Part shown: positions 1-64,000 of the stretch, piece after piece | Layout of the letters: the number at the start of each line of letters is the position of its first letter | How positions within the stretch are numbered: position 1 is the stretch's first letter | Source of the DNA: Candidatus Doudnabacteria bacterium | GTDB taxonomy: Bacteria; Patescibacteriota; Doudnabacteria; UBA920; O2-02-FULL-48-8 | DNA: 64,000 bases | Assembly: GCA_039931165.1 (NCBI GenBank) | Contig: JBDTSL010000003.1 | Location: 10,349-74,348 of the forward strand | Reading direction: 5' to 3' | Translations under genes and position numbers: made by a program | The notes under the pieces: model-generated | What the model was told of the DNA's origin: nothing | Database searches by the model: none | What the model saw: only the letters and a program-made list of their open reading frames with translations

Positions 1-764
<764 letters not shown>

Positions 765-803
765 AAAAGTATAACGGGGCAAGTATCAAGGGATAAGGAA
801 ACG

Positions 804-834
804 AAAAAGGCTGGCAATTCGCCAGCCTTTTATA
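804..834. terminator. Bidirectional rho-independent terminator between convergent rpoD and the response-regulator gene
   Basis: AAAAAGGCTGGC-aatt-GCCAGCCTTTTAT: perfect 7-bp GC-rich stem flanked by an A-run and a T-run. Confidence 0.7.
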
Positions 835-843
835 TTTGCCCCT

Positions 844-1248
844 TTATACTTTCTGCGCTTTCTTCGCCAGAATTTCTTTGACTTTGGAAAATATTTCTTC
901 GGTTGTGTAGTAGGCCTTGACCATGTACTCGTCGATTTTTAGGTCTTTTGCCCGTTGGATCTCGGACTGGCTGTAAAGATTGCTTAATACTATCACCGAT
1001 GCGTTGGCGACCACAGGATCTGGGTCTTTGCGGATGGTCTCCAGAACCTGGAAGCCGTCCATTTCCGGCAGGCTCAGGTCCAGCAGGACGATGTCGGGTT
1101 TTTCCTTTTTCCAGACTTCCAAAGCTTCCTTGCCGTCAGAGGCCTCTATCACGGTAAAGCCGGGCGTAGCCGACAGTTTGTGGACCATGATCTCCCGCAT
1201 GGTCACGTCGTCTTCGACTGTCAGGATTTTGGTTAGTTTTTCAGCCAT
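844..1248 (-). CDS. Stand-alone response regulator receiver (CheY-like) protein
   Basis: The minus-strand ORF 844..1269 begins with TTG. The internal ATG gives 'MAEKLTKILTVEDD...IVLLDLSLPEMDGFQVL...KAYY', a typical REC-domain N-terminus with the acidic pocket. No output domain and no adjacent kinase. Confidence 0.8.
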   Translation of the reverse strand: MAEKLTKILTVEDDVTMREIMVHKLSATPGFTVIEASDGKEALEVWKKEKPDIVLLDLSLPEMDGFQVLETIRKDPDPVVANASVIVLSNLYSQSEIQRAKDLKIDEYMVKAYYTTEEIFSKVKEILAKKAQKV

Positions 1249-1317
1249 TGGTAGGTTTCTGAAGCTCAATATTGAATATAATAACTTTAACAGAAGTTGA
1301 TTTTTTTGGCAATATTC

Positions 1318-2097
1318 TCACCTTTTGATTTTTTTATCTAACCTTTTAGCTTCTTCCCAGGCCAGGTCGAAGCTATTTTTAAGCATGTCCGCAATTTCTT
1401 GGCTTTCGATAATGATCCCAAAATTATCTTTTGGCGAAACTATAGCAATTTTATCTCCAAATATTCCCATATCGGAAGAAAAATTATATTTGTCTTTTGG
1501 GATCAACACTTGTTCATAAGGCTTATTTGGTTTAACATATTTAACTAGTTCTAGCATTTCTTTTGTTGCAGGACTTATTGCGAACATTTTTATTCCTTTT
1601 TTAGCTCTCTCACTATCTTGGGTCTGAAAATCAGGAACATGTTTGAAAATCTCAGCAGGATTTGCAAAAACTCTGAGTTCTTTCGTTTTTGTTTCCAAAA
1701 GACTCCAATATACTTCTCTGGCGCCATCCTTGCCTTCAAATATTTTTACAATCGGTCTTCGTTTTGTGGCCTTATGTAAAGCCTTGAGCTCAGGTAGGAT
1801 TGATTCTACCTTGGCTTTTATATCTTCCTGTTTTTTAGCGGCTGTTTTGACTGTTTGAAGTAAAATCTCCGGGGAAGCCGCCACGTATCGGCGGACATTT
1901 TTGTCGTCAGAAATTCCTGCTAAACCTTTCTTTTTCAGGGCTTCCAGGACCACATAAGCTGAGCTTCGGTTAATGCCGGAGTGTTCAGCGACCTCAAAAA
2001 CAGTAGCCAATTCAAGCTCCAGAAGGCTTAGATAGATCTTAGCCTCTTTATCCGATAGGCCGGAACCAATGAGTTGTTTAAGCAGGGGAGTGTTCAT
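1318..2097 (-). CDS. TrmB-family transcriptional regulator (N-terminal wHTH plus C-terminal effector domain)
   Basis: 'LSDKEAKIYLSLLELELATVFEVAEHSGINRSSAYVVLEALKKKGL' is a TrmB-type HTH. 259 aa. Confidence 0.75.
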   Translation of the reverse strand: MNTPLLKQLIGSGLSDKEAKIYLSLLELELATVFEVAEHSGINRSSAYVVLEALKKKGLAGISDDKNVRRYVAASPEILLQTVKTAAKKQEDIKAKVESILPELKALHKATKRRPIVKIFEGKDGAREVYWSLLETKTKELRVFANPAEIFKHVPDFQTQDSERAKKGIKMFAISPATKEMLELVKYVKPNKPYEQVLIPKDKYNFSSDMGIFGDKIAIVSPKDNFGIIIESQEIADMLKNSFDLAWEEAKRLDKKIKR

Positions 2098-2190
2098 ATT
2101 TACTGTTAGAGTATAACAACAAGTTGACTTAAACGCAAGCCAGGGCTCAATATTATGCTGTCAGGCATTGACAACAATCATATTCGGACT
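2098..2190. promoter_or_regulatory. Repeated promoter/operator module, copy R1, between divergent trmB-like gene and membrane-protein gene
   Basis: Contains the palindrome TACTGTTAGAGTA (2101-2113, TACT-N5-AGTA, the site type reported for archaeal TrmB). Also the conserved block AACGCAAGCCAGGGCTCAATAT and the palindrome TGTCAGGCATTGACA (2159-2173), which includes TTGACA. Near-identical copies lie at 2800-2898 and 12795-12886. Confidence 0.6.
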
Positions 2191-2293
2191 AATACTTAAA
2201 TGATGTTTGAGGCCCCTTACCCACCCAAAAAAGAAGATTTGCTAAAAACTTGTGTTTTCTGCTAGAGTTAAGTCATAATATAACTTATATTAA

Positions 2294-2695
2294 ATGAAAA
2301 AATCTAAATTGGGTTTTGCGTCAAAACTTATTTTAATTTTTATTGCCGAATTGCTCATCGCCGGGTTTGTGGTTACTCCTTTAACAAAGTTGTTGCTTCC
2401 TAATATTACCGTCGCAGTTAAATCCTGGGTAGCCATTCTGCAGTTGGCTGTGGCCTTGAGCTTAAGTTTAGGTTTGGTTAAATACTTTGTGGAATTCGAC
2501 CCAAAGGAAGGATACAAAATCGGCAAAGTTTTAGTGGTGCTTAATATAGCTCTCGTTTTGGCACAGTTTTTTATTTTAAATCCGCTACCATTAAGATTCA
2601 CTGCCGCTATTTTAATTTTTGATATTGTAAGGTTAATTCTTAGTAGTGCAATTACTTACTATGCTTGCGTGTTTATACTGTCAGAATCTCGTTAA
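2294..2695 (+). CDS. Hypothetical integral membrane protein (4 predicted TM segments)
   Basis: ORF of 133 aa, hydrophobic throughout. No recognisable motif. Confidence 0.45.
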   Translation: MKKSKLGFASKLILIFIAELLIAGFVVTPLTKLLLPNITVAVKSWVAILQLAVALSLSLGLVKYFVEFDPKEGYKIGKVLVVLNIALVLAQFFILNPLPLRFTAAILIFDIVRLILSSAITYYACVFILSESR

Positions 2696-2799
2696 TTTTC
2701 CAGATACCAAAAAAAAATTAAGATTAAAGCGGCATAAAAAAAATGATTGAAAAAATCGTAGTCAGTTATTTAGCATAAGATAGGTTTGATCAAAGGACC

Positions 2800-2898
2800 A
2801 TTCATATTTACTGTTAGAGTATACCAACAAATAGATCGAAACGCAAGCCAGGGCTCAATATTACGCCGTCAAGGATTGACAACAATCGACCTAATGAT
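2800..2898. promoter_or_regulatory. Repeated promoter/operator module, copy R2
   Basis: Carries TACTGTTAGAGTA (2809-2821), the conserved AACGCAAGCCAGGGCTCAATAT block and the palindrome CGTCAAGGATTGACA. It also copies the first ~7 codons of the trmB-like gene on the minus strand (MNGPLIK... then stop), so it arose by duplication of the trmB 5' region. Confidence 0.6.
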
Positions 2899-2903
2899 AA
2901 AAT
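2876..2903 (+). promoter_or_regulatory. Sigma70-like promoter inside R2 driving the GC-rich cassette
   Basis: TTGACA, then 16 nt, then TAAAAT. Confidence 0.5.
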
Positions 2904-3118
2904 CAATTGAAGATATAGTCTCATTCAGATGGCTATGTTTTGTTTATATTTTGTTGATCATCGCAGGAGGATCTTTGGAAGCAATGATGTGGGTGATCTG
3001 AGGCTGGGTTAGGTAAGGACATGGACCCAATCCTGGTCAACTCACGGTCGAACGCGGACACACGCGCTGGTCAATCAGTTGCGTCAGTTGCGCTCACGTC
3101 GGTGTCGAGAGGACAGCA

Positions 3119-3610
3119 ATGCTAAGTCTCAAAGAAACGCTGGGCTATACGAACGACCAAGTACTCAACAAGTTTCGTACGCTGTACGAATTCTCACGGC
3201 CAGACGCCGAAGAGATCGCTCGAGAGACAAACCGATGGCTTTGGCTGAACGCTCGCCTTAAGGCAGACAGAAAAGAAGGACGCCAGAATATCCCGCGCGT
3301 TCTTGTAGTGCATGAAGGGATGGTGGTGCTGGACGAATACTGGCACACTTTCATTCTTCACACGCGCGATTACAGAGAGTTCTGCGATAGCCATCTGGGG
3401 TTTTTCATCCACCACTCCCCATCCTTTCCAGGGTTTCAGCCACCTTCTCAAGAGGAGGCAGAGGAGCAGCTGAATTACATCTGCGACAGAGTCGGCGACG
3501 AAACACTCATCAAGTGGTACGAAGAGTACCCCGTCAGATACTCGGCTGATGTACTGACGAAACTTCAGAGGCCGAAACAGTTCGGCCGGCCCTGTGAGGC
3601 GATTACATGA
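3119..3610 (+). CDS. DUF1399 / glycine-rich-domain-protein (GRDP)-like protein, paralogue 1
   Basis: 'RWLWLNARL...VVLDEYWHTFILHTRDYREFCDSHLGFFIHH' aligns with the paralogue at 12962-13441 ('RFLLLNATHPHIVPTREIDQFWHMHILDTYKYTQDCEDLFGHYLHH'). The W-H-x-H ... Y..DC pattern matches my recollection of Pfam DUF1399. Confidence 0.55.
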   Translation: MLSLKETLGYTNDQVLNKFRTLYEFSRPDAEEIARETNRWLWLNARLKADRKEGRQNIPRVLVVHEGMVVLDEYWHTFILHTRDYREFCDSHLGFFIHHSPSFPGFQPPSQEEAEEQLNYICDRVGDETLIKWYEEYPVRYSADVLTKLQRPKQFGRPCEAIT

Positions 3611-4281
3611 TGAAACAACCCGCAGCGTCACCAGAGCTCTGCGCGTCGCAAGTTCGAGAGCAAATTGATTTGGTGGGGTTCTCGATTGCGGAAGTCGGCG
3701 ATAGGGAAAACTATCTGACAATTTGCGGCATGTTAGGCTGCATTACCGGGACAAGAGATCTCAGTATACAGCCTGACAAGGTCGAGCGGTTTACTGGGTA
3801 TTCGTACAAGCCTGACGAAGTGCCGTTCCACACAGATAACCCGCTTGTCAATATCGTTGGGCTGTTCTGTGTGACGCCTGACGCGATTGGGGGTGAAAAC
3901 CTCCTCATTGATTCTCGGGACATCCTGAAAGAACTGACGGAGCAGGAGCGTGAGTGCCTGAAGCAGGTGCGTGTGCCCCTGCCCAAGAAAGAAGAGTGTC
4001 TCCCAGTTCTAACCGAGATCGATGGTCGGCCTCCGCATGTTTATTGGCTACCGGCGTTCACGTTAGCGATGACGGCGAAACTCGAGAAGGAGTACTCAGA
4101 AGCTGTTAATCGCTTCGACGAAGTGCTTCAAAATCATCGTGCTGCCAAGAGATGTCGTTCGATTCGGCTGAACACTGGTGAGGCGCTTTGGTTTGACAAT
4201 TTCGTCATGTTGCACGGGCGAGACCGACTCGAGGCATCCAGCAAACGGGCCCAAGTGCGGGTTTTCATCAAGTACGTTTGA
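3607..4281 (+). CDS. Fe(II)/2-oxoglutarate-dependent dioxygenase, TauD/TfdA (clavaminate-synthase-like) family
   Basis: 'PFHTDNP' is the HxD iron-binding motif. The C-terminal 'WFDNFVMLHGRDR' is the distal His plus Arg, as in the WDNR...H family motif. ATGA overlap with the upstream gene. Confidence 0.65.
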   Translation: MMKQPAASPELCASQVREQIDLVGFSIAEVGDRENYLTICGMLGCITGTRDLSIQPDKVERFTGYSYKPDEVPFHTDNPLVNIVGLFCVTPDAIGGENLLIDSRDILKELTEQERECLKQVRVPLPKKEECLPVLTEIDGRPPHVYWLPAFTLAMTAKLEKEYSEAVNRFDEVLQNHRAAKRCRSIRLNTGEALWFDNFVMLHGRDRLEASSKRAQVRVFIKYV

Positions 4282-4313
4282 CTGGAAATTTAAAATGGGA
4301 GGAGGTGATTTGC

Positions 4314-4397
4314 GTGACCCGTAAGGAGCGAATCAAGCGCATCGTGAAGAAGCTCAGCGCTAGCGACTGCTCTGCCTGCCAAGGCTGCACTAGCTAG
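4314..4397 (+). CDS. Unlisted 27-aa Cys-rich peptide (VTRKERIKRIVKKLSASDCSACQGCTS), candidate modified-peptide precursor
   Basis: Strong Shine-Dalgarno GGGAGGAGGTGA (4297-4308) lies 8 nt before a GTG start. Basic N-terminal half and a C-terminal core with three Cys and several Ser/Thr. A strong terminator follows immediately. Confidence 0.4.
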   Translation: MTRKERIKRIVKKLSASDCSACQGCTS

Positions 4398-4412
4398 CAT
4401 CGGCGTCGACGG

Positions 4413-4455
4413 TGTATCATGTATGTGAGTATACATGATACACTGTCATTTTTTT
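4413..4455 (+). terminator. Rho-independent terminator ending the GC-rich cassette
   Basis: GTGTATCATGTAT-gtgagt-ATACATGATACAC: perfect 13-bp stem followed by TGTCATTTTTTT. Confidence 0.8.
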
Positions 4456-4475
4456 GCATATTATTTTTTTAATAT

Positions 4476-5063
4476 ATGATCAGTAAGCTAAAAAAAGATT
4501 GGACGGAATATTTTGAGAATACAAAAGAGTACCCACCCTCAAAACTTCTTATTGAGGCTCTTTGCTATGTAAACAATAAACACAAGGCTATAGATATCGG
4601 TGGCGGGGCTCTGAAAGATACCCGTTATTTACTGTCACAAGGTTTTGATACTACAGTAATTGACAAAGAGGATCAAATGGCTACTTTTGCTCGAAAGTTA
4701 AAATCTGATAGATTGCATTATTTTATAACCACTTTTGCCAACTTTGATTTTCCAGAAAATGAGTATGATATTGCCTCGGCTATATATTCATTACCATTTA
4801 ATCTACCTGAAGATTTTGATTATGTTTTAATGAAAGTAAAAAATTCTTTGGTTAAAGGTGGTATTTTTTGTGGGCAATTCTTCGGAGAGCGCGATGATTG
4901 GCATATTAATCCGACAATGACTTTCCACTCAGGGGAAAAAGTTAAGACTTTACTCGCTGATATGAATATTCTTTTATTTGAGGAAAAAGAGTTTAAAGGT
5001 AAAACTGCGAATAATTCTCCTAAATATTGGCATGTGTTTAATGTCATAGCTAGAAAAAAATAG
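4476..5063 (+). CDS. Class I SAM-dependent methyltransferase (TehB/TPMT-like small-molecule methyltransferase)
   Basis: Motif I 'AIDIGGGALKDTRYLLSQGF' and an acidic motif II 'VIDKED'. 195 aa, AT-rich coding. Confidence 0.65.
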   Translation: MISKLKKDWTEYFENTKEYPPSKLLIEALCYVNNKHKAIDIGGGALKDTRYLLSQGFDTTVIDKEDQMATFARKLKSDRLHYFITTFANFDFPENEYDIASAIYSLPFNLPEDFDYVLMKVKNSLVKGGIFCGQFFGERDDWHINPTMTFHSGEKVKTLLADMNILLFEEKEFKGKTANNSPKYWHVFNVIARKK

Positions 5064-5170
5064 AAATATCCTGATTCCTCTTTTTAGACCCTTTTTTTAT
5101 TTGCTTGATTTTTTTGGCAAGATTCAGTAGAATAAATGGGTAAACTAAGAAAATAAGGAAACCAATATAA

Positions 5171-6721
5171 ATGAAAACTATCAATATTGACGGAAAAAGT
5201 TTGGACCTGGATTCAATCCTGTCGGTTTTAAACGATCCCGGTACAAAAGTAAATATCAGCGCCTCGACTCTCAAAAAGATCCAAAAGTCTGCTGATTTTT
5301 TAGGTAAAGAGATAATCAACTCAAAAGTTATTTACGGCATCAATACGGGATTTGGCCCCATGGCCTCTCATCTGATGGCCAGAGATCAGATAGTACAACT
5401 ACAGGAGAACCTGATCAGAAGCCATGCGGTGGGGGTAGGAGACCCTATGCCGGAAAAATTTGTTTTAGCAGCGATGATAATCCGGCTCAACACTTTGGCA
5501 GAAGGATATTCCGGAGCCTCGCAGGAATTGATCCAACAGCTCAAAATTTTCATCAATAAAAGAATAATCCCTGTGATTTTAGAACATGGGGGAGTGGGTG
5601 CCAGCGGCGATTTGGTCCAGCTGGCCCATATTGCTTTGGCTCTGATCGGTGAAGGCAAGGTTAATTATCAGGGAAAGACCCGGCCGACGTCCGATGTTCT
5701 GAAACAGTTGAAGATCAAGCCTTATCAGCTGAGACCGAAGGAAGGACTATCTCTGATTAACGGAACGTCTTTTATGTCCGGTATCGGGTCAGTGATATGC
5801 CATGACAGCGACATGCTTTTGAACTTAGCTATTAAAACCGGCGCGTGGTCTCTGGAACTGGTGAATGGTTATACCGACGGCTTTTCGGAAAAACTACATT
5901 CGTTGCGCCCGCATAAAGGCCAGGTGGCTGTCGCCCGGAAATTGAGGGAACTTTTGGCTAGCTCAAAGTTGCTGAAATCCCGCGAGTTGATAAACAAGCA
6001 GGTTAATCTTGGTTCTGATGTGAAAGAGATCCCGGAGTTTGTCCAGGAAGTTTATTCCATCCGCTGTATCCCGCAAATTTTGGGCCCAATTTACGATACG
6101 CTCCAGAAAACCAAACAGGTCATCGAAACCGAGATTAATTCCGTCACGGACAACCCGATCGTCTATGTGGATAAAAAGACATTCCTGCATGGAGGCAATT
6201 TCCACGGTGATTATATTTCATCCTCATTGGATCAGCTGAAGATGACATTGGTCAGGTTGACCATGCTGTCGGAGAGACGAGTCAACTTTTTTTTAAATCA
6301 CAATGTTAATAGATTTTTGCCCCCATTTATCAATTTAAACAAAATTGGATTAAACTTGGGCTTGCAAGCTCTGCAGTTTCCTGCAACTTCGACTACCGCG
6401 AAAAGCCAAACATTAGCATACCCCCAATATGTCCACTCCATCCCCACGAACGCGGACAACCAGGACATTGTCAGCATGGGCACAGACTCCGCACTTATCA
6501 CTACCCAAGTGGTGGATAATGCTTTTGTGGTTTTGGCTATAGAGTTGGTAACCTTGGCCCAGGCAGTGGATTATCTCAAATATCAAAACAAACTTTCTAA
6601 ATCCTCAAATGAACTTTATAAAGCAGTACGCCGGATCTTGCCCAAGGTTGTGGAAGACCGGATGATCGGATATGACCTAACAATGCTGGTATCAGAAGTA
6701 AAGAAAGGCGTTATAAAATAA
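5171..6721 (+). CDS. MIO-dependent aromatic amino acid ammonia-lyase / aminomutase (HAL/PAL/TAL family)
   Basis: 'HGGVGASGDLVQLAHIALALIGEG' carries the Ala-Ser-Gly triad that forms the MIO cofactor. 'YGINTGFGPMASHL' is also present. 516 aa. Confidence 0.85.
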   Translation: MKTINIDGKSLDLDSILSVLNDPGTKVNISASTLKKIQKSADFLGKEIINSKVIYGINTGFGPMASHLMARDQIVQLQENLIRSHAVGVGDPMPEKFVLAAMIIRLNTLAEGYSGASQELIQQLKIFINKRIIPVILEHGGVGASGDLVQLAHIALALIGEGKVNYQGKTRPTSDVLKQLKIKPYQLRPKEGLSLINGTSFMSGIGSVICHDSDMLLNLAIKTGAWSLELVNGYTDGFSEKLHSLRPHKGQVAVARKLRELLASSKLLKSRELINKQVNLGSDVKEIPEFVQEVYSIRCIPQILGPIYDTLQKTKQVIETEINSVTDNPIVYVDKKTFLHGGNFHGDYISSSLDQLKMTLVRLTMLSERRVNFFLNHNVNRFLPPFINLNKIGLNLGLQALQFPATSTTAKSQTLAYPQYVHSIPTNADNQDIVSMGTDSALITTQVVDNAFVVLAIELVTLAQAVDYLKYQNKLSKSSNELYKAVRRILPKVVEDRMIGYDLTMLVSEVKKGVIK

Positions 6722-6722
6722 A

Positions 6723-7826
6723 ATGTTGGAGCCACCGAGAATATTTAAGGACAAAAAAGATGCTCCGGCGAATGCCAAGGTCATAGACGCATTTTCGTCT
6801 TCACTGACAGAGCTTTTTTTTATTGCTCATCCTCATTTGAAGAAAGGAATGCCGGAGGTGGATGCTGAACTGCAAAAATATCTGGAAGCAAATACGATCC
6901 CGGATATTTGGATTTATTACCCCGAAACAAATACCCTAGTGCGTACCTTGCCGGAAGAGGAATATTTCAGGCTTCGGACGGCAAGAAATAGAGATTTAAT
7001 TTCAGAGCAGGAACAAAACAATTTTCGCAGCATTACCGTGGGCATCGCCGGATTATCGGTTGGGTCGTCGGTGTTAAATATCCTTGTTCTGAGCGGGGGC
7101 CCGAAAGTTCTGAAGATAGCCGATTTTGATACTTTAGAAGTCTCCAATTTAAACCGCATCAGAGCGGGCCTGGCCGATGTTGGCACAAACAAAACCGAGA
7201 TAGCGGCGAGGGAAGTTTGGGAGCTGGACCCTTTTGCACAGCTTAAGCTGTACCACGACGGACTGAACAAGGAAAATATTGAGGAATTTATCTTGGGAGA
7301 ACCTCGACTCGGGGTCTTCGTAGATGCCATGGACAGCATTGATCTTAAAATTTTAGCCAGATTGATATGCAAAAAAAATAAAATTCCCGTGCTTTCTGCT
7401 ACGGATAACGGCGACAGCGTAATTCTGGACATAGAAAGATTTGATCTGGAGCCCGGCCGGGAGATTTTTCACGGGCTGGTTAAAGATATAGAACAATTAG
7501 ACCTGGACCATCTTGATTATAAGTCTTGGCTTAATTTGGCTGCCCAGATAGTTGGCCCGGAATATTTAACCGAGTCAATGCAGGATTCAGTTCTTAAAAT
7601 CGGCAAATCATTGGCCAGCGTCCCGCAGTTAGGCGCCTCTGCGGCAATCGGGGGATCTGCTTGCAGTTTTGCTATCAGAAGGATTGCTAACAAGCAAGCT
7701 CTAAATTCAGGCCGCTCTATCATCAGTCTGGAAGAAAAATTAATCCCAGGGTTCGGCGACCCGGAGAGTGTTTTGTCGAGAAGCACAAAAACAGAACAAT
7801 TTGTCCGATCTTTCGGGCAAAAATAA
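6723..7826 (+). CDS. E1-like / ThiF-MoeB family adenylyltransferase with ~75-aa N-terminal extension
   Basis: 'RTARNRDLI...ITVGIAGLSVGS' is the Rossmann motif. 'KIADFDTLEVSNLNRI' is the canonical DxDxVExSNLNRQ motif. Confidence 0.8.
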   Translation: MLEPPRIFKDKKDAPANAKVIDAFSSSLTELFFIAHPHLKKGMPEVDAELQKYLEANTIPDIWIYYPETNTLVRTLPEEEYFRLRTARNRDLISEQEQNNFRSITVGIAGLSVGSSVLNILVLSGGPKVLKIADFDTLEVSNLNRIRAGLADVGTNKTEIAAREVWELDPFAQLKLYHDGLNKENIEEFILGEPRLGVFVDAMDSIDLKILARLICKKNKIPVLSATDNGDSVILDIERFDLEPGREIFHGLVKDIEQLDLDHLDYKSWLNLAAQIVGPEYLTESMQDSVLKIGKSLASVPQLGASAAIGGSACSFAIRRIANKQALNSGRSIISLEEKLIPGFGDPESVLSRSTKTEQFVRSFGQK

Positions 7827-7827
7827 T

Positions 7828-9267
7828 ATGACGCAAGAAATAAAAAATATACTGAATATTTTTCACACTGCCGCCAGGGAAGTGCCTGCTTACAGAAGTT
7901 TTTTGAAGGCCAATAAGATAGATCCGAAAAAAATAAAAATGTTCGAGGATTTTGAACGCCTGCCGATAATGGATAAACATAATTTTATTCATAAATATCC
8001 GTTTGAGCAGTCGTTCAGCAGAAAAAAAATTCCCGCCATGATCTCCGCTTCATCGGGCTCATCCGGCAAGCCCACATTTTGGCCGCGGGATGATTTACAG
8101 GAGCAGCACGGAGGCGAGATCCACCTGCGGATCTTCAGGGATATTTTCGGCATCAAGCCAGACCAGCCGACCCTGGTAATTGACTGTTTTGCTACCGGCA
8201 TCTGGGTAGCGGGTAATTTTACCCTGTCATCCTGCCGTTACGTCTCGCGCCAGGGGTATAATTTGACCTCCGTAACGCCGGGCATTGAAATAGAGGATAT
8301 CCTCAGCTGTATTAAAATTTTAGGGCCCCATTTTAAAAACGTGATCATAGCCGGATATCCGCCGTTTATGATGGACGTCTTCGTGGAAGCGATCAAAAGG
8401 GGAATTAAAATTCCAAAAAATCTCAAGGTTATGACTTCCGGAGATAAGTTTTCCGAAGAATGGAGAGATGCCGTGTTAAAATTGCTTCATCTGGACGGCT
8501 TGAGTTCTGTCATAAGCGTCTACGGCTGCGCCGACGCGTCATTGCTGGGATTTGAAACTGCCGCGAGCATTTTTTTACGAAGAAAATCCCTTGAGGTTCC
8601 TCAACTTTACCATCGCCTATTCGGTTCCGAAAAATCACTGCCGACTATTTTGCAATACGATCCCAAATACGTATTTTTTGAAGAAAATGGCCAGGAATTG
8701 ATTTTTACCGCCAACACCAGCATCCCTTTGATCCGCTACAATATTCATGATGTGGGAAACGTACTTACTCATCAGGAAGCTGCTGCGATCTTATCCGAAT
8801 ATAAGCTTTTGGAAGAAGCAAATCGTCACGGATTTAAGGATTGGCAGCTGCCGTTTGTGGTAAAAAAGGGACGAACCGATGTCGCGGTAACTTTTTACGC
8901 ATTAAATATTTATCCCGAGGACATCCTAGCCGGAATTGAGGATCGCAGAGTAAAAAAGTTTTTAACTGGAGACTTTTTTTCATACAACCAAGATATCAAG
9001 AACCACAAACAGCAAAAATTGTTCATTAAGCTGCAGCTTTCGCCAAAGACAAAACTTTCCGCAAAAATAAAAGAACTGATAGGCAACAGCATTGTTGAGA
9101 ATTTGAAAAAGACCAGCACCGAGTACCGCAAATTATTTGCAGCTATCGGCAATAGAGCATTGCCAGAAATTTTATTTACCAAAAGCAAGGATTTTAAGAT
9201 CGATCATCACCGAGGCCTGATTGATATTCAAGGGAAAAAACCGAAAGTCACATTGGGGGAAAAATAA
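7828..9267 (+). CDS. PaaK-like adenylate-forming enzyme (phenylacetate-CoA ligase / coenzyme F390 synthetase family)
   Basis: 'ISASSGSSGKPTFWP' is the ANL P-loop, placed near residue 80 as in PaaK. The ORF-track start at 7768 overlaps the upstream gene. The internal ATG at 7828 ('MTQEIKN') abuts the upstream stop. Confidence 0.65.
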   Translation: MTQEIKNILNIFHTAAREVPAYRSFLKANKIDPKKIKMFEDFERLPIMDKHNFIHKYPFEQSFSRKKIPAMISASSGSSGKPTFWPRDDLQEQHGGEIHLRIFRDIFGIKPDQPTLVIDCFATGIWVAGNFTLSSCRYVSRQGYNLTSVTPGIEIEDILSCIKILGPHFKNVIIAGYPPFMMDVFVEAIKRGIKIPKNLKVMTSGDKFSEEWRDAVLKLLHLDGLSSVISVYGCADASLLGFETAASIFLRRKSLEVPQLYHRLFGSEKSLPTILQYDPKYVFFEENGQELIFTANTSIPLIRYNIHDVGNVLTHQEAAAILSEYKLLEEANRHGFKDWQLPFVVKKGRTDVAVTFYALNIYPEDILAGIEDRRVKKFLTGDFFSYNQDIKNHKQQKLFIKLQLSPKTKLSAKIKELIGNSIVENLKKTSTEYRKLFAAIGNRALPEILFTKSKDFKIDHHRGLIDIQGKKPKVTLGEK

Positions 9268-9277
9268 TTAGAACTTT

Positions 9278-10333
9278 ATGGAAACAAACATTAAAAAAAT
9301 TTTGGAAATAGCGGTTCTTGCTCCTTCTGGGGACAATTCCCAACCTTGGAAATTTTCTATCAAAGACGATACATTGTATGTGATTCTTGTTCGAAATGCT
9401 GATGATTCAGCTTATAATTTTATGGAGCGAGGATCTTTGATCGGCCATGGGGCAGTATTAGAAAATATTAATATTATTTCGCGGCATCTAGGCCTCAATG
9501 CCAATATACAACTTTTCCCGGAAGGCAAAAATTCAGACCTGGTTGCTAAAATTTCATTTCTGCCTACCGCAAACCAAGACACTGGTCTGTTTGAAGCTAT
9601 AGAAAAGCGTTGCACTAATAGGAAGCAGTATAAAGCACTGAATATTTCAGCAAATCATGAAAAGGAAATTCTTTCAATACCATTAGAAAAACCACTACTT
9701 AACTTTTCTTTATTGAAAGATAGGGCGAAAATTACAGATTTGGCCAACACCATAAATCTCAACGAAAGAATGTTTCTGGAAAATTATTATGTACATAAAG
9801 GATTATTTGGTTTTATCAGATGGACAAAGGAAGAGGAGCTGAAATATAAAACAGGTATGTATATAAAAACCTTGGAGCTCCAACCTCCTCAGGAATTTGC
9901 GATGAAGATATTTAGAAGGTGGCCGATAATTAATTTTTTTAACAAATTTAACATTGCGGCTATGGTAGCGAAAGACAGCGCTAAACTTTACACCACTTCG
10001 GCTGCGTTTGGTTTAATTACGGCTCCAGATTTATCCGAAGAAAGTTTAATCGCTACGGGCAGAATGATGCAGAGGATTTGGCTCACCGCTACAAAATTAG
10101 GTGTGAGTATGCAGCCTACTGCAGGCTTGCTTTATTTGGCTCAAAGAGTAAACGAGGAGGGAACCAAAATATTTTCGGCCAAACACGTTGAAATGCTAAA
10201 GACTGCAGAACAAAAAATAAAAGGAATATTTAAATTGTCAAACGAAGTTCCAACTTTGCTTTTTCGTTTGGGATATGCCGATCCTCCTTCCGCCACATCA
10301 ATAAAACATCCTTATTTATTAAAAAATATATGA
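9278..10333 (+). CDS. Nitroreductase-family flavoprotein, tandem-domain (~350 aa) type
   Basis: The N-terminal 'VLAPSGDNSQPWKF' matches the nitroreductase signature. The length is roughly twice a canonical NfsB fold. Confidence 0.7.
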   Translation: METNIKKILEIAVLAPSGDNSQPWKFSIKDDTLYVILVRNADDSAYNFMERGSLIGHGAVLENINIISRHLGLNANIQLFPEGKNSDLVAKISFLPTANQDTGLFEAIEKRCTNRKQYKALNISANHEKEILSIPLEKPLLNFSLLKDRAKITDLANTINLNERMFLENYYVHKGLFGFIRWTKEEELKYKTGMYIKTLELQPPQEFAMKIFRRWPIINFFNKFNIAAMVAKDSAKLYTTSAAFGLITAPDLSEESLIATGRMMQRIWLTATKLGVSMQPTAGLLYLAQRVNEEGTKIFSAKHVEMLKTAEQKIKGIFKLSNEVPTLLFRLGYADPPSATSIKHPYLLKNI

Positions 10334-11058
10334 AAAACAAATTGTTTTTTCCAAAAAGGATTCCCGAACCTACCGCTATGGGAAAAATTGAATCAGAGGT
10401 CTTCGAAAAAATGTCCAAAGAAAATTATCAAAGATGGATCCTGCCTCTTGTGGATGATCTGGAACGATTTATGGATAATAAAAACCGTACTATCCTTGAT
10501 ATTGGCTCAGGACCGGGGCTTTTGGTCAAAGAGATAGCAATACGCTTCAAGCAGTCGAAAGTAATTGGGCTGGATAATTCTGCAGTTGCAGTAAAATTAG
10601 CTAGAAAGAATTGCATAAAACAAAGAAATGTCAGCTTTGTTGTCGGGGACGCTACCAAATTACAATTCAAGAGCCAATCTTTCGATCTTGTCGTATGTAA
10701 AGATACCCTGCACCATTTTCCGAAAGTTAAGACTTGTATCAAAGAGATGCTTCGGGTCCTGAAAGATGGAGGAACTCTATATATCCAAGACTTAAGAAGA
10801 GATTTACCTCATTATTTGCTGAAGCAGGCGATGCCGCCGGACACGGTTATGAAAAAGCTCCAATATTATTCCGCACGCGCTGCTTATACTAAAGATGAGT
10901 TGAAAAAAATACTGAAGGAATTAGGTGTGCGCAAACTGAATATTCAAACAAAAAAAGTCACACCTCAAATGGCTAAAAAGTACAGGAAATTGAACGTGGA
11001 CCTGACCAGACTTAAGCAAAGTTTTATTACCCGGTACGTGGCAACAATAAAAAAATAG
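10330..11058 (+). CDS. Class I SAM-dependent methyltransferase
   Basis: Motif I 'ILDIGSGPGLL', motif II 'VIGLDNS' and 'LRVLKDGGTLYI' are present. ATGA overlap with the nitroreductase gene. Confidence 0.8.
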   Translation: MKNKLFFPKRIPEPTAMGKIESEVFEKMSKENYQRWILPLVDDLERFMDNKNRTILDIGSGPGLLVKEIAIRFKQSKVIGLDNSAVAVKLARKNCIKQRNVSFVVGDATKLQFKSQSFDLVVCKDTLHHFPKVKTCIKEMLRVLKDGGTLYIQDLRRDLPHYLLKQAMPPDTVMKKLQYYSARAAYTKDELKKILKELGVRKLNIQTKKVTPQMAKKYRKLNVDLTRLKQSFITRYVATIKK

Positions 11059-12738
11059 ATGAATCCAAGCATTTTTCAGAACATACGGAACATTGACCTC
11101 TTGTCGGTCGGAATTGCCACTGCTTCTATTGGGATAATGGGTTTTATCATTTATTTTAATGATAAAAAGAACAGCATCAATCAGACTTTTCTGGCCCTGT
11201 CCGTGATGGGCATTTTTTGGAGTGCTTTTAATTATTTAAGTTATCAATTTTACGACCCGGTTGTGGTAATTTGGCTGATCCGAATTGCCGTCTTTTTTGC
11301 AGTGTGGTTTTCTTTTTCTATTTTTAGGTTATTTTATATTTTTCCAAATAAAAGCCCAGAATTTGTAAAGGCATATTATTACTTATTTATTCCGATAACA
11401 GTTGTTTCGTCACTGCTAAACTTAACCCCATTGGTGTTTACCCGAGTGACTGCATTTACTGAGGGGCGGGTGTCGGAAGTGGCCAACGGACCTGCTATTG
11501 CTTTGTTTGGAATCGTTGTATTCGGGTTGGTCGGATGTGGCATATATTTGTTAGTTAAAAAAATCAGGCGGACTAAAGGAGTTGAAAGAAAGCAACTCGA
11601 CTTAATATTTTTCGGAATAACCATTACTTGTTTATTGCTGATAATTTTCAATTTTATTTTACCGGCCTTTTTAAACAATGCCGCTTATATTTCTTTTGGC
11701 GCGGTATTTTTGTTTCCTTTCATAGCTCTTACCGCTTACTCTATAATTAAACTGCATTTGTTTGATGTAAAAGTGTTTGCGACCGAAGTATTAACTTTTG
11801 TGCTCTCAATAGTTAATTTAATTGAGATTGTGACCGCAAAAGATACCCTGACGTTTGTTTTTCGTCTATCTATGTTCGCATTAGTATTAGGTTTTGGAAT
11901 TTTGCTGATAAGGAGCGTGCAAAAGGAAGTAGAGCTTAGGCGTCAACTGCAAATCTTAGACAAAGAACTTGAGGCCGCGAATGCGCAGCTGAAGATTTTG
12001 GACCAGGCCAGGGCCGAGTTTATCACTATCGCGTCCCATCAGCTTCGCACGCCGCCGGCCACTATCAAGTGGTATTTGGCCTCCATTCTGGACGGGGATT
12101 ATGGCAAGATGGACGCGGCAGTGCATGAACAGCTTCGTAAAACCGCTTCAACCAATGGTTCAATGATCTCGCTGATCGACGATCTGCTGAATGTTTCTAG
12201 GATTGAGCGGGGCAAGATGGAATTTATTTTCCAGCCCACGGATATGGCGGAGATCACCCAGATCACGGTTGACCAGCTCCTGCCGCAGGCGGAAATGAGA
12301 AAACTGCAGTTGATCTACGAAAAGCCGAAAGTACCCCTGCCGATAATCAACGCCGATAAAGAAAAACTGCGCCAGGTTATCAATAATTTGATTGATAATG
12401 CTATTAAATATACCCCGAAAGGTTCGATCACGGTCCAGCTCAGCCAGACCAAGGATGACATCATGGTGAAAGTCACCGATACGGGCAAAGGAGTAGATAA
12501 GGAACATCTCAAAAACGTATTTATAAAATTCGAACGCGGTAAAATTCCCGCTAAAAACTCCACCGGTCTGGGACTGGGGCTGTATGTGGCCAAAGTCATA
12601 GTCGAACAGCATAAAGGCAAGATCTGGGTCGAGTCGCCGGGCGTGGGTAAAGGCTCGAGCTTTATTTTCACCGTGCCGATCAAAGGCGAGGTCAACACCA
12701 CGGAATTCGACCTGACCAAGACCCAAACACCGGCTTGA
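11059..12738 (+). CDS. Sensor histidine kinase with polytopic (~7 TM) N-terminal sensor domain
   Basis: H-box 'ITIASHQLRTPPATIKWY', N-box 'NNLIDNAIKYT' and G-boxes 'DTGKGV' and 'GLGLYVAKVIVEQHKG'. Starts 1 nt after the methyltransferase stop. Confidence 0.85.
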   Translation: MNPSIFQNIRNIDLLSVGIATASIGIMGFIIYFNDKKNSINQTFLALSVMGIFWSAFNYLSYQFYDPVVVIWLIRIAVFFAVWFSFSIFRLFYIFPNKSPEFVKAYYYLFIPITVVSSLLNLTPLVFTRVTAFTEGRVSEVANGPAIALFGIVVFGLVGCGIYLLVKKIRRTKGVERKQLDLIFFGITITCLLLIIFNFILPAFLNNAAYISFGAVFLFPFIALTAYSIIKLHLFDVKVFATEVLTFVLSIVNLIEIVTAKDTLTFVFRLSMFALVLGFGILLIRSVQKEVELRRQLQILDKELEAANAQLKILDQARAEFITIASHQLRTPPATIKWYLASILDGDYGKMDAAVHEQLRKTASTNGSMISLIDDLLNVSRIERGKMEFIFQPTDMAEITQITVDQLLPQAEMRKLQLIYEKPKVPLPIINADKEKLRQVINNLIDNAIKYTPKGSITVQLSQTKDDIMVKVTDTGKGVDKEHLKNVFIKFERGKIPAKNSTGLGLGLYVAKVIVEQHKGKIWVESPGVGKGSSFIFTVPIKGEVNTTEFDLTKTQTPA

Positions 12739-12794
12739 AACGTATCTAGAGATAACAAAAAAACCTCGACATTAGTCGGGATTTTTTTAAATAT

Positions 12795-12886
12795 CCATAC
12801 TGTCAGTATATTCCAACTACTTGCATAAAACGCAAGCCAGGGCTCAATATAACGCTGTCAAGTATTGACAACAATCGACCCAATGC
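12795..12886. promoter_or_regulatory. Repeated promoter/operator module, copy R3
   Basis: TACTGTCAGTA (12798-12808, TACT-N3-AGTA), the conserved AACGCAAGCCAGGGCTCAATAT block and the palindrome TGTCAAGTATTGACA (12856-12870). Confidence 0.6.
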
Positions 12887-12961
12887 TTACACTTCATAAT
12901 GATTTGGTCGGCAATTCCGCAGGCCGCAATCACTCGTAAGCAACAATCGAAAAGAGGAATC

Positions 12962-13441
12962 ATGGAAATTCCGTCGACATTGGAAAACAAGTTGGCGAAT
13001 CTCGATCTCGAGCCGATCAAGGTCAAGCTCATGGATGCCGAAGAAGGGCCGGGTTGGTCGCTCAAGATGTGCGACTCGGTGGAGGTGCTTTACAAGCGCT
13101 TCCTGCTGCTCAACGCAACACATCCGCACATCGTTCCGACGCGAGAGATTGACCAGTTCTGGCACATGCACATTCTCGACACTTACAAGTACACCCAGGA
13201 CTGCGAAGACCTGTTCGGCCACTACTTACATCACTTCCCGTACTTTGGTATGCGGGGTGCCAGTGATGCCAGCGATTTGAAGCTGGCATTTGCCAATACG
13301 CTGGCTCTGTACGCTGCCAAGTACGGCGAACCGCTTGAAACGGCAGCGGCGATGTGCAACTGCTGTGACGATGGCGGCGGAGTGACACAGGGTGATCTCA
13401 AGGCCATTCGACCGACAATCGACCGATCACTCGCGATGTGA
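12962..13441 (+). CDS. DUF1399 / GRDP-like protein, paralogue 2 (GC-rich)
   Basis: 'YKRFLLLNATHPHIVPTREIDQFWHMHILDTYKYTQDC'. The RBS AAGAGGA precedes the ATG at 12962, so the longer 12899 start is unlikely. Confidence 0.55.
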   Translation: MEIPSTLENKLANLDLEPIKVKLMDAEEGPGWSLKMCDSVEVLYKRFLLLNATHPHIVPTREIDQFWHMHILDTYKYTQDCEDLFGHYLHHFPYFGMRGASDASDLKLAFANTLALYAAKYGEPLETAAAMCNCCDDGGGVTQGDLKAIRPTIDRSLAM

Positions 13442-13452
13442 AGGCTCATACA

Positions 13453-13487
13453 GGGGGATAAGTTGCTTTCCCCCTCTTTTTTTAAAT
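13453..13487 (+). terminator. Rho-independent terminator
   Basis: GGGGGA-taagttgctt-TCCCCC followed by TCTTTTTTTT. Confidence 0.6.
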
Positions 13488-13496
13488 CTATTAGAT

Positions 13497-14168
13497 ATGA
13501 TCACATTCTATACTAAATTAGCGAATTTATATGATAAAACCTATCTGAAAAAAGATTATCAGAAAGAAGTTTTATATTTGAAAAAATTTATTAAAGGTTC
13601 AGTTTTGGATGTTGGTTGTGGAACAGGTCGACATTTACAATATTTGAAAGATCACATACGAATTGGATTAGATAAAAGTTTGCAATTAATTAAACTTGCG
13701 AAACAAAATAATCCAGGGATTAAGTTTTTGCAAGGGGACATTGTTAATTTTAAAATTAATCAGAAATTTGATACGATTATCAGTTTGTTTACAGTGATTG
13801 CTTACCTAAATTCTAAGCAACTTGAGGAAGCTATTAATAATTTAGTCAGTCATTTGAACTCTAAAGGAATTTTAATTTTAGAACCTTTCGCTGAACCAAA
13901 AACCTTGTCATTGAAACCTTGGTTTAATTCCTATAATTCACCAACTTTAAAATTTACTCGATATGTGACTCTCAAAAAAATTAGAAATATAGCTAAACTA
14001 AATATTCAATGGTGGGTTAATGGAAATACTATTAAAGAAGTTCAACATTTATCATTATTTAAGCATAAACATATCATCAAATTATTAAATAAATATTGTG
14101 TTAAAGTCGAGTATTTGCCACCAACGCATTTATTTAGATACGGACTATTTGTGGCTAGAATTTCTTGA
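13497..14168 (+). CDS. Class I SAM-dependent methyltransferase (AT-rich)
   Basis: Motif I 'VLDVGCGTGRH' and motif II 'RIGLDKS'. The internal start 'MITFYTKL' was chosen because the longer ORF overlaps the upstream gene in a different frame. Confidence 0.7.
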   Translation: MITFYTKLANLYDKTYLKKDYQKEVLYLKKFIKGSVLDVGCGTGRHLQYLKDHIRIGLDKSLQLIKLAKQNNPGIKFLQGDIVNFKINQKFDTIISLFTVIAYLNSKQLEEAINNLVSHLNSKGILILEPFAEPKTLSLKPWFNSYNSPTLKFTRYVTLKKIRNIAKLNIQWWVNGNTIKEVQHLSLFKHKHIIKLLNKYCVKVEYLPPTHLFRYGLFVARIS

Positions 14169-14239
14169 ATATAAAAATAGTTAAGGGAACTATATACCTA
14201 AATCGGCTGGATCGCTTCACAAAAATATCTTTTCTTGAA

Positions 14240-14345
14240 TCGAACAGCGTAAAGGCAAGATCTGGGTCGAGTCGAAAGGGGAGGTAAAGGCGAGGTCAAC
14301 ACCACGGAATTCGACCTGACCAAGACCCAAACACCGGCTTGAAAT
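14240..14345 (+). pseudogene. Truncated duplicate of the 3' end of the histidine-kinase gene (direct repeat of 12602-12740 with a 35-bp internal deletion)
   Basis: 'CGAACAGCGTAAAGGCAAGATCTGGGTCGAGTCG' and 'AAAGGCGAGGTCAACACCACGGAATTCGACCTGACCAAGACCCAAACACCGGCTTGAAA' recur at 12602-12740. Confidence 0.8.
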
Positions 14346-14411
14346 ATATCGCCCGATTTGTTAGAATTGGTTAGCGTTCGGGCGTAGCTCAGCGGTAGAG
14401 CAGCTGACTGT

Positions 14412-14981
14412 GAACAAGTTCTTAAAGGCGGCATAAAGGTCTTATTTTATGCCAAAAGAGAAGAGAACATATTCCGACCGTTCTCAATACATTATCCAGG
14501 CGGTTACCAAGAGACGTAAAAAGCTCAGGGAAATGGCTAGGGTGTATAAAGGCGGTAAATGTATGATCTGTGGTTACGATCGCTGTCTAGGAGCGCTTGA
14601 TTTTCACCACATTGATCCTTCCAAGAAAAAGTTTGGAATATCCATGAACGGATTAACCAAATCTTGGGATAAGATCAAAGGCGAACTGGATAAGTGCATC
14701 TTAATTTGCGCGAATTGCCACAGAGAAATCCATGCAGGAATTACGCAGCTTCCTGGGGAAACCCAGGTTGAAAAACGAGGTGAACTCGGGGAAGCCCTGC
14801 ACCAGTAATCGGTACAGGGTAATCCCGAGCCAAGCTCCGACTTTTCAGTCGGAGAAGGTGTAGAGACTATCCCGCAAGGGAGTACTCCCAGCCCTTTCTT
14901 CGAAAGTGCTGGGCGGAAGCGCCTCGGACCCCTAATAGGGTTATGATATAGTCCATACTAAAGGCGACTTTAGATTAAATG
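14412..14981 (+). ncRNA. Group I self-splicing intron (570 nt) carrying an HNH endonuclease ORF
   Basis: Conserved core elements: R-like 'GAGACTA' (14863-14869) and S-like 'GATATAGTCC' (14944-14953), which form P7 (GACTA/TAGTC). Terminal G (omegaG) at 14981. Confidence 0.65.
14449..14808 (+). CDS. HNH homing endonuclease encoded within the group I intron
   Basis: 'CMICGYDRCLGALDFHHIDP...CILICANCHREIH' gives CxxC ... HH ... CxxCH, the HNH zinc-finger and catalytic motif. Confidence 0.8.
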   Translation: MPKEKRTYSDRSQYIIQAVTKRRKKLREMARVYKGGKCMICGYDRCLGALDFHHIDPSKKKFGISMNGLTKSWDKIKGELDKCILICANCHREIHAGITQLPGETQVEKRGELGEALHQ

Positions 14982-15025
14982 TAATCAGCGGGTCGCTGGT
15001 TCGAATCCAGCCGCCCGAGCCAAAT

Positions 15026-15056
15026 AAAAAAACCTGACTTCTGTCGGGTTTTTTTA
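15026..15056. terminator. Bidirectional terminator after the tRNA
   Basis: AAAAAAACCTGAC-ttct-GTCGGGTTTTTTT (one G-U pair in the stem). Confidence 0.7.
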
Positions 15057-15182
15057 TTTGTTTGACAGGCTGGATTCGAAGGGCAGAAGTGAGGCAAGAC
15101 CCCAGTCGCAGCCGAACGTCGACGGAAGCGAGGGCTCGCAGCTTCCGTCGCTGCCCCGGACATGAGCGCATCAGCGCGAATC

Positions 15183-15240
15183 CGAATCCAGCCGCCCGAG
15201 CCAAAAGAAAGAAACTGACTTCTGTCAGTTTCTTTCTTTT
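15183..15240 (+). repeat. Second copy of the tRNA 3' end (CGAATCCAGCCGCCCGAGCCAAA) plus a second terminator (AAAGAAAGAAACTGAC-ttct-GTCAGTTTCTTTCTTT): att-like scar
   Basis: A 21-nt exact repeat of 15002-15022. Both terminators share the core CTGACTTCTGTC. Inverted T-arm fragments GGCTGGATTCGAAGGG (15068-15082) and GGCGGATTCGAAGGG (15262-15273) follow each unit. Confidence 0.6.
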
Positions 15241-15284
15241 CGATTCCCGGCGGCGGATTCGAAGGGTTGAAGTCATACAATTAA

Positions 15285-16256
15285 TCAGACGCCAACTGAA
15301 TGTCGTACATGCTGTATCATTTTTACAATCGCTGCGACCACAGCTTCAGGCTGTTCAATTTGAATGCGGTGACCACTTTGATCTGCAAAGAACTGTTGGC
15401 TGTCAGTCGATAACTCTAAGAGGCTGGCCTGCGCGGCGGTGTGTTTGGCATCCTTATCTTTGCCGCGCGATAGAACGATTAAAGGCAATGCTCCCAGCGT
15501 GGTCACAGCCCTGGCTTGGGCTCCTCCTTCGGACATCCCCATGCCTTCGTCTAGGAAGGTTTGGACGGAACGGGGAGCCACGGAAAAAGCTGTAAAAGCT
15601 TGCTTATTCTCTGACGGTAGGTTTTCAATCGCGCCGAGCGGGCCTGCCAGCAAACGCACCAAACCGATGCGAGCCATCAAAGACGGCAAGGAATTTTTAC
15701 CAGGTTGCGGAGCTGGCTTAGGATTGGCACCGGAAGCGGGCAGGTCTTGGGCATCAATCAGCACCAACCCGGAGACTTCGGCCGGATAGTCATGAGTATA
15801 CACCCGCACGGTATATCCTCCGAGCGAATGGCCAACTAGTACATACGGTCCGTGTTCGTTGTCCTTAGCCAGTAAGGTATGTAATTCTTCAGCGAATTTA
15901 CGGGCGGTTCGCGGCTCGGGACTGGTCTCGCTCCATCCCATTCCTGCTCGATCATAACTGCAAACACGAGTGGTCTTAGCAACTTCGGGCTGCACCCAAC
16001 CCCAGACGGCGGACGAATCCCCCCATCCAGATTCGATTATCACAGTAGGGCTGCCAGTACCGGTGCAATTGATATGCAGGCGGTATCCGCCGACGTCAAC
16101 CATACGACCTGGAGGCGGGTAGGTACGCGCATCAGCCGCTTCAGATTTATTCTCGTAAATAGTGCCTGTTATTATTAAAAATAATAGAACCAGCACCGCT
16201 CTTGCGAGCCAAACTAACAGTTTTTGACCTCTACGGGCTAGAGTGAGTTTATTCAT
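15285..16256 (-). CDS. Alpha/beta-hydrolase fold protein (esterase/lipase-like), N-terminal membrane anchor, GC-rich
   Basis: Nucleophile elbow 'GHSLGG' and N-terminal TM 'LLVWLARAVLVLLFLIITG'. GC content is clearly above the surrounding sequence. Confidence 0.75.
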   Translation of the reverse strand: MNKLTLARRGQKLLVWLARAVLVLLFLIITGTIYENKSEAADARTYPPPGRMVDVGGYRLHINCTGTGSPTVIIESGWGDSSAVWGWVQPEVAKTTRVCSYDRAGMGWSETSPEPRTARKFAEELHTLLAKDNEHGPYVLVGHSLGGYTVRVYTHDYPAEVSGLVLIDAQDLPASGANPKPAPQPGKNSLPSLMARIGLVRLLAGPLGAIENLPSENKQAFTAFSVAPRSVQTFLDEGMGMSEGGAQARAVTTLGALPLIVLSRGKDKDAKHTAAQASLLELSTDSQQFFADQSGHRIQIEQPEAVVAAIVKMIQHVRHSVGV

Positions 16257-16453
16257 TTCTTTACAATAGCATTGTTTATGATAATACCATAACGCATCTT
16301 CGAATTTTTTACCCCTTTGTTTTAGTGCGTATTAGCGGTTCTGCGAATCAGAACAGCTCGAGCCATGAAAAAATCATTAACACGTTTGATGATTTTTTTG
16401 TTGTTTGAAATGCATGCTATACTTAAGAGCATCATTAAATACCAGAATAAACA

Positions 16454-17140
16454 ATGGCAATCGAATCAACGAGAAAAATATCTTTACTTGCAGGCGTGTT
16501 CTACGTACTAACTTTTATCTCGATCCCGACACTCGCGCTTTATGGTCCGATACATGATCCAAACTACATCGTGGGCTTGGGTCCCGATACTAAAGCACTT
16601 ATCGGTGCCGTTCTGGAGGTGATCGTGGCCCTGGCCGGCATCGGCACTGCCATTGCACTTTATCCGATGGTAAAGAAGCAGAATGAGGGAATGGCTTTGG
16701 GTTTTGTCATTACCCGGACATTGGAAGGCGCCACTATTTTCGCTGGCGTAGCTTGTCTTTTGTCGGTGGTGAGCCTCAGGCAAGCTGGAGCCGGAGCTGG
16801 TGCGTTGGTCACGGGGCATGCGCTGATGGCTCTATATGACCGCCTGTTCCTCCTCGGACAAAGCCTCATGCCAGGGATAAATGCCGTGTTACTCGGTACA
16901 TTATTATATCGATCGCGCCTGGTCCCTCGGTTTCTTCCTGTGCTCGGATTGATCGGAGCGCCATTGCTCCTCGCAGCCGACCTCGCCGTATTGTTTGGCC
17001 TCATCGACCGGGTATCTACGTTGGCACTGGTCACCGCACTGCCGATCGCACTGTGGGAGTTCTCGTTGGGCATCTGGCTGATTATAAAAGGGTTCAATCA
17101 ATCCGCAATAAATTCTTTAGAGGCAAAGACAGGCAATTAG
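16454..17140 (+). CDS. Integral membrane protein (DUF4386-like), GC-rich
   Basis: 228 aa with ~6 TM segments and 'LYRSRLVPRFLPVLGLIGAPL'. The family assignment is from memory. Confidence 0.45.
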   Translation: MAIESTRKISLLAGVFYVLTFISIPTLALYGPIHDPNYIVGLGPDTKALIGAVLEVIVALAGIGTAIALYPMVKKQNEGMALGFVITRTLEGATIFAGVACLLSVVSLRQAGAGAGALVTGHALMALYDRLFLLGQSLMPGINAVLLGTLLYRSRLVPRFLPVLGLIGAPLLLAADLAVLFGLIDRVSTLALVTALPIALWEFSLGIWLIIKGFNQSAINSLEAKTGN

Positions 17141-17273
17141 ATATTCTCAGTGTTTTTTGTTATTATGTAAATATGAAAACTAACTCAAGCCAAAAACTGA
17201 AAGACGGCGCCAAATGCAAGGTCATCGCCGCGCTTCTGTCTTACGCCAGTTTTCAGCTGGCTTATAAATCGCG

Positions 17274-17603
17274 ATGAGTCTGGTTTTCCGGAATATTCTG
17301 AAAACAAAGGGAGAAGGAAAGCCGCCTCTGCCGGCGCCGGGCTGGATCAAGAAACTTTTTCTTGACGATATGGCGTATGTGATCGGGGTCCTCTCCGCAG
17401 TTTTTAATATTCCCCAGTTGGTTGAGATCTGGGTAAATAAAAACGCCACCGGCGTATCATCATTGTCATGGACCGGATTTAGTTTGGTTTCGGTTTTCTG
17501 GCTTTATTATTCCATCGTCCATAAAGAAAAAGCCCTGATCCTGACTTTTTCCTTGACCCTGATCTTGCAGGCAGCCATCGCCTTGGGGAGTTTTATTTAT
17601 TGA
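17274..17603 (+). CDS. PQ-loop / SemiSWEET-like small transporter
   Basis: 'FNIPQLVEIW' PQ motif and three TM helices. Possible shorter start at 'MAYVIG'. Confidence 0.65.
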   Translation: MSLVFRNILKTKGEGKPPLPAPGWIKKLFLDDMAYVIGVLSAVFNIPQLVEIWVNKNATGVSSLSWTGFSLVSVFWLYYSIVHKEKALILTFSLTLILQAAIALGSFIY

Positions 17604-17800
17604 AATACCAATCCTCGCTTGCGGTGACGATGCCGAAGTCAATCATGATTCATCTGAAGTGGAAAGAGCATCAGAAAGTAGTGGTAAAAAAAATCCGTGG
17701 AGGGGTGCAGGTTAAGTATTGGAAGAAAAAACACTAGCCTAAGCTCGTGTTTTTTGTTATGATTATAATATTAAGGGTCAGCTGTCTGAAATAAAAATCC

Positions 17801-18223
17801 ATGCTAATAAAATTTTTCGACAAACTTGAGGATAAGGTGCGACGACGGCTAAGCCATTACCCGATTTGGTACGGCATTGCCGGCGGCATCGGCGTAGTGC
17901 TGTTTTGGCGCGGTGTCTGGCATACCACCGACTATATTATGCTCAGATTCGTTTACGCGAGGTTTTACGACTCCAGCACCAACCTTTCGGAATTGATATG
18001 GTGGGATGGGCCGCTTTCAATAGTATTGGGGTCGGGATTGCTGTTGATGATCGGTTTGTTTGTCTCCAACTTTGTCGGCAACGAAATAATAATCTCCGGC
18101 CTTAAAGGCGAACAAAAACTTTCGGAAAAAACCGTAAAGCAGCTTAAATCTGAAAGTGAGGCGACCAGAGAAATGAGAAGGGATATCAAGAAAATATCAG
18201 CCAAGCTCGACAGCCTAAAATAA
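17801..18223 (+). CDS. Hypothetical membrane protein with C-terminal coiled-coil
   Basis: ORF of 140 aa with two TM segments and a charged C-terminus. Confidence 0.45.
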   Translation: MLIKFFDKLEDKVRRRLSHYPIWYGIAGGIGVVLFWRGVWHTTDYIMLRFVYARFYDSSTNLSELIWWDGPLSIVLGSGLLLMIGLFVSNFVGNEIIISGLKGEQKLSEKTVKQLKSESEATREMRRDIKKISAKLDSLK

Positions 18224-18260
18224 GGCGCGCGTTTATGGGAACGGTAAGTATTATAAATAC

Positions 18261-18692
18261 ATGAACATGTTTAAAAAAGTTAAAGCGAATAGTGTTGGAA
18301 GCTACCTTAAGGCCGTACCAAAGGACCGCCAGGAAGCTGTTCTTTTCCTGCATAATTTTATAAAAAAGACTGTACCGAAACTCAAACCGCACTTTGCCTA
18401 CAATATGCTTGGCTACGGATCGTTTAAGGTCCGCAACTACAAAAAGAACTTGGTTGATTGGCCCACTATCGCTTTGGCCAACCAGAAAAATTATATCAGC
18501 CTGTATATTTGCGCTGTGGACCACGGCCAATATATCGCCGAAAAGAATAAAAAGGAATTAGGGAAGGTCAGTGTCGGCAAAAGTTGTATCCGTTTTAAAA
18601 AGGCAGAAGATCTGAATTTGCCGGGGTTACAAAAAGTCCTGCTGTTTGCCCAAAGATCACCGGGGCTTGCCGGCGTCGGAGCCAGAAAATGA
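18261..18692 (+). CDS. DUF1801 (YdhG-like) domain protein
   Basis: Resembles DUF1801: 'YLKAVPKDRQEAVLFLHNFIKKTVPKLKPHFAYNMLGYG'. Confidence 0.55.
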   Translation: MNMFKKVKANSVGSYLKAVPKDRQEAVLFLHNFIKKTVPKLKPHFAYNMLGYGSFKVRNYKKNLVDWPTIALANQKNYISLYICAVDHGQYIAEKNKKELGKVSVGKSCIRFKKAEDLNLPGLQKVLLFAQRSPGLAGVGARK

Positions 18693-19066
18693 ATTTTAAT
18701 AAGGCTCTCGCGGCCAACCGCAAAGCCAAGGCCCAATGGAAAGATCTAACCCCGCTCGCGCGGATGGACTTTGTGTATTGGATAGAGTCAGCCAAGAAGG
18801 GGGAAACACATGACCGCCGCATTACCAAAGCCTGCTCGATCCTGGCCGAGGGCAAGCGCCGGCCATGCTGCTATTCCATAGTGCCGATGAATCTTTATAA
18901 AAAACTTACAGCTACGCCTAAGGCTAAAGCTGCTTGGAAAAATCTTACGCCGATAGAACGTAGGGAATTTGTTTATAGGATAGATTCTGCTAAGGATTCG
19001 GAAGCCCGCGAGGTTCGGATTGAGAAAACCTGTACGATGCTTGCGGCAGGAAAGCGGCGGCCGTGA
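18689..19066 (+). CDS. YdeI/OmpD-associated (OmdA) family protein with two tandem copies of the domain
   Basis: Internal duplication: 'KAKAQWKDLTPLARMDFVYWIESAKKGETHDRRITKACSILAEGKRRP' and 'KAKAAWKNLTPIERREFVYRIDSAKDSEAREVRIEKTCTMLAAGKRRP'. Confidence 0.6.
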   Translation: MNFNKALAANRKAKAQWKDLTPLARMDFVYWIESAKKGETHDRRITKACSILAEGKRRPCCYSIVPMNLYKKLTATPKAKAAWKNLTPIERREFVYRIDSAKDSEAREVRIEKTCTMLAAGKRRP

Positions 19067-19075
19067 TCAGGATAC

Positions 19076-19951
19076 TTAGGGACCGGCAAGCGCCACGTCT
19101 ATTTTTGGACTTACCAGGCCGGCCAAATATTTGGTATCGTCAAAGGCCGAATACATATGCGGTTCGCCAAGCAGGACCACAACCAGCTGATGGCCGTTGT
19201 TATATTTTAGGACGGAAGCGAAATTATACATTGACTCGTTCAGGTAACCGGTTTTGGCCCCCAGCATCTGCAGGCCTTCGCTGTCCAGAAGTTTGTCTGA
19301 ATTTTTGATGGTCTGAGTATATTTTGAATTATTGGCTGCCACCAGAACGTAGCTGGTTTGCTGGGCGATAGTTCGCAAATATTGATTGGCAAAAGCGGCT
19401 GATACGATTTTCGCGTAGTCGGACGCCGTGATGACGTTGCGCGGATCCATGCCGGTCGGTTCGTTAAAATTGCTGTTGCTGGCGCCCAGAGATCTGGCCT
19501 TGGCGTTCATTTTTTTTGCGAACTGTTTGGGCGTGAGGCCGGTTGACCTGGCCAAAGCGTTGGCCGCGTTATTGGCCGAAGGCATAAGGGCGGCATGGAA
19601 CAAGCCGTCTACGGTAAATTTGACCCCTGGTACCGCCTTGACGCAGGAGCCGCCATGGCCGCAGCCGCCGGCAATCTGGTCCGCTTTTGTGATCGCGACA
19701 GATTTTGTAAGTTTGGTTTTGGCATCGAGCACCACCAACGCGGTGACAAGTTTGGTTAAAGACGCCGGAGTCCAGGCCAGATCGCTGTTTGCCGCGGCCA
19801 CGACTTGCTTGGTCTCGGCATCCATTATTACATAAGCCTTGGCGCTGACTTGGGCCGAGGCCAGTCCCGGTAAAAACGCGAATCCCGCGATTATGAGGCC
19901 GATGATTTTTTGTTTCAGAAGAAATTTTATCATGAATTTAGTATAACACAA
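19076..19951 (-). CDS. Serine-type D-Ala-D-Ala carboxypeptidase / penicillin-binding protein (S11-like)
   Basis: SxxK 'ASLTK', SxN 'PSANN', KTG 'AKTGY' and a signal peptide. Confidence 0.75.
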   Translation of the reverse strand: MCYTKFMIKFLLKQKIIGLIIAGFAFLPGLASAQVSAKAYVIMDAETKQVVAAANSDLAWTPASLTKLVTALVVLDAKTKLTKSVAITKADQIAGGCGHGGSCVKAVPGVKFTVDGLFHAALMPSANNAANALARSTGLTPKQFAKKMNAKARSLGASNSNFNEPTGMDPRNVITASDYAKIVSAAFANQYLRTIAQQTSYVLVAANNSKYTQTIKNSDKLLDSEGLQMLGAKTGYLNESMYNFASVLKYNNGHQLVVVLLGEPHMYSAFDDTKYLAGLVSPKIDVALAGP

Positions 19952-19967
19952 TAACTATTTCGCCCTT

Positions 19968-21716
19968 TTACCAGCCACCCCCGCCACCGCCACCCCCGCC
20001 ACCGCCGGAGAAACCTCCACCGGAAAATCCGGAGCTTGAGCCGGGAGGAGTGGAACTGGACGCCACAACGCCGGTAAAAGAATGGCCTAAGGACGAGGCG
20101 AAGTCATCCGGAGCAAAGTGCGCGAACGAACCATAGTACCAGACAGGGGAGTAAACAACGCCCTGTTTTTCCAGCTTCGCAAAGACATCGGCAAATTGCT
20201 GGGCCCATTCGTGTTCCACTCCCAAAGCCAGAGCATAGGGCAGCATCCGCTCGAACAGTTCAGGCGTCTTGTCCGGCGGGTTATGAAAAGCCAGCCGGTC
20301 TTTCTCTGTCACCGACAAAAACAGTTTAAAGCCTTCAATTTCATCGGTGAGCCGGCGTCCTTCCTCCGTATAAGCCCGGAGCAGCCTGGCAAAAATAATA
20401 TTGAGCGACAAGAATGCCAGAACCAGAACCGGCAAAAAAAGCATCTGAAGAGCCGAGCCGACGGAGTATCGCGTAATTACAGAAGCGGAAATTACACCGA
20501 CCACAGTGACTATGGACAGAAAAATACCCAAGGCCAAAGCAAGGACGTTTTTCGAAAAATATTTTTTGCCCGCCTGCAGTGTAAGGTGGTTGGCGAAATC
20601 TTGTCGGACCTTGGAAATAACCGTGGCATTTTCTGTTTCCAGCTGGAAAATATTAACTAGCGCGAAAAATCCGTCCTCAAGCAATTTTTCTTCCTGGGGC
20701 AAGTTTGCCTGTTTTTCGGCTGTTTTGGTTAAAGTGTAGCTTGTTTTTCCGAGAAACCCCTTTTCTTCCGTGATCTTGAGCCGGCCTTTTACGCCCAAAT
20801 CTATGATAGCCGATGCAAAATTCCGGCTATCAGTTCCCATGCGCTGTATATACCTTAGAAATGCCGGCGAAAATCCCTGCGGCGGCTCGTATTGCGCAAT
20901 AATTGTGTTTTTTTTCGGATCGCGGCCGAATTTATTCCAAACAAAAAGAAAATAACCAAGAATGATGATAAATCCCAAAATCCCGATGATATAATCAAGG
21001 TTGGAGGAAATCGCATTCCGGAAATTTTCCGCTTTTGAGGGCGGGGTGACAATGCCTTTCGGCCAGCCGACCACGATGGTCAGGCCTTCGTATGAGCCCA
21101 AAGAAGCTGTAGAAGAGAATTCCGCACCGCCGTCTGTAATTTGCGCAGTGCCTTCTTGGGCAGTCGATCCTTGGGCTCCGGTATACAGCGCTGCTGTGAT
21201 CTGTTCTTTGGGCACCGGTTTGGGCAGCGTAACTTTAGCGGTAACTTTATCAATCGGAAAAACCCAGCCATTACCCGTGACGTTCCAATACAATTCATCG
21301 TGATCGCCAAAAAAACCCAATTGCCTGTCGGTCTTGTAGCTGATGGTATAATCATATTCTCCGGGGGGAATAGAGACATCTTGCGAGCCGATGTAGATGC
21401 GGATCCCGTTGCCGGCGCGCTGGGTATGATAAGGTTCCGGCGATCCATTTTTGCTGACGCCGAGCAGATGAAAACCCACCATATATCGGTGGCCCAAGCG
21501 GTCGCTGTAAGCGATGGGGAAGTCCCGGTATATCCCGTGCTGGATCTGATCGCCGCTGCTTATCACATGGATAGTTTCCGTCACCTCCATGGACGCGTCT
21601 TGGGATATTTTTATGGCGCTGTCAAAAGATACGATCCGTTCCTGGGTTTGGGCCAAAGCCAGCAAAGGGAGGGCCAGAATCCCCAAAAATATTGATATTC
21701 CCAAAATCTTTTTCAT
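19968..21716 (-). CDS. DUF2207 family membrane protein with C-terminal poly-Gly tail
   Basis: Signal peptide '[22 protein letters not shown]', '[12 protein letters not shown]', internal TM segments and the tail '[17 protein letters not shown]'. Confidence 0.65.
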
Positions 21717-21948
21717 ACCCAGTATATCAACTTCGATAATGGTTTTTGAGTTCGCTTTTGCGAACCAGAAAAACTTTATCATTAATAGTATCTAAAATCA
21801 TTGATTTCAGTTTAATTATTCAAAAACCATTAAAAGCAAAAGCATCGAAGTTGTATTACTGGGATACCCGTATTATAGACTGCATATTGTTTTTTTGCTA
21901 TGATATATTCGTTATTATTAAAGCAATATTAAAGAAACAAATAAAAAT

Positions 21949-22260
21949 ATGCCCAATGCGGGTCAAAAAAATACCGGTATGGCGGTATTAGCCTATCTAT
22001 ATATTTTGGTCATTATTCCTCTGATCAGCGACGCCAAAAACGATCCTTTCGTGAAATTTCATGCCAAGCAGGGGCTGGTTCTTTTGATTTGCGAAATCGT
22101 TGCCTCTTTCATATGGACGTTCCATGTCATATGGATATTCGGTTCTTTATTACAACTTTTTTTTCTGATCTTGATAATTATGGGCATCATGAACGCGGTC
22201 AACGGGAAAACGCAAGAGCTTCCGGTCATCGGCCAGTTCGCCTCTAAATTCAATTTTTAA
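21949..22260 (+). CDS. Small membrane protein (DUF4870-like)
   Basis: 'NDPFVKFHAKQGLVLL' and two TM helices. Confidence 0.45.
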   Translation: MPNAGQKNTGMAVLAYLYILVIIPLISDAKNDPFVKFHAKQGLVLLICEIVASFIWTFHVIWIFGSLLQLFFLILIIMGIMNAVNGKTQELPVIGQFASKFNF

Positions 22261-22279
22261 TCCGAAGATTTAGAAAAAA

Positions 22280-22317
22280 ACACAAAAAAACCTCCGTTAA
22301 AACGGAAGGTTTTTTTA
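22280..22317. terminator. Bidirectional terminator between convergent genes
   Basis: AAAAAAACCTCCGTT-aaa-ACGGAAGGTTTTTTT (one bulge). Confidence 0.65.
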
Positions 22318-22328
22318 ATTTTTGACTA

Positions 22329-22577
22329 TTAGCGGCGCAGAGCTTTGACGATGGTGATAAGCACGACCGCGCCGATGAGCGCCACTATGAAACTGTAGAG
22401 ATTGAAACCGCTTATTCCGCCCTGACCTAAGAGGCTCATGATAAAGCCTCCGAGAAGTGCTCCGATAATGCCGACAACTATGTTGGCCAGCAAGCCCATT
22501 TGGGCATTCGTGCCCATGAACATCGAAGCCACCCATCCGACCAATGCGCCGAAAATGATCCAGAGAATTAATCCCAT
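22329..22577 (-). CDS. GlsB/YeaQ/YmgE family transglycosylase-associated membrane protein
   Basis: 'GLILWIIFGALVGWVASMFMG...IVVGIIGALLGGFI' is the typical family sequence. 82 aa. Confidence 0.8.
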   Translation of the reverse strand: MGLILWIIFGALVGWVASMFMGTNAQMGLLANIVVGIIGALLGGFIMSLLGQGGISGFNLYSFIVALIGAVVLITIVKALRR

Positions 22578-22601
22578 AGATTTTGGTTTTTAATAATAAC
22601 T

Positions 22602-22958
22602 TTACCTGTCCTGCCGGTCGAGTTTGGCCGCGGCCTCCGGAGTGGAGACCGTCTTGCCCATCACAAACAGCCGGATTATGCCCCAGGCCACCAGCCAATA
22701 GACCAGCATGGCCAGAAGTGTGGTCCATTCGAGGATGTTGCCTTCTACCTGAGATATTTTGAAGACACTCAGAAACGGCGCCGCGAAAGGAGCGGTAATG
22801 GCATAAATAAAGCTGCTGAAGCCGGCCTGCGGGTTGGCAGCCAGGAGTTTGAGCACGAAGCGGAAAAGCAGCAGCGCCTCGAGAATAGCCAGGATATACC
22901 AGACGACTTGCGTGCCCCGGTAAAGGGGTTTGGTTGAGGGAGAATTCGATGCTTCCAT
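22602..22958 (-). CDS. YggT/Ycf19 family membrane protein
   Basis: Two YGGT-type repeats: 'WYILAILEALLLFRFVLKLL' and 'YWLVAWGIIRLFV'. Confidence 0.55.
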   Translation of the reverse strand: MEASNSPSTKPLYRGTQVVWYILAILEALLLFRFVLKLLAANPQAGFSSFIYAITAPFAAPFLSVFKISQVEGNILEWTTLLAMLVYWLVAWGIIRLFVMGKTVSTPEAAAKLDRQDR

Positions 22959-23032
22959 ATAATTTATATTATAAATGGTGGATAAAATAAGTCAAGTTTA
23001 ACCGGTTTAGTATTGCTTTTCGGCCGGGTTTT

Positions 23033-23425
23033 TTGTATGATTTAATTATGCCAGAAATATTATCAAAGGAATCAAATACTGAACGACCGGAACAGCCAAT
23101 GGCAGATGGTGAGAAATTATTTGTTTTTTCCAAGGAATTTTCGGTCAAATATCCTGAAAAAGCCGGATTGTCGGCAATTATTTATGATTATAACTCAAGC
23201 GAACCGGATGAAGTAATATCAAGGTATGAACGAATAGTTAAATTTGCCAAGGGACATCCGGAATATCGTAATTATATTTTGTTCCATTTACTGATCGGGA
23301 GTGGGCTCAGTCGAGGACAAATCGTCAAAATGGAATTGGACACCGGGGATCATGCTATAGAGAATTTTATTCTTGGTTTAAAATCTTCCGTTTCGGAGAC
23401 CCTTCCCCCTGCTAAGGCGGCATGA
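23033..23425 (+). CDS. Hypothetical protein, tandem paralogue A
   Basis: Shares 'HPEYRNYILFHLLIGS' with 'HPDYEKYVLYHVLIGS' in the next gene. Confidence 0.45.
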   Translation: MYDLIMPEILSKESNTERPEQPMADGEKLFVFSKEFSVKYPEKAGLSAIIYDYNSSEPDEVISRYERIVKFAKGHPEYRNYILFHLLIGSGLSRGQIVKMELDTGDHAIENFILGLKSSVSETLPPAKAA

Positions 23426-23468
23426 CCGCGGGTATAGAGTATTTCCTAATCGTGATTTTTAATATGAT

Positions 23469-23849
23469 TTGATCATGTCAGAAAAATTATCAGATGACCC
23501 GGGTGAAGGCATGCGAAAAGAGTCCGCTCCAAATACTGACGCGCCCGAACTTGGTCCAAACGAACAAATTAAAGCTAAAGAAGCGCAAATAGCCGAACTG
23601 AAAGCAATTGTGCTGCGTTTTATTCTCCCGGAATCCGATGACGAATTAGAAAAAAATAATGATCAAATAATTAATTTCACTAAAAAGTTTCAGCACGAGC
23701 ACCCCGATTATGAAAAATATGTTCTATACCATGTATTGATCGGCAGCACTCCCAGAGCATCGGCAACATTTATGGACACCGATGATCTCGAACTAGAGAA
23801 TTATATCCGTTCTCTAATAACCTCCGGCCCTGACACCCCTCACCTCTAA
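23469..23849 (+). CDS. Hypothetical protein, tandem paralogue B
   Basis: See paralogue A: same domain and an acidic N-terminus. Confidence 0.45.
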   Translation: MIMSEKLSDDPGEGMRKESAPNTDAPELGPNEQIKAKEAQIAELKAIVLRFILPESDDELEKNNDQIINFTKKFQHEHPDYEKYVLYHVLIGSTPRASATFMDTDDLELENYIRSLITSGPDTPHL

Positions 23850-23892
23850 TTGCGCGTTATCCACTTTTCGAAGTAATTTTCTAGAGTAACAA

Positions 23893-23926
23893 GAAACCGC
23901 CCATAAAAATTGCGGGCGGGTTTTTT
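23893..23926. terminator. Terminator
   Basis: AAACCGCCC-ataaaaattgc-GGGCGGGTTTTTT. Confidence 0.65.
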
Positions 23927-23958
23927 AAAGACAGATTAAATCCTGTTTCGAAGAGAAT

Positions 23959-25086
23959 TTAAATTTCAGCGCCGATTGCCTGCGATATGTTGTGATAGCC
24001 GTCTTTGCGCATTAAATCCACCAGGCCGGCGTTTATGGACGAAACCGCCTGAGGCCCTTCGAAAATCAACCCTGTGATCATCTGAACCAATGTCGCGCCT
24101 TTTTTAATTTTCTTGTAGGCATCTTCAGCCGTAAAGATGCCGCCGCAGCCTATCATGATAAATTCTCGGCCGTATTTTTTGTAAATATGGCTAATGAGAT
24201 TGTCCGACAGTTTCTGAACTACTTTGCCGCTCATTCCGCCGACGTCCGGCACAAATGAATCCTTGATCATCGGATTTGAGCGGTTCTTGGCCAGGTTGGT
24301 GCAGATAAAACCGGTTATATCATATTTTTTTGATACTTCAACTATCCTGTCCACTGTTTCAAAAGTCAGTTCTGCCGGCATTTTAAGAAAAATCGGCTTG
24401 CCCGGATGCGGGTCTTGCGCCCGGATTGCTTTCAGCAGGCGGTCAAGTTTCTCCGGATCAGTGAACGGTTCGCCGCCGAAAGTATTGGGGCAGCTGATGT
24501 TAATGGTAAAGTAGTCTCCGACGCCAATCTTGCGAAATGTCGCATAGGCTTTTACATAATCTTGGATGCCTTCGGCTTCGGTCACCGTATCCTTGCTGTT
24601 GGTTTTGGCAATACTTATTCCGATAGGGAATTCGAATTTCAGCTTATTCATCCGTTCCGCTATGGCCTCACAGCCGTCGTTTTTCAGGCCATAATAAACC
24701 ACCAAGCTCTGAGAGTCTTTCAGCCGCCACAGGCGCTGGCCGGTATTTCCTTCGCATGGTTCGCCGGTAATTGATCCAACTTCCTCAAACCCAAATCCCA
24801 CCTCAGGCAGGATTCGGGTCAGCCGGGCGTTTTTGTCGAATCCCGCGGCCAGCCCGACCGGGTTTTTAAAATGAATTCCCGCCACAGACTGTTCGAGGCT
24901 TGGGTGGCTAAAGCCAAGCAGAGCCCTGGTCATTCCTCTTCCGGGTCCAAATTTCCCAAGAATGACGCCAATATTCGTCACCGAATCATGGACATACTCC
25001 GGGTCAAACTTGAAGAACAATTGTTTCAGAATATTTTTATATAAGAACCGTTCGATAGAATTGCGGATTTTTATTATTTTGTTCAT
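23959..25086 (-). CDS. pyrD: Dihydroorotate dehydrogenase (quinone-type, class 2)
   Basis: 'FKNPVGLAAGFDKNA...GFGFEEVGSIT', 'NISCPNT' and 'IGCGGIFTAEDAYKKIKKGATLVQ'. Confidence 0.85.
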   Translation of the reverse strand: MNKIIKIRNSIERFLYKNILKQLFFKFDPEYVHDSVTNIGVILGKFGPGRGMTRALLGFSHPSLEQSVAGIHFKNPVGLAAGFDKNARLTRILPEVGFGFEEVGSITGEPCEGNTGQRLWRLKDSQSLVVYYGLKNDGCEAIAERMNKLKFEFPIGISIAKTNSKDTVTEAEGIQDYVKAYATFRKIGVGDYFTINISCPNTFGGEPFTDPEKLDRLLKAIRAQDPHPGKPIFLKMPAELTFETVDRIVEVSKKYDITGFICTNLAKNRSNPMIKDSFVPDVGGMSGKVVQKLSDNLISHIYKKYGREFIMIGCGGIFTAEDAYKKIKKGATLVQMITGLIFEGPQAVSSINAGLVDLMRKDGYHNISQAIGAEI

Positions 25087-25294
25087 AGCTAAATTAAGAC
25101 ATATTTATATCAAATTGCAAGGCGCGGAAGAAATTGGGATAATTAAGTCTTGACTTAATAATTAAGCTGCTTTAATATCCGGAAGGGTTGCTGGAAGGCC
25201 CGATGAAGGGCATGGAAGGACAGCGATTCATGGCTAATGAAGAAAATTATCATCAAGGATTTGCAAGAAGCTTAAGGCAAAGAAAGGAAAATCT

Positions 25295-25783
25295 ATGTCA
25301 AAGAATAAAACCAAGATCACGGCCGAGCCGGGCAAACAAGAAACCATTATTGAACGGGAATTTGACGCGCCCCGGGACCTGGTATTTAAAGTAACAACAG
25401 ATCCGCAATATTTGCCTCAGTGGTGGGGGCCAAGAGAGCTGACTTTAGAAATTGATAAAGCCGAGATCAGAACCAATGGTTACTGGAGGTACGTTCACAC
25501 GGATAAGCTCGGCAATAAGTCTGGATTTCACGGTGTGTATCATGAAGTACTCGCGCCCGAAAGAGTGATTGGTACTTTTGAATGGGAAGGATTGCCGGAG
25601 AAAGGCCATGTAATTTTGGAAACCACAAAATTTCAGGAGCTGCCCGGCAACCGGACGAAAATGACGATCCAGCAGGTTTTCCAGTCCGTGGCGGACCGCG
25701 ATGGCATGCTTGCCAGCGGAATGGAAAAAGGCATGGATGAATCACACGAGCGCCTGGATGAACTTCTGGAAAAAAGTAAATAA
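25295..25783 (+). CDS. SRPBCC-superfamily (AHSA1/START-like) protein
   Basis: '[28 protein letters not shown]' is typical of AHSA1-type SRPBCC domains. Confidence 0.65.
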
Positions 25784-25791
25784 CAATATTG

Positions 25792-26247
25792 CTATTTCTT
25801 ATACCATCCCAGAATCCTGGCGATTATCCGCTCGATGGCGCTCAGCGCCAGAAATAAGGCGACGATCAGAGTTTGGGCCGGCCAAAAGATATAAAAATAA
25901 ACCAGGGCCGCGGCCAGCCAGACTCCGGTACAGGACGGGCAATAGATCAGAGTGCCAAAGAATCCGGTAAAGCCGGATTTTTTCGGTTTTTCTACGACCT
26001 TGCCGTGAACTTTCGTTTCATCCACAAAAGGTGTGCGCAACGGCTTGGTCACGGGTTCATTTGAAAGTATATTGGCGGCTCGGTAGGCGGCCAATCCGAG
26101 GATGAATAGTTTGAGAAAGCTGAGGTCGCTTAGCGCAGACACGCGGCTAGATCCAATAATTTTTGCGATCAAGACAGCATTGAGCGCCAGGAACACGATC
26201 ATGTCCAACGTCAGCCAGCCGAAGAATTTGTGAGTTCTTGCGCGCAT
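25792..26247 (-). CDS. Hypothetical membrane protein (possibly DUF1360)
   Basis: Four TM segments and a 'YCPSCTGVW' CxxC motif. Confidence 0.4.
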   Translation of the reverse strand: MRARTHKFFGWLTLDMIVFLALNAVLIAKIIGSSRVSALSDLSFLKLFILGLAAYRAANILSNEPVTKPLRTPFVDETKVHGKVVEKPKKSGFTGFFGTLIYCPSCTGVWLAAALVYFYIFWPAQTLIVALFLALSAIERIIARILGWYKK

Positions 26248-26321
26248 ATGTTTATCAATTAATTATAACATAAGATGAAGATGACAAGAGCTGGTGTTTT
26301 TTGTTAGTATGTTATTAGAAA

Positions 26322-26684
26322 GTGAGAAATAAAATGAGGAAAATTGCCGCCGATAAAAAGAAAAACGGTCTTGTAAAAACTTACTATAACAATGGCGTGC
26401 TGGCAAGCGAGACACATTTCAAAAACGGCAAAAAACATGGGCTTTGCAAGATTTATTTGCGCAACGGGCAGCTGCGGGCAGTGGGGAAATGCCTGGGCGG
26501 CGAAATGACCGGAGAGTGGAAGTGGTACCGCGAGAACGGCAAGCTGTGGCAAGTGGGAAGTTTTATAGGAAACATAAAAGACGGAAAATGGACAAGATAT
26601 AATCCGAACGGAACACTTTATGACGTCGGTTCGTTTTCGAAAGGCAAACTTATAAAAATGAAAAAAAATAACCTCAAACGTTGA
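26322..26684 (+). CDS. MORN-repeat / YwqK-family protein
   Basis: Repeated 'YYNNGVLASETHFKNGKKHG', 'YLRNGQLRAVG', 'WYRENGKLWQVG' and 'YNPNGTLYDVG'. Confidence 0.6.
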   Translation: MRNKMRKIAADKKKNGLVKTYYNNGVLASETHFKNGKKHGLCKIYLRNGQLRAVGKCLGGEMTGEWKWYRENGKLWQVGSFIGNIKDGKWTRYNPNGTLYDVGSFSKGKLIKMKKNNLKR

Positions 26685-26703
26685 GTACTTAATCAGAATA
26701 AAT

Positions 26704-27450
26704 ATGCCAATAGCCAATTTATACGCGATTTTAAGCGTCTTGGTAGTCAGCCTGATCTCTTTGGTCGGGGTATTTACGATCTCCATCCATTCCCGTTGGG
26801 GAGAAAAATTTTTGCACCTCATGGTCAGCTTCGCTGCTGGCGCGCTTCTGGGAGACGTATTTATTCACCTCTTACCGGAGCTTTCGGCAGGGGGCAAGCT
26901 TAACCTTCAGGTTTCTTTGATCATCCTGGCTTCAATAATCGCATTTTTTACCACCGAAAGATTTTTACACTGGCATCATCATCACCATGAAACCGCCGAA
27001 AATGAACAGCGCAATCATCCGGTGGTGCTTCTGAATCTCGTGGGGGACGGGATGCACAATATTATAGACGGGTTGATCATAGGCGGGGCGTACCTGATCG
27101 ATATTAAACTCGGGTTCGCCACTACCCTAGCCGTCATCCTCCATGAAATACCGCAGGAGATCGGTGATTTCGGGGTTTTAATTTACGGTGGGTTAAGCCG
27201 GAACAGGGCCTTGCTTTATAATTTCCTTTCAGCCATAACTTCCATAATCGGTGTAATTATCGCATTGACGGTGGGTAATGTGGAAAATTTCGCGTACATT
27301 CTCGTGGCGATCGGCATCGGATCGTTCATATATATCTCGGTCGCGGATCTGATACCGGAGATCCACAAATCAAAAACCAATATATTGCCCCAATCCCTAG
27401 CCATGTTGTTTGGGATCGGGATTATGTTTGCTCTTCTGCTGCTGGAGTAA
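26704..27450 (+). CDS. ZIP-family divalent metal transporter (ZupT-like)
   Basis: 'HWHHHHHE' His-rich loop and the 'HEIPQEIGDFGVLI' signature. Confidence 0.85.
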   Translation: MPIANLYAILSVLVVSLISLVGVFTISIHSRWGEKFLHLMVSFAAGALLGDVFIHLLPELSAGGKLNLQVSLIILASIIAFFTTERFLHWHHHHHETAENEQRNHPVVLLNLVGDGMHNIIDGLIIGGAYLIDIKLGFATTLAVILHEIPQEIGDFGVLIYGGLSRNRALLYNFLSAITSIIGVIIALTVGNVENFAYILVAIGIGSFIYISVADLIPEIHKSKTNILPQSLAMLFGIGIMFALLLLE

Positions 27451-27469
27451 ATTAAGTATAATGTGAAGT

Positions 27470-28348
27470 ATGAAAAAGCTATTCGTCATTGTTGTTGCCG
27501 CAGTCATTCTCGGCGGGCTTTACTTCGCTTATAAGCATGATCCCAGCCCAAATAAAGCTTCGGACACCATGGCCGGTATGAATATGGCCGGAATGATGAT
27601 GGGCGGGGATGCCAGCAGAAGATATACCGTAAGCTTCGCTACCAATCCGGCAAACCCGAAGCCAAATCAGGACACCCAGCTAAAGTTTAAAATATACGAC
27701 GCGGCCAGCGGTAATGAAGTCACGGATTACAGCGCGGTTATGACCAAACTGATGCATTTGGTCATCGTTAATTCAAACCTGGATTATTTCGAACACATTC
27801 ATCCGGCACAGAACGGTTCCGAGTTTACCGTCACCACCAGTTTTCCAAAAGCGGACAACTACCATCTTTACATTAATTTTCAGCCCAACAGCGCGACCGA
27901 ACAGCAGATCGGGTTTTCTCTGCCCGTAGGTGTTCCGGCATCCCACACTTCTTCGCACATTCCTTTAGACAGCACTCTTACAAAAACCTTCGGCAATTAC
28001 AAGGTTACTTTAAGCAGCGCAAGTTCACAATTTAACGCCAATGACATGAACAATATGGCGGAAGTTTTGAATTTTCATATTGTTGATGCCAAAACCGGCC
28101 AGCCCGTATCCGATCTGCAGCCTTATTTGGGGGCTTTCGGCCATTTGGTGATGATCAATGAGCAAACCTATAAATATGTGCATATTCACCCCGTAGCTTC
28201 GGACAATACGATGGCAGGCGGACCTGACGTGAAATTCTTGCCGGCAGCGCTTTTCGATAAGATCGAGCCGGGAATTTACCGGGTGTTTGCTCAGTTCCAG
28301 CACAACGATATGGTTTTTGTGGCTGACTTTACGATTAAGATAAATTAA
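27470..28348 (+). CDS. Secreted/anchored protein with an internal duplication carrying an H-x-H-P motif (possible metal-binding)
   Basis: Repeat 1 'MHLVIVNSNLDYFEHIHP...YHLYINFQPN' and repeat 2 'GHLVMINEQTYKYVHIHP...YRVFAQFQHN'. N-terminal TM segment. Confidence 0.45.
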   Translation: MKKLFVIVVAAVILGGLYFAYKHDPSPNKASDTMAGMNMAGMMMGGDASRRYTVSFATNPANPKPNQDTQLKFKIYDAASGNEVTDYSAVMTKLMHLVIVNSNLDYFEHIHPAQNGSEFTVTTSFPKADNYHLYINFQPNSATEQQIGFSLPVGVPASHTSSHIPLDSTLTKTFGNYKVTLSSASSQFNANDMNNMAEVLNFHIVDAKTGQPVSDLQPYLGAFGHLVMINEQTYKYVHIHPVASDNTMAGGPDVKFLPAALFDKIEPGIYRVFAQFQHNDMVFVADFTIKIN

Positions 28349-28360
28349 TGAAGCGGATCT

Positions 28361-28430
28361 GTCGAATTTGCGAGGAGTCCCGACTTGTCGGGACGACGAA
28401 GCAATCTGCTCCTTAGAAATAGACTGCCAC
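28361..28430 (-). repeat. Family-A palindromic dispersed repeat, short intergenic copy (reverse orientation)
   Basis: Reverse complement: GTGGCAGTCTATTTC...AGATTGCTTCGTCGTCCCGACAAGTCGGGACTCCTCGCAAATTCG. Confidence 0.7.
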
Positions 28431-28486
28431 ACCCCGCCTTTGACTAATATTATTTTAATTTATGTTGGCGGGGCTCGCAGATTCGT

Positions 28487-29074
28487 GTGATGTTGAATAT
28501 TTATCATACTAGAATGAAGACATTAATAAAACGAATTGCAGTTTGTTCTTTCACGATCATCTTTGCTTTCGGCTTTATTCGGAGCGCTTCAGCGCATCTT
28601 TATGAGACGGACGGGTCGGTAACCGTGCTTTTGCACAGCAATCCGGATGACGATCCGATTGTGGGAGCGGCGGCAGCTTTGTTTTTTCAGATCGATGATA
28701 CTGCCAATCGTTTTGATCAGGCCCAATGCGACTGCAGCGTGGAGATCTCCAAACAAGGTAAAAAATTATTTTCAAGTTCATTACTGCGAATCGGGGGAGC
28801 GAGCATTTATGCCTACACCGTGCCGTTCACTTTCCCCGAAAAAGCGGTATACAGCATTGTCGTGACCGGCAAGCCGAAAGAATCCGAATTGTTTCAGGAT
28901 TTTCAGGTCAAATATGACCTGCGGGTCGACAGGGACCAAGGCCAAGAAGCAACCCCGGCCACCAACAGCACATCCGGCCGGTCCGCTAAACTTATCGCGA
29001 TAATTGCCGTTGGGTTTGTCGTCTTGGCTGGTTTAGTCATTTTCTTCAAAAGTAAAAGAAAATCGAAGCAATAG
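28487..29074 (+). CDS. Secreted protein with C-terminal TM anchor (possible periplasmic metal-binding)
   Basis: Signal peptide followed by 'AHLYETDGSVTVLLHSNPDDDP' (His directly after the predicted cleavage site). C-terminal TM plus a KRK stop-transfer. Confidence 0.4.
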   Translation: MMLNIYHTRMKTLIKRIAVCSFTIIFAFGFIRSASAHLYETDGSVTVLLHSNPDDDPIVGAAAALFFQIDDTANRFDQAQCDCSVEISKQGKKLFSSSLLRIGGASIYAYTVPFTFPEKAVYSIVVTGKPKESELFQDFQVKYDLRVDRDQGQEATPATNSTSGRSAKLIAIIAVGFVVLAGLVIFFKSKRKSKQ

Positions 29075-29075
29075 C

Positions 29076-29567
29076 ATGAGAAAGATATTTTATGCCATCC
29101 TCGGACTTTTCGCATACTTTCTGACCGCGGTCCCGGCGTCCGCCCACACAATACCCGCGGTCGATACGCCCGTTGCCGCACAAGGAAGCCTTGTGCCGTT
29201 TTTTTTAATGCTTTGGACGGTATATGTTGCGGCTATATTTTTATACTTCGTATATAAATCTCAACAGGCCAATAAATCGGAACGCGCGAACTCATATCGC
29301 CGATTCGGCAATGGTTTGATCGCAGTTTTCGCGGTTTTAGCTCTATTTTTGTATGCGACTCACCTGGGTTGTACATGCTTCGGCGACAACCAGTTCGGTT
29401 TAGAGAAACACACACAACATGAGTGCTGCCTTACTCCTGTTGTTATTTTAACCTCAACAGCCGAAATTCGCCCTGAAGTCGGTTTGTTCGCTGCCGTACC
29501 GTTTATACCGGCATATAAATCGCATCTATTTTCATTTTCAATAAACAACAAGTCACCACCCGCATAG
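29076..29567 (+). CDS. Hypothetical membrane protein
   Basis: Signal peptide then 'SAHTIP' and two TM segments. Confidence 0.4.
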   Translation: MRKIFYAILGLFAYFLTAVPASAHTIPAVDTPVAAQGSLVPFFLMLWTVYVAAIFLYFVYKSQQANKSERANSYRRFGNGLIAVFAVLALFLYATHLGCTCFGDNQFGLEKHTQHECCLTPVVILTSTAEIRPEVGLFAAVPFIPAYKSHLFSFSINNKSPPA

Positions 29568-29609
29568 GCCCGGTCCCGTGCTTGAGCAATAAAATTAAAG
29601 CATTAAATC

Positions 29610-30239
29610 ATGAGAAATTATAAGGTTCTTGGTTTTGGTTTGGCTGGCTTATTTCTGCTGATGGCACAAGTAGTATCGGCGCATGTAGTGGTAAAACCAA
29701 ACTCGGTTGGCATTGGCGCGTTCCAGGTATTCACAATGGGAGTGCCTTCGGAAAAATCGGTTGCCACGGTAAGCCTTCGGCTGCTGCTTCCAGAGGGTTT
29801 GAATTTCGTCACTCCGAACGTCAAGCCGGGTTGGAAGGTGGAAGTTAAGACCCAGGCCACGGGCAGGAAGATCACGGATGACGACGGTATGATGGTCGAC
29901 GAAATGAAGCCGGTGGAGATCGACTGGACCGGAGGTTCGGTGCCTGCCGGCCAAAGAGACGAGTTCTCGTTCCAGGCGCAAGTGCCAGCTGCAGCGACTA
30001 CCTTGGCATGGAAAGTTTATCAGACATACGCCGATGGCAGTGTGGTTGCCTGGGACCAAACACCCAGCAACGATGCCAAAAATCCATACTCGAAAACTCA
30101 AGTTATTGATGATCTATCCGCGCGAACAGAGGCACAAGAGTCCTGGTGGATAAAAAACGGGACTAAATTTACGGCTATCCTGAGCATCGTCGCAATAATT
30201 CTTGCCGGGTACGCGGTGATGAAAAACAAGACTGTTTAA
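29610..30239 (+). CDS. YcnI-like (DUF1775) copper-binding protein with C-terminal TM anchor
   Basis: The mature N-terminus 'AHVVVKPN' matches the YcnI His-brace start. Sec signal and C-terminal TM. Confidence 0.6.
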   Translation: MRNYKVLGFGLAGLFLLMAQVVSAHVVVKPNSVGIGAFQVFTMGVPSEKSVATVSLRLLLPEGLNFVTPNVKPGWKVEVKTQATGRKITDDDGMMVDEMKPVEIDWTGGSVPAGQRDEFSFQAQVPAAATTLAWKVYQTYADGSVVAWDQTPSNDAKNPYSKTQVIDDLSARTEAQESWWIKNGTKFTAILSIVAIILAGYAVMKNKTV

Positions 30240-30253
30240 CTCAAGTTAATTAA

Positions 30254-30288
30254 AACACCCTGCTTTGCGCAGGGTGTTTTTTTGATTT
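30254..30288. terminator. Bidirectional terminator
   Basis: AAAACACCCTGC-tttg-GCAGGGTGTTTTTTT: perfect 9-bp stem. Confidence 0.8.
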
Positions 30289-30291
30289 TTA

Positions 30292-30936
30292 TTACTGCTT
30301 TAGAGCGTCGTCGATTGCTTTTTTGAGGTCGTCGTAAGTGGAAGCGCTGGTTTTCTTGCCGTTCAAAAACAGAGTCGGCGTCGAGTTTACTCCCAGGGCG
30401 TTGCCGTCAGCCAGATCTTCGCCGGTGATCTTGTTGTCATACTGATTTTTCTGGACAGCGGCTGTAAACGCATTGACATCAAGCTCCAGACTCTGCGCGT
30501 AGCCGGTTAAGATATCCATCGGCTGGGCGGCACCCGTCCATTGGCTTTGGTTGTCAAAAATTAAATTATGCATTTCCCAATATTTGCCCTGAGCCCCGGC
30601 CGCTTCGGCGGCTTCGGCCGTAAGTTTGGCCCACTGGTGCTGAGGGAGCGGGAAGTTGCGGTAAACGAAATTAAAATCTTTGTTTCCCTTATAATTATCA
30701 ATTATTTTTTCGAGCGCCGGGTTTATTGAGCCGCAGAATGGGCATTGATAATCGCCGAATTCAACCAAAGTGACCTTGGCGGTTATAACGCCGGTCATAT
30801 TACTGGCGTCCCGCACCAGCTTGCCTGGGTCGGCTACTGTTGTGGTCTGGGGCGCGTTGCCTTTGAAAAATAGCAACACCGCGCCTGCGATGACCAGGAC
30901 CACGATCCCGCCCATGATTTTTAATTCTTTTGTCAT
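30292..30936 (-). CDS. DsbA/BdbD-family thiol:disulfide oxidoreductase
   Basis: 'EFGDYQCPFCGS' CxxC thioredoxin-fold active site and an N-terminal TM anchor. Confidence 0.8.
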   Translation of the reverse strand: MTKELKIMGGIVVLVIAGAVLLFFKGNAPQTTTVADPGKLVRDASNMTGVITAKVTLVEFGDYQCPFCGSINPALEKIIDNYKGNKDFNFVYRNFPLPQHQWAKLTAEAAEAAGAQGKYWEMHNLIFDNQSQWTGAAQPMDILTGYAQSLELDVNAFTAAVQKNQYDNKITGEDLADGNALGVNSTPTLFLNGKKTSASTYDDLKKAIDDALKQ

Positions 30937-31101
30937 CGGGTAGTAGAAATTTGATTAATAGTAATAAAATTTAGTTATCGAAGATTTTACCGAGCAGTGA
31001 AAAATAGTCTAAATTAGAGTATTTTTTAGTTCCAGCAAAGCTGGAACTATCAAATTTCACTACCCGACAGGTGTTCCTATTTTAGTATATCAATACATTT
31101 A

Positions 31102-31557
31102 ATGCAATATGTTATAATGTATGTGATGAAATTTCTCAAAAATAACTCATTATATCTGGCCTTTGCGACATCTCTGATCGCGACACTGGGAAGCTTTTAT
31201 TTCAGTAATGTCATAAATTTGCCGCCGTGCGTGCTTTGCTGGTATCAAAGAATCTTTATGGTTCCTTTGGCTTTTATTTTGGCTGTAGGGATTCTGAAGA
31301 AAGACAAGAATTTGCCTTATTATTTTTTTCCTTTAAGTTTGGCAGGACTTTTGATTTCCGTATACCATAATTTGTTGTATTTTAAGATTTTGCCGGAAGC
31401 TCTTTCTCCTTGCGTTGCCGGTGTGTCCTGTCTGACTAAATTTGTAAAAGTTTTTGGTTTTTTGGACATCCCGCAATTATCATTTTTTGGTTTTTTGACA
31501 ATAAACTTACTGATGCTTATATATCTGAAATCAAAAGATTCGGCTGAACAAAACTAA
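31102..31557 (+). CDS. DsbB/BdbC-family disulfide bond formation protein
   Basis: 'LPPCVLCWYQRIFM' first Cys pair and 'LSPCVAGVSCL' second Cys pair. Four TM segments. Confidence 0.7.
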   Translation: MQYVIMYVMKFLKNNSLYLAFATSLIATLGSFYFSNVINLPPCVLCWYQRIFMVPLAFILAVGILKKDKNLPYYFFPLSLAGLLISVYHNLLYFKILPEALSPCVAGVSCLTKFVKVFGFLDIPQLSFFGFLTINLLMLIYLKSKDSAEQN

Positions 31558-31564
31558 GAATCGC

Positions 31565-33211
31565 ATGGATCTTCTAAAACAAATAAAACAGGTTATAAAA
31601 GGCGACGCCAGCTCCGATGAAAAAACATTGGCCGATTTCAGCAAAGACGCCAGTTTATTTAAAGTTAAGCCGGCGCTGGTTGTTTTCCCGAAAAATACGG
31701 AGGATATTAAGAATTTGGTTAAGTTTGTGATCGAACGGAACAAGGCCGGCGACAAATTGTCTTTGACGCCGAGATCAGGCGGCACGGACATGACCGGGGG
31801 ACCGCTGACCGAGTCGATCGTCCTGTCTATGACCAAGTATTTCAATCATATAAATAAAATCGGCAAAGATTTTGCGATCACCGAACCCGGAGTATTTTAC
31901 CGGGATTTCGAAAAACAAACCCTGAAACAGGGCTTGCTTCTGCCGAGCTACCCGGCCAGCAGGGAGATCTGCACGGTAGGAGGCATGGCCGCGAATAATT
32001 CCGGAGGCGAGCTGAATTTGAATTACGGCAAAACCGAAAAATACGTGCTGGAGCTAAAAATGGTTTTGGCTGACGGCAATGAATATACTTTCAAGCCCCT
32101 GACCCTGGCTGAACTTGAAAAAAAGAAGCAGGAAAGGGGATTGGACGCGGAGATTTATAAAAAAATGTTCGAGCTGATCAACGTCAATTATGACGCTCTG
32201 GCCGAAGCCAAGCCGAATGTTTCGAAAAACTCCGCCGGCTATTATCTTTGGAACGTATTTGATAAGCAAAAAGGGATTTTTGATCTGACGAAAATGATCG
32301 TCGGATCGCAAGGGACATTCGGTATTATTACCGGGATAAAATTCAGGCTGATCAGGCCGAAAACCCATGAACATCTGCTGGTGGTTTTTCTGAATGACCT
32401 GAAAACTTTGCCCGAGATCACCAATCATCTGCTCAAATTCAAGCCGCAAAGCATTGAGTCTTATGACGACCAGACATTCAAAGTCGCGATGAAATTACTG
32501 CCGGATCTGATAGCCAAGCTTAAGGGCAACGCGATTAAATTATTTTTAAGCTTTATTCCCGAGGCTTGGATGGCGCTGACCGGCGGGATTCCTAAATTAG
32601 TGCTTTTGGCCGAATTTGCGTCAGATTCGGAAAAAGACGCTCTACGGCGGACGAAAGAAGCGCAAGAAAGCTTGAAGATATTTAAACTGAGCACCAAGCT
32701 GATCAGGACTGACGCGGCCGCCGCCAAGTATTGGGTCATACGCCGGGAAAGCTTCAATATGTTGCGTCATCATGTCCGGGGCATGCGTACAGCCCCTTTC
32801 ATCGACGATTTCGTGGTCAGGCCGGAAGCGCTGGGCGAATTTTTACCGAAGCTTTACGCGATTTTGGATAAATATAAATTACTGTACACGATCGCGGGTC
32901 ATGTCGGCGACGGCAATTTTCATATCATCCCTCTGATGAAACTCGGAGACGCGGAAGGAGCTAAAAAAATCATCATAGATTTGGGGAAGGAAGTTTACGA
33001 TCTGGTTTTCGAATATAAAGGTTCAATGACCGGCGAACACAACGACGGACTGGTGCGGAGCCCATACCTTGCGCAGATGTATGGGGAGAAAATCTACGGC
33101 AAGTTTGTCGAAGCCAAACGGATATTTGACCCGGAAAATTTGTTTAACCCCGGCAAAAAAGTCGATGCGTCGCTGGAATATGCCATGAAACATCTTGATT
33201 TTAAAGCTTAG
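31565..33211 (+). CDS. FAD-binding oxidoreductase (FAD-linked oxidase, GlcD/D-lactate dehydrogenase-like)
   Basis: 'PRSGGTDMTGGPL' FAD-binding PCMH-domain motif. 548 aa. Confidence 0.8.
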   Translation: MDLLKQIKQVIKGDASSDEKTLADFSKDASLFKVKPALVVFPKNTEDIKNLVKFVIERNKAGDKLSLTPRSGGTDMTGGPLTESIVLSMTKYFNHINKIGKDFAITEPGVFYRDFEKQTLKQGLLLPSYPASREICTVGGMAANNSGGELNLNYGKTEKYVLELKMVLADGNEYTFKPLTLAELEKKKQERGLDAEIYKKMFELINVNYDALAEAKPNVSKNSAGYYLWNVFDKQKGIFDLTKMIVGSQGTFGIITGIKFRLIRPKTHEHLLVVFLNDLKTLPEITNHLLKFKPQSIESYDDQTFKVAMKLLPDLIAKLKGNAIKLFLSFIPEAWMALTGGIPKLVLLAEFASDSEKDALRRTKEAQESLKIFKLSTKLIRTDAAAAKYWVIRRESFNMLRHHVRGMRTAPFIDDFVVRPEALGEFLPKLYAILDKYKLLYTIAGHVGDGNFHIIPLMKLGDAEGAKKIIIDLGKEVYDLVFEYKGSMTGEHNDGLVRSPYLAQMYGEKIYGKFVEAKRIFDPENLFNPGKKVDASLEYAMKHLDFKA

Positions 33212-33220
33212 GATTAGCGT

Positions 33221-33796
33221 ATGTGGTTTAACCTCAATGACATTATCCAATGGCTGATACACTATAAGTATTTGGTGATTTTTCCGTTTGCGGTCTTTGA
33301 AGGGCCGATTATTACGATCATTGCCGGTTTCTTAGCATCAATGGGCCAGCTTAATTTTTGGGTGGCTTTTATGGTTGTGGCAGCAGGAGATTTGTTTGCG
33401 GACAATCTTTATTATTTTATCGGCTACTACGGCCGCCTGAGGTTTATCTCCAAATTCGAGAAATATTTAGGCATGAGTCCGGCCAGGGTCGAACTGTTGG
33501 AAAAGCATTTCGAGAAACATCCCTGGAAAACCTTTATCTTCGGCAAAATTGCCCACGGGACCGGCTCACTCATCCTGGCCGCCGCGGGCTTAGGCCGGGT
33601 TCCGTATTGGGAGTTTATCGGCTATAATATACCTACCTCACTGGTCAATTCATTCATCCTGATAGTGATCGGGTTTTATTTTGGCCACGCATACGCTTAT
33701 ATAAATACTTTCTTCGGTTATTCCAGTCTTGTGTTTGTAGCCTTGCTTGCCGGCGCTTATATTTATTTTATTTACCGGTCTAAAAAATATCTGTAG
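33221..33796 (+). CDS. DedA-family (SNARE-associated) membrane protein
   Basis: 'VIFPFAVFEGPIITIIAGFLASMGQLNFWVAFMVVAAGDLFADNLYYFIGY'. Confidence 0.8.
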   Translation: MWFNLNDIIQWLIHYKYLVIFPFAVFEGPIITIIAGFLASMGQLNFWVAFMVVAAGDLFADNLYYFIGYYGRLRFISKFEKYLGMSPARVELLEKHFEKHPWKTFIFGKIAHGTGSLILAAAGLGRVPYWEFIGYNIPTSLVNSFILIVIGFYFGHAYAYINTFFGYSSLVFVALLAGAYIYFIYRSKKYL

Positions 33797-35014
33797 ATGA
33801 AAATACTGATTGTCGCGGACAATTATTATCCCAACGTCAACGGTTCGTCTTACTTTACCCAGAGGCTGGCTTATTATATGAAAAACCGCGGCCACGAGAT
33901 TTTGGTGATGTCCGCATCCAGAAGCATGCGCAACGAGCTGTTTTCGCACAATGGGATCGATGTTTTCGGCCTGCGTTCGTTTCCGCTCTCTTTTTTCTAC
34001 CGGGATTTTCGCTTTTCGCTCCCGATAGGAATTGCGGGGGATGTGGAAGCCGAGATAAAGCGGTTTGGGCCGGACGTCATCCATATCCAGGACCATTTTG
34101 TCATAAGCCCCATCGTCCAGAAGGTTGCCCAAGATCTGGGAATCCCAATGATCGGGACCAATCACTTTATGCCGGAAAATGTTCTGCATTATCTGCATCT
34201 GCCGAAAAAATTGGAGCAAATCGCCAAAAATTGGGCATGGGCCCAATTCCGTGTGATTTATGAACAGCTTCAGACCGTGACCACCCCGACCCGCACCGCG
34301 GCCCGGCTTTTGGAAGAGGTAAAATTGACCAAGCCTGTTCTGGCGGTCTCAAACGGCATTGATCTTCAGAAGTTCAAGCCGGACAACAACGGCGAATACC
34401 TGAAAAAACGCCTGAATCTTCCCGACAAGCCCATCCTTTTGTATGTCGGGCGCCTGGACAAAGAAAAAAATCTCGACTTGGTCATTAAATCTTTGCCCGA
34501 TGTGCTGGCGGAGGCTGAAATGCATTTTGTCATTGCCGGCAAGGGCGCTGAAACGGAAAGGTTGCAGAACCTGGTCCAAAGCTTGGGGTTGACCCGGGCC
34601 GTGACATTCGCCGGGTTCATCCCCGATGAAGATCTGCCGAATTTGTATCCGATCGCTGAATGTTTCGTCATCGCCGGCATCGCGGAGCTGCAAAGCCTGG
34701 TGACGATGGAAGCAATGGCCACAGGATTGCCGGTGGTTGCGGTCAATGCCATGGCCCTGCCGGAGCTTGTCCGGCACGGGGAGAATGGTTATTTGTTTGA
34801 TCTGAGCCGGACGGACTTGCTAACGCGTCATCTGATCGATGTATTTTCCGATGAGATGCTGCGCAAGAGAATGGGGGAGCGCAGTTTGGAGTTGATCCAG
34901 ACCCATGACATCAATAAAACCATGGCAATTTTTGAATCTATTTATAAAAATTCAATTGGCAACGAGAAACAAAAAACAGCCGAACCCGGCAGGCTTTATG
35001 AAATGGTTAATTGA
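33797..35014 (+). CDS. Glycosyltransferase family 4
   Basis: The C-terminal 'ELQSLVTMEAMATGLPVVAV' is the EX7E-type GT4 motif. Confidence 0.85.
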   Translation: MKILIVADNYYPNVNGSSYFTQRLAYYMKNRGHEILVMSASRSMRNELFSHNGIDVFGLRSFPLSFFYRDFRFSLPIGIAGDVEAEIKRFGPDVIHIQDHFVISPIVQKVAQDLGIPMIGTNHFMPENVLHYLHLPKKLEQIAKNWAWAQFRVIYEQLQTVTTPTRTAARLLEEVKLTKPVLAVSNGIDLQKFKPDNNGEYLKKRLNLPDKPILLYVGRLDKEKNLDLVIKSLPDVLAEAEMHFVIAGKGAETERLQNLVQSLGLTRAVTFAGFIPDEDLPNLYPIAECFVIAGIAELQSLVTMEAMATGLPVVAVNAMALPELVRHGENGYLFDLSRTDLLTRHLIDVFSDEMLRKRMGERSLELIQTHDINKTMAIFESIYKNSIGNEKQKTAEPGRLYEMVN

Positions 35015-35639
35015 TACCCACAAAAAAATCTGGTCCCAGGAATTTTTTTGGTCTGTCATCGCAGGCGTGATTTTATTTTTTTTAAGCCTGGTCGTCAATT
35101 ACTATGCGGCTTCCTATGCCTCAGAACGGGTCAGCTTGCCCGTAACTGATGTTATATTAAGCAATATCAGAGCCTATGACGTGGACTGGATAATATTGTA
35201 TGGCGCGTTGATCTTGATCGCTTTTACAGTTCTTGTTTTGATTTATCAGCCGAAAAGAATACCATTTGTCCTGAAATCTTTGGCGCTTTTTATCATAATT
35301 CGATCGACTTTTATAAGCCTGACCCATCTGGGGCCTTTCCCCACACAGATAACTTTTGATCCAAGCCGGCTCTTTAATATCCTTAGCCTTAACACTACGG
35401 CGGACCTGTTTTTCTCCGGGCATACGGGCATACCATTCCTGCTGGCTCTCATCTATTGGGACAGAATCGCATTGCGCTGGATTTTTTTGGCCACTTGCGT
35501 GGTTTTTGCGGTCAGTGTTTTGCTCGGCCACCTTCATTACTCAATTGACGTTTTTGCCGCTTTTTTTATCACCTACTCTATATTTGCGATTTCTCAAAAA
35601 ATATTCCGCGAGGACTGGAAGTTGTCACGAAGTAGATGA
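34998..35639 (+). CDS. Integral membrane protein with weak PAP2-like motifs
   Basis: 'FFSGHTG' and 'GHLHYSIDV'. The start at 'MKWLID' was chosen over the longer overlapping ORF. Confidence 0.35.
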   Translation: MKWLIDTHKKIWSQEFFWSVIAGVILFFLSLVVNYYAASYASERVSLPVTDVILSNIRAYDVDWIILYGALILIAFTVLVLIYQPKRIPFVLKSLALFIIIRSTFISLTHLGPFPTQITFDPSRLFNILSLNTTADLFFSGHTGIPFLLALIYWDRIALRWIFLATCVVFAVSVLLGHLHYSIDVFAAFFITYSIFAISQKIFREDWKLSRSR

Positions 35640-36649
35640 AAAATCTATATAGGATAATTTTGTTTTTTTTAGGACTTCTGCTGCCTTATGCCGTTTCCGC
35701 GCACGAAGCATATGTCCTGCCCCGTGCCCAATTTGAAGCGGGTCTTCGCCAAATCGGCCCGAATGTCTTTATATCCTTGCACGACCCGGGAAATTTGAGG
35801 GTATTTTTTTGGCTGAGCCTGGGAATCCTGGCGGTTTTAACAGCTAATTTTTTCTTTTCCAGAACCAAATTGGCGCTTAAGCTTTCCCGCGGATTGGAAC
35901 ACTTCAGCCACTTTGGGCCTTGGCTGATCCGCATCGCCATCAGCGCCGCGTTTTTCTTCTCCGCGGCAAGCAACACATTTCTTGGGCCGGAGATCCAGCT
36001 TGATTCCCTTCCGTCCGGCCCGCTGCTGCGAATTCTTCTTTTCCTGATCAGTTTTTTATTTCTGTTCGGGGTGCTTACGGAATTGGCGGCCATTTTGGCC
36101 TTGATAATATTTATCGCGGCAGCGGCTTCATATCACTGGTATATGCTGACCTATCTGAATTATTTGGGTAAATTGATCCTGCTGATATTGTTGGGGGCCA
36201 GGGAATGGTGGTCGGTAGACAATCGGTTTTTCGGAAATGCCATCCGTTTTCCCGCAATAAGAAAATACGAAATGGATATCGTTCGGATATTTTACGGCAT
36301 TGGCCTGGCCTACTCGGCGATCGATATCAAATTATTGCACTCAAGCCTTACGATAGATGTCGTTAACCAATATCATCTGACAAGATTTTATCTGCTGTTC
36401 CCTCATGATCCGATATTCGTGACCTTGGGCGCGGCATTCGCCGAATTTGTCATCGGTTTGTTCATTGCCCTGGGTTTTCAGCTGCGCCTGACCGTCCTGG
36501 TCAGTTTGTTTTATATCACATTGTCCCTGTTCTTTTTCCGGGAACTGGTTTGGCCGCACTTTTTGCTGTACGGTATTTCGCTGAGCCTGCTGATCACTCC
36601 TCAAAAATTATCTTTGGATAACTGGCTTATTAAAAAATTTAAACTGTAA
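35636..36649 (+). CDS. Hypothetical polytopic membrane protein
   Basis: 337 aa with ~9 TM segments. ATGA overlap with the upstream gene. Confidence 0.4.
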   Translation: MKNLYRIILFFLGLLLPYAVSAHEAYVLPRAQFEAGLRQIGPNVFISLHDPGNLRVFFWLSLGILAVLTANFFFSRTKLALKLSRGLEHFSHFGPWLIRIAISAAFFFSAASNTFLGPEIQLDSLPSGPLLRILLFLISFLFLFGVLTELAAILALIIFIAAAASYHWYMLTYLNYLGKLILLILLGAREWWSVDNRFFGNAIRFPAIRKYEMDIVRIFYGIGLAYSAIDIKLLHSSLTIDVVNQYHLTRFYLLFPHDPIFVTLGAAFAEFVIGLFIALGFQLRLTVLVSLFYITLSLFFFRELVWPHFLLYGISLSLLITPQKLSLDNWLIKKFKL

Positions 36650-36658
36650 TATTTATCT

Positions 36659-37186
36659 ATGAACATCCATCCGATTTTCGTCCATTTTCCGATTGCCCTT
36701 CTGTCGACCTATGCCGTCCTTGAGCTGATAAGATTTAAAATCGTTAAAAATCAGCTGTACTGGTTTTATGTCAAGTCAGTTTTAGTCATTTTGGGAACCT
36801 TGGGCGGATTAGCCAGCTTGCTGACAGGAGATATAGCCAAGGAACTGGTAACGGACAACAGCTATTTGCCGCTGATCAATACCCATGAATTTTGGGCCAA
36901 AACTTCCGTTGTTATTTTTTCGATCCTGGCCTCGGGGTATGCGGTGGCCTGGATCAGAAAGTATGATCGGGCTTTTATAAAAAATATTTCTATGTTCAGC
37001 GGAGTTTGGCAGGTAATCCTTAGAATTCAGGTTCTTATTACCGATACCCGGCTGGTTGTGGTTTTGGCTCTGGCTGGGATCGCGGCACTGTTCATCACCG
37101 GCGCCTTGGGCGGCTCGATCGTGTACGGGCACGAAGGAGATCCGGTGACGAACTGGATTTACCGTTTGTTTGTCCCGGGTTCTTGA
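36659..37186 (+). CDS. Membrane protein (DUF2231-like)
   Basis: N-terminal 'IHPIFVHFPIALL'. Confidence 0.4.
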   Translation: MNIHPIFVHFPIALLSTYAVLELIRFKIVKNQLYWFYVKSVLVILGTLGGLASLLTGDIAKELVTDNSYLPLINTHEFWAKTSVVIFSILASGYAVAWIRKYDRAFIKNISMFSGVWQVILRIQVLITDTRLVVVLALAGIAALFITGALGGSIVYGHEGDPVTNWIYRLFVPGS

Positions 37187-37235
37187 CTTTAGGCCGGATA
37201 TTTATTAAACTTACGAAACCTTAATATATGAATTT

Positions 37236-37634
37236 ATGAATTTTTCGGACGAAGAACTGAAGAAAAAACTGACCCCCGAGCAGTATAAGATCATGCGCGA
37301 AAAAGCGACCGAAGCTCCGTTCTCAGGTAAATATTACGATTCCCACGAAAAAGGGATGTATGTTTGCGCGGTATGCGGCAACCAGCTTTTCTCTTCCGAC
37401 ACGAAATTCGATTCGGGCACCGGCTGGCCGTCTTTTACCGATCCCGTCAATCTGAAAAACATCGAATTGCGGGATGACTCTGAACTCGGCATGCATCGCA
37501 CGGAAGTGGTTTGTAAGAATTGCGGCTCCCATTTGGGTCATTTATTTGACGACGGTCCTGTCGATAAAGGCGGTAAAAGATATTGTATCAACTCCGCCTG
37601 TCTGATGCTTAAAAAAGATACGGGGTTGACTTGA
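37236..37634 (+). CDS. msrB: Peptide-methionine (R)-S-oxide reductase
   Basis: 'CAVCGNQLF', 'GWPSF' and 'RTEVVCKNCGSHLGHLFDDGP'. Confidence 0.9.
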   Translation: MNFSDEELKKKLTPEQYKIMREKATEAPFSGKYYDSHEKGMYVCAVCGNQLFSSDTKFDSGTGWPSFTDPVNLKNIELRDDSELGMHRTEVVCKNCGSHLGHLFDDGPVDKGGKRYCINSACLMLKKDTGLT

Positions 37635-37693
37635 AGAACTTCAAAGTCTAAGATAAAAATATATTAAGGCGGCAAGAAAGCCGTCTTTTTATT

Positions 37694-37939
37694 ATGCTTG
37701 AACAAATCAATGAGCCAATCGATGTGATTGTCAGGTTTGCGGGAAACAAGGCAATTCCGGCGAAGTTTCTTTGGCATGACAGGGAAATTCTGATCCAAAA
37801 GATCAATTTGGTTTACAGCAGTTTTGTGGGTCGCACCAAATTCTACTACTTTGCGGTATCGGACAGCGTGAATTATTTTAAGCTCCAGTTTAATACTGAA
37901 ACGTTGGGTTGGACCTTGTTGGAAGTTTATAGTGAGTAG
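37694..37939 (+). CDS. Hypothetical small protein
   Basis: 81-aa ORF with an AGGCGG RBS-like sequence upstream. Confidence 0.3.
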   Translation: MLEQINEPIDVIVRFAGNKAIPAKFLWHDREILIQKINLVYSSFVGRTKFYYFAVSDSVNYFKLQFNTETLGWTLLEVYSE

Positions 37940-37954
37940 AAAATTTTAAAGCTT

Positions 37955-39172
37955 ATGAAAAAACTACAAACTCTTCCCCGAATCATGCTGGTGGACATGA
38001 ACTCGTTTTTCGCAAGCGTGGAACAGCAGGCTAATCCGGCCTTGCGAGGGAAACCCCTGGGCATATCCAACAGCCGCCTGGAGGCATCGTGTTTGATCGG
38101 CACCTCGAAAGAAGCCAAGGCGCTGGGCATTAAAAACGGCACTCCTCTTTATAAAGCCCGCCAACTCTGCCCGAAAATCCTGGTGGTGGAATCCGAACCC
38201 GAAAAATACCGGGAAGTTAACCGCCGGATCAACAGGATTTTTGGGGATTATACCGAGGTTTTGGAAGCTTACAGCGTTGACGAATCGTTTTTGGATCTGC
38301 GTATGTCGAAACTCAATCCATTGCTGATCGGCTCACAGATCAAAAAAAGGATCAGGCAGGAGGTCGGGGAGTGGCTGACTTGCTCGGTGGGCATCGCCGA
38401 AAATAAATTTATGGCCAAGCTGGCCGCTAGTATGGAAAAACCGGACGGCCTTTCGGTGCTTTGGCGCGAACATTTGCCCGAGGTTTATAAAAATAAAAAG
38501 CTGACCGATCTATGGGGGATCAGTCACGGCTGGAAGAACCGTCTGGAAAAACTGGGCATTACCAATCCCGGCCAATTGTTGGGCTATCCGGTTGCCAATC
38601 TGATCGCATTGTTCGGCAAGCCAGGATATTTTATTTGGCAGCGCGTGAATGGGTTAGAAACCGATTCCTTACATTCCTCATTGAGAACTTCCTGGGTAGC
38701 ATCCGAGGAACCCAAATCATTCGGTCATTCATGGGTTTTAAATTTCCGCACTACGGACAGGGAGCGGCTGAAAACGGCGGTCTTGAGGCTGGCTGAGAAA
38801 GCGTCCCGCAGAATGCGCGCCGCGGGATTTGTGGCAAACGGCATGTATTTGTCCGTGGCTTTGGTGGATGGCAATTATTTGCACCGGTCGAAAAAACTGA
38901 AATATAGGATCGAAACCGGCCTGGAGCTGTACCGGGAAGCTTTGGATATCTGGAAGCCGTGGCAGTTCGAACAGGATGTCATGCATATCGCCGTCGGGTT
39001 TACTTACTTATCGGTCAAAACCTGCCAGCTGGCATTATGGCCGGATAAATTTTCCACACTGACCGCAACTTTGGATCGGCTTAACGATAAATACGGGGAA
39101 TTCACGGTCCGCTCCGGCTTGCTGACGGATACCAGGAGCTTTGCTCCCGACGCGATCGCGTTCGGCAAGTGA
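37955..39172 (+). CDS. dinB: DNA polymerase IV (Y-family)
   Basis: 'MLVDMNSFFASVEQ' and 'SVDESFLDL'. 405 aa. Confidence 0.9.
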   Translation: MKKLQTLPRIMLVDMNSFFASVEQQANPALRGKPLGISNSRLEASCLIGTSKEAKALGIKNGTPLYKARQLCPKILVVESEPEKYREVNRRINRIFGDYTEVLEAYSVDESFLDLRMSKLNPLLIGSQIKKRIRQEVGEWLTCSVGIAENKFMAKLAASMEKPDGLSVLWREHLPEVYKNKKLTDLWGISHGWKNRLEKLGITNPGQLLGYPVANLIALFGKPGYFIWQRVNGLETDSLHSSLRTSWVASEEPKSFGHSWVLNFRTTDRERLKTAVLRLAEKASRRMRAAGFVANGMYLSVALVDGNYLHRSKKLKYRIETGLELYREALDIWKPWQFEQDVMHIAVGFTYLSVKTCQLALWPDKFSTLTATLDRLNDKYGEFTVRSGLLTDTRSFAPDAIAFGK

Positions 39173-39181
39173 GGCTAACTA

Positions 39182-39210
39182 TTGACAAAATTACCAAAAA
39201 GGAGTACAAT
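39182..39210 (+). promoter_or_regulatory. Consensus sigma70 promoter for the GC-rich orphan gene
   Basis: TTGACA, then 17 nt, then TACAAT. RBS AGGAGG 7 nt before the ATG at 39291. Confidence 0.6.
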
Positions 39211-39290
39211 TACTTGTTAATATTGGCATAGCTTAAAATTTTGCAATCCCGCAGGATATAAAGCAAAGCCACTGGCAAGGAGGATAGATA

Positions 39291-39857
39291 ATGGCTACTT
39301 CAGCGGCAGTTCAGGGAGCAGGGCTACTGACGGCGGTATGGAAGAAGATCGAAAAAGCCGTATACGCGGCTGGCGGTACGGATGAGCACATCGCTCGTCT
39401 GGACAAGTCCGAAGCGATCGCGGTCATCGAAAGGTTCGCGGCCGATCTCGTGGCCACGATCCACGTAGCGATCGACTCATTGTTCCGCGAAATTATAAGC
39501 GACGGCAAATACGATTACCTCTACGGCTTCGCGGAGAAGCCAGGCGAGATCGAGGGGCAAACGTTCCACACGGTGACGAGAGAAACTATCCTCGAGCACC
39601 CGGCCGTTATTCTCACCACTACAGAGGTGTATGAGAAGTGCGGCGACAAAATGGCCGACCTCTCGGAACTTCTGGATTATGGGAAAAAAAACCCCGAAAC
39701 CCAGCGTAAGTTCCCGATCGCGATAGTATGGAAAGTCGGCGATCAGAGCTGGTTTGCGATCCTCGACGGTAACGAATTGTACCGCGAGCTGGTCATCAGC
39801 CGGGATCGTCCCGATTTCCAATGGAGCGTCCGCTATCGCTTCCTCGTGCGTAAGTAG
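39291..39857 (+). CDS. Hypothetical protein, GC-rich orphan
   Basis: 188 aa with no recognisable motif. GC content well above the neighbours, followed by ~560 bp non-coding sequence. Confidence 0.5.
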   Translation: MATSAAVQGAGLLTAVWKKIEKAVYAAGGTDEHIARLDKSEAIAVIERFAADLVATIHVAIDSLFREIISDGKYDYLYGFAEKPGEIEGQTFHTVTRETILEHPAVILTTTEVYEKCGDKMADLSELLDYGKKNPETQRKFPIAIVWKVGDQSWFAILDGNELYRELVISRDRPDFQWSVRYRFLVRK

Positions 39858-40416
39858 CATTTGGGACCTTGGATTCTTGAACCTTTTTGGTTCTCGATCC
39901 TTGGTCCCTTTTGATTTGTGTTAATGTGGGAAGGATAGTACACGAACCAAGCCAGAATGGCCGTCGATGCATTTCGGCGAACGTACCGATGTAAAGCTTA
40001 ATATACGTCCGGCCAGCCCGACATGAACATTGTCGTTCTGGCGGGTACGGGCGGGGAACCTGGTAAATCTAAAATAAAAAGATTAGGCGAGAGAACCTAA
40101 TCTTTTTATATGTGTCGAAAGCCAGACTTGGAAAATTACGATTTTGGCAACTCCATGTCAGAGCTTTCAATTTGGTATTCCCTGTCCAGAACAAATCTTC
40201 GGTGGTTAAGCCTAATGATTGTGTTCCAGGCCGGAAATAAGCGAATGTAAAGAAGCGGTCTTTGTGTTTCAGTTGGTCGGGAGCAGAACTTGGCAGAAAT
40301 CAAAACCATCCTTCATATGTTAGGATCGTTTTGTTTATCTGACTTGATGCCCTTTTGCCATGTTGTCTTTTTTGTTTCTGCTGGAGTACTTACTCTATAG
40401 ACATTATAGCAGAAAA

Positions 40417-41133
40417 TTATGAGCTTGTAAAGGGGATTATCATACTTTTAAAGTTTTTGGGTATTTTTGAAAAGATTTTGGATTTGGTGCCAACCAAAAT
40501 CATGTCTTCGATCCGCACGCCGAATTTGTCCGGCAGGTAAATTCCGGGTTCCACGGTCACGATATCATTTCTTGCCAGAACGTCGCCAGAGTTGGGCTTG
40601 AAGTTCGGAGCTTCGTGGATTTTGTTGCCGACGCCGTGGCCGGTGCCGTGAACGTAAAATTTTCCGTAGCCTGCCCGGTTGATAATGTGCCGGGCGGTGA
40701 AATCAATCGTGTCTCCGGACTTGCCCGCGGCAATTTGCCTGATCGCCGAAAGCTGTGCTTTTAAAACAATGTTATAGATCTTTTCTTGAAATTTATTCGG
40801 TTTGCCCAAAAATATAGTTCGCGTGAAGTCGGAACAAAAGCCCCGGACCTTGACGCCATAGTCGAGCATCAGAAAATTATTTTTGCCGATGGTTCTGTTC
40901 GAAGGGGAGTGGTGGATCTCCACGGCATTTTTTCCAAACGAAACAATCGGCGGAAAGGCCATGCTCTTTGCTCCCAATTTTTTTGCTGTTCGTTTTATGA
41001 AATCGGCGATCTTAATTTCGGTCAAGCGAGTCGATTTGCTTTTCAACAGTTCGACTATCTCTAAGAAAATTTGATCGATAATTAAAGAGCCACGTTTAAT
41101 GGCTCTTATTTTTTGTGAAATGGAATTACTCAT
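40417..41133 (-). CDS. M24-family metallopeptidase (aminopeptidase P / Map-like catalytic domain only)
   Basis: 'SFGKNAVEIHHSP', 'LMLDYGVKVRGFCSDFTRT', 'HGTGHGVGNKIHEAP' and 'VTVEPGIY'. Confidence 0.7.
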   Translation of the reverse strand: MSNSISQKIRAIKRGSLIIDQIFLEIVELLKSKSTRLTEIKIADFIKRTAKKLGAKSMAFPPIVSFGKNAVEIHHSPSNRTIGKNNFLMLDYGVKVRGFCSDFTRTIFLGKPNKFQEKIYNIVLKAQLSAIRQIAAGKSGDTIDFTARHIINRAGYGKFYVHGTGHGVGNKIHEAPNFKPNSGDVLARNDIVTVEPGIYLPDKFGVRIEDMILVGTKSKIFSKIPKNFKSMIIPFTSS

Positions 41134-41138
41134 GGATT

Positions 41139-41253
41139 AGATTGCTTCGTCGCCGCCAAGATTAAGCCTAGGTTATTAAAGCGGCTCCTCGCAAATGCGC
41201 CTCTGCGAGTGACTGCCATATTAGAAGGGATTATTCTGGGCAGTCGCGTGGCA
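41139..41253 (+). repeat. Family-A repeat, long intergenic copy with extra inverted repeats
   Basis: AGATTGCTTCGTCGCCGCCAAGATTAAG...AAAGCGGCTCCTCGCAAATGCG, then CTCTGCGAG...GACTGCC...GGCAGTCGCGTGGCAGTCTATTTC. Confidence 0.7.
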
Positions 41254-41255
41254 GT

Positions 41256-41600
41256 CTATTTCATTGACGTTACTACCGCCTCAAAGGCTTTGGGATTGCG
41301 CACCGCCAGTTCCGCCAACATTTTTTTATTCAGGCCGACATTGTTTTTATGCAGCAATGCCTGCAGTCTGCTGTAGCTTAATCCTTGCTCGCGTGAAGCG
41401 GCATTGATGCGGATGGTCCAAAGTTTTTTCATGTCGCGCTTGCGCAGCCTGCGGTGGCCGTAAGCATAGGAGTCGGCGTGCAGCAGGGCTTCTTTGGCCG
41501 CGATCGCATTTGTGCGCCGGCGGTTGGTAAACCCTTTTGTTCTTTTTAAAACATATTTTCGGCGTTTGTGCGCGGCAACTCCGCGTTTAACTCTTGTCAT
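41256..41600 (-). CDS. rplT: 50S ribosomal protein L20
   Basis: 'MTRVKRGVAAHKRRKYVLKRTKGF...SYAYGHRRLRKRDMKKLWI'. Confidence 0.95.
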   Translation of the reverse strand: MTRVKRGVAAHKRRKYVLKRTKGFTNRRRTNAIAAKEALLHADSYAYGHRRLRKRDMKKLWTIRINAASREQGLSYSRLQALLHKNNVGLNKKMLAELAVRNPKAFEAVVTSMK

Positions 41601-41663
41601 AGTCGTGTAGCGTGTAGCGTGTAGCGTGCAACGTTATACGTTACAAATCACACGTTACACGAT

Positions 41664-41855
41664 TTATCCTCTCATTAATAATGCTAGTTTAAGATTCGTT
41701 TTGTGCACAGTCAGGTCCCGGCGCTTGTTTTTCGTGGTTTTGCCCGATTCGCGGGAATTAAAATGCGCCTGGCCTGATTTTCGGCTCATTAGTTTTCCGG
41801 ATCCGGTTTTCCAGAAAGTCTTCGCTACTCTCTTGTTGGTCTTCTGTTTGGGCAT
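41664..41855 (-). CDS. rpmI: 50S ribosomal protein L35
   Basis: 'MPKQKTNKRVAKTFWKTGSGKL'. Confidence 0.9.
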   Translation of the reverse strand: MPKQKTNKRVAKTFWKTGSGKLMSRKSGQAHFNSRESGKTTKNKRRDLTVHKTNLKLALLMRG

Positions 41856-41872
41856 ATCTTCGTAATCAGTAG

Positions 41873-42460
41873 TTAATTCTTTGTTATTGGTCCAATTATT
41901 ATAGATACCGTATTGCCCATTCTGGTGGGGCCTGCTTCTTTATTGAAGGGGATTGTGACTAAAGTTTGGAATTTTCTGATAAGATCGAAAGCCAATTCCG
42001 GATGAGCTTGTTCTCTGCCGCGCATGACCACGTCTACCTTTACTTTGTTCCCCGCGGTCAAGAATTCTCCTGTCCGCTTGGCTTTGAAATCTAGGTCATG
42101 CACCCCGATGCGGACTGAGAGACGAATGCCTTTCATTGTCACCTTCTTTACCTTTTTTTTGGCTTCCTGGGCGGCTTTTTCCTGCTGGTAGCGGTATTTG
42201 TCGTAGTTGAGGAGTTTAACCACGGGTGGACGGGCTTGCGGAGAGATTTCGACAAGATCAACTTCCTGTTCCCGCGCCAAAGCCAGCGCATCTTCGATTT
42301 TCATAATGCCGACCATTTTGCCGGCCGCATCGATGACCCGGACTTCCGGGCCCCGTATTTGGTTGTTGATCCGTGTTCTGAGTGCTATTTGTGTATTTTT
42401 AATTAAATCAAGTAAATTATAGGGATTTTCACTCTTACGGTCAATATGGCCACGAACCAC
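41873..42460 (-). CDS. infC: Translation initiation factor IF-3 (start codon uncertain: GTG at 42460, or an internal AUU as in other bacteria)
   Basis: 'RINNQIRGPEVRVID...EVDLVEISPQARPPVVKLLNYDKYRY'. Confidence 0.85.
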   Translation of the reverse strand: MVRGHIDRKSENPYNLLDLIKNTQIALRTRINNQIRGPEVRVIDAAGKMVGIMKIEDALALAREQEVDLVEISPQARPPVVKLLNYDKYRYQQEKAAQEAKKKVKKVTMKGIRLSVRIGVHDLDFKAKRTGEFLTAGNKVKVDVVMRGREQAHPELAFDLIRKFQTLVTIPFNKEAGPTRMGNTVSIIIGPITKN

Positions 42461-42548
42461 TCACTAATCGTTCGGGTTCATGGCATAAACTATTCGCAAG
42501 TTTTGGCTGTGCCATAAACTTGAGCGAACGAAGTTCGCGAATAGTTTA

Positions 42549-42932
42549 TGGTGGAGCTGGGGAGAATTGCACTCCCGTCCAAGAGATTTCAATAAATATT
42601 TCTACAAGTTTAGACCGCTTGAATTGTTACCCAAAACCATAGAAGCGGACTAAAGCGGTTTTGGCTAAGCCCTTAGTGTCCTTTGTCAGTCGGGCGTCAG
42701 ACAAAGTGAGTCCGAATAATATAACACCCGTATTCCACGCACAGACTTTGCGGAGCGGATGGGTTATCGCTTATTAAGCAACAGCCATAGCCGGAGAGAA
42801 CGCAAAAGCATTCTTTACGGTTTTTACCAATGAATTGGCATTTATGATTTGCCTTATCTTTTTAACCGAGAGATTAGGCTAATCGGACTTGCAATATTTA
42901 TCAAAGAACTCTTGTCGAATCTGAGCAGCCCC
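42549..42932 (-). ncRNA. ssrA: tmRNA (ssrA), 384 nt, immediately downstream of smpB
   Basis: 5' end GGGGCUGCUCAGAUUCGACAAG. 3' end GGACGGGAGUGCAAUUCUCCCCAGCUCCACCA. The acceptor stem has the G3-U70 Ala identity pair. An internal tag-like ORF reads ...AFAFSPAMAVA followed by TAA TAA. Confidence 0.85.
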
Positions 42933-42993
42933 ACATTTCCCTTGTTTTTAGGGTCAGTTTAGTTTATCAAAAAAAGAGTTGTTTAGCAAGCCC

Positions 42994-43443
42994 TTATACC
43001 CTGGTTCGAATCGTCCTGTCGACATTGCGTTTCATCTCTTTTTTCTTGATCGATTCCCGTTTATCGTATTGTTTTTTGCCTTTTGCCAGGCCGATTTTGA
43101 GCTTGATCAATCCTTTTTTGGTATAAAGCTCCAGAGGGACCAGGGTCAGGCCTTTTTCTTTGGTTCTTATCTGCAGGCGTTCGATCTCTTTTCTGTGGAG
43201 CAAGAGTTTTCGTTCCCGGCTTTCGTCGTGACTCTCCAGATTGGACGCTTGTTTGTACTTGCCGATATAGGCATTGCGCAAGAATCCTTCTCCGGCACGG
43301 ATCGTGACATAAGCTCCGGCCAACGACGCCTGGCCGGTTTTGGCGCTTTTGACTTCATGTCCGGCCAAGACCAAACCCGCCTCTACCGTGGATTCAATAG
43401 AGTAATCGTGAAAAGCTTTTCGGTTGTTAGCAAGCGTTGTCAT
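42994..43443 (-). CDS. smpB: SsrA-binding protein
   Basis: 'AFHDYSIESTVEAGLVLAGHEVKS...KLLLHRKEI' and a basic C-terminal tail. Confidence 0.9.
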   Translation of the reverse strand: MTTLANNRKAFHDYSIESTVEAGLVLAGHEVKSAKTGQASLAGAYVTIRAGEGFLRNAYIGKYKQASNLESHDESRERKLLLHRKEIERLQIRTKEKGLTLVPLELYTKKGLIKLKIGLAKGKKQYDKRESIKKKEMKRNVDRTIRTRV

Positions 43444-43466
43444 ATCCTTAGTTTATCAGATATAAT

Positions 43467-45110
43467 GTGCTTATGTTAATGAGAGAAAAGATAGCCCAAC
43501 AAGTGCTTGCCGCAGTCGGGAGTTTAGGCATAAAACCAACTGATGAGCAGAAAGCAAAAATCACAGTCACATATCCGGATTTCAAGCTTGGAGATTATTC
43601 GTCCAACGCCGCTTTGATTTTGTCCAGAGAAGCCAAGCTGAAGCCCTTGGATTTAGCCAATAAAATAGTCGGGAAATTGGATAAGGGCATGTTCGAAAAA
43701 GCTGACGCAGTGGCACCCGGCTTTATTAATTTTAAACTTATACTACCCGAACTACAATCTACAACCTATAACCTACAACCTAAAACCGAGGGCAAGATAC
43801 TGCTCGAATATTTTCAGCCGAACATCGCCAAGCCGCTTCATATCGGCCACCTGGAAACCGCCATAATCGGCGACACGATAAAAAGACAGCTTCTGTATAT
43901 GGGCAAAACAGTTGAATCCGACACCCACATGGGTGATTGGGGCACGCAGTTTGGTTATTTGATCTTGGCGTATAAAAAATTCGGGGAAGTGAATGATAAA
44001 TTATACGCTCAGCTCAATGCCGATGATTCGCAAAAAGAAGCGGCTAAGCATGAGTTTGTCAAACTCGAACAAGGTGATGTTGAAAATCGGAAGATTTGGC
44101 AGCAACTGGTTGAAGCCAGCATGAAAGAATTCCTCAAGATCAACGATCTGATGGATATCTTGCGGTTTGAGCATCATTGGCCTGAAAGTTTTTATGAAGA
44201 CAAGATGCCGGTTGTTTTGGAGGACCTTAAGCAAAAGAAATTATTGGTGGAATCGCAAGGCGCGCAGATTGTGGATCTTGAACAAGAAAAACTAGGGGTC
44301 GCGATTATCGTTAAGTCTGACGGCGGCACAACTTATCTGCTTCGGGATCTGGCAACATTTTTGTTTGTTAAAAAAGAGGGATTTACGAAACATTTGTATG
44401 TCGTTGATAACCGGCAGAGCTTGCACTATAAACAACTTTTTTCGATTTTGAAATCTATGGGCAAGTTCGAAGAGAATGAAGGGATACATATTGATTATGG
44501 ATTTATCAGCTTTAAGGGTCAGGCTCTGTCTACGCGAAAGGGCAACATGGTTTTGGCCCAGGATGTGATCGCCCAGGCAGAAGAAAAAGTGTCGAAGATA
44601 ATCGCGGAAAAAAATCCGGATCTGAAAAACAAACAAGAAGTGATCAAGGCCGTGACTAAAGGAGCCTTGAAATATTTTATTCTCAAGCATAACCGCCACA
44701 GCGACATTGAATTTGACTGGAACGAGGTCCTGGATTTTGAAGGAGACAGCGGTCCGTACCTCCAGTATGCCTACGCGAGAATGGCCAGTATTTTGCGCAA
44801 GGCTGGGAATCTGGAATCTGGAATCTGGAATTTAGAATCAATCACTCCCACTGAAAGGCAAATACTTTTCCAGTCATCAATTTTGTCAGAGATTGTTTCC
44901 GACGCCACCAAAGATTATCTGCCGAATATCCTGGCCAATTATTTGTACGGTTTTGCAAAACTTCTGAATAAGTTTTACCACGAAAGTCCGGTGACCCAGG
45001 AAAAGGACGAAAAAGTCCGAAATTTCCGGTTGGCCTTGGTTTCAAACGCCAAAGCCACGCTGGGAAAAGGCTTGGATCTTTTGGGAATTAAAGCTTTGGA
45101 AGAAATGTAA
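43467..45110 (+). CDS. argS: Arginine--tRNA ligase
   Basis: 'KPLHIGHLETAIIGD' HIGH motif and a DALR-type C-terminus. Contains an in-frame heptamer-repeat segment 'TTYNLQP' (43751-43787). Confidence 0.9.
   Translation: MLMLMREKIAQQVLAAVGSLGIKPTDEQKAKITVTYPDFKLGDYSSNAALILSREAKLKPLDLANKIVGKLDKGMFEKADAVAPGFINFKLILPELQSTTYNLQPKTEGKILLEYFQPNIAKPLHIGHLETAIIGDTIKRQLLYMGKTVESDTHMGDWGTQFGYLILAYKKFGEVNDKLYAQLNADDSQKEAAKHEFVKLEQGDVENRKIWQQLVEASMKEFLKINDLMDILRFEHHWPESFYEDKMPVVLEDLKQKKLLVESQGAQIVDLEQEKLGVAIIVKSDGGTTYLLRDLATFLFVKKEGFTKHLYVVDNRQSLHYKQLFSILKSMGKFEENEGIHIDYGFISFKGQALSTRKGNMVLAQDVIAQAEEKVSKIIAEKNPDLKNKQEVIKAVTKGALKYFILKHNRHSDIEFDWNEVLDFEGDSGPYLQYAYARMASILRKAGNLESGIWNLESITPTERQILFQSSILSEIVSDATKDYLPNILANYLYGFAKLLNKFYHESPVTQEKDEKVRNFRLALVSNAKATLGKGLDLLGIKALEEM
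43751..43787. repeat. (ACAACCT)n heptamer repeat, family B, coding copy inside argS
   Basis: ACTACAATCTACAACCTATAACCTACAACCTAAAACC is the reverse complement of the intergenic copies at 52696-52777 and 63152-63196. Confidence 0.7.
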
Positions 45111-45129
45111 CTAAATCGTATCGACAAAT

Positions 45130-48100
45130 ATGGATAAAAAATTATTTAAGCCAATAGACGCGAAACCGGACTTCCCCAAACTTGAGGAAGAGGTCTTGAA
45201 GTTTTGGGAAGAGAATCAGATTTTTGAAAAATCTTTGGAACAGACGCAAGAAGGGAAGCCGTATACTTTTTATGATGGTCCGCCTTTTGCCACCGGCTTG
45301 CCGCACTATGGCCATATTCTCGCGTCAGTGGTAAAAGATCTGTTCCCGCGCTACCAGACCATGAAAGGCAGATTTGTCCGCCGCAGATGGGGCTGGGATA
45401 CCCACGGTTTGCCGATCGAAGAATTGGTGGAACGCAAGCTTGGGATATCGGGCAAAAAAGACATAGAGCGAATCGGAATAAAAAAATTCAACGAAACCTG
45501 CCGCTCCATGGTCCTGGAGTATGTGGCAGAATGGCGTAAAATGGTCCGTAGAGTCGCGCGCTGGGTCGATTTTGATAATTCCTACAAGACCATGGACCGG
45601 GATTATATGGAATCGGTCTGGTGGGCTTTCAAGAAAACCTATGATAAAGGATTGATTTACGAAGGACGGAGAGTGCTTCTTTACTGCCCGAGGTGCGAGA
45701 CGCCTATTTCCAACTTTGAAGTGGCCATGGACAATAGTTATAAAGAAGTCACGGAAGAAGCGGTGACGGTGAAGTTTAAAGTGAAAGGACAGGAGAATAC
45801 ATATTTGTTGGCTTGGACGACCACGCCGTGGACTTTGCCCGGTAATGTGGCTTTGGCAGTGGGGGAGGATATTGAATATGTAAAAGTAGAAAAGGGTGGG
45901 GAGTTTTATATTGTGGCCAAAGAAAGAGTAAACTCTGTCTTTGCGAGCGAAGCGAAGCAATCTCAAAACAAGAAAGAGATTGCTTCGTCGCCGCCCAAGA
46001 TAGTCCTTGAGAATAAAGCGGCTCCTCGCAAAGACGTAGAGGCAGAATTCAAAGGCTCGGAACTTGTCGGCCTCGAATACGAGCCCTTGTTTGACGTGCC
46101 GTCTGTGGAATCCGATAAATCCTTTAAAGTTTATGCTGCGGATTTTGTAAATACCGAAGACGGCACCGGCATCGTCCATACAGCCGTGGTTTACGGCGAG
46201 GATGACTATAATCTCGGCATGAAAGTGGGTTTGCCAGTAGTTCCGCTACTTGATGAAAAAGGAATTTTTAACGACAAATCGCCAGAATTAGTTCGGGGAA
46301 AATATTTCAAAGACTCGGAAAAATTCATTAAGAAAGACCTGGAAAGCAGGGGATTGCTGTTCGCAAGAAAAATGCATCAGCATTCGTACCCGCACTGCTG
46401 GCGATGCGGGACCACGCTTTTTTACAATGCCATTCCCGCCTGGTTTATAAATATCCAAAAGATAAAGAAAGGCTTGCTTAAAACCAATGAAAAGGAGATC
46501 AATTGGTTTCCCGACCATCTGAAGCATGGCCGCTATCAGAAATCCGTGGAAGCTGCTCCGGATTGGAACATTTCCCGTAACAGGTATTGGGGCAATCCGA
46601 TTCCGGTCTGGAAGTGCGAAGCGGGACACAATACAGTCGTCGGAAGCATCAAGGATTTGGGTTTGTCAAAAAATACTTTTTATTTCATGAGGCACGGGCG
46701 CGCGGAAAACAATCTTTTGGGGTTGGTTGATTCTTGGCCGGATATTAAACATTATCCTCTAGTTCCTGAAGGAATCGAACAAGCCGAAACAAGCGCCAAA
46801 AAAATTAAGGAACTAGGCGGACTGGATTTAATATTTTCTTCGGATATTACCAGAACCAAACAAACCGCAGAAGTTGTTGGAGAAATATTTAATGTCAAAG
46901 TAAATTTTGATGAAAGAATAAGAGAGGCAAATAGCGGTGATTATAACGGGAGGACTTACGAGGACGTTAATCGAGATTTTCCATTTGAGTCCAGATGGGC
47001 TAAAGCTCAAAATGGCGGAGAGACAAATATCGAAATTCAGAAACGAATGCTCGATTTTGTCAAAGAAATTAATGCTAAATACCGGGGCAAGAAGATTTTA
47101 ATCGTCGGTCATGGCGACCCTTTGTTTATTTTGCAAAAATATTTCGGTTCAGAACGAAGTTATCCAAAATACGGCCAGGTTTACGAAATGGAGGTCAGTA
47201 TTGTTGATCTTCATCGCCCTTATATCGACGATGTCGTTCTCAAATGCGAGAAATGCGGCCAAGACGCGCGCAGAACGCCGGAAATATTCGATTCCTGGGT
47301 TGAGGCAGGCTCCATGCCTTTTTCCGAATATCATTATCCCTTCGATCAAAAAGAAACTTTCGAATCCCGGTTCCCGGGCCAATTCGTAGTCGAGTACATC
47401 GCCCAAACCCGGGCTTGGTTTTATGTCATGCACGTCATCTCATATATTTTGTTTGGCAAGGCTCCATTTGAAAATGTCGTGACCACGGGCACGATCCAGG
47501 CCGAGGATGGATCAAAAATGAGCAAATCCAAAAATAATTTTCCGGACCCGTGGATCGTCATTGAAAAATACGGAGTTGATGCCTTGCGGTTCTATCTGAT
47601 GAATTCACCCGTAATGCTGGCGGAAAATTTGGATTTCAGCGAGCGTGAGCTGGCCGTGGTTTACCGCAAGAATATCCTGATTCTTTGGAATGTTTATAAT
47701 TATTTCGTCACTTACGCCAATGAAGCGGGCTGGGAGCCGAAGCCCCCGGGATATAAGCCGGTGCTGGATAATGTATTGGACAAATGGATCGTGGCGAAAA
47801 CCCAGGAGTTGATTCTAGAGGTTACTCTGGAGTTGGATAATTACAATACTGTTAAAGCAACCCGCGCCATTGAGGCTTATATCAACGAGCTTTCAACTTG
47901 GTACCTGCGCAGGAGCAGGGGACGGAAAGATTCTCACTTTTTCGGCACCTTGCGCCACGCGCTGACGGTCCTGGCCAAAGTTTCCGCGCCGGTCATGCCC
48001 TATATGTCCGAATTGGTTTATTCGAATTTGAATAAAAATCCCGAAACCATATCCGTGCATTTGGCCAAGTGGCCGGAAAAGAAGGAATTGGACCAAGAAC

Positions 48101-48570
48101 AAAAGAAAATATTGGAGCAGATGCAGCAGGTAAGAGATCTGGTAGAGCAGGGACATGCGCTTCGCAAAGCTTCCAATATCCGCTTGAGGCAGCCATTGGA
48201 GTCATTTACTTATGATAAACAGCTATTGGCAAAGGATTTCGAAGAGATTTTGGCGGATGAATTGAATGTAAAATCGGTTAAATTCGGAAGCATTCTAGAA
48301 TTTGATCTCAAAATTACGCCTAAACTGAAAAATGAAGGCTTGGCCCGGGAGCTTGAACGGACAGTGCAGGAAATGCGGAAAAAGTCGGGCTTTAAGGTTG
48401 GCGAAAAGGCCAATTTATCGTATGATACAGAGGACAAGGAATTAAAAGCCGCTTTTGAGCTGTTTGACACAAAAAAGACATATATAGGGAAGATATCTCA
48501 AGGAAAAGGCGGGGAAGATGCGGAAATTGACGGAAAAAAAGTGTTTCTGTCTTTGCGAGGAGGCCAGTAG
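45130..48570 (+). CDS. ileS: Isoleucine--tRNA ligase (type 2, HYGH variant of HIGH)
   Basis: 'PPFATGLPHYGH' and 'KMSKSKNN'. 1146 aa. Carries an in-frame family-A repeat insertion (45976-46035). The last 6 codons and the stop lie within another family-A copy (48551-48605). Confidence 0.9.
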   Translation: MDKKLFKPIDAKPDFPKLEEEVLKFWEENQIFEKSLEQTQEGKPYTFYDGPPFATGLPHYGHILASVVKDLFPRYQTMKGRFVRRRWGWDTHGLPIEELVERKLGISGKKDIERIGIKKFNETCRSMVLEYVAEWRKMVRRVARWVDFDNSYKTMDRDYMESVWWAFKKTYDKGLIYEGRRVLLYCPRCETPISNFEVAMDNSYKEVTEEAVTVKFKVKGQENTYLLAWTTTPWTLPGNVALAVGEDIEYVKVEKGGEFYIVAKERVNSVFASEAKQSQNKKEIASSPPKIVLENKAAPRKDVEAEFKGSELVGLEYEPLFDVPSVESDKSFKVYAADFVNTEDGTGIVHTAVVYGEDDYNLGMKVGLPVVPLLDEKGIFNDKSPELVRGKYFKDSEKFIKKDLESRGLLFARKMHQHSYPHCWRCGTTLFYNAIPAWFINIQKIKKGLLKTNEKEINWFPDHLKHGRYQKSVEAAPDWNISRNRYWGNPIPVWKCEAGHNTVVGSIKDLGLSKNTFYFMRHGRAENNLLGLVDSWPDIKHYPLVPEGIEQAETSAKKIKELGGLDLIFSSDITRTKQTAEVVGEIFNVKVNFDERIREANSGDYNGRTYEDVNRDFPFESRWAKAQNGGETNIEIQKRMLDFVKEINAKYRGKKILIVGHGDPLFILQKYFGSERSYPKYGQVYEMEVSIVDLHRPYIDDVVLKCEKCGQDARRTPEIFDSWVEAGSMPFSEYHYPFDQKETFESRFPGQFVVEYIAQTRAWFYVMHVISYILFGKAPFENVVTTGTIQAEDGSKMSKSKNNFPDPWIVIEKYGVDALRFYLMNSPVMLAENLDFSERELAVVYRKNILILWNVYNYFVTYANEAGWEPKPPGYKPVLDNVLDKWIVAKTQELILEVTLELDNYNTVKATRAIEAYINELSTWYLRRSRGRKDSHFFGTLRHALTVLAKVSAPVMPYMSELVYSNLNKNPETISVHLAKWPEKKELDQEQKKILEQMQQVRDLVEQGHALRKASNIRLRQPLESFTYDKQLLAKDFEEILADELNVKSVKFGSILEFDLKITPKLKNEGLARELERTVQEMRKKSGFKVGEKANLSYDTEDKELKAAFELFDTKKTYIGKISQGKGGEDAEIDGKKVFLSLRGGQ
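45976..46035 (+). repeat. Family-A repeat inserted in frame in ileS (encodes EIASSPPKIVLENKAAPRKD)
   Basis: GAGATTGCTTCGTCGCCGCCCAAGATAGTCCTTGAGAATAAAGCGGCTCCTCGCAAAGAC. Only this frame of the element is open. Confidence 0.75.
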
Positions 48571-48682
48571 AATTGGGTCAAATTGTCTGGCCGACGAAGC
48601 AATCTTTTTACTCAAAAAACGAGATTGCTTCGCGACCGCCCAAGATTAAGTCTCATCGATAAAGCGGTCGCTCGCAAAGACA
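48551..48682. repeat. Two family-A repeat copies in opposite orientation: 48551-48605 (reverse, overlapping the ileS stop) and 48621-48682 (forward), between ileS and recO
   Basis: CTTTGCGAGGAGGCC...CGACGAAGCAATCT, then GAGATTGCTTCGCGACCGCCCAAGATTAAG...AAAGCGGTCGCTCGCAAAGAC. Confidence 0.7.
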
Positions 48683-48700
48683 GTAAGCAGTCCAAAAATT

Positions 48701-49243
48701 ATGCGATACAAAAAACTCACGGGCATAATCCTAAAGAAACAAAATTACAGGGAAGCCGATCAAATAGTCAGCGTCTGGACCAGAGAGGCCGGGAAAGTCA
48801 GAGTTTTGGCCAAGTCCCTGCGCAAACCGGCAAGTAAGCTCAGTTATGCCATGCAGGATCTGTCGGAAGCGGAAATCCACTGCGCCGGAAACCACTTGCC
48901 GACCTTGATCGGAGCCAAACCGATACGGCAGTTCAAAAGCCTGACCCAGGACCTGAAAAAAACCGCGATCGCATTCTATGCCGCGGAACTGATGCTGAAT
49001 ATGACGGCAGACGAGCATCCACACCGGCAAGCTTATGATTTGTTGAGCGATTTTTTATGTCAGCTCGACGAACAAACAGTGGGAGGGCACTATGCTTTCA
49101 TTGACGGGTTTGCCTTGGCTCTGGCGCAGGTTTTGGGATTTGGCGTTCCGAAAAACGCCCATTCCCACCGCGACGTCAACCAATTCATGGAGCACATTTT
49201 GGAACGCAGTGTTAAATCCGAATTATTTTTAATGCAGATATAA
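48701..49243 (+). CDS. recO: DNA repair protein RecO (short form)
   Basis: RecO N-terminal OB fold 'LTGIILKKQNYREADQIVSVWTREAGKVRVLAKSLRKPASKL'. 180 aa. Confidence 0.75.
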   Translation: MRYKKLTGIILKKQNYREADQIVSVWTREAGKVRVLAKSLRKPASKLSYAMQDLSEAEIHCAGNHLPTLIGAKPIRQFKSLTQDLKKTAIAFYAAELMLNMTADEHPHRQAYDLLSDFLCQLDEQTVGGHYAFIDGFALALAQVLGFGVPKNAHSHRDVNQFMEHILERSVKSELFLMQI

Positions 49244-49303
49244 GATTGAAGATATAAGTCTAAAATCTTTAATCTATTATTTTTTAATCTTTAATCTATC
49301 TTT

Positions 49304-51094
49304 ATGGAAGATCAAATTTTAGACGCACAAACCAGAGAAGAACTTCCGGTGGATATTGCCGCCCCGGCCAATGCCCCGGGCTCTGAGTCCGGATGGAAAA
49401 GGTTTTTCAAAAACAAGAAAATAATCATTCCTTCTGCCGTGGCTATCGTTTTGCTGGCCGGCATAGCCGGATATTTTTTGACCCATAAAGCCGCAGCTCC
49501 GAATCCGACCTCGACCAACGTACTGCTTACTGTAAAAGGGCCTGACCAGCTGACGAGCGGCAATGAAGCCGAATACCACATTGTTTACCTCAACGGCGAA
49601 AATGCGGATCTGGTCGGGATCTCCATGGAAGTTTTTTATCCGACCGGCTTCCAGTTTAAATCTTCAACGCCTACTGCCACCACATCTTCGGGCCAGACGT
49701 TTAATTTACCCGTGCTTAAGCAGGGGCAGAGGTTTGAAGTAGTTATCCGCGGAAAACTTTCGGGTTCTACCGGAGAAGATAAGGAGATAAAAGCCAGGCT
49801 TCATTACCGGCTGTCCAATTTTAATTCCGAATTTTTAGTGGAACAAAGCGTCCACACCGGCATTCTTCCGCCGAACCTGACCATGGACATCAATGGCCCG
49901 GTGGATGTGGTCAATGGACAGGATACGACTTTTACCGTCAATTTTACCAACGTTTCGCCCCAGGATTTTGACAATTTGGCTATTCAGCTGACATATCCCG
50001 AGGGTTTTACGTTTACTTCATCCAGTCCGCTGCCCGCGAAAAACAAGAATTACTGGACCATTCCCAAAGTTGCCAGCGCAAGCTCGTCCAGCATCAGTAT
50101 TACCGGGAATTTTTCCGGAGATCCGACCGCGGATAAACTGGTCAGAGCGGATCTTGGTCAGATCATAAACAATAATTTCGCTCTCCAGATCAGCTCGACC
50201 GCCACTTTTAAAATTATCCCGTCGTCACTGGCCCTGGCCGTTTCCGCCCAGCCGGATAATTTCGTCAAACTGGGCGATACTGTCAACTATAAGCTGAAAT
50301 ATACCAATCAGGGATCAATCGGCCTGAGCAACCTCGTGGTTGTACTGACCCTCGACGGCCCGGCTCTGGATTTTGTCAGGCTGAATACCCAAAACGGGAT
50401 AGTAACCGGCAATACGCTGACCTGGAAAGCGGCAACCACTTCAGCTCTTGCGGCACTGTCCCCGAACGAAACCGGAGAAATTGTTGTTTCGGTCCCGGTT
50501 AAGGATAATTTGACGACTAATCTGAAAAATCAAACCATTACCGCAAAAGCCATCATCTCTTCCGATGAAATTACCCAGCCGACCAAAGCCGACCCAATCG
50601 TGCTGAAGCTGATCTCGGGGATGGACCTGACAGTGGACGGAAGCTATTCTTCCGGTGCCTTACCTATGACGGTCGGCCAGTCAACTTTGTTTGATATCAC
50701 GTTTACGCTTTCCAATTTAAGCAATGACCTGTCCGGCACTATTGTCACGGCCTCTCTGCCCCTGCCGCCAACTGCCTGGAAAAATGTGGTCTTGCCGGAT
50801 TCGGAAAAGCAGCGCCTGACCTATGACCCGAATTCCGGAAAGATCACCTGGCGCATCGAAACCCTGCCTGCGTTCACCGGCCGATTTATTCCGGCGCTGA
50901 GGGTCACCTTCCAGATCGAAGTCACCCCAACCGAATCCAATCGCGGCAATACCGTAAACCTGCTTTCCGATGTGCAGGCCACAGGCACCGATAGCTTCGT
51001 CAATCAGCCGATCCAAACCCAAAACATCAGCACAATATCGACCTCGACTATCAATGATGATGTTTTGAACGCAAAAGGAACGACAGTGCAGTAG
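49304..51094 (+). CDS. Cell-surface protein with N-terminal TM anchor and repeated DUF11-like beta-sandwich domains
   Basis: The TM 'IIIPSAVAIVLLAGIAGYFL' is followed by repeats of the pattern 'GD/QxxxYxLxYxNxG' with Thr/Ser-rich beta strands. Confidence 0.5.
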   Translation: MEDQILDAQTREELPVDIAAPANAPGSESGWKRFFKNKKIIIPSAVAIVLLAGIAGYFLTHKAAAPNPTSTNVLLTVKGPDQLTSGNEAEYHIVYLNGENADLVGISMEVFYPTGFQFKSSTPTATTSSGQTFNLPVLKQGQRFEVVIRGKLSGSTGEDKEIKARLHYRLSNFNSEFLVEQSVHTGILPPNLTMDINGPVDVVNGQDTTFTVNFTNVSPQDFDNLAIQLTYPEGFTFTSSSPLPAKNKNYWTIPKVASASSSSISITGNFSGDPTADKLVRADLGQIINNNFALQISSTATFKIIPSSLALAVSAQPDNFVKLGDTVNYKLKYTNQGSIGLSNLVVVLTLDGPALDFVRLNTQNGIVTGNTLTWKAATTSALAALSPNETGEIVVSVPVKDNLTTNLKNQTITAKAIISSDEITQPTKADPIVLKLISGMDLTVDGSYSSGALPMTVGQSTLFDITFTLSNLSNDLSGTIVTASLPLPPTAWKNVVLPDSEKQRLTYDPNSGKITWRIETLPAFTGRFIPALRVTFQIEVTPTESNRGNTVNLLSDVQATGTDSFVNQPIQTQNISTISTSTINDDVLNAKGTTVQ

Positions 51095-51095
51095 A

Positions 51096-51200
51096 AGAGT
51101 ATAAAGGGGAAAGTATAAAGTATAAAGGCCGAGCTCTAATGCTTGGCCTTTAAAATTTCCTATATACTTTATACTTGTCCCTTTATATTTTTTATGGCTT
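51096..51200. terminator. Extended palindromic bidirectional terminator
   Basis: Central hairpin AAAGGCC-gagctctaatgctt-GGCCTTT. It is flanked by inverted GTATAAAG-type repeats: GTATAAAGGGGAAAGTATAAAGTATAAAGG ... CCTATATACTTTATACTTGTCCCTTTATAT. Confidence 0.55.
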
Positions 51201-52340
51201 CACATATGCCAGGGGGTTTTGATGCACACCATTTTTTATGACCTCAAAGTGCAGATGAATGCCGGTGGTGCCGCGGACGCGGCCGGTGTGGCCTTGTTTC
51301 GCGATCTGCTGGCCCTTCTTCACATAATCACCGGCAGAGACGTATAGCGTCGAGGCATGCCCGTAGCGGGTTTTAAAGCCGCTGCCATGATTGATGACAA
51401 TTGTGTTGCCGTAGCCGTTGGACTGAAAACCGGAAATTTCCACGAATCCGTCGGCAGCCGCATAAATCGGCTCTTCTTTGCTGTCCGATATATCAATTCC
51501 CGAATGGCGGCTCGAGAAACCCTGGGTAATCTTTCGCACTGTCGTCGGCCATACAAAGCTTATTGGACCTGCCGTAAAATCCGCCGGTGTCTGAGCTGTC
51601 TTCAAGGCAATTTTATTGCTTTCGTCTTTGACGAAAGTTGAAGGCGGTTTGGGCTTGGTTGGAAGAGTGACATTGTGCAAGGGGATAACGACAGTGGCTC
51701 CCACATCCAAATCGTCAAATGATTCAATGTTGTTTGCATCCAAAAAATCTTCTTCCAAAACTTTATATTTGCTCAAGATCGAATCCAAGGTATCGCCGGC
51801 TTTGAGGGTATAGGTAATTCCTGTGGTCGGCAAGATGGTCAATTCCTGCCCCGGCTTGATAATGCTGGTAGTGTCCAATTTATTTTCCATCATTATCGTC
51901 TGCGGCGAGATGCCGAAGCTTGAGGCAACGCTGATCAGCGTGTCGCCGGATTGGACATTGTATTTGGTCAGCCCCAGGCGGGATGTGTTCTGAGTATCCG
52001 CCGGGTTGGTTTTCATGATCACGTCAGCCTGAATGGTGGTCGGATCGGAGATCGGAGTTTTGGCCGGAGCCGCGGAGGCCAGAACAATGCCGAATACCGA
52101 CTGGGCCGAAACTTTGGAAACCTGCCGGTCGCTTTTTGCCAAAATGGTGGTGGTGTCACTGGAAGACAGAAGCCGGGGATTCATGTTTGGGTTGGCCTTA
52201 AGAAACGAAAAAATCACGCTTTGGTCCGATGATGAAATCAGGTTGGCGTGATTGCTTAGTGAAAAATTTACGAAAACCGCAAGGCAGCCGATCGTTAAAA
52301 CGACCAACTCCAGGCTGAAACGGGCAACATAGTCCGGCAC
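51192..52340 (-). CDS. LysM-domain M23-family peptidoglycan endopeptidase
   Basis: Two LysM repeats ('YNVQSGDTLISVASSFGISPQTI' and 'YTLKAGDTLDSILSKY') and the M23 motifs 'HSGIDI...' and 'GHTGRVRGTTGIHLHFEV'. Confidence 0.85.
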   Translation of the reverse strand: MPDYVARFSLELVVLTIGCLAVFVNFSLSNHANLISSSDQSVIFSFLKANPNMNPRLLSSSDTTTILAKSDRQVSKVSAQSVFGIVLASAAPAKTPISDPTTIQADVIMKTNPADTQNTSRLGLTKYNVQSGDTLISVASSFGISPQTIMMENKLDTTSIIKPGQELTILPTTGITYTLKAGDTLDSILSKYKVLEEDFLDANNIESFDDLDVGATVVIPLHNVTLPTKPKPPSTFVKDESNKIALKTAQTPADFTAGPISFVWPTTVRKITQGFSSRHSGIDISDSKEEPIYAAADGFVEISGFQSNGYGNTIVINHGSGFKTRYGHASTLYVSAGDYVKKGQQIAKQGHTGRVRGTTGIHLHFEVIKNGVHQNPLAYVKP

Positions 52341-52695
52341 GGAAAGGGGGAGCAGGGTCCGCGAGTGGAGGGATTTGAAGGGATGAATTGTGAACTTGCT
52401 ATTCGATTTCCAGGATTCAGTGAACTTTTTGAGTGAGGAAATGAGAAGTAAAATAAGAACTCCTTATAAACACCAATCATGGCTTGCTTTATCAACTCAA
52501 CCACAGAAATGGAAATTTATTCCGTAAAAGCAAGCTAATCTTGGGCTAACTGTTCTTCATAAAGCAACAATAATCACAGCCCAAATCTTATCAAAATCAG
52601 CTTAATCGGTCAATACTTTTTGTGCTGTTTTCGGTGTATAAGTCGGAATAAAGCCTGTTTTAAAGGTTATTATTCATAGGCAATATCCACAGAAG

Positions 52696-52777
52696 ATAGG
52701 TTATAGGTGGTAGGTGATAGGTTATAGTAAAAAAAGCCATATTTTTCTACAACCTACAACCTAAAACCTATAACCTG
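52696..52777. repeat. Family-B heptamer repeats arranged as an inverted pair upstream of pcrA
   Basis: ATAGGTTATAGGTGGTAGGTGATAGGTTATAG, then a 20-nt spacer, then CTACAACCTACAACCTAAAACCTATAACCT. This can fold into a long imperfect hairpin. Confidence 0.65.
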
Positions 52778-52792
52778 TATACTGCTTAAGCT

Positions 52793-54802
52793 ATGAAAGA
52801 TAATTTGGGCCTGAATCAGGCGCAACTTGAAGCCGTAACCGCTCCCATGGGGCCGGTGTTGATCTTGGCCGGCGCCGGCAGCGGAAAAACCCGTGCTTTG
52901 ACCATGCGCATAGTTTATCTGATAAAAAAGATCGGATTGAACCCGCGGAACATTTTGGCCGTGACTTTCACGAATAAAGCCGCAGGCGAAATGAAAGCAA
53001 GGATCAATAAATTGCTTGGGAAAAATTTAACAGGCCTGCCGACAATGGGAACTTTTCACTCCATCGGGGTCAAGATTTTGAGGATCGAAGGAAAGTTGGT
53101 GGGATTGGATCCCAATTTTTTGATCAATGACAATCAGGATCAGGAAAGCCTGCTGAAGGATATTCTGATCCGTCTGCGGGTGGACCCGACCAAATACAAG
53201 CCTTCGGTATTCGCCAATATCATCGACCGGGCAAAAAATAATCTGGAAGAACCGGAAGACCTGCCCGATGATGATAAGACATTCTCAAGAACGGCAAAAA
53301 AAGTTTACGCGGAGTACCAGGAACAATTGCGTAAAAATAACGCCGTGGACTTCGGCGATCTTTTGGTGCTGCCGGTCCGGATCTTCCAGAAGCACCCGGA
53401 GGTTTTGAAAAAATATCAGCAGCTCTGGCAATATATTTTGGTCGATGAGTATCAGGACACCAACTATGCCCAATATATTTTTACCAGGCTTTTGGCCGCG
53501 GCCCATGAAAATATTTTTGTGGTCGGGGATGACGCCCAGGCGATTTACGGTTTTCGGGGGGCCAACCTCCAAAACATCCTTGATTTCGAAAAAGATTATC
53601 CCAAATCCCGTGTCATCAGATTGGAACAGAATTACCGCTCCACGGCTCCGATCCTGGCGGTTGCTGAGAAGATCATTGAATTAAGCCCGCGGCAGCACAA
53701 AAAAAAGCTCTGGACAGAAAACGAGCAGGGTAAAACCCCGACTTTATTCATTGCCGAGGATGAATTGTCTGAAGCCTACTTTGTGGCCGGCAAGATCATT
53801 GAACACCAAGACGGCAAGCCTGAAGGCATGACTTATGACTATGATAATGACGATGACCAGACAATATTGGGCAGGATTATGCGCAATGCCCGCTCCAAAG
53901 TCTTGCCCAAGCTTAAGAACCGGATCGGACTGAATAATATCGCTATTTTATACCGCACGCATGCCCAATCCCGTGTTTTGGAAGAGGTCATGATCGAAGC
54001 GTCTATTCCGTACCAGATCGTCGGCGGCCTGAAATTTTACGAGAGAAAGGAAATCAAGGATATTTTAAGTTACTTGCGGCTTTTGGTGAATCCGAATGAC
54101 CTGATCAGCCTGAAACGGGTGATCAACACCCCTCCGCGCGGCATCGGGCCCAAAAGTTTTGATCTGCTGAAGGAATCTTTGATCGAAAGAGACGAAAAAT
54201 TATTGAATGAGCTGATGGCTGCCAAGCCCGCTGTCAAGAATTTTTTTGAGATGCAGGACCTGCTGAATAGGCTCGACGAGTCGGGAAATCTGCTCGATCT
54301 ACTGCGAAGTGTCCTGAAGCTGACCGGCTACGAAAGTTTTTTGCGCGACGGGTCGGAAGAAGGTGAAGGACGGTGGGAGAACGTCCAGGAATTGTTTAAC
54401 GTTGCCGGAAGTTTTCGGGGATTGCCCTGGAAAGAAGGCTTGAATCAGTTTTTGGAGGAAGTGGCGCTGATGACGCAGGCGGATGAGGTCGATTTAAATT
54501 CACCGAAAGTAACTCTGATGACATTGCATCAGGCCAAGGGTCTGGAATTTGATCTGGTGTTTTTAGTCGGGCTTGAGGAAGGATTGCTGCCGCACGCCCG
54601 TTCGCTGCTCGAATCGAAAGACATTGCCGAAGAAGTGCGCCTGGCGTATGTCGGAGTGACGCGCGCGCGCAAGGTTCTGTACTTGGTGTATGCTCAATCC
54701 CGTAAGCAATACGGGTTACGCAATGTCAGCATCCCTTCAAGGATCCTGAAAGCGATCCCGGAAGAACTGCTTGATATTCAGCAGGGACTTTCATCGTGGT
54801 AA
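52793..54802 (+). CDS. pcrA: ATP-dependent DNA helicase PcrA/UvrD
   Basis: 'LILAGAGSGKTRALTMRIVYLI' Walker A, 'VDEYQDTN', 'VGDDAQAIYGFRGA' and 'VTLMTLHQAKGLEFD'. Confidence 0.9.
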   Translation: MKDNLGLNQAQLEAVTAPMGPVLILAGAGSGKTRALTMRIVYLIKKIGLNPRNILAVTFTNKAAGEMKARINKLLGKNLTGLPTMGTFHSIGVKILRIEGKLVGLDPNFLINDNQDQESLLKDILIRLRVDPTKYKPSVFANIIDRAKNNLEEPEDLPDDDKTFSRTAKKVYAEYQEQLRKNNAVDFGDLLVLPVRIFQKHPEVLKKYQQLWQYILVDEYQDTNYAQYIFTRLLAAAHENIFVVGDDAQAIYGFRGANLQNILDFEKDYPKSRVIRLEQNYRSTAPILAVAEKIIELSPRQHKKKLWTENEQGKTPTLFIAEDELSEAYFVAGKIIEHQDGKPEGMTYDYDNDDDQTILGRIMRNARSKVLPKLKNRIGLNNIAILYRTHAQSRVLEEVMIEASIPYQIVGGLKFYERKEIKDILSYLRLLVNPNDLISLKRVINTPPRGIGPKSFDLLKESLIERDEKLLNELMAAKPAVKNFFEMQDLLNRLDESGNLLDLLRSVLKLTGYESFLRDGSEEGEGRWENVQELFNVAGSFRGLPWKEGLNQFLEEVALMTQADEVDLNSPKVTLMTLHQAKGLEFDLVFLVGLEEGLLPHARSLLESKDIAEEVRLAYVGVTRARKVLYLVYAQSRKQYGLRNVSIPSRILKAIPEELLDIQQGLSSW

Positions 54803-54803
54803 T

Positions 54804-55751
54804 ATGACCAATGAAATTGAATTAAAAAATTATTTTCGCGCTCACGGACTTAAACCCAAAGATTATTTGGGACAGAATTTTTTGATTGACGAAGATGTGC
54901 TGAGAGAGATGATCGGGATCGCGGAATTAAAGCCGACCGATGTCGTGCTGGAGGTCGGTCCGGGTTTGGGTGTTTTGACAAAAGAACTCGCGGCCCGGTG
55001 CAGGGAAGTACTAGCGGTGGAAAAAGACAGCAAACTTTTCAAATTGCTTAAAGAAGAACTTATCGCATCTGCGAGCGGCCGATTAGTTGAGGATAAATCT
55101 CAGCGGCCGCGTGGCAGTCTAATCCTGGGTCAGATTGCTTCGTCGCCGCCAGAGATCACTCTTAGAGAAAAAAGCGGCTCCTCGCAAATTCGATTGTTCA
55201 ATGATGATATTTTAAAATTCCATGTTGCTGAAAATATCAAAGGCGAATACAAAGTCGTGGCCAATATCCCATATTATCTGACCTCAAAATTAATTCAGAA
55301 TTTTTTGGAAAATGTTCATCAACCGAAGTTACTCGTGATCATGATCCAGAAAGAAGTAGGGGAGCGGATAGTGGCTGGCCCGGGGAAACTTTCAATGCTC
55401 GGCATCTCCGTGCAGATTTACGCCGATGCGGAAATAGCGGCCCAGGTTCCCAGGCAAAGCTTCTGGCCGGTCCCGGAAGTTGATTCGGTGATCCTTAAAA
55501 TATTACCGCGAAATAAATATTCACAGATCACCGACCATAGATTATTCTTCCGCATCCTGAAAATGGCCTTTGCCGGAAAAAGAAAACAGATCGCCAATAG
55601 TTTAAGCAATGGATTGAATAAACCGAAGGAAGATATTACGAAGATGTTGCGCCTTGCAAGCATCGATCCTACCACAAGACCGCAAGATGTGAAAATAGAA
55701 CAGTGGATAGAGTTGTATAAGGTAGCTCAGATGGTTGTTGACGTAAAATAG
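54804..55751 (+). CDS. rsmA: 16S rRNA (adenine1518/1519-N6)-dimethyltransferase, with a ~45-aa repeat-derived insertion
   Basis: 'GQNFLIDEDVL...VLEVGPGLGVLTKEL' and 'VANIPYYLTS'. Confidence 0.9.
   Translation: MTNEIELKNYFRAHGLKPKDYLGQNFLIDEDVLREMIGIAELKPTDVVLEVGPGLGVLTKELAARCREVLAVEKDSKLFKLLKEELIASASGRLVEDKSQRPRGSLILGQIASSPPEITLREKSGSSQIRLFNDDILKFHVAENIKGEYKVVANIPYYLTSKLIQNFLENVHQPKLLVIMIQKEVGERIVAGPGKLSMLGISVQIYADAEIAAQVPRQSFWPVPEVDSVILKILPRNKYSQITDHRLFFRILKMAFAGKRKQIANSLSNGLNKPKEDITKMLRLASIDPTTRPQDVKIEQWIELYKVAQMVVDVK
55066..55192 (+). repeat. Family-A repeat inserted in frame in rsmA/ksgA (encodes ...GQIASSPPEITLREKSGSSQI...)
   Basis: TCTGCGAGCGGCC...GCGGCCGCGTGGCAGTCTAATCCTGGGTCAGATTGCTTCGTCGCCGCCAGAGATCACTCTTAGAGAAAAAAGCGGCTCCTCGCAAATTCG. 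Confidence 0.7.
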
Positions 55752-55966
55752 CTGTTTTTCTTAAACCAACAGCACATAATCAGGAATCTTTCTTTTGGGA
55801 CTAGACAAGTCTCTTTTTTTGTGCTATAATATATATATAGTCAGTTGAGTATTCGAAACAAAAATACAAAAAATAAACGCTATTAAGGCCATATTTAATC
55901 AAATTTGGCGGCAGGAAGGCAACTTATTTTTTAGGTTGCTTATGGTAAATTTGAGAGGATTGCTAA

Positions 55967-56341
55967 ATGCAAAGAAATAGAAACAAACTGGTGGTTAGTC
56001 TTATTGCTTTAGCTATTTTTTTTATCGGCGTTTTATCTATATCCGCGCGTGAGGCAAAAGCCCAGGCAACCGGCCTGCCATTCGGCGGCCGGCTATTATT
56101 TTTTTCTCCGGTGATTATAACTACCTTTGTTAATTGTCCGGCTTTAGCTCATGTTATTAATTTTGGCCCAGGCCCGAAATATCTGAACCTCCTTCTTCCA
56201 CCATACCAGCCAAGGTTATTTTATAATTACTATACTTCCGGGGTAGCTGTCCTGGGCTCCTACTATCCGACACCGATCCCGTTTAATTGTCCTTTTCAGC
56301 CGATTTTTCCGTCGTTTTATTTTGGAACCAGCGCCAGATAA
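55967..56341 (+). CDS. Small secreted Pro/Tyr-rich protein with two 'NCP' motifs
   Basis: Signal peptide, 'FVNCPALAHV' and 'FNCPFQP'. An RBS GAGAGG lies upstream. Confidence 0.4.
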   Translation: MQRNRNKLVVSLIALAIFFIGVLSISAREAKAQATGLPFGGRLLFFSPVIITTFVNCPALAHVINFGPGPKYLNLLLPPYQPRLFYNYYTSGVAVLGSYYPTPIPFNCPFQPIFPSFYFGTSAR

Positions 56342-56352
56342 TAAATAAAAAA

Positions 56353-57285
56353 ATGTTCAGAAATAAAAAGCAAAATAAAAACCAATACGGGACGTTCAAT
56401 ACCAAGCCGGAAAACAAGAAAAATGTCCGCGTTTTGATGACGGCCTTTGCGGCCGTGATTTTTGTTTTGGGAGTCGGGATTGTTTTGTATAAAAATCATA
56501 ATCAACCAAAAATCCAAAGCGCGGTTGTTGAAACCGCTGCCGAACCGATACCCGGCTGGTGGTACAAGCATTTTTTTAACTCAAGTGTTTGCGATCAGGA
56601 TAGCTGCAAACCCGAATCCGATCCTGATAATGACAAGCTTTCAAATTTGCAGGAATATTATTATGGGACCGAACCTCTAAACCCGCGCACAGTCGGCGAT
56701 AAGCTTTCGGACGGAGAATTAGTATCTCAGGGATTTGATCCTTCTAAAACCGGTCATCAAACTTTTGACGAAACTCTGAACCCGGATAATATTATGGGAG
56801 AGAGCCTGGTTTTTAACACAGACGTAAAACAGATCATCGGAAGCTTGACTGATATCACAAAAGTTAAATTGCCGGAGATTAAAACCCAGGATGTCATTGT
56901 CTCGGGGGATAATTCAAAGCAAGCCGTCGCTGACTATTTAAACAGAGTTAATCTCGCGGCTTTTAAATATTTTAACTTTAATGTCGAGCAGTCCCTTAAA
57001 ACAGCCCAAATAACCGGGAGCAGCGATGAGATTGATAATATAAAATTCAGAGCGGCCCGGTTGCTCATTGATCTAAAAACCATCTCTGTTCCCAAAGACG
57101 CCGTGCAGCTGCACAAATACTACATAGGTTTAATGAGCCTTGTCCCGAGCGTTATTTCTTTGCCGCAAAGCGACCCGGACAATACGGCAAATACTTCTTT
57201 AGCTGACGATATTTGGTACGATAACGCGCAGGCTTATCTGGTGCTGATCCAAAAAATTGCCATAGAAAAACAAAAACTCAAATAG
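56353..57285 (+). CDS. Hypothetical single-pass membrane protein
   Basis: 'MFRNKKQ...' then the TM 'VLMTAFAAVIFVLGVGIVL'. Starts just after the upstream stop. Confidence 0.4.
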   Translation: MFRNKKQNKNQYGTFNTKPENKKNVRVLMTAFAAVIFVLGVGIVLYKNHNQPKIQSAVVETAAEPIPGWWYKHFFNSSVCDQDSCKPESDPDNDKLSNLQEYYYGTEPLNPRTVGDKLSDGELVSQGFDPSKTGHQTFDETLNPDNIMGESLVFNTDVKQIIGSLTDITKVKLPEIKTQDVIVSGDNSKQAVADYLNRVNLAAFKYFNFNVEQSLKTAQITGSSDEIDNIKFRAARLLIDLKTISVPKDAVQLHKYYIGLMSLVPSVISLPQSDPDNTANTSLADDIWYDNAQAYLVLIQKIAIEKQKLK

Positions 57286-57286
57286 C

Positions 57287-58903
57287 ATGAAAAGTTTCCG
57301 CAAAAAATCTTTTGCTTCGGCCGCGCTTGGCGTATTCCTGCTAAGTCAGTTGTTTTTTGTCGCGTCGGTGACGCTCATTCCGAATCCACAGCCTGCCCAG
57401 GCCCAAGCCGCAGCCGCGGCCTTGGCCACTGTCCCTACCGCGGACTTGCCTACGGTTTATGAAAGGATAGCCATAGGGATTGCCAGAGCGTTCCTGCAAA
57501 AATTCACCGAGAAATTCCTGACCAAATTTACGAATCTGCTGGTGAATAAATATAAGATCAGAAATTTTCTTTATTACGATCAGGTTTTAACCGACTATTA
57601 CCTGAATAATTATATATACGACAAAATTCAAGACCCCGATCTGCGGAATATTTATACTTTATTGGAGCGGGCATATGTGAGCGGGGCTTCAACAGGAACT
57701 ACGAATGCCCCTGATCCGAACAAGGCCTTGATCCCGCAGCTAAACAAAGCAGTCAGCGATTATTATAAAAAAATTGGCGGGATTGACCCGAATAAAGTTT
57801 ATTATCCCGCCCGCAATGTCAGTGATAGGGAATACTTTGCCACCGCTCAGGCATATTTTGCCAATCCACCCAGCTTTACCGAACAAAACTTGCGCGGGCA
57901 ATTCGGCGCGTTCCAAACTTCGGCGACCACAGCGGCGCAACTGGAAATTATCGTAGGCAATAGCCTGAAAGCCGGCCGCATCATCGGCGGCACCTGCGAT
58001 TTTTCTGGCCCTATTCCAGCCGGCCAGGTCGACCCGAAAACTTCGCCGGCGGCCTGTCAGTCATTGGGAGGAAGTTGGACGCCTTCACTTTTGGATAAAG
58101 CCCGTTCTTTCATAGACAACCCTTCTGGTTTCGTCCAAAATACCTTAGATGCTTTTATCAGCCAGCACATCGGCAATCTTTATAATCCGAGCACCGATTT
58201 TTGGACCCAAGTCGGCGGGGCATTCGGCTCCTTCATTTGGAATCAGCTCGGACTGAATAAGTCCTCCCAGGATATATTAATCGAAGACCCGAGGGGTTAT
58301 GTGGGCGAGGACTTTGGCGCAGCAACTCAAACAGACAATACATTGTCGCTGGAGAAAGGCCAGATTGATATAGACACAGATGGCATCTCGGACGGAGTTG
58401 ACTACGACGGTGACGGCAGAATTGATATTTGTTCTTACGGCGGCAATCCTCCGGATGCTTGCGTGGGATCCAGAACGCTCATTACTGCCGGATCGGGGGG
58501 CGGAGGGTTGACTTGCACCGATGTTCCTACTGCCATGGCATGTCAAGCGCCAAACCACACTGATTTAGTGGCTCGGGTAAAAACTTACCTTGTTTCGCGA
58601 GGCCAGCAATTTAATACCTTGTGCGACGCTTTCGAAATTGTGAAGCGCGTGGCTTGGGCTCTGCGAGGGGAGGGCGCGGGATTAATGACCACCTTCCACT
58701 CAACCCAATGTAATGGGCTTTCGGCTGATATTGTCGCTTATACTGACGGTTCGGGCGTTGATGTGCTTGGTAGCGCCGGACCACCGCCATCAGATGGAAG
58801 CGCGTATGATATTCCGGTATGGCTGCCCGGTCCTGATAACCCGGAAGCCGGAGTTGATTATGCCCCGCCCGCCGATCCGGGCGATCCGCCGGGAAGTTAT
58901 TAG
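57287..58903 (+). CDS. Large secreted protein with Asp/Gly-rich (calcium-binding-like) segment
   Basis: Signal peptide and 'DTDGISDGVDYDGDGRIDICSYGG'. Contains multiple Cys. Confidence 0.45.
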   Translation: MKSFRKKSFASAALGVFLLSQLFFVASVTLIPNPQPAQAQAAAAALATVPTADLPTVYERIAIGIARAFLQKFTEKFLTKFTNLLVNKYKIRNFLYYDQVLTDYYLNNYIYDKIQDPDLRNIYTLLERAYVSGASTGTTNAPDPNKALIPQLNKAVSDYYKKIGGIDPNKVYYPARNVSDREYFATAQAYFANPPSFTEQNLRGQFGAFQTSATTAAQLEIIVGNSLKAGRIIGGTCDFSGPIPAGQVDPKTSPAACQSLGGSWTPSLLDKARSFIDNPSGFVQNTLDAFISQHIGNLYNPSTDFWTQVGGAFGSFIWNQLGLNKSSQDILIEDPRGYVGEDFGAATQTDNTLSLEKGQIDIDTDGISDGVDYDGDGRIDICSYGGNPPDACVGSRTLITAGSGGGGLTCTDVPTAMACQAPNHTDLVARVKTYLVSRGQQFNTLCDAFEIVKRVAWALRGEGAGLMTTFHSTQCNGLSADIVAYTDGSGVDVLGSAGPPPSDGSAYDIPVWLPGPDNPEAGVDYAPPADPGDPPGSY

Positions 58904-58913
58904 GAATATTTAA

Positions 58914-61490
58914 ATGGGAAACCTAAAGCACAAAGCAATAGTTATAGCGATGCTCGCGATCACGGCAAATATTTTATTTGCCAATTTTGCTTTGGGGCAG
59001 GCACCGGCTACAAGTACTCCCGCTACCACATCAACGATAACAAAACAAATGCTGCTTGATGCTTTGCAGAGCCAATCAGCCTGTGCTTCCTTGAGCACAG
59101 CTATATCCAATTTGACTCCGGCAAGAGGAATTGGAAGTTATATTACTTTTTGGGATCCTTCTGCAGCGCAGAAATGCAGTTTTCAACGTATATATCGTTT
59201 TCGAGCTGATGGCAGTCCAGATACACGCTCCGATGCTTCTACTGTTGCTGCATGGGAAGCTTATATGAAGCAAGATGAATCTCTTATAAACAGTTTTGTT
59301 ACAACGACTCAAAAAAATGATGCAACAGTAGCAAAACTTAATGCTCAAGAAACCCAAGCCAATCCTTTAAGCATCTTTATTGCTTGGGTGCTTATCCCTA
59401 TCTTTGGCGTCGTGAACGCGTTTTTAGCCGGTATTGCAGTTATGGCTGGGGCAATTTTTAACCAAGCAATTATTCCAGTTATCAGTATAACTACGATGCC
59501 GACGATTGTTAATACCGGTTGGATGATAGTGCGTGATGTCTGTAATATGTTTTTTATTCTGGCTTTGATCGTGATTGCTTTAGGAATGATTTTAAGATTA
59601 AAAGAATACCAAGAATACGGGACTCTTTTGCGGAACCTGATTATAGCAGCGATTTTGGTAAACTTTAGCCAAGTCATAGCGGTAACTATAATGAATGCGG
59701 TTAATTTTTTGGCTTCGGTATTCTGGGGTGATGGTACAGGAATAGTTCATGTTTTTGCGACTTTTATGCGAATTGCCAACCCTGTTGGTGATTTTAGCCT
59801 TACTATACAGGGAGGAGCTCCTGCGGAGCTGGCTTTAGGCTTGGGTAGACTTACTTTTATGTTAGTGGCTACTGTGGTCTTCATTGCTTTGGCTGGCATG
59901 TTTGTAATTCGTCTTGTAGGATTATATGTCTTGATTATTTTTTCGCCTGTTGCTTTTGTCGCAAATATATTGCCTGTTTCGAAGAAATTTGCAGAACAGT
60001 GGTGGAGCAGTTTTTTTAAATATTTGATCTGGGCGCCAGTGGCATTATTTATGCTTAGATTAGTTATACTTGTGGTAGATAATGATTCTCAATTTAATTT
60101 TATAGGCGGCGGGGGCCATGATTCTGTTTTCATTTATTTTATTCTGACAGCTTTTATTGGCGCCGCGCTTTTGTTGGCCCAGAAGGCGGGGATGGTGGGG
60201 AGCGACATGGTGGTTAATGCGGCCAAAGCAACCGGGAAATTTGGTTTGCATGCCGCTGACCGTAAATTGGCCTCATGGTCAGATTCTTCAAGTAGAGTTA
60301 AGAAGGGATTGTCCTATTTAAGCTTTGGGGCTGCGAAAAAAGGTTATGAACTGCGTCAGCACCACAAAGAAGAAGAATCCTATACTGTTGCCGCGGGTAA
60401 AAGAGCAAATACTTTTGCTGCTGTTATGAGTGGAGGTAGAGAAAAAGGCGACTTCGAAAGATTAGCCCGATACCAGAGAGTAGCGCAGGAAAAAAAGCGG
60501 TTTGAAAATATCACAGATAAAGACGAATTAACGGCAATCGCAACTCATGCTTATGAAAATAAGGAATACGATAAGTTTATGGGCGCTTGGTCCAAACTTG
60601 CGGCTCAGGGCGATATGAATGAAGTTGCTTTAGCAATGGTGGACAAGGAAGCCAGTGCCGAGAACGTGCAAAAAATTGTTCAAAAAATGGTAGATGAGAC
60701 CGGAAATAAAGAATGGTCCCGATTAGCGGCGGATACTACTAAAATAGCGGAAGGCCAAGGAGATTATATTTTTGCCGGAGCATTTGAGCGGGACGGAAAG
60801 ACAGGAGATTACGGTGCGAGAGGTGAAGACGAAAGAAGAAATTATGTGAATACCCAGAGAGCAAAGAACAGCGACCAATCGAATGTCAGAAATTTGGGCA
60901 GGCGAGGATTAGGGTTTATAGAAGCAAATGGAATCAATCCTAATACTGCCAAATCAGTGTGGTATGTTAAAAAGATCGAGGCCGACGGGACAGATTATGC
61001 GAGCCGATTGAAGGACATCAGCGGATGGAGAAATAACGGCAATAAAAATGCCAAAGCTAATGTGGCTATAAGTGGTTCTAAAGAATGGCTTGAAGCAAAT
61101 CCGGAAGCTTGGGCAGCTGCAGCTAGCGAATATGCGGAGCTTGACAAGGATAAAAGTACCGCAGGCCGAGAGCGTCTAGTTGAATTTAGAAAATCAGTTG
61201 CTGCTCCAAATATAGAAGAAAATTATAATACCCCTAGCACGGTAAGCCCTGCACAGGCAAAAATATTCTTTGAAAGTAAAGAAATAGGACGGCAAATTAA
61301 GGCCAAGATTGAAAGTGGCGATCAGAAAGATAAAGAAGCTACTCGGAAAGACTATGGTGTTTTGTATGACTATGCTTATGGGTCTTCTCCAACTCGCACA
61401 CCATCAACTACACCGTTTTCGACCCCGACCCCAACGATTTCTCCAAGTGGAGGCATAAGACCCCCAACTAGCTCTCCTCCTATAATGTAA
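58914..61490 (+). CDS. TrbL/VirB6-like polytopic membrane protein with a long hydrophilic C-terminal extension
   Basis: Signal peptide and an N-terminal soluble region, then a block of ~7 TM helices (about residues 150-400), then a ~450-aa charged tail ending in a Pro/Ser/Thr-rich segment. This layout is that of VirB6/TrbL. Confidence 0.45.
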   Translation: MGNLKHKAIVIAMLAITANILFANFALGQAPATSTPATTSTITKQMLLDALQSQSACASLSTAISNLTPARGIGSYITFWDPSAAQKCSFQRIYRFRADGSPDTRSDASTVAAWEAYMKQDESLINSFVTTTQKNDATVAKLNAQETQANPLSIFIAWVLIPIFGVVNAFLAGIAVMAGAIFNQAIIPVISITTMPTIVNTGWMIVRDVCNMFFILALIVIALGMILRLKEYQEYGTLLRNLIIAAILVNFSQVIAVTIMNAVNFLASVFWGDGTGIVHVFATFMRIANPVGDFSLTIQGGAPAELALGLGRLTFMLVATVVFIALAGMFVIRLVGLYVLIIFSPVAFVANILPVSKKFAEQWWSSFFKYLIWAPVALFMLRLVILVVDNDSQFNFIGGGGHDSVFIYFILTAFIGAALLLAQKAGMVGSDMVVNAAKATGKFGLHAADRKLASWSDSSSRVKKGLSYLSFGAAKKGYELRQHHKEEESYTVAAGKRANTFAAVMSGGREKGDFERLARYQRVAQEKKRFENITDKDELTAIATHAYENKEYDKFMGAWSKLAAQGDMNEVALAMVDKEASAENVQKIVQKMVDETGNKEWSRLAADTTKIAEGQGDYIFAGAFERDGKTGDYGARGEDERRNYVNTQRAKNSDQSNVRNLGRRGLGFIEANGINPNTAKSVWYVKKIEADGTDYASRLKDISGWRNNGNKNAKANVAISGSKEWLEANPEAWAAAASEYAELDKDKSTAGRERLVEFRKSVAAPNIEENYNTPSTVSPAQAKIFFESKEIGRQIKAKIESGDQKDKEATRKDYGVLYDYAYGSSPTRTPSTTPFSTPTPTISPSGGIRPPTSSPPIM

Positions 61491-61506
61491 CAATAAGTAT
61501 AGAGCT

Positions 61507-63150
61507 ATGAATAATAAATTTACACTAAATAAAACTGAGTTCAATGGCGATTTGGCCGATCCTAAAATCTTTGCTGAGATCGTTTTTCTTACTGATTTAG
61601 TTAAAGACAGTGAGTCAAAAGGGGATACATATAAAGTATTGCAAGAATTGGATCACTTGCTGAAAAAAAATACAGCCCAGCTCGGAGAATTGAAGCAAGG
61701 CTATGATAATTTGCTACTAGACCTGCGATTGACTTGTTTCCAACTGCTATCGGATGACGAAAAAGAGGTTATTTTGAAAAGCAAAATGTCTGTAGCTTAT
61801 AAAAATAACATTGATTTGACACGTTCCATCGCTTTAATGTTTATCCCGTATTTTACTCAGGATGATTTTGTAAAGTTAAACAGAATTACTCGATATTTGG
61901 AGGAAAATGACGAACTGATCGGGACGAATAATATTACAACATCGGATGGAAAGACAGTTGGTCCCTTAGTATCAAACTGGATTAAAGATTATAAATCAAA
62001 AGCTATAGAAGATAAAGGGACACTTAACATAGTTTCTTATTTTACCCAAAGCCCGAACTCCAAGGGATTAACCAAAGGACAACTCGATTTCCTAAAATAT
62101 ATATTGGATTTTTATGACTGGTTGAGATTCAAGGCTAGTAATACGTCGCTTATTCCTGAAGAAGAACCCGTAGCGCCGAGACCTTCTGCACCGCTGAGAA
62201 ATGTCACGCCAAACAGGACTACTATACCAGCCGTTTCTTCATCACCAGTTAGACCTCCGCAGCAGGCACAAGCAAAACCCGCCGCGCCTAGAGCTCTGCC
62301 AACCGAGTTTGAGAAGAAGCTGGCTCAAGTTTCGGCTCCTCCTCAAAGGCTCAACCCTGCTCCAAAGCCAGTTTTTCAGGAAGTTAAACCCGCCGCTCCA
62401 AAGCCACCGGCTACCGAATTTGAGAAAAAACTGGCCCAAGTTTCGGCTCCGTCTTCCCACGGCCAGGATTTGGAGATTATCCGCAAGCAAATGGAAAGTT
62501 CCAACCCGCCGGTTTCCGGCGTGCCTCGGTCGCTTACAAGGGGAGAAGGGCGAATTGAAAGCGCCAATTTGACGCCGGAAGAGATCAAGCGGGAAATCAA
62601 CACGCCGGAATTGCCACAATATAAAGAACCGGTGCGGCCTGTTGTTAAGCCAGTCTTGCCGCCAATTGTTGTGGCGCCGAAACCCGTGATATATAAACCT
62701 GTGGCGCCCAAGGCGGTTTCCGCGCCCGCACAAGTGGCGCCAATCCATAAAGAGATTGCTTCGTCGCCTCCAAAATTAACCCAAAGAACCGAGGCTCCTC
62801 GCAAAGACGGGTTAACTTCTTTAGATAAAATCAGCATTGTCGATGATTTAAAAAAGGTTGACCTGGAACTTTTCAGGCAAGCTCCGGTACAAAAACAGAT
62901 AGCGGATATAAAATACCAGGTATCAAGATTAGCTGCGGCCAATAAGCTTTTGCCTTACTATACGGTCAGCGCTTTTGAACAAAGCCCGCTATTCCAGGCC
63001 TACCTGCGGGTTGGTTTGGCGATAATCGAAGACAGCGCCACGGACCGGGCGGTGGCATTCAGAAACGCGGCCAACAAGGTAGGCAGCAATCTGACTTTGC
63101 AGGAGTTTGAAGCAATCGCGGATCTGCGGAAAGAAATAGAGCGGTTATAG
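61507..63150 (+). CDS. Hypothetical protein with Pro-rich tandem repeats (LPTEFEKKLAQVSAP, two copies)
   Basis: 547 aa. DNA direct repeat at 62298-62348 and 62410-62460. Also carries the family-A in-frame insert. Confidence 0.5.
   Translation: MNNKFTLNKTEFNGDLADPKIFAEIVFLTDLVKDSESKGDTYKVLQELDHLLKKNTAQLGELKQGYDNLLLDLRLTCFQLLSDDEKEVILKSKMSVAYKNNIDLTRSIALMFIPYFTQDDFVKLNRITRYLEENDELIGTNNITTSDGKTVGPLVSNWIKDYKSKAIEDKGTLNIVSYFTQSPNSKGLTKGQLDFLKYILDFYDWLRFKASNTSLIPEEEPVAPRPSAPLRNVTPNRTTIPAVSSSPVRPPQQAQAKPAAPRALPTEFEKKLAQVSAPPQRLNPAPKPVFQEVKPAAPKPPATEFEKKLAQVSAPSSHGQDLEIIRKQMESSNPPVSGVPRSLTRGEGRIESANLTPEEIKREINTPELPQYKEPVRPVVKPVLPPIVVAPKPVIYKPVAPKAVSAPAQVAPIHKEIASSPPKLTQRTEAPRKDGLTSLDKISIVDDLKKVDLELFRQAPVQKQIADIKYQVSRLAAANKLLPYYTVSAFEQSPLFQAYLRVGLAIIEDSATDRAVAFRNAANKVGSNLTLQEFEAIADLRKEIERL
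62752..62808 (+). repeat. Family-A repeat inserted in frame in the hypothetical gene 61507-63150 (encodes EIASSPPKLTQRTEAPRKD)
   Basis: GAGATTGCTTCGTCGCCTCCAAAATTAACCCAAAGAACCGAGGCTCCTCGCAAAGAC. Confidence 0.7.
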
Positions 63151-63151
63151 A

Positions 63152-63196
63152 GAGGTTGTAGGTTGTAGGTTGTAGGTGGTAGGTTATAGGTTGTAG
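63152..63196. repeat. Family-B heptamer repeat (AGGTTGT)n, intergenic
   Basis: GAGGTTGTAGGTTGTAGGTTGTAGGTGGTAGGTTATAGGTTGTAG. Confidence 0.7.
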
Positions 63197-63282
63197 AATA
63201 AAAGGACCAGATGGTTCTTTTTTGATATAATGGATATCCACCCCAGACTTGATCTGGGGTCCATTTCAATTATTAATATCAA

Positions 63283-63567
63283 ATGGTTTTTTGTGTTTAT
63301 ATTATGGCTAGCAAAAGGAGAGGGACTTTATATATTGGTATGACCTCAGATTTGCCCAAAAGAGTTTACGAGCATAAAGATGATTTAGTTGAAGGATTTA
63401 CGAAAAAGTACGGTTGTCATACCTTGGTTTATTTTGAACCTATTGAAGATTTTGATTCGGCACTCAAAAGAGAAAAACAAACGAAAGCCTGGAATCGAAA
63501 CTGGAAAATAGAATTGATCGAGAAAACCAATCCGGCGTGGGAAGACCTGTCAGGTAAATTAATGTAG
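63283..63567 (+). CDS. GIY-YIG nuclease-domain protein
   Basis: 'VYIMASKRRGTLYIGMTSDLPKRVYEH'. Confidence 0.85.
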   Translation: MVFCVYIMASKRRGTLYIGMTSDLPKRVYEHKDDLVEGFTKKYGCHTLVYFEPIEDFDSALKREKQTKAWNRNWKIELIEKTNPAWEDLSGKLM

Positions 63568-63634
63568 CGGATCCCAGCTTTCGCTGGGATGGGAACCCTT
63601 GATAAGCTTTCGAGAGTTACGGAAAGTTTAAACT

Positions 63635-64000
63635 ATGTACAAAGTAGTTATTGATACCAATCTTCTGATTGACGGTGCTTCTGATTTTTATAATTTCGGG
63701 AATCGGATCATTGATCTGGTGATTGGCGGACAGATTGAGGCTTATGCCAATGCCGGCACCCTGAGGGAAAATAAGTTTTTGGCCCATAAGAAAATTGAAG
63801 ACGAAGGTTATCTCAAGAAACTGGAATATTTTTTCGATGTCGTCCAAAAAGTTGAAGCAGGCGACAGACTGGATGTCGTGGAGGACAGCGAAGACAACAA
63901 AATTTTGGAATCAGCCGTTGCCGCCGGCGCGGATTATCTGATCACGTCGGACCATCATCTGCTGAAATTGGAAAAATTTCGAGGGATCCGCATGGTCCGT
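63635..64000 (+). CDS. PIN-domain (VapC-like, TIGR00305-type) protein, 3' end lies outside the window
   Basis: 'MYKVVIDTNLLIDG' and 'DNKILESAVAAGADYLITSDHHLL'. Open to the window end. Confidence 0.65.
   Translation, partial: MYKVVIDTNLLIDGASDFYNFGNRIIDLVIGGQIEAYANAGTLRENKFLAHKKIEDEGYLKKLEYFFDVVQKVEAGDRLDVVEDSEDNKILESAVAAGADYLITSDHHLLKLEKFRGIRMVR

What the first reader, a model, noticed from the sequence alone, without database searches (positions are those of the whole stretch)
2098..2190. Three copies of a TrmB-linked operator/promoter module define a small regulon (trmB itself plus two DUF1399-gene cassettes)
A ~95-bp module occurs at 2098-2190, 2800-2898 and 12795-12886. It contains the conserved block AACGCAAGCCAGGGCTCAATAT and a palindrome TGTCA-N5-TGACA that embeds a TTGACA -35 box.

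It also contains TACTGTTAGAGTA (TACT-N5-AGTA) in R1 and R2, and TACTGTCAGTA (TACT-N3-AGTA) in R3. TACTN3AGTA is the recognition motif reported for archaeal TrmB.

R1 is the 5' UTR of the TrmB-family regulator gene, with the operator overlapping its start. R2 even copies the first seven trmB codons. R2 and R3 sit immediately upstream of the two paralogous DUF1399/GRDP-like genes.

This predicts autoregulation of trmB and co-regulation of both DUF1399 loci by the same sugar-responsive regulator.
Basis: partly seen in the sequence, partly recalled or inferred. Interest (0 to 1): 0.7.

Follow-up and report, generated by a model that had tools for sequence, protein, structure and literature searches.

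The report
Copied TrmB-gene promoter/operator control module
Three copies of the two-way promoter region of a TrmB-type regulator gene sit in this candidate-phylum (Doudnabacteria) genome, each with two conserved 20-bp repressor-type binding sites.

Summary
The three ~100-nt copies are real: R1 2076-2196, R2 2784-2903, R3 12773-12893. The exact 22-mer occurs three times where none is expected.

Comparing 14 or more Patescibacteria genomes shows the module is the conserved control region of the trmB-like gene. It holds two 20-bp dyads, YTGTTG-N8-YRACAG, about 55 bp apart. O1 encloses the -10 box (TATACT) of the trmB promoter. O2 encloses the -35 box (TTGACA) of a divergent promoter.

A matrix built only from other genomes' sites picks exactly the six sites of R1-R3 as the top hits in the 64 kb window. 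Other genomes also carry second module copies. One secreted-protein family sits behind the module in four genomes.

The regulon idea is therefore supported, with three corrections:
- TACT-N3/5-AGTA is a by-product of the -10 box plus a half-site. It is absent from every O2 and from O1 sites that lack the -10 box.
- The 22-mer is specific to this genome.
- The regulator is TrmBL2-like with no detectable sugar-binding subdomain, so "sugar-responsive" is unsupported.

R3 and its cassette are bracketed by a duplicated histidine-kinase 3' end. R2 keeps a relic trmB start. Both point to insertion by recombination. Binding itself is untested.

The parts
1318..2097 (-). trmB-like regulator gene (259 aa): wHTH, long helix and a C-terminal alpha/beta domain, TrmBL2-like architecture
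   Evidence: Pfam PF01978, E 9.7e-16. AF2 pLDDT 90. Foldseek best full-length hit is TrmBL2 5bpd, E 4e-13. More than 200 orthologues in Patescibacteria.
2076..2196 (.). Module R1: the native bidirectional control region between trmB (leftward) and gene 2294-2695 (rightward)
2103..2122 (-). R1 operator O1: TTGTTG-TTATACTC-TAACAG on the minus strand. It encloses the -10 box TATACT (2115-2110) of the trmB promoter and ends 7 nt before the trmB ATG.
   Evidence: Matrix score 20.7 of a 20.7 maximum. Conserved in 13 genomes.
2132..2153 (.). Invariant 22-mer AACGCAAGCCAGGGCTCAATAT. It contains the -35-like TTGCGT (2138-2133, minus strand; 17-nt spacer to TATACT). Specific to this genome; further function unknown.
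   Evidence: promoter reading taken from the sequence
2158..2177 (-). R1 operator O2: TTGTTG-TCAATGCC-TGACAG on the minus strand. It encloses the -35 box TTGACA (2168-2173, plus strand) of the rightward promoter.
   Evidence: Matrix score 18.5. ATTGTTGTCAAT is invariant in 11 genomes. Promoter TTGACA-17-AATACT scores 10/12.
2294..2695 (+). 133-aa predicted membrane protein, read from the R1 rightward promoter
   Evidence: hydrophobic sequence, no Pfam hit
2770..2805 (-). Relic of the trmB 5' end (ATG plus 11 codons and a stop), copied together with R2
2784..2903 (.). Module R2: O1 at 2811-2830 (score 20.7), 22-mer at 2840-2861, O2 at 2866-2885 (score 13.7, right half TGACGG), rightward promoter TTGACA (2876-2881)-N16-TAAAAT (2898-2903)
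   Evidence: (11/12, with TG extension)
3119..5063 (+). Cassette behind R2: PF27765 protein (3119-3610), TauD-family dioxygenase (3607-4281) and methyltransferase (4476-5063). The first two genes are 52-53% GC against 39% for trmB.
   Evidence: The same trio occurs without the module in other Patescibacteria.
12773..12893 (.). Module R3: O1 at 12800-12819 (degenerate, score 13.7), 22-mer at 12829-12850, O2 at 12855-12874 (score 18.5), rightward promoter TTGACA (12865-12870)-N17-TACACT (12888-12893)
   Evidence: 10/12
12962..14168 (+). Cassette behind R3: PF27765 protein (12962-13441, 55% GC) and methyltransferase (13392-14168, 30% GC)
12602..12746 (+). 3' end of the histidine-kinase gene: left copy of the direct repeat that brackets the R3 cassette
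14240..14350 (+). Right copy (97% identical, about 45 nt missing internally) of the histidine-kinase 3' end; marks the end of the inserted R3 block

Best explanation
Each module is a copy of the bidirectional control region of the trmB-like gene. It contains two 20-bp dyad operators, YTGTTG-N8-YRACAG (ideal form TTGTTG-N8-CAACAA), 55 bp apart.

O1 wraps the -10 box (TATACT) of the leftward trmB promoter. O2 wraps the -35 box (TTGACA) of a rightward sigma-70-type promoter.

Inferred mechanism: dimers of the TrmBL2-like regulator bind O1 and O2, probably cooperatively. They occlude both promoters, so the regulator represses itself and whatever lies on the O2 side. An unknown signal, not demonstrably a sugar, relieves the repression.

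In this genome the region was copied twice by recombination. The rightward promoter now also drives two horizontally acquired cassettes that begin with a PF27765 gene. R2 drives PF27765-TauD-methyltransferase and R3 drives PF27765-methyltransferase.

Shown: the repeats, the conserved dyads and their overlap with promoter hexamers, the linkage to trmB across genomes, recurrent module duplication, and the insertion scars. Inferred: which protein binds, the sign of regulation, cooperativity and the effector.
For: (1) Footprinting across genomes. Upstream of trmB orthologues (47-76% identical proteins) in Doudnabacteria, Kaiserbacteria and Azambacteria, only the two dyads are conserved. TGTTG and ACA are invariant in 13 O1 sites. 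ATTGTTGTCAAT and ACA are invariant in 11 O2 sites. Flanks carry about 0.2-1 bit.

(2) A matrix built from 13 orthologue sites, using half-sites only and no window sites, ranks the six R1-R3 sites as the top six of 64 kb. Only 3 other hits reach 12 bits or more, against 3.1 expected. Ten unrelated loci (about 80 kb) give one weak hit.

(3) O1 in L018 and L033 is a perfect 8-2-8 or 9-2-9 palindrome centred on the same axis.

(4) Second copies occur in other genomes: L021, L028 and L031. In L028c2 and L031c2 the O1 spacer lost TATACT (now AGGGGGT or AGGGGAC) while both half-sites stayed intact. This shows selection on the half-sites rather than on the promoter.

(5) One secreted-protein family (LPPDPGEAGKATLAGIDSD...) lies on the O2 side in four genomes. 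It sits beside trmB in L022 and L041, and behind a second copy in L021 and L031.

(6) All 12 modules examined have a divergent gene on the O2 side.

(7) Rightward promoters score 10-11 of 12 in all three window copies.

(8) O2-to-O1 spacings are 54-56 (eleven cases), 66, 95, 106 and 111 bp.

(9) The predicted recognition helix (residues 43-52, N-R-S-S-A-Y-V-V-L-E) is invariant or nearly so in 29 orthologues, matching the invariant half-site.
Against: There is no binding or expression data. The assignment of the binder rests only on conserved linkage to trmB.

The closest solved structure, TrmBL2, is described as a chromatin protein that binds coding and intergenic regions rather than as a site-specific repressor.

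O2 of R2 and O1 of R3 are weakened, scoring 13.7.

The perfectly conserved 22-mer between the operators is not explained by this model beyond its -35-like hexamer.

Only 64 kb of this genome could be scanned, so the size of the regulon is unknown.

The conserved GTAA after O1, and TACT-N5-AGTA at 10 of 13 trmB-proximal O1 sites, could mark an additional or alternative contact.
Confidence: 0.7

Rival explanations
1. The operators are archaeal-type TrmB sites (TACT-N3/5-AGTA plus TGTCA-N5-TGACA), bound by a sugar-sensing TrmB.
For: TACT-N5-AGTA is present in O1 of R1 and R2 and at 10 of 13 trmB-proximal O1 sites in other genomes. Archaeal TrmB binds TACTN3AGTA (PMC4158304). TGTCA-N5-TGACA is exact in R1 and R3.
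Against: TACT..AGTA is absent from every O2, from O1 in L018, L021 and L033, and from second-copy O1s that lost the -10 box. It equals the -10 box TATACT plus the tail of a half-site. Spacing differs between R1/R2 and R3 only because of substitutions. No sugar-binding domain is detected.
Confidence: 0.1
2. The dyads are bound by a different, unidentified regulator. trmB would then be merely one of its targets.
For: The identity of the binder is inferred only from linkage. A receiver-only response regulator and a histidine kinase are conserved neighbours.
Against: The dyads accompany trmB in every genome examined, whatever the neighbouring genes are. The neighbouring response regulator has no DNA-binding domain. 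The invariant recognition helix parallels the invariant half-site.
Confidence: 0.1
3. Promoter-only duplication. What is conserved is just two core promoters, and no repressor is involved.
For: O1 and O2 overlap the -10 and -35 hexamers, and consensus-like promoters are present in all copies.
Against: Half-sites lie outside the hexamers and are kept where the -10 box was lost, in L028c2 and L031c2. Perfect 20-bp palindromes occur in L018 and L033.
Confidence: 0.06
4. The modules are recombination or attachment sites of a cassette-capturing or mobile element rather than regulatory DNA.
For: Every extra copy lies at an insertion boundary. The R3 block is bracketed by 97% identical repeats of the histidine-kinase 3' end. 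R2 carries a trmB 5' relic and is chimeric: its O1 side is R1-like and its O2-distal side is R3-like. Cassette genes are GC-rich relative to the genome.
Against: No recombinase is found among the annotated ORFs in 1-16 kb. The module is found upstream of trmB without any cassettes in many genomes. The same cassette occurs elsewhere without the module. The scars fit ordinary homologous (Campbell-type) recombination.
Confidence: 0.04

Closest known systems
Archaeal TrmB / TrmBL1 (Tgr) regulators with palindromic operators at promoters (Pyrococcus, Thermococcus, Halobacterium)
   Same: Both have a PF01978 winged-helix DNA-binding domain followed by a long dimerisation helix. Both use palindromic sites placed over core promoter elements, and autoregulation is reported for some members (PMC4158304).
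   Different: This one is bacterial (Patescibacteria) with sigma-70-type promoters. Its dyad is TTGTTG-N8-CAACAA rather than TACT-N3-AGTA, TATCAC-N5-GTGATA or TACT-N7-8-GAGTA. No PF11495 sugar-binding domain is detected.
TrmBL2 (Thermococcales; PDB 5bpd, 5box, 5bqt)
   Same: It is the best full-length structural match (E 4e-13) with the same length, about 260 aa. It likewise lacks the roughly 70-aa sugar-binding part.
   Different: TrmBL2 is described as an abundant chromatin protein that binds coding and intergenic DNA. Here, conserved site-specific dyads upstream of its own gene point to a classical local repressor. Sequence identity is only 18-20%.
Classical bacterial divergons with two operators, where an autoregulated repressor gene is read divergently from its target (for example TetR/tetA-type arrangements; from general knowledge)
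   Same: It has back-to-back promoters, operators overlapping the -10 and -35 boxes, and predicted simultaneous control of the regulator and the divergent gene.
   Different: The regulator family is different. The whole control region, sometimes with the first regulator codons, has been copied to new loci in several genomes. This expands the regulon by duplicating a module rather than by evolving new sites.

Membership tests
TrmB family of transcription regulators (protein 1318-2097) | N-terminal TrmB-type winged HTH (Pfam PF01978) | tested here: met
   E 9.7e-16, 57.8 bits against a cut-off of 25.6. The fold matches TrmBL2 and TrmB.
TrmB family of transcription regulators (protein 1318-2097) | C-terminal sugar-binding effector domain (PF11495) as in TrmB/TrmBL1 | tested here: not met
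   No Pfam hit at E <= 0.01 beyond the HTH. The protein is 259 aa against 338 for TrmB. The best structural match is TrmBL2, which lacks that part. Only the first EBD subdomain is matched (2f5t, E 7.8e-4).
TrmB family of transcription regulators (protein 1318-2097) | Effector (sugar) responsiveness | not testable with these tools
   Needs ligand-binding or EMSA experiments.
Archaeal TrmB operator (TACT-N3-AGTA type) | The motif is the shared element of all sites bound by the regulator | tested here: not met
   It is present only in O1 sites that contain TATACT and absent from all 13 O2 sites and 5 O1 sites.
Autoregulatory operator of a transcription factor | A conserved dyad upstream of the factor's own gene in orthologous loci, overlapping core promoter elements | tested here: met
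   promoter overlap
Autoregulatory operator of a transcription factor | Physical binding of the factor and an effect on transcription | not testable with these tools
   Needs EMSA, footprinting or a reporter assay.
Generic dispersed repeat (REP/MITE-like) | Many copies at unrelated positions, terminal inverted repeats, target-site duplication | tested here: not met
   Only 3 copies in 64 kb, all at promoters. The 18-mer core has only chance hits in 185,579 species genomes. The rest of this genome could not be scanned.
Known structured RNA (Rfam) | Match to an Rfam covariance model in or next to the module | tested here: not met
   No hit in the modules at E <= 1. The R2 leader folds no better than shuffles, z -0.26.
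DUF1399 / GRDP-like (PF07173) for genes 3119-3610 and 12962-13441 | Pfam PF07173 above the gathering score | tested here: not met
   No hit for the first gene and E 0.08 (14.1 bits against 22.7) for the second. Both are PF27765 UCP032817-like by precomputed Pfam, and some homologues also hit PF07173. They are a related family, not DUF1399 proper.

The most novel reading that the evidence does not exclude
Patescibacteria share a widely conserved TrmBL2-like regulator whose compact two-operator, two-promoter control region behaves as a portable plug-in module. It is repeatedly copied by recombination, sometimes with the first trmB codons. The copies land in front of newly acquired or relocated genes, which wires foreign cassettes straight into an existing regulon in these minimal genomes with few regulators.
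Probability: 0.3. Interest if true: 0.6.

Novelty: new member of a known kind. Interest (0 to 1): 0.45.

Why it matters
Almost nothing is known about transcription control in Patescibacteria (CPR). They are uncultivated, have small genomes and carry few regulators. No paper in the searched library links TrmB to Patescibacteria or CPR.

This work gives a concrete, testable operator (TTGTTG-N8-CAACAA, in pairs about 55 bp apart) for a regulator conserved across several CPR classes. It also gives a first set of candidate targets.

It further shows how a whole promoter/operator unit can be duplicated to bring horizontally acquired genes under existing control. That said, the underlying logic is textbook: an autoregulated repressor with operators over promoter elements.

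Tried and rejected
- Rfam scan of 1-16 kb at E <= 1 found nothing in the modules.
- Folding the 218-nt leader between R2 and gene 3119 gave z -0.26, so there is no sign of a structured leader or riboswitch.
- Searching the 18-mer core of the 22-mer in 185,579 species genomes gave only 10 hits in unrelated phyla. None had TTGAC downstream, and the count is of the order I estimated for chance (about 17, from collection size and word length). The block is therefore not a widespread element. This used the single genome-contig scan.
- I tested whether the module travels with the PF27765-TauD-methyltransferase cassette. It does not: L003 and L006 have the cassette with their own TTGACA promoters and no module.
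- Pfam gave no DUF1399 hit above threshold.
- A PDB sequence search gave only a marginal TrmB hit (E 0.008), so a fold search was needed.
- The metagenome pattern scan returned 5 of 12 loci that were chance or unrelated (L035, L036, L038, L039, L040).
- Helical phasing of O1 and O2 (spacings of 55, 66, 95, 106 and 111 bp) is suggestive only and is not claimed.
- A homologue of the recurrent secreted target family was sought in the window and not found (tblastn E 0.71).

Full report
**Observation**

The window comes from a Candidatus Doudnabacteria (Patescibacteria) MAG contig of 102,960 bp, according to the names attached to P0001 and P0035. Three direct copies of a module of about 100 nt are present. 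They lie at 2076-2179, 2784-2887 and 12773-12876, at 84% and 68% identity to the first copy (alignment).

The 22-mer AACGCAAGCCAGGGCTCAATAT occurs exactly three times. No further match appears even at three mismatches, and none is expected by chance. An independent Logan assembly reproduces the R1-R2 pair 708 bp apart.

R1 abuts the start codon (2097) of a minus-strand gene. Its product has a TrmB-type winged HTH (PF01978, E 9.7e-16). R2 carries a diverged 11-codon relic of the trmB start.

**What is conserved elsewhere**

The TrmB-like protein has more than 200 relatives in Patescibacteria, and the Doudnabacteria orthologues are 60-76% identical. I fetched orthologous loci and aligned their upstream regions with the reverse complements of R1-R3.

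Only two elements are conserved. Both are 20-bp dyads of the form YTGTTG-N8-YRACAG.
- O1 lies just before the trmB ATG. Its spacer contains TATACT.
- O2 lies 54-56 bp upstream in most genomes, and 66, 95, 106 or 111 bp upstream in others. It reads ATTGTTGTCAAT-N3-YRACAG.

Across one site per genome, TGTTG and ACA are invariant in 13 O1 sites. ATTGTTGTCAAT and ACA are invariant in 11 O2 sites. Flanking columns carry about 0.2-1 bit.

In the more distant L018 and L033, O1 is a perfect palindrome on the same axis: TGTTGGAG-GT-CTCCAACA and CTGTTGGTA-TC-TACCAACAG. The architecture also holds in an Azambacteria locus, where the protein is 47% identical, O1 abuts the ATG and the spacing is 54 bp. It holds in a Kaiserbacteria locus too.

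The 22-mer is not conserved in any of these genomes. Only a -35-like TTGnnT at the right distance from TATACT recurs. Its 18-mer core has only chance-level hits in 185,579 species genomes.

**Specificity in the window**

I built a half-site matrix from 13 orthologue sites, using no window sites and ignoring the spacer. It ranks the six sites of R1-R3 as the six best hits in 64 kb:

| Module | O1 score | O2 score |
|---|---|---|
| R1 | 20.7 | 18.5 |
| R2 | 20.7 | 13.7 |
| R3 | 13.7 | 18.5 |

Only three other hits reach 12 bits (13.0-13.3), against 3.1 expected from shuffles. About 80 kb of unrelated loci gave one weak hit.

**Relation to promoters**

On the minus strand of R1, TTGCGT-N17-TATACT precedes the trmB ATG by 12 nt (read). 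TATACT sits in the O1 spacer.

On the plus strand, TTGACA sits inside O2 and is followed by a -10 box in all three copies:
- R1: TTGACA-17-AATACT, 10/12
- R2: TTGACA-16-TAAAAT, 11/12, with a TG extension
- R3: TTGACA-17-TACACT, 10/12

The invariance of TCAAT in the O2 spacer across genomes is explained by this -35 hexamer. All 12 modules examined in other genomes have a divergently oriented gene on the O2 side.

The module is thus a back-to-back promoter pair, with one operator over the -10 box of one promoter and one over the -35 box of the other.

**Evidence that the dyads are more than promoters, and that the module defines a regulon**

Other genomes also carry second copies of the module away from trmB.
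- L021: 1165/1271 is a copy of 3820/3926. It includes about 8 trmB codons followed by a terminator.
- L028: 116/171 is a copy of 2176/2231.
- L031: two copies.

In L028c2 and L031c2 the O1 spacer has changed from TATACTA to AGGGGGT or AGGGGAC, which destroys the -10 box. Both half-sites are intact. This shows selection on the half-sites themselves.

A secreted or anchored protein family with the motif LPPDPGEAGKATLAGIDSDxDGVRDD lies on the O2 side in four genomes. It sits next to trmB in L022 and L041, and behind a second module copy in L021 and L031. The same target wired in two different ways is what a regulon predicts.

**The regulator**

The alignment of 29 orthologues shows N43-R44-S45-S46-A-Y48-V49 invariant or nearly so. 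In the AlphaFold model (pLDDT 90) this stretch falls at the start of helix 44-56, the position of the wHTH recognition helix. That parallels the invariant half-site.

Foldseek against the PDB gives TrmBL2 (about 260 aa) as the best full-length match (E 4e-13). TrmB 3qph follows at E 5e-9. No PF11495 effector domain is detected. According to the TrmB review, TrmBL2 lacks the roughly 70 residues that contain the sugar-binding domain (PMC4158304). The claim that the regulator is sugar-responsive therefore has no support.

TACT-N3..5-AGTA is found only in O1 sites whose spacer holds TATACT: 12 sites, including R1-R3. It is absent from all 13 O2 sites examined (11 trmB-proximal plus O2 of R2 and R3). 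It is also absent from O1 of L018, L021 and L033 and from the second-copy O1s. It equals the -10 box plus the tail of the right half-site.

R1 and R3 align without gaps through this stretch, so the N5-to-N3 difference is substitution and not a spacing variant.

TGTCA-N5-TGACA is part of O2: the -35 box plus the right half-site. The archaeal motifs are TACTN3AGTA, TATCAC-N5-GTGATA and TACT-N7-8-GAGTA. They differ from the dyad found here.

**How the copies arose (inference)**

The block made of R3, the PF27765 gene and the methyltransferase (about 12751-14239) is bracketed by 97% identical direct repeats of the histidine-kinase 3' end. These are 12602-12746 and 14240-14350, the latter with an internal deletion.

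R1 and R2 are direct repeats that include the trmB start. They bracket the 133-aa membrane-protein gene. R2 is chimeric: its O1 side resembles R1 (0.95), while the six bases beyond O2 are identical to R3 and differ from R1.

The PF27765 and TauD genes are 52-55% GC against 39% for trmB. The PF27765-TauD-methyltransferase trio occurs in other Patescibacteria in unrelated contexts with its own promoter and no module.

These scars fit single-crossover (Campbell-type) homologous insertions. They placed foreign cassettes behind copies of the resident control region. No recombinase was seen among the ORFs annotated in 1-16 kb.

**Unexplained**

The 22/23-nt block between O1 and O2 is perfectly conserved among the three copies, while O1 of R3 and the surrounding bases have drifted. 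It contains the -35-like hexamer of the trmB promoter. It lies about 15-36 nt upstream of the rightward -35 box, where an UP element or activator site would sit. It is not conserved in other genomes, so its role is open: gene conversion, or a genome-specific site.

**Verdict**

The repeat is real and is a regulatory module linked to the TrmB-family gene. The predicted regulon is trmB, 2294-2695, the cassette starting at 3119 and the cassette starting at 12962, and comparative evidence supports it well.

It is a new, uncharacterised member of a familiar kind of system, with a neat module-duplication twist in a poorly understood lineage. Binding and the sign of regulation remain to be shown.

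Noticed in passing
window 14378-15022 (+): The tRNA-His(GTG) gene is split in the anticodon loop by a 570-nt group I intron (Rfam RF00028, 57.6 bits, E 8e-14, at 14706-14974). The intron carries an HNH-endonuclease ORF (14449-14808). ARAGORN misses the gene in the window but calls tRNA-His on the spliced sequence.
   Followed up: yes
window 12602-12746 and 14240-14350: The last ~145 nt of the histidine-kinase gene, including its stop codon, are duplicated at 97% identity about 1.6 kb downstream. The two copies bracket the block made of R3, the PF27765 gene and the methyltransferase. This looks like an insertion scar from a single-crossover integration.
   Followed up: partly
window 15000-15280: The tRNA 3' end plus terminator (CGAATCCAGCCGCCCGAGCCA...) is repeated at 15183-15240. 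Inverted fragments (GGCTGGATTCGAA) follow at 15068-15080 and 15252-15264. These may be remnants of integration at the tRNA.
   Followed up: no
window 3119-5063; L003 6001-7947; L006 6001-7974: A three-gene cassette (PF27765 UCP032817-like, TauD-family dioxygenase, SAM methyltransferase) is conserved across Patescibacteria in unrelated neighbourhoods. In L003 it lies next to tRNA-Tyr and tRNA fragments. Here the first two genes are GC-rich (52-53%) and the methyltransferase is AT-rich (33%). Its function is unknown.
   Followed up: partly
window 5171-12738; L022, L024, L028 downstream of trmB: A cluster of a nitroreductase-like gene, ThiF, a ~497-aa protein with no Pfam hit, a dehydrogenase or aromatic-amino-acid lyase, and a 7TM histidine kinase lies directly downstream of trmB in other Doudnabacteria. 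In this genome it sits on the opposite side of trmB, behind R2 and its cassette, which implies a rearrangement.
   Followed up: no
L022 2933-3763, L041 424-1383, L021 434-1018, L031 (rc) 2739-3635: A family of signal-anchored proteins with the conserved motif LPPDPGEAGKATLAGIDSDxDGVRDDxQREI and no Pfam hit is the most recurrent gene on the O2 side of the module. No homologue is present in the window.
   Followed up: partly
L026 3194-3997 and 4001-4783: Two tandem trmB-like paralogues occur in one genome. Only the first has the O2/O1 pair upstream.
   Followed up: no
L028 1-190; L029 start: Contigs of this population begin or end close to a module copy. The repeated module may therefore break short-read assemblies.
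   Followed up: no
window 2784-2830 (-) toward 2695: R2 keeps an apparently intact copy of the leftward trmB promoter (TTGCGT-N17-TATACT) and O1. If active, it would read through the 11-codon relic and run antisense into the 133-aa membrane-protein gene.
   Followed up: no
window 42549-42932 (-): A tmRNA gene with tag peptide ANSLVKTVKNAFAFSPAMAVA.
   Followed up: no

What the first reader, a model, noticed from the sequence alone, without database searches (positions are those of the whole stretch)
3119..4460. GC-rich three-gene cassette: DUF1399-like protein, Fe(II)/2OG dioxygenase and an unlisted Cys-rich 27-aa peptide
The cassette sits downstream of the R2 promoter. A DUF1399/GRDP-like protein is translationally coupled (ATGA) to a TauD/clavaminate-synthase-like dioxygenase (HxD ... 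H ... R motifs).

The short ORF VTRKERIKRIVKKLSASDCSACQGCTS follows. It has a near-perfect Shine-Dalgarno at ideal spacing, and a 13-bp-stem terminator comes directly after its stop.

The peptide layout (basic leader-like N-terminus, Cys/Ser/Thr-rich C-terminus) next to an oxygenase is what one expects of a ribosomally made peptide that gets modified, or of a small metal-binding peptide. GC content is well above the flanks, implying horizontal acquisition.

The second DUF1399 paralogue (12962-13441) has the same promoter module but lacks the oxygenase and peptide.
Basis: partly seen in the sequence, partly recalled or inferred. Interest (0 to 1): 0.75.

Follow-up and report, generated by a model that had tools for sequence, protein, structure and literature searches.

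The report
Unannotated Cys peptide with partner enzymes
A never-annotated 27-residue cysteine peptide gene is real, strongly conserved, and always found beside an uncharacterised helical His/Asp-rich protein (PF27765). The pair looks like the core of a large, undescribed peptide-modification (RiPP-like) system found from CPR bacteria to Legionella.

Summary
Window 3119-4397 encodes a PF27765 protein (A), a translationally coupled TauD-fold Fe/2OG oxygenase (B) with intact HxD...H...R, and a 27-aa ORF (4314-4397) with a strong Shine-Dalgarno and an 18-pair terminator.

- It is present in 14 of 14 independent A+B loci.
- All 26 third codon positions vary.
- pN/pS is 0.30, against about 1.6 in the other two frames.
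- None of nine variants is among 15 billion catalogued proteins.

The main new finding is that the peptide's obligate partner is A, not the oxygenase. Distant A homologs (27-42% identity, including cultured Legionella) lack TauD but still sit beside a small ORF with the same layout: an N-terminal amphipathic helix and a C-terminal Cys motif. A sister subfamily, which includes the window's paralogue, has Cys motifs fused to its C-terminus, often as tandem repeats. Natural A-TauD and A-TPMT fusions exist. A has no solved structural or sequence relative and no bacterial literature.

Best reading: a candidate new RiPP-like family in which A recognises the leader helix and acts on an invariant Cys, with TauD and a methyltransferase as clade-specific tailoring. 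The chemistry is unproven.

The parts
1318..2097 (-). TrmB-family transcriptional regulator, divergent from the first promoter module; candidate regulator of the three module-driven units
   Evidence: Pfam TrmB, E = 9.7e-16. A homologous regulator lies divergently next to A in L012. L012/L013 is the only other fetched locus pair that carries the operator-like motif.
2076..2179 (+). Promoter/operator module, copy A (operator-like motif at 2160-2175), upstream of the membrane protein gene
   Evidence: Repeat family D1; alignment A1; motif search gives 3 hits against 0.07 expected.
2294..2695 (+). 133-aa predicted membrane protein driven by module copy A; possible member of the same regulon, function unknown
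   Evidence: ORF list. No Pfam, NCBIfam or PADLOC hit. Not conserved next to the cassette in other loci.
2784..2903 (+). Promoter/operator module, copy B. The palindrome GTCAAGGATTGAC (2868-2880) overlaps the -35 box. The promoter is TTGACA-16-TAAAAT (2876-2903) with a TG-extended -10.
2904..3118 (+). GC-rich 5' leader of about 215 nt between the promoter and A; not conserved in other loci and with no Rfam match
3119..3610 (+). Protein A: PF27765 'UCP032817-like', 163 aa, all-helical. W40, L43, D72, W75, H76, F78, L80, T82, Y85, F88, H98 and H99 are invariant across 24 diverse pairs. Proposed peptide-binding, Cys-acting component.
3607..4281 (+). Protein B: short TauD/clavaminate-synthase-fold Fe(II)/2OG oxygenase with H75, D77, H203 and R214; translationally coupled to A
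   Evidence: Natural A-TauD fusion P0180.
4297..4308 (+). Shine-Dalgarno sequence GGGAGGAGGTGA of the peptide gene, 7-8 nt upstream of the start codon
   Evidence: Sequence. AAGGAGG is present at the same position in all homologous loci.
4314..4397 (+). Unannotated 27-aa peptide gene (GTG start): VTRKERIKRIVKKLSASDCSACQGCTS. The leader-like helix is about residues 2-14. The Cys core is residues 19-27; Cys22 is invariant family-wide.
4408..4455 (+). Intrinsic terminator: 18-pair stem, 4-nt loop, T-run
   Evidence: Equivalent hairpins (dG -26 to -34) follow the peptide stop in 8 of 8 loci folded, with unrelated sequences. A hairpin also follows the peptide stop in L086, which lacks the MTase, by inspection of the sequence (not folded).
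4476..5063 (+). Class-I SAM methyltransferase with sub-threshold TehB similarity; accessory member of the cassette in 10 of 14 loci; AT-rich (GC 0.33)
12773..12876 (+). Promoter/operator module, copy C (operator-like motif at 12857-12872)
12962..13441 (+). PF27765 paralogue of the fused type: the enzyme-like domain plus a built-in Cys/Gly tail (residues 131-159, nt 13352-13438: MCNCCDDGGGVTQGDLKAIRPTIDRSLAM)
13497..14168 (+). Second, unrelated class-I methyltransferase after the paralogue's terminator (GC 0.27)

Best explanation
The cassette is a clade-specific elaboration of a widespread two-component system that has not been described: a small ribosomal peptide plus a PF27765 protein (A).

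**Proposed mechanism**
1. *Shown as sequence features.* A sigma-70-type promoter inside a thrice-repeated module drives A, B and the peptide. A palindrome overlaps the -35 box; it is probably the operator of the adjacent TrmB-type regulator. The transcript ends at a strong terminator.
2. *Inferred.* The peptide has its own near-perfect Shine-Dalgarno and would be made in excess.
3. *Inferred.* A binds the peptide's conserved N-terminal amphipathic helix (consensus T-R-x-x-R-I-x-x-I-x-x-x-L), which acts as a leader. Through its invariant Asp72/His76/His98/His99 cluster, probably a metal site, A acts on the invariant Cys22 in the C-terminal core (C-x-A-C-x-G-C).
4. *Inferred.* In the CPR clade, the TauD-fold Fe/2OG oxygenase B is physically coupled to A (overlapping genes; fused in P0180) and oxidises or hydroxylates the core or A's product. 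The downstream SAM methyltransferase then methylates it.

The product is a modified peptide, or a small molecule cut from its C-terminus. In other words, this is a RiPP-like pathway built around a new enzyme family. The family also exists as enzyme-core fusions, as in the window's paralogue. Which chemistry A performs is unknown.
For: **The peptide gene is real**
- Found in 14 of 14 independent A+B loci: 11 downstream of B and 3 upstream of A.
- Always about 27-38 aa, with AAGGAGG upstream.
- pN/pS is 0.30, against 0.26 for A, 0.35 for B and 0.32 for the MTase. The other two frames give about 1.6. All 26 third positions vary.

**A is the obligate partner**
- With a strict filter, 15 of 50 non-redundant A loci have a same-strand helix-plus-Cys small ORF within 350 nt of A. 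There are 0 on the opposite strand and 2 in about 407 kb of background.
- An HMM built from the peptides recovers non-seed members (L019, and extra tandem copies in L030).
- In Legionella taurinensis, a 25-aa ORF overlaps A's start codon (TGATG).
- Peptide type tracks the A subclade (alignment A5).

**Rosetta-stone fusions**
- A-TauD: P0180.
- A-TPMT thiol methyltransferase: P0162, E = 1e-59.
- A with a peptide-like tail: P0157, P0172, P0144.

**Other RiPP-like features**
- The sister subfamily carries 1-4 tandem repeats of Cys-centred motifs after the domain (AAFCSVA, PAYCGAIK, AAYCYAAKP). This is the multi-core pattern of fused RiPP precursors.
- L030 has several precursor genes and two A paralogs.
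- Across 24 pairs, D72, W75, H76, H98 and H99 are invariant in A, and one Cys is invariant in the peptide.
Against: - No modification has been observed.
- Most A+peptide loci have no protease, exporter or other tailoring gene, which is unusual for secreted RiPPs.
- Fusion of the Cys tail to A is equally compatible with a permanent subunit or a metal-binding tail.
- B's nearest solved relatives all act on small molecules (BBOX, TmpA, FrbJ, AsnO, CAS).
- The cassette MTase is only generically class I. Its TehB score is below threshold, and it shows no specific similarity to the TPMT fusion.
- A co-fold of A with the peptide could not be run.
Confidence: 0.55

Rival explanations
1. The peptide is not modified. 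It is a small thiol/metal-binding or redox partner (CxxC, CC or CxC motifs) that forms a stable complex with A. A's His/Asp cluster and the peptide's Cys together bind a metal (Fe, Zn, Cu or Ni) or shuttle reducing equivalents. The pair would act as a metallochaperone, sensor or mini-redoxin, possibly serving B's iron site.
For: - The core motifs are classic ligand or redox patterns: CQGC is a CxxC motif, and others include CCGRCHH, CIKCGC and CGKGCGKGCKSCGK.
- Natural fusions of the Cys tail to A suggest permanent association.
- A+peptide loci lack a protease or exporter.
- AhpC/CMD peroxiredoxin genes lie beside the Legionella pair, and an AhpC-family gene lies near L007.
Against: - Only one Cys is invariant across the family.
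- Many fused tails are tandem repeats of single-Cys motifs with conserved flanks (A-[FYWM]-C-[SGY]-[VA]-A). That looks like repeated enzyme recognition sites rather than a metal cluster.
- Multiple divergent peptide genes per locus (L030) and accessory oxygenase, methyltransferase and glycosyltransferase partners are typical of biosynthesis.
Confidence: 0.25
2. The peptide is a scaffold or carrier rather than the product. A, B and the MTase build or tailor a small sulfur-containing molecule on the C-terminal residues, and that molecule is then released. This would resemble pearlin/3-thiaglutamate or PQQ/mycofactocin-type logic. It would explain the small-molecule-like TauD and the lack of exporters.
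For: - The conserved core is very short and lies at the extreme C-terminus: CQGC[TE][SA], CCG, CCR, CCK.
- B clusters with small-molecule hydroxylases.
- An A-TPMT fusion exists.
- No protease or exporter genes recur in the loci.
Against: - No ligase, PEARL-type or peptidase gene is associated.
- The fused multi-repeat tails end in a conserved RP[ST]L sequence downstream of the Cys motifs, so those cores are not C-terminal.
- This is a sub-case of the best explanation and not independently testable in silico.
Confidence: 0.12
3. The small ORF is a regulatory leader peptide. Its translation (Cys codons next to a terminator) controls read-through into the methyltransferase by attenuation, and the peptide itself has no function.
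For: - In 10 loci the ORF lies immediately upstream of a strong terminator followed by the MTase gene, which has no Shine-Dalgarno of its own.
- Three Cys codons lie within 9 codons of the stop.
Against: - L086 keeps the peptide and the hairpin but has no MTase.
- L010, L019 and L088 have the peptide upstream of A with no terminator/MTase arrangement.
- Distant family members are translationally coupled to A.
- Amino-acid-level purifying selection covers the whole peptide, including the N-terminal helix.
- Hairpin sequences differ between loci, and I saw no conserved alternative antiterminator pairing in the sequences (by eye; alternative pairings were not searched computationally).
Confidence: 0.03
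4. The system detoxifies or methylates a thiol-reactive metalloid (Se, Te or As). The Cys peptide or tail captures the metalloid, and the TehB/TPMT-like methyltransferase methylates it.
For: - Weak TehB similarity of the cassette MTase.
- A is fused to a bona fide TPMT domain in P0162. On my own knowledge, not checked here, the TPMT and TehB families include Se/Te methyltransferases.
- Several peptides carry vicinal Cys.
Against: - The TehB scores are far below the curated cut-offs: 18.8 against 20.4 bits in Pfam, and 26 against 218 bits in NCBIfam.
- Most A+peptide loci have no methyltransferase.
- The hypothesis gives no role to TauD or to the conserved leader-like helix.
Confidence: 0.05

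Closest known systems
Borosins (fused OphMA-type and split bacterial types)
   Same: An enzyme family that occurs both with its core peptide fused to the enzyme's C-terminus and as a separate small precursor gene (bioRxiv 10.1101/2021.12.24.474128; PMC8429565). PF27765 shows both architectures: A plus a separate peptide, and the paralogue subfamily with C-terminal Cys motifs, often in tandem.
   Different: Borosin enzymes are SAM-dependent alpha-N-methyltransferases with a known fold. A is a 130-200-aa helical protein with no SAM motif and no structural relative. The target here appears to be Cys, not backbone amides.
Burpitides (BURP-domain peptide cyclases of plants)
   Same: Fused (autocatalytic, repeated cores) and split architectures (PMC10107690). 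On my own knowledge, not checked here, BURP-domain cyclases are copper-dependent. PF27765/PF07173 also has plant members with a C-terminal low-complexity tail (the GRDPs; PMC4299439).
   Different: There is no sequence or fold relationship to BURP. The cores here are Cys-centred rather than Tyr/Trp-centred. Metal dependence of A is inferred, not shown.
SmaO/SmaX, and PhnY*/PhnZ and TmpA/TmpB two-enzyme cascades
   Same: An Fe(II)/2OG hydroxylase works in tandem with an adjacent small helical His/Asp metalloenzyme. SmaO/SmaX does this on a RiPP precursor (PMC12186529). B's best NCBIfam hit is TmpA, but at 35 bits against a cut-off of 400.
MNIO (DUF692) systems: methanobactin MbnBC, TglHI, bufferins
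   Same: On my own knowledge, not checked here: metalloenzymes that bind a leader and oxidatively transform Cys in small precursor peptides, often as minimal two- or three-gene modules.
   Different: On my own knowledge, MNIOs are TIM-barrel iron enzymes with a DUF2063/RRE partner. None of these domains was detected in the Pfam or NCBIfam scans of the window proteins. A is all-helical.
Plant glycine-rich domain proteins (GRDP1/2; DUF1399, PF07173)
   Same: Same superfamily motif (D-x-x-W-H-x-x-I-L ... H-H-x-P) followed by a low-complexity tail. Some relatives of the paralogue hit both PF07173 and PF27765.
   Different: The plant proteins are known only from stress and development phenotypes (PMC4299439, PMC8585784). 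No biochemical function has been assigned. A itself does not reach PF07173 even at E <= 10.

Membership tests
RiPP biosynthetic system | A ribosomally made small precursor peptide encoded with the pathway genes | tested here: met
   27-aa ORF at 4314-4397 under purifying selection, present in 14 of 14 A+B loci.
RiPP biosynthetic system | Bipartite precursor: a conserved recognition (leader) region plus a core | tested here: met
   Across 24 pairs the N-terminal helix motif and one Cys are conserved, while the linker and tail vary. No leader cleavage site was identified.
RiPP biosynthetic system | Post-translational modification of the core by a co-encoded enzyme | not testable with these tools
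   Needs co-expression and mass spectrometry.
PF27765 (UCP032817-like) | Match to the family model | tested here: met
   Precomputed PF27765 assignment for A (P0001) and the paralogue (P0184). The model is absent from the local Pfam copy.
PF07173 (GRDP-like / DUF1399) | Score at or above the gathering threshold (22.7 bits) | tested here: not met
   A gives no hit at E <= 10. The paralogue scores 13.5-14.1 bits, E about 0.1. Related at superfamily level only.
TauD/TfdA Fe(II)/2OG dioxygenases (PF02668) | Pfam score above the gathering threshold and a double-stranded beta-helix fold | tested here: met
   53.4 bits against a cut-off of 27. Foldseek probability 1.00 to TtnM, AsnO, TmpA, CarC, CAS, BBOX and TauD, with TM about 0.6-0.7.
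TauD/TfdA Fe(II)/2OG dioxygenases (PF02668) | HxD/E...H iron triad and the 2OG-binding Arg about 11 residues after the distal His | tested here: met
   H75, D77, H203 and R214 align to BBOX1's FHTD and LHGR motifs. They are invariant in 10 loci and in 22 homologs.
TmpA / BBOX / TMLD equivalogs (NCBIfam) | Score above the curated equivalog cut-off | tested here: not met
   TmpA 35 bits against 400; TMLD 30.5 against 268; BBOX 29.7 against 415. B is about 150 residues shorter than these enzymes.
HD-domain oxygenases (PhnZ / TmpB / SmaX) | HD-domain fold and H...HD...D motif in protein A | tested here: not met
TehB / TPMT chalcogen methyltransferases | Score above the family cut-off for the cassette MTase | tested here: not met
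   Pfam TehB 18.8 bits against 20.4. NCBIfam TehB 26 bits against 218. No specific similarity to the TPMT domain of P0162. Generic class-I MTase domains do pass (Methyltransf_25/11).
Transcription-attenuation leader peptide | Fixed position upstream of the regulated gene, with alternative terminator/antiterminator pairing | tested here: not met
   The peptide occurs without the MTase (L086) and upstream of A (L010, L019, L088, Legionella). Hairpin sequences are not conserved between loci. Alternative pairings were judged by eye only.
Known anti-phage defence systems (PADLOC) | Match of A, B or the paralogue to a defence-system model | tested here: not met
   No hits. Only the MTase gives a generic hit, to mad2. 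The viral-contig scan found one partial hit.

The most novel reading that the evidence does not exclude
PF27765/GRDP-like proteins are a new superfamily of metal-dependent enzymes that modify cysteine in ribosomal peptides. They come in split (enzyme plus about 25-40-aa precursor) and fused, multi-core (self-modifying) forms, and they range from CPR bacteria and Legionella to the plant GRDP proteins. Under this reading the 27-aa CPR peptide is the precursor of a new class of sulfur-modified RiPP, or of a peptide-derived small molecule or cofactor, made by minimal-genome bacteria. Thousands of unannotated precursor genes would then be hidden next to these proteins.
Probability: 0.4. Interest if true: 0.9.

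Novelty: new variant of a known kind. Interest (0 to 1): 0.78.

Why it matters
- **An invisible gene family.** The peptide is absent from 15 billion catalogued proteins and was called in none of the loci examined, yet it is as constrained as the enzymes next to it.
- **A function for a large orphan family.** PF27765 has about 5,700 cluster representatives at 50% identity. It has no structure, no bacterial literature, and plant relatives known only by phenotype. This result gives it a concrete, testable hypothesis: it works on, or with, an adjacent or fused Cys peptide.
- **New chemistry, if confirmed.** It would add a new enzyme fold and probably new sulfur chemistry to RiPP biosynthesis.
- **Specialised metabolism in CPR bacteria.** It would show that CPR/Patescibacteria, usually seen as biosynthetically poor, maintain and exchange a dedicated peptide-modification cassette.
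- **A culturable entry point.** The Legionella pair is a two-gene unit with overlapping stop and start codons, in an organism that can be grown.

Tried and rejected
1. **Peptide against known families.** Pfam and NCBIfam gave nothing for either the CPR or the distant peptides. The best hit was the FlmA RiPP family at E = 0.11.
2. **Homology search with the peptide.** Impossible, since the tool needs at least 40 aa. Exact look-up found none of the 9 sequences.
4. **AFDB fold search for A.** The library was unavailable.
5. **A as an HD-domain oxygenase.** Rejected, as no sequence or fold support was found.
6. **A related to CoiH, the new sulfoxide-forming family.** Rejected. CoiH is longer than 330 aa and nothing links the two.
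7. **Attenuation leader hypothesis.** Rejected because the peptide's position varies between loci.
8. **A conserved riboswitch or leader upstream of A.** Upstream regions are not conserved between loci, and there is no Rfam match.
9. **Downstream genes as part of the cassette.** The aromatic amino-acid lyase, ThiF-like, PaaK-like and nitroreductase-like genes are not conserved next to the cassette elsewhere.
10. **Cassette MTase as a TPMT/TehB thiol methyltransferase.** Only sub-threshold similarity was found.
11. **Phage or defence association.** No support.
12. **First genome-contig scan.** Run with a single sequence rather than an alignment, it returned only one close locus. The metagenome scan with an alignment was far more productive.
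Full report
**Source and observation.** The window matches a Candidatus Doudnabacteria (CPR/Patescibacteria) contig; protein A is 100% identical to P0001.
- Gene A lies at 3119-3610 (163 aa).
- Gene B lies at 3607-4281 (224 aa). Its ATG overlaps A's TGA stop (ATGA).
- A small ORF runs from GTG 4314 to TAG 4397 and reads VTRKERIKRIVKKLSASDCSACQGCTS.
- GGGAGGAGGTGA at 4297-4308 sits 7-8 nt upstream of that start.
- A hairpin at 4408-4447 has 18 pairs and a T-run, with dG of -28 kcal/mol.

GC for 3119-4397 is 0.525, against a window mean of 0.452 (SD 0.036). That is the 98th percentile, but other stretches are equally GC-rich.

The 'R2 promoter' is one of three copies of a 104-nt module, at 2076, 2784 and 12773. 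The module contains TTGACA-16-TAAAAT and a palindrome, GTCAA-N3-TTGAC, over the -35 box. The motif GTCANNNATTGACRAC occurs exactly three times in the window against 0.07 expected. Among the 89 fetched loci it appears only in L012/L013. That locus also has a homologous TrmB-type regulator next to A.

**The proteins.** B is a genuine TauD/clavaminate-synthase-fold Fe(II)/2OG oxygenase.
- Pfam TauD scores 53 bits.
- H75-x-D77, H203 and R214 align to BBOX1's iron and 2OG ligands. They are invariant in 10 loci and in 22 homologs.
- The AF2 model has pLDDT 88. It matches TtnM, AsnO, TmpA, CarC, CAS and BBOX at TM about 0.65-0.70 with 14-18% identity.
- B belongs to no curated equivalog.

A gives no hit in the local Pfam copy, even at E <= 10. 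Its precomputed family is PF27765, 'UCP032817-like'.
- Its AF2 model is confident (pLDDT 90) and all-helical.
- No paper mentions UCP032817, and the DUF1399/GRDP literature covers only plants.

**Is the small ORF real?** I fetched homologous loci by three routes: exact-protein look-up, a genome scan and a metagenome scan with an alignment.

All 14 independent, evaluable A+B loci carry the peptide.
- In 11 loci it is a 27-aa ORF downstream of B.
- In 3 loci (L010, L019, L088) it is a 29-38-aa ORF upstream of A, ending in ACQGCES, NCQGCTA or ACQGCTGCSK.

Across the eleven 27-mers:
- The invariant pattern is M.R..RI..I...L....C.AC.GC..
- All 26 third codon positions vary, against 14 of 26 at each of the first and second positions.
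- pN/pS is 0.30 in frame and about 1.6 in the other two frames. The same metric gives 0.26 for A, 0.35 for B and 0.32 for the methyltransferase.

In the 8 loci folded, a strong hairpin follows the stop codon, with an unrelated sequence in each. The four later loci were not folded. None of the sources called the gene, and none of nine variants is in the 15-billion-protein collection.

**What the peptide goes with.** A methyltransferase homologous to 4476-5063 follows in 10 of 14 loci. The methyltransferase is nevertheless dispensable, because L086 has the peptide and the hairpin without it.

The decisive observation came from the distant A relatives (27-42% identity, with no TauD and no MTase). 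Many have an uncalled small ORF on the same strand, right next to A, with the same architecture: an N-terminal K/R-E-E-L-I-x-R-L-L-K-type helix and a C-terminal Cys motif. Examples:
- MKKKTSETKEQLIARLLKKASLSASACCGRCHH
- MTKKALIEKLVKKNLQTHALCIKCGCKAE
- MSREEIICRIVRQLIKTPNQNKACCGHYQ

A strict filter found 15 such ORFs beside A in 50 non-redundant loci. It found none on the opposite strand and 2 in about 407 kb of background. An HMM built from them recovered members that were not in the seed set, including three tandem copies plus two A paralogs in L030.

In cultured Legionella taurinensis, MSKQEKICRIVRFITNKNWQGTCCR ends in a TGA that overlaps A's ATG.

Apart from TauD (10 loci) and the MTase (8 loci), hardly anything recurs next to A. 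The exceptions are an ABC transporter in 3 loci and the TrmB-type regulator in 2. The peptide+A pair is therefore the core, and TauD and the MTase are clade-specific additions.

**Family-wide evidence.** An exhaustive profile search found 5,728 representatives at E <= 1e-3 and 902 at E <= 1e-10. Most are standalone proteins of 150-200 aa. The informative fusions are:
- A-TauD (P0180).
- A-TPMT thiol methyltransferase (P0162, E = 1e-59).
- Glycosyltransferase-A (P0126, P0171).
- A with a C-terminal peptide-like tail (P0157, P0172, P0144).

The window's second copy (12962-13441) is also PF27765. It belongs to a subfamily whose C-termini carry Cys clusters or 1-4 tandem repeats of short Cys-centred motifs (AAFCSVA, PAYCGAIK, AAYCYAAKP, AAMCGAA). 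These are followed by a conserved RP[ST]L ending. 51 of 86 members have at least 3 Cys in the last 45 residues. The window's paralogue ends MCNCCDDGGG...IRPTI. It lacks a separate peptide gene, but the Cys element is built in.

In a paired alignment of 24 A+peptide pairs:
- A keeps W40, L43, D72, W75, H76, F78, L80, T82, Y85, F88, H98 and H99.
- The peptide keeps one invariant Cys, which is Cys22 here.

**Interpretation.** The anatomy is that of a RiPP-like system:
- a conserved leader-like helix and a short core;
- one or several precursor genes;
- an obligate partner protein with a conserved His/Asp cluster;
- optional tailoring enzymes;
- both split and fused (multi-core) architectures, as known for borosins (bioRxiv 10.1101/2021.12.24.474128; PMC8429565) and burpitides (PMC10107690).

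The pairing of a TauD-type hydroxylase with a small helical His/Asp protein also recalls SmaO/SmaX on a RiPP, and PhnY*/PhnZ and TmpA/TmpB (PMC12186529). However, A is not an HD domain by any test I could run.

I therefore propose that A binds the leader helix and acts on Cys22 through a metal site, that B oxidises the core or A's product, and that the MTase methylates it. Only the gene-level facts are shown. Binding, metal dependence and chemistry are all inferred.

The main rival is a non-covalent metal or redox partnership, since CQGC is a CxxC motif and fused tails suggest stable association. Three observations argue for biosynthesis over that rival, but do not prove it: only one Cys is invariant, many tails are repeats of single-Cys motifs, and the accessory genes are enzymes. 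A pure attenuation-leader role is rejected because the peptide's position varies between loci.

**On horizontal acquisition.** GC alone is weak evidence. The cassette occurs at 61-69% A identity in unrelated neighbourhoods, in genomes labelled Doudnabacteria, Saccharibacteria, Andersenbacteria and unclassified Patescibacteria; a Moraniibacteriota genome carries the A+B form without the MTase at 54-55% A identity. That pattern is compatible with lateral spread.

One odd feature remains unexplained. The methyltransferase is 9-19 GC points poorer than A and B in all 8 loci examined. The paralogue unit shows the same contrast, 0.55 against 0.27.

**Verdict.** Confidence is about 0.55 that this is a peptide-modification system with A as the Cys-directed component. 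Interest is high because the system is widespread, unannotated and directly testable.

Noticed in passing
window 12603-12746 and 14240-14350 (block 12747-14239; HNH-like ORF 14449-14808): The 3' end of the histidine kinase gene (11059-12738) is duplicated about 1.6 kb downstream, with a 34-nt internal deletion. The two copies flank the block made of promoter module C, the PF27765 paralogue, its terminator and a methyltransferase. An HNH-endonuclease-like ORF follows. The block looks like an insertion.
   Followed up: partly
window 4476-5063 and 13497-14168; L001, L005, L007, L008, L012, L014, L016: The methyltransferase gene after each PF27765 unit is always much more AT-rich than the PF27765 and TauD genes. 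The gap is 9-19 GC points in 8 of 8 loci, across genomes of different GC, and 0.55 against 0.27 at the paralogue. The MTase genes also lack a Shine-Dalgarno. Unexplained.
   Followed up: partly
window 5171-11058: A same-strand run of genes follows the cassette: an aromatic amino-acid lyase (5171-6721), a ThiF-like protein (6723-7826), a nitroreductase-like protein (9278-10333), a PaaK-like ligase (7768-9267) and a methyltransferase (10330-11058). The ThiF-like and nitroreductase-like proteins together match a split Rv1355c-family protein. The run is not conserved next to the cassette elsewhere, so it may be a separate biosynthetic cluster.
   Followed up: partly
window 41132, 45663, 45970, 48615, 55125, 62746: Six copies of a roughly 32-nt motif with core AGATTGCTTCGTCGCCGCC, some followed by AAAGCGGCTCCTCGCAAA (repeat families D2, D3, D10). 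Nature unknown.
   Followed up: no
L029/L030 (L030 2269-3807 and 2781-4450): This metagenomic locus has three tandem peptide genes (MDKKTLVDALLTKNLDSVTDLKCR[SH]RCRCW twice, and ...GLCCWHFCFVAN) and two A paralogs. That is a multi-precursor arrangement.
   Followed up: partly
L085 3924-4417 (Legionella taurinensis): The 25-aa peptide ORF and A are translationally coupled. They sit between divergent AhpC/CMD peroxiredoxin-type genes and dotU/icmF. This is a culturable organism in which the pair could be tested.
   Followed up: partly
L022 3715-3897: The small ORF upstream of a distant A homolog has a different look...EEVLLEKVSGGEWVDTCMSTDNNQCVDTCGYESTYVKDRWVF. It has a double-glycine-type leader end, suggesting that some family members use a bacteriocin-like processing site.
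   Followed up: no
P0126, P0171 (A-family representatives): GT4-type glycosyltransferase domains are fused N-terminally to the PF27765 domain. This is another accessory-enzyme link for the family.
   Followed up: no
window 42549-42932 (-): A tmRNA gene (Rfam RF00023, 125 bits).
   Followed up: no
window 15002-15059 and 15183-15240: Two 58-nt direct repeats, each ending in a terminator-like hairpin with a T-run, lie 181 nt apart (repeat families D9 and D16).
   Followed up: no

What the first reader, a model, noticed from the sequence alone, without database searches (positions are those of the whole stretch)
4476..12738. Translationally coupled operon: MIO lyase/aminomutase, E1-like enzyme, PaaK-like ligase, tandem nitroreductase, methyltransferases and a sensor kinase
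Seven same-strand genes are packed with 0-4-nt gaps or overlaps: 5171-6721, 6723-7826, 7828-9267, 9278-10333, 10330-11058 and 11059-12738, preceded by a methyltransferase at 4476-5063.

The encoded enzymes are:
- an MIO (Ala-Ser-Gly) ammonia-lyase/aminomutase;
- a ThiF/E1-like adenylyltransferase with an unusual ~75-aa N-terminal extension;
- a PaaK/F390-synthetase-type adenylating enzyme;
- a double-domain nitroreductase-family flavoprotein;
- two SAM methyltransferases;
- a 7-TM sensor kinase.

The lyase has a His-Leu pair (GFGPMASHL). If it aligns with the TAL/TAM selectivity switch, that would point to tyrosine rather than histidine. No hut genes are present.

The combination (aryl-acid or beta-amino-acid formation, two distinct carboxylate-activating enzymes, a flavin dehydrogenase, methylation) looks like a small-molecule or peptide-modifying pathway I cannot match to a described system. 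Finding it in a reduced genome is unusual. The embedded kinase suggests signal-linked expression.
Basis: partly seen in the sequence, partly recalled or inferred. Interest (0 to 1): 0.8.

Follow-up and report, generated by a model that had tools for sequence, protein, structure and literature searches.

The report
Oxazolone-type signal pathway with sensor kinase
A gene cassette conserved across ultra-small Patescibacteria most likely turns tyrosine into an acylated, oxazolone-type small molecule. It sits beside a seven-helix membrane sensor kinase in nearly every locus, which is a testable hint that these little-understood compounds act as signals.

Summary
The genes are real, tightly packed and co-conserved, so this is not a chance adjacency.

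The window comes from a Candidatus Doudnabacteria (Patescibacteria) MAG.

**Cassette conservation.** In 37 related loci with full context:
- PaaK-like ligase: 37
- ThiF-like enzyme: 34
- 7TM histidine kinase: 34
- tandem nitroreductase: at least 29
- MIO lyase: 20

**Match to a described system.** The ThiF-like and tandem-nitroreductase genes are the two halves of the Rv1355c/TrzS-OxzB "oxazolone synthetase". Here the halves are split by the ligase gene.

**Differences from known pathways:**
- No N-acyltransferase is present. A PaaK-family ligase takes its place; its structural neighbours include CoA-independent amide/ester ligases.
- The lyase is FlxA-like and most likely a tyrosine ammonia-lyase.
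- In some relatives a ScyB-like amino-acid dehydrogenase replaces the lyase. In one, dehydrogenase, ligase and ThiF are fused into a single 1242-aa protein.
- The methyltransferases are accessory.

**Inferred mechanism:** deaminate an aromatic amino acid, ligate the acid to an amino acid, cyclise, desaturate, then sense the product with the kinase.

**Verdict:** a new variant of a known kind. The chemistry and the signalling role are both inferred, not shown.

The parts
5105..5133 (+). Promoter-like site (TTGATT-17-TAGAAT) in the 107-nt gap ahead of the lyase gene
   Evidence: Consensus scan only. This is weak evidence.
5171..6721 (+). MIO-dependent aromatic amino-acid ammonia-lyase. It is FlxA-like and most likely a tyrosine ammonia-lyase producing 4-coumarate.
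   Evidence: - PF00221, E 1e-163.
- Best NCBIfam match is FlxA_rubin_TAL at 639 bits (cut-off 700), against hutH at 478 bits (cut-off 539).
- Ala-Ser-Gly motif present.
- Switch residues are S84-H85.
- Motif 2 is Gln (DNQD), as in tyrosine aminomutase.
- Characterised FlxA carries the same motif pair and is a TAL with no activity on histidine (PMC3992019).
6723..7826 (+). ThiF-like ATP-dependent cyclase. It is the N-terminal half of an Rv1355c/TrzS-type oxazolone synthetase, encoded as a separate protein.
   Evidence: - NF005901, E 1.5e-88, profile positions 36-344 of 722. The next best family scores E 9e-18.
- 34% identity over residues 15-340 to residues 18-336 of a 708-aa Rv1355c family protein.
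- GxGxxG, NLNR and Asp motifs are conserved across 46 sequences.
7828..9267 (+). PaaK-family adenylate-forming ligase. Proposed role: an acyl-acid:amino-acid ligase standing in for the N-acyltransferase of known pathways.
   Evidence: - SSGSSGKPT P-loop and weak PaaK hits.
- AF2 model with pLDDT 89.9.
- Foldseek matches: PaaK1/2, BT_0428, then NatL2, AjiA1 and ClxA.
- Fused to ThiF in P0331, P0399 and P0413.
9278..10333 (+). Tandem-nitroreductase flavin-dependent oxidase (FDO). It is the C-terminal half of the oxazolone synthetase and the proposed C-alpha/C-beta desaturase.
   Evidence: - NF011424, E 8e-63; NF005901 positions 376-712, E 7.5e-56; Acg family, E 1e-42.
- Aligns to residues 364-694 of the Rv1355c family protein.
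- APSGxNxQPW and RxTNR motifs are conserved.
10330..11058 (+). Accessory SAM methyltransferase (UbiE/BioC-like), translationally coupled between the oxidase and the kinase.
   Evidence: Pfam Methyltransf_31/11/25. A homologue also lies inside the cassette in 3 of 50 loci: between the oxidase and the kinase in L010 and L029, and between the ligase and the oxidase in L025.
11059..12738 (+). Membrane sensor histidine kinase. It has a HisKA_7TM bundle plus two further helices, then HisKA and HATPase domains.
   Evidence: - Pfam hits.
- AF2 of residues 1-310 gives pLDDT 87.9, with nine helices and a beta-hairpin.
- Present next to the cassette in 34 of 37 full-context loci, across five gene orders.
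12765..12780 (+). Terminator-like hairpin with a T-run, 27 nt after the kinase stop codon
   Evidence: Consensus scan.
4476..5063 (+). Methyltransferase MT1. It is a neighbour and probably not part of the conserved cassette.
   Evidence: - Weak Methyltransf_25/TehB hits.
- 33% GC.
- Separated from the lyase gene by 107 nt.
- No homologue beside the cassette in the related loci; the only hit (L027) lies about 5.8 kb beyond the kinase.
844..1269 (-). Single-domain response regulator, a candidate partner for the kinase
   Evidence: phmmer E 2e-13 to the receiver proteins found beside the cassette elsewhere. NCBIfam receiver hits. 15 of 51 loci have such a protein within 3 kb of the cassette. The pairing here is inferred.

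Best explanation
The operon 5171-12738 encodes a variant of the oxazolone / N-acyl-dehydroamino-acid pathway, coupled to its own sensor kinase.

**Proposed steps:**
1. The FlxA-like MIO lyase deaminates tyrosine to 4-coumarate. This is inferred from family and motifs.
2. The PaaK-family ligase adenylates that acid and joins it to the amino group of an amino acid, giving an N-acyl amino acid. This replaces the acyl-CoA N-acyltransferase of known pathways. It is inferred, and CoA-dependence is unknown.
3. The ThiF-like enzyme adenylates the carboxylate of the N-acyl amino acid and closes the oxazolone ring. This is by homology to TrzS, TyzB and OxzB.
4. The tandem-nitroreductase flavoprotein desaturates C-alpha/C-beta. 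This is by homology to TyzC and the FDO domain of TrzS.
5. The methyltransferase tailors the product in this sub-lineage.
6. The product, or its ring-opened N-acyl-dehydroamino acid, is a hydrophobic, conjugated and electrophilic molecule. The co-transcribed 7TM histidine kinase senses it and signals through a single-domain response regulator. This is inferred from conserved linkage only.
For: **Homology of the ThiF and FDO halves**
- The ThiF and nitroreductase genes match the two halves of the Rv1355c family.
- Rv1355c is TrzS, an experimentally shown ATP-dependent cyclase plus O2-dependent desaturase that makes N-acyl tryptazolones (PMC12856293).
- Related characterised systems are TyzB/TyzC (PMC10404671) and OxzB.

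**Co-conservation**
- In 37 full-context loci: ligase 37, ThiF 34, kinase 34, nitroreductase at least 29, lyase 20. At least five gene orders occur.

**Domain fusions**
- ThiF-ligase, ligase-ThiF, and a 1242-aa dehydrogenase-ligase-ThiF protein.
- The 1242-aa ORF is uninterrupted in two assemblies and is flanked by a nitroreductase and a 7TM kinase.

**Interchangeable acid-supply step**
- Lyases beside the ligase fall into four sequence groups that best match different NCBIfam families.
- ScyB-like aromatic amino-acid dehydrogenases sit inside three MIO-less cassettes. A more distant ELFV dehydrogenase lies directly upstream of a fourth.

**Ligase**
- High-confidence PaaK fold.
- Its structural neighbours include NatL2, AjiA1 and ClxA, which are CoA-independent ester/amide ligases.

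**Lyase**
- It shows the FlxA pattern, and FlxA works with a PaaK-like 4-coumarate ligase, FlxY.

**Other support**
- No acyltransferase recurs in the loci.
- A close sensor homologue found independently also sits beside the cassette.
- Stieleria clusters carry a methyltransferase with ThiF and nitroreductase genes.
Against: - No product, substrate or activity is known for any Patescibacteria member. Every chemical step is by homology or inference.
- The nitroreductase half is only 20% identical to the reference.
- Amide formation by the ligase is untested. It could be a CoA ligase that relies on an acyltransferase encoded elsewhere.
- The lyase falls below the FlxA cut-off (639 against 700). 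An aminomutase activity cannot be excluded.
- About 45% of cassettes have no lyase, and most of those have no dehydrogenase, so the acyl donor is not universal.
- The kinase link is purely positional. The kinase could regulate the operon in response to some other cue.
- Some related producers yield ring-opened N-acyl dehydrotyrosines rather than oxazolones.
Confidence: 0.6

Rival explanations
1. The enzymes make the metabolite as proposed, but it is not a signal. It could be a pigment, UV screen, antimicrobial or envelope component. The kinase would then merely regulate the operon in response to an unrelated membrane or environmental cue.
For: - Known oxazolones and N-acyl dehydrotyrosines have no established signalling role, and some are antimicrobial.
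- Streptomyces loci L047 and L054 carry the ligase and ThiF without a kinase, and L047 also carries the nitroreductase.
- Foldseek finds no solved ligand-binding homologue for the sensor domain.
Against: - The kinase is retained next to the enzymes in 34 of 37 loci despite repeated gene-order rearrangement.
- It is translationally abutted to them in the window.
- More distant 7TM kinases of the same type sit beside other small-molecule enzymes. This suggests a general synthase-sensor pairing.
Confidence: 0.22
2. The ThiF-like enzyme modifies the C-terminus of a peptide or protein, in the manner of MccB or PaaA RiPP chemistry. The substrate could be the Cys-rich 27-aa peptide encoded at 4314-4397, or the kinase itself.
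For: - ThiF-like enzymes mostly act on peptides, proteins or tRNA (review PMC12596934).
- A small Cys/Ser/Thr-rich ORF with a ribosome-binding site lies just upstream.
- A peptide's C-terminal residue is formally an N-acyl amino acid.
Against: - The peptide and its TauD-like neighbour are absent from all 50 related loci.
- They lie in a 52.5% GC block, behind a strong terminator.
- The ThiF protein groups with the small-molecule oxazolone synthetases at E 1e-88, not with RiPP-type ThiF families.
- A lyase or dehydrogenase plus a ligase fit a small-molecule route, and they are fused to ThiF in some genomes.
Confidence: 0.06
3. The lyase and ligase make an activated 4-coumaroyl group that is attached covalently to the kinase as a chromophore. 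This would resemble photoactive yellow protein and would make the kinase a light sensor.
For: A TAL plus an aryl-acid ligase is the pairing that makes the PYP chromophore (from my own knowledge). The kinase is always adjacent.
Against: - The kinase has no PAS/PYP domain.
- The sensor alignments show no invariant cysteine.
- ThiF and the nitroreductase are left unexplained, although they are more conserved than the lyase.
- About 45% of cassettes lack the lyase.
Confidence: 0.04
4. This is ordinary histidine catabolism (HutH) that happens to sit beside unrelated housekeeping ThiF/MoeB, PaaK and nitroreductase genes.
For: The switch residues are Ser-His, as in histidine ammonia-lyase. The best PDB sequence match is labelled 'probable histidine ammonia-lyase'.
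Against: - hutH models score below cut-off and below FlxA.
- Motif 2 is Gln, not the Glu of HALs.
- No hutU or hutI was seen among the window's ORFs, by inspection of the ORF list and Pfam scans of selected large ORFs.
- Co-conservation is strong and domain fusions exist.
Confidence: 0.03

Closest known systems
TrzAS (Rv1356c/Rv1355c) N-acyl tryptazolone pathway of mycobacteria and Rhodococcus
   Same: The ThiF-like cyclase and the FDO-type tandem nitroreductase belong to the same NCBIfam family (NF005901). The shared features include the N-terminal extension ahead of the ThiF core. Nucleotide- and FMN-binding motifs are conserved.
   Different: - The two halves are separate proteins here, with a ligase gene between them.
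- There is no TrzA-type acyl-CoA N-acyltransferase.
- The acyl donor probably comes from a lyase rather than from the acyl-CoA pool.
- A sensor kinase sits in the operon.
- The host is Patescibacteria, not Actinomycetota.
OxzAB (Pseudoalteromonas rubra) and TyzACB (M. tuberculosis) tyrazolone pathways; NasY-ThiF-nitroreductase clusters for stieleriacines, thalassotalic acids and kyonggic acids
   Same: The logic is the same: N-acyl aromatic amino acid, then ATP-dependent cyclisation, then flavin-dependent desaturation. TyzB and TyzC are also unfused. Stieleria clusters also carry a methyltransferase.
   Different: Those systems use fatty acyl-CoA with an N-acyl amino-acid synthase. Here a PaaK-family ligase is present with a lyase or dehydrogenase that deaminates an amino acid. 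None of those systems has a linked histidine kinase.
FlxA/FlxY, the initiation module of flexirubin biosynthesis
   Same: The lyase has the FlxA signature: Ser-His at the switch and Gln at motif 2. It is paired with a PaaK-family ligase, as FlxA is with FlxY.
   Different: There are no ketosynthase, ACP or polyene genes. The lyase scores below the FlxA equivalog cut-off. The ligase is only remotely related to FlxY (E 1.5e-4).
NatL2, AjiA1 and ClxA, PaaK-family ligases of benzoxazole pathways
   Same: They share the PaaK fold. They adenylate an aryl acid and couple it directly to a second building block without CoA, ahead of heterocycle formation.
   Different: Sequence identity is only 13-14%. 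Substrates and the partner cyclase differ: an amidohydrolase there, a ThiF-like enzyme here. The direct-coupling activity is not shown for this protein.
Operon-encoded autoinducer synthase plus sensor kinase circuits (for example Agr)
   Same: Biosynthetic genes and a polytopic membrane histidine kinase sit in one transcription unit, with a response regulator nearby.
   Different: There is no sequence relationship. The signal here would be a small acylated amino-acid derivative, not a peptide. The resemblance is one of logic only and rests on my own knowledge.

Membership tests
Oxazolone synthetase (OxzB / TyzB+TyzC / TrzS) | ThiF-like cyclase of the Rv1355c/OxzB clade with intact ATP-binding motifs | tested here: met
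   - NF005901, E 1.5e-88, against E 9e-18 or weaker for other ThiF families.
- 34% identity over 326 residues to an Rv1355c family protein.
- GxGxxG, NLNR and Asp motifs conserved.
Oxazolone synthetase (OxzB / TyzB+TyzC / TrzS) | FDO-type tandem nitroreductase fused or adjacent to the ThiF enzyme | tested here: met
   - NF005901 C-terminal half, E 7.5e-56; NF011424, E 8e-63.
- Full-length alignment to residues 364-694 of the fusion protein.
- One gene away in the window, and directly adjacent in many other loci.
Oxazolone synthetase (OxzB / TyzB+TyzC / TrzS) | Whole-protein score above the NF005901 cut-off (476 bits) | tested here: inconclusive
   Each half scores below the cut-off alone (297.8 and 189.7 bits). 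Their rough sum is 487.5. The model was built for the fused protein.
Oxazolone pathway (gene-cluster level) | Adjacent acyl-CoA-dependent N-acyltransferase (OxzA / TyzA / TrzA / NasY) | tested here: not met
   None is present in the operon, and no recurrent acyltransferase family appears in 51 loci. A PaaK-family ligase is invariably present instead.
Oxazolone pathway (gene-cluster level) | Product is an N-acyl 4-arylidene-oxazolone or an N-acyl dehydroamino acid | not testable with these tools
   This needs expression and LC-MS, with an acetonitrile quench.
Tyrosine ammonia-lyase, FlxA type | MIO-forming Ala/Thr-Ser-Gly motif and the aromatic lyase fold | tested here: met
   PF00221, E 1e-163. 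GASGD in the window and GTSGD in most relatives.
Tyrosine ammonia-lyase, FlxA type | Score above the FlxA equivalog cut-off (700 bits) | tested here: not met
   639 bits. FlxA is the best-scoring family but remains below cut-off.
Tyrosine ammonia-lyase, FlxA type | FlxA motif pair: motif 1 HAL-like (Ser-His), motif 2 Gln | tested here: met
   S84-H85 aligns to HAL S82-H83. DNQD matches tyrosine aminomutase. The FlxA pattern is described in PMC3992019.
Histidine ammonia-lyase (HutH) | hutH score above cut-off, Glu at motif 2, and hutU/hutI nearby | tested here: not met
   478 bits against a cut-off of 539. Gln at motif 2. No hut genes seen among the window's ORFs.
Phenylacetate-CoA ligase (PaaK) | PaaK/ANL two-domain fold with a P-loop and a C-terminal lysine | tested here: met
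   - SSGSSGKPT P-loop.
- Nearly invariant GKK at residues 469-471.
- Foldseek E 4e-21 to PaaK1.
Phenylacetate-CoA ligase (PaaK) | Equivalog score (TIGR02155 cut-off 646) and paa catabolic gene context | tested here: not met
   45.6 bits. No paa genes nearby. This is a distinct PaaK-superfamily clade with no Pfam model.
RiPP-type ThiF systems (MccB, PaaA, TOMM partner proteins) | Co-conserved precursor peptide, and affiliation of the ThiF enzyme with RiPP families | tested here: not met
   The upstream peptide is absent from all related loci. There are no hits to RiPP-type ThiF, SagB or YcaO models.

The most novel reading that the evidence does not exclude
The cassette is a self-contained chemical communication module of Patescibacteria. 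It would make an aryl-acyl oxazolone (or dehydroamino-acid) autoinducer from scavenged aromatic amino acids and read it with a dedicated 7TM receptor kinase. In some lineages the kinase lies next to receiver-domain type IV pilus ATPases.

If true, this would be the first signal-receptor pair defined in the candidate phyla radiation. It would also give oxazolones their first physiological role and their first receptor.
Probability: 0.3. Interest if true: 0.85.

Novelty: new variant of a known kind. Interest (0 to 1): 0.7.

Why it matters
**An open question becomes testable.** Oxazolone and N-acyl-dehydroamino-acid pathways were discovered only in 2021-2025. Their physiological role is explicitly unresolved; signalling has been suggested from chemical resemblance and from neighbouring c-di-GMP genes (PMC12856293). 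This cassette links the core enzymes to a membrane sensor kinase in nearly every locus. That turns the signalling idea into a direct experiment: make the compound, then test the kinase.

**New biosynthetic logic.**
- A PaaK-family ligase stands in for the acyltransferase.
- The acid-supply enzyme is interchangeable: lyases falling into four sequence groups, or an aromatic amino-acid dehydrogenase.
- Natural fusions are ready-made candidates for biocatalysis.

**Relevance to Patescibacteria.** These organisms have tiny genomes and very little known secondary metabolism or signalling. A widespread, conserved small-molecule module is therefore informative about how they interact with hosts or kin. 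The ligase family has 776 clusters (50% identity) at E 1e-30 or better.

Tried and rejected
**Dead ends**
- An exact-sequence look-up of the window's ligase found no contig on record.
- Rfam gave only a tmRNA elsewhere in the window.
- Literature searches for this cassette in Patescibacteria found nothing relevant.
- The Jendresen TAL paper is not held, and a FjTAL/His89 search was unhelpful. The FlxA paper supplied the motif information instead.
- The homologue search with ThiF returned only unfused Patescibacteria proteins in its top 120. It did not reach OxzB or TrzS directly. A tblastn against plasmids supplied a full-length Rv1355c family protein for alignment.
Only motif-level conservation was checked.
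- Foldseek of the kinase sensor domain gave no significant match. The best hits were weak GPCR-like 7TM resemblances (E 5e-3 or worse, TM 0.43-0.51), which I do not interpret.

**Readings rejected**
- Upstream Cys-rich peptide as a RiPP substrate: not co-conserved, different GC, and behind a terminator.
- PYP-like chromophore: no conserved cysteine and no PAS domain.
- Flexirubin or aryl-polyene initiation: no KS or ACP genes.
- HutH catabolism.
- Fusion proteins as artefacts of stop-codon read-through: the 1242-aa ORF has no internal stop under table 11 and occurs in two assemblies.

Full report

All seven + strand ORFs exist as described. The junctions are 1 nt, 1 nt, 10 nt, a 4-nt ATGA overlap, and 0 nt. 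The operon 5171-12738 is therefore tightly packed, with one 10-nt gap rather than 0-4 nt throughout.

A terminator-like hairpin follows the kinase at 12765-12780. A promoter-like site lies in the 107-nt gap ahead of the lyase.

Domain assignments are confirmed:
- MIO lyase (PF00221, E 1e-163).
- ThiF, whose Pfam core begins at residue 88.
- A ligase with no Pfam hit but with a SSGSSGKPT P-loop and weak PaaK matches.
- A tandem nitroreductase.
- Two methyltransferases.
- A HisKA_7TM kinase.

The window is from a Candidatus Doudnabacteria MAG. The ligase is 100% identical to a protein from that organism.

**2. Is the adjacency meaningful?**

The ligase has more than 800 homologues, almost all from Patescibacteria. 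A profile search finds 776 clusters (50% identity) at E 1e-30 or better.

A scan of one genome per species returned 50 loci. I called ORFs in these loci and searched them with the window's proteins. Among 37 loci with full flanks:
- ligase: 37
- ThiF: 34
- 7TM kinase: 34
- nitroreductase: 29. This is an undercount, because some copies are on the opposite strand or are divergent.
- MIO lyase: 20

At least five gene orders occur. The window's order, lyase-ThiF-ligase-oxidase-kinase, is the commonest, with 11 loci.

It is clearly not met.

MT2 recurs inside the cassette in only three loci. MT1 has no homologue beside the cassette in any locus. MT1 also has 33% GC and sits behind a strong terminator. 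The methyltransferases are therefore accessory.

**3. What are the ThiF-like and nitroreductase genes?**

NCBIfam places them on the two halves of one model, NF005901 'Rv1355c family protein':
- ThiF covers profile positions 36-344 (E 1.5e-88). The next best ThiF family scores only E 9e-18.
- The nitroreductase covers positions 376-712 (E 7.5e-56).

A tblastn of the ThiF protein against plasmids hit only actinobacterial Rv1355c-family or ThiF genes. Against one 708-aa example, the ThiF protein aligns to residues 18-336 at 34% identity, including the 'unusual' N-terminal extension. The nitroreductase aligns to residues 364-694. Nucleotide-binding and FMN-type motifs are conserved across the Patescibacteria set.

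The literature shows what this family does:
- OxzB is a ThiF-nitroreductase oxazolone synthetase acting on N-acyl tyrosine made by OxzA.
- TyzA, TyzB and TyzC make C12-tyrazolone in M. tuberculosis.
- Rv1355c itself is TrzS. It cyclises N-acyl tryptophan with ATP and then desaturates it with O2.

The window genes are thus a split oxazolone synthetase. That accounts for one of the two 'carboxylate-activating enzymes', for the 'flavin dehydrogenase', and for the N-terminal extension.

**4. What replaces the acyltransferase?**

No acyltransferase family recurs in the loci. The ligase is always present.

Its AlphaFold model is confident (pLDDT 89.9). Its best structural matches are PaaK1, PaaK2 and BT_0428. 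These are followed by NatL2, AjiA1 and ClxA, which are PaaK-family enzymes that couple an adenylated aryl acid directly to a second substrate, forming an ester or amide.

Natural fusions tie the ligase to ThiF:
- an 880-aa ThiF-ligase protein,
- an 863-aa ligase-ThiF protein,
- a 1242-aa ScyB-like dehydrogenase-ligase-ThiF protein.

The 1242-aa gene has no internal stop codon, occurs in two assemblies, and lies between a nitroreductase and a 7TM kinase.

I therefore infer that the ligase makes the N-acyl amino acid. Whether it does so directly or through a CoA thioester is unknown.

**5. What does the lyase make?**

A gap-free alignment to Pseudomonas putida HAL places the switch at S84-H85, which looks HAL-like. 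Motif 2, however, is Gln (DNQD). The C-terminal part of the protein is most similar to tyrosine aminomutase.

The best NCBIfam model is FlxA, at 639 bits against a cut-off of 700. hutH scores 478 bits against a cut-off of 539. Characterised FlxA has exactly this motif combination. It is a TAL with roughly 1000-fold preference for tyrosine over phenylalanine and no detectable activity on histidine. It also works with a PaaK-like coumarate ligase.

No hut genes were seen among the window's ORFs.

The lyases beside the ligase in other genomes fall into four groups by best NCBIfam match and motifs:
- FlxA-like;
- a Patescibacteria-specific type;
- BagA/FevW-like, in Streptomyces;
- PAL-like.

Three MIO-less cassettes carry a ScyB-like aromatic amino-acid dehydrogenase between ThiF and the ligase. 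A fourth has a more distant ELFV dehydrogenase directly upstream.

The common denominator is removal of the alpha-amino group from an aromatic amino acid, which yields a carboxylic acid. This fits an acyl-donor supply step. Many cassettes have no such gene, so the acid can also come from elsewhere.

**6. The kinase.**

The kinase has a seven-helix bundle followed by two more helices, a beta-hairpin loop, and a long helix leading into HisKA. It has no PAS domain and no invariant cysteine.

No solved structure matches the sensor significantly.

Tests of the linkage:
- A sensor homologue at 48% identity, found independently of the enzymes, also sits directly after ligase-ThiF-nitroreductase, with two receiver genes upstream.
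- More distant sensors sit beside an acyltransferase and a methyltransferase instead.
- Single-domain receiver proteins lie within 3 kb of 15 of 51 cassettes. In the window, one is at 844-1269.

That the kinase senses the pathway product is an inference from linkage only.

**7. Rivals.**

- Non-signalling metabolite with the kinase as a general regulator: this remains plausible.
- Peptide modification: disfavoured. The upstream Cys-rich peptide, its TauD-like neighbour and the 163-aa protein form a separate 52.5% GC block behind a terminator, and the peptide is absent from all related loci.
- PYP-like chromophore: poorly supported (see the rival entries).
- HutH catabolism: poorly supported (see the rival entries).

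**8. Novelty.**

Searches of the held literature found no description of this cassette. It is a new variant of a known kind. The core enzymes are those of oxazolone biosynthesis, but:
- a ligase replaces the acyltransferase;
- the acid-supply enzyme is modular;
- a sensor kinase is almost always linked;
- the host phylum has very little known specialised metabolism.

The physiological role of oxazolones is an open question. This cassette offers a direct way to test the signalling hypothesis.

Noticed in passing
window 3119-4447: A separate three-gene block with 52.5% GC, against 41% for the cassette. It holds a 163-aa protein with no family hit, an overlapping TauD-like dioxygenase (3607-4281), and a 27-aa Cys/Ser/Thr-rich ORF (4314-4397, VTRKERIKRIVKKLSASDCSACQGCTS) with a GGAGG site. 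An 18-bp-stem terminator follows at 4408-4447. It looks like a small RiPP-like unit. The peptide and dioxygenase are absent from all related loci.
   Followed up: partly
L038 12051-12527 (minus strand): The only homologue of the window's 163-aa protein (30% identity, E 1e-13) lies between the ligase and ThiF genes of a Saccharibacteria cassette. The link is unexplained.
   Followed up: no
L059 and L060 (around 6200-10300): More distant HisKA_7TM kinases are flanked by a PF01553 acyltransferase and a Methyltransf_20 protein, not by the ThiF/ligase/nitroreductase set. This may be a second synthase-sensor pairing in Patescibacteria.
   Followed up: no
L003 15972-19353; L060 1491-5095: Receiver-domain proteins, a receiver-fused PilB-type ATPase and T2SSF pilus genes lie next to the kinase in some lineages. 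This hints that type IV pili could be an output.
   Followed up: no
L024 11529-12470; L061 8732-9607; window 15285-16256 (minus strand): Hydrolases appear inside some cassettes: an M19 membrane dipeptidase in L024 and an alpha/beta hydrolase in L061. The window has an alpha/beta hydrolase 2.5 kb downstream. They may open or process the oxazolone ring.
   Followed up: no
L028 3948-4862, L032 8453-9385, L046 12524-13468, L050 8202-9146: A roughly 305-aa protein with a LGSGGMEVERQ motif and no Pfam hit recurs just upstream of the kinase gene in three cassettes and just downstream of it in L050. It is probably a methyltransferase and is unrelated to the window's MT2.
   Followed up: partly
L047 454-4117; L054 8345-12479: Streptomyces genomes carry the ligase and ThiF without the 7TM kinase. 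L047 also has the nitroreductase. L054 has a BagA/FevW-like TAL. The biosynthetic module therefore exists outside Patescibacteria.
   Followed up: partly
L010, L040, L049: Contigs carrying a Patescibacteria-type ligase (with the full cassette in L010 and most of it in L049) are labelled Binatia, Legionella and Gammaproteobacteria MAGs. This could be mis-binning or horizontal transfer.
   Followed up: no
window 12899-14808: Downstream of the kinase lie a 180-aa protein with no family hit, a third methyltransferase (13392-14168), and a weak HNH-like ORF (14449-14808).
   Followed up: no
window 42549-42932 (minus strand): A tmRNA gene (Rfam RF00023, 125 bits).
   Followed up: no
MIO lyases of the related loci: Most FlxA-like relatives have Thr-Ser-Gly in place of the window's Ala-Ser-Gly at the MIO-forming triad. 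The second Patescibacteria lyase type carries a roughly 10-residue insertion just before the switch region.
   Followed up: no
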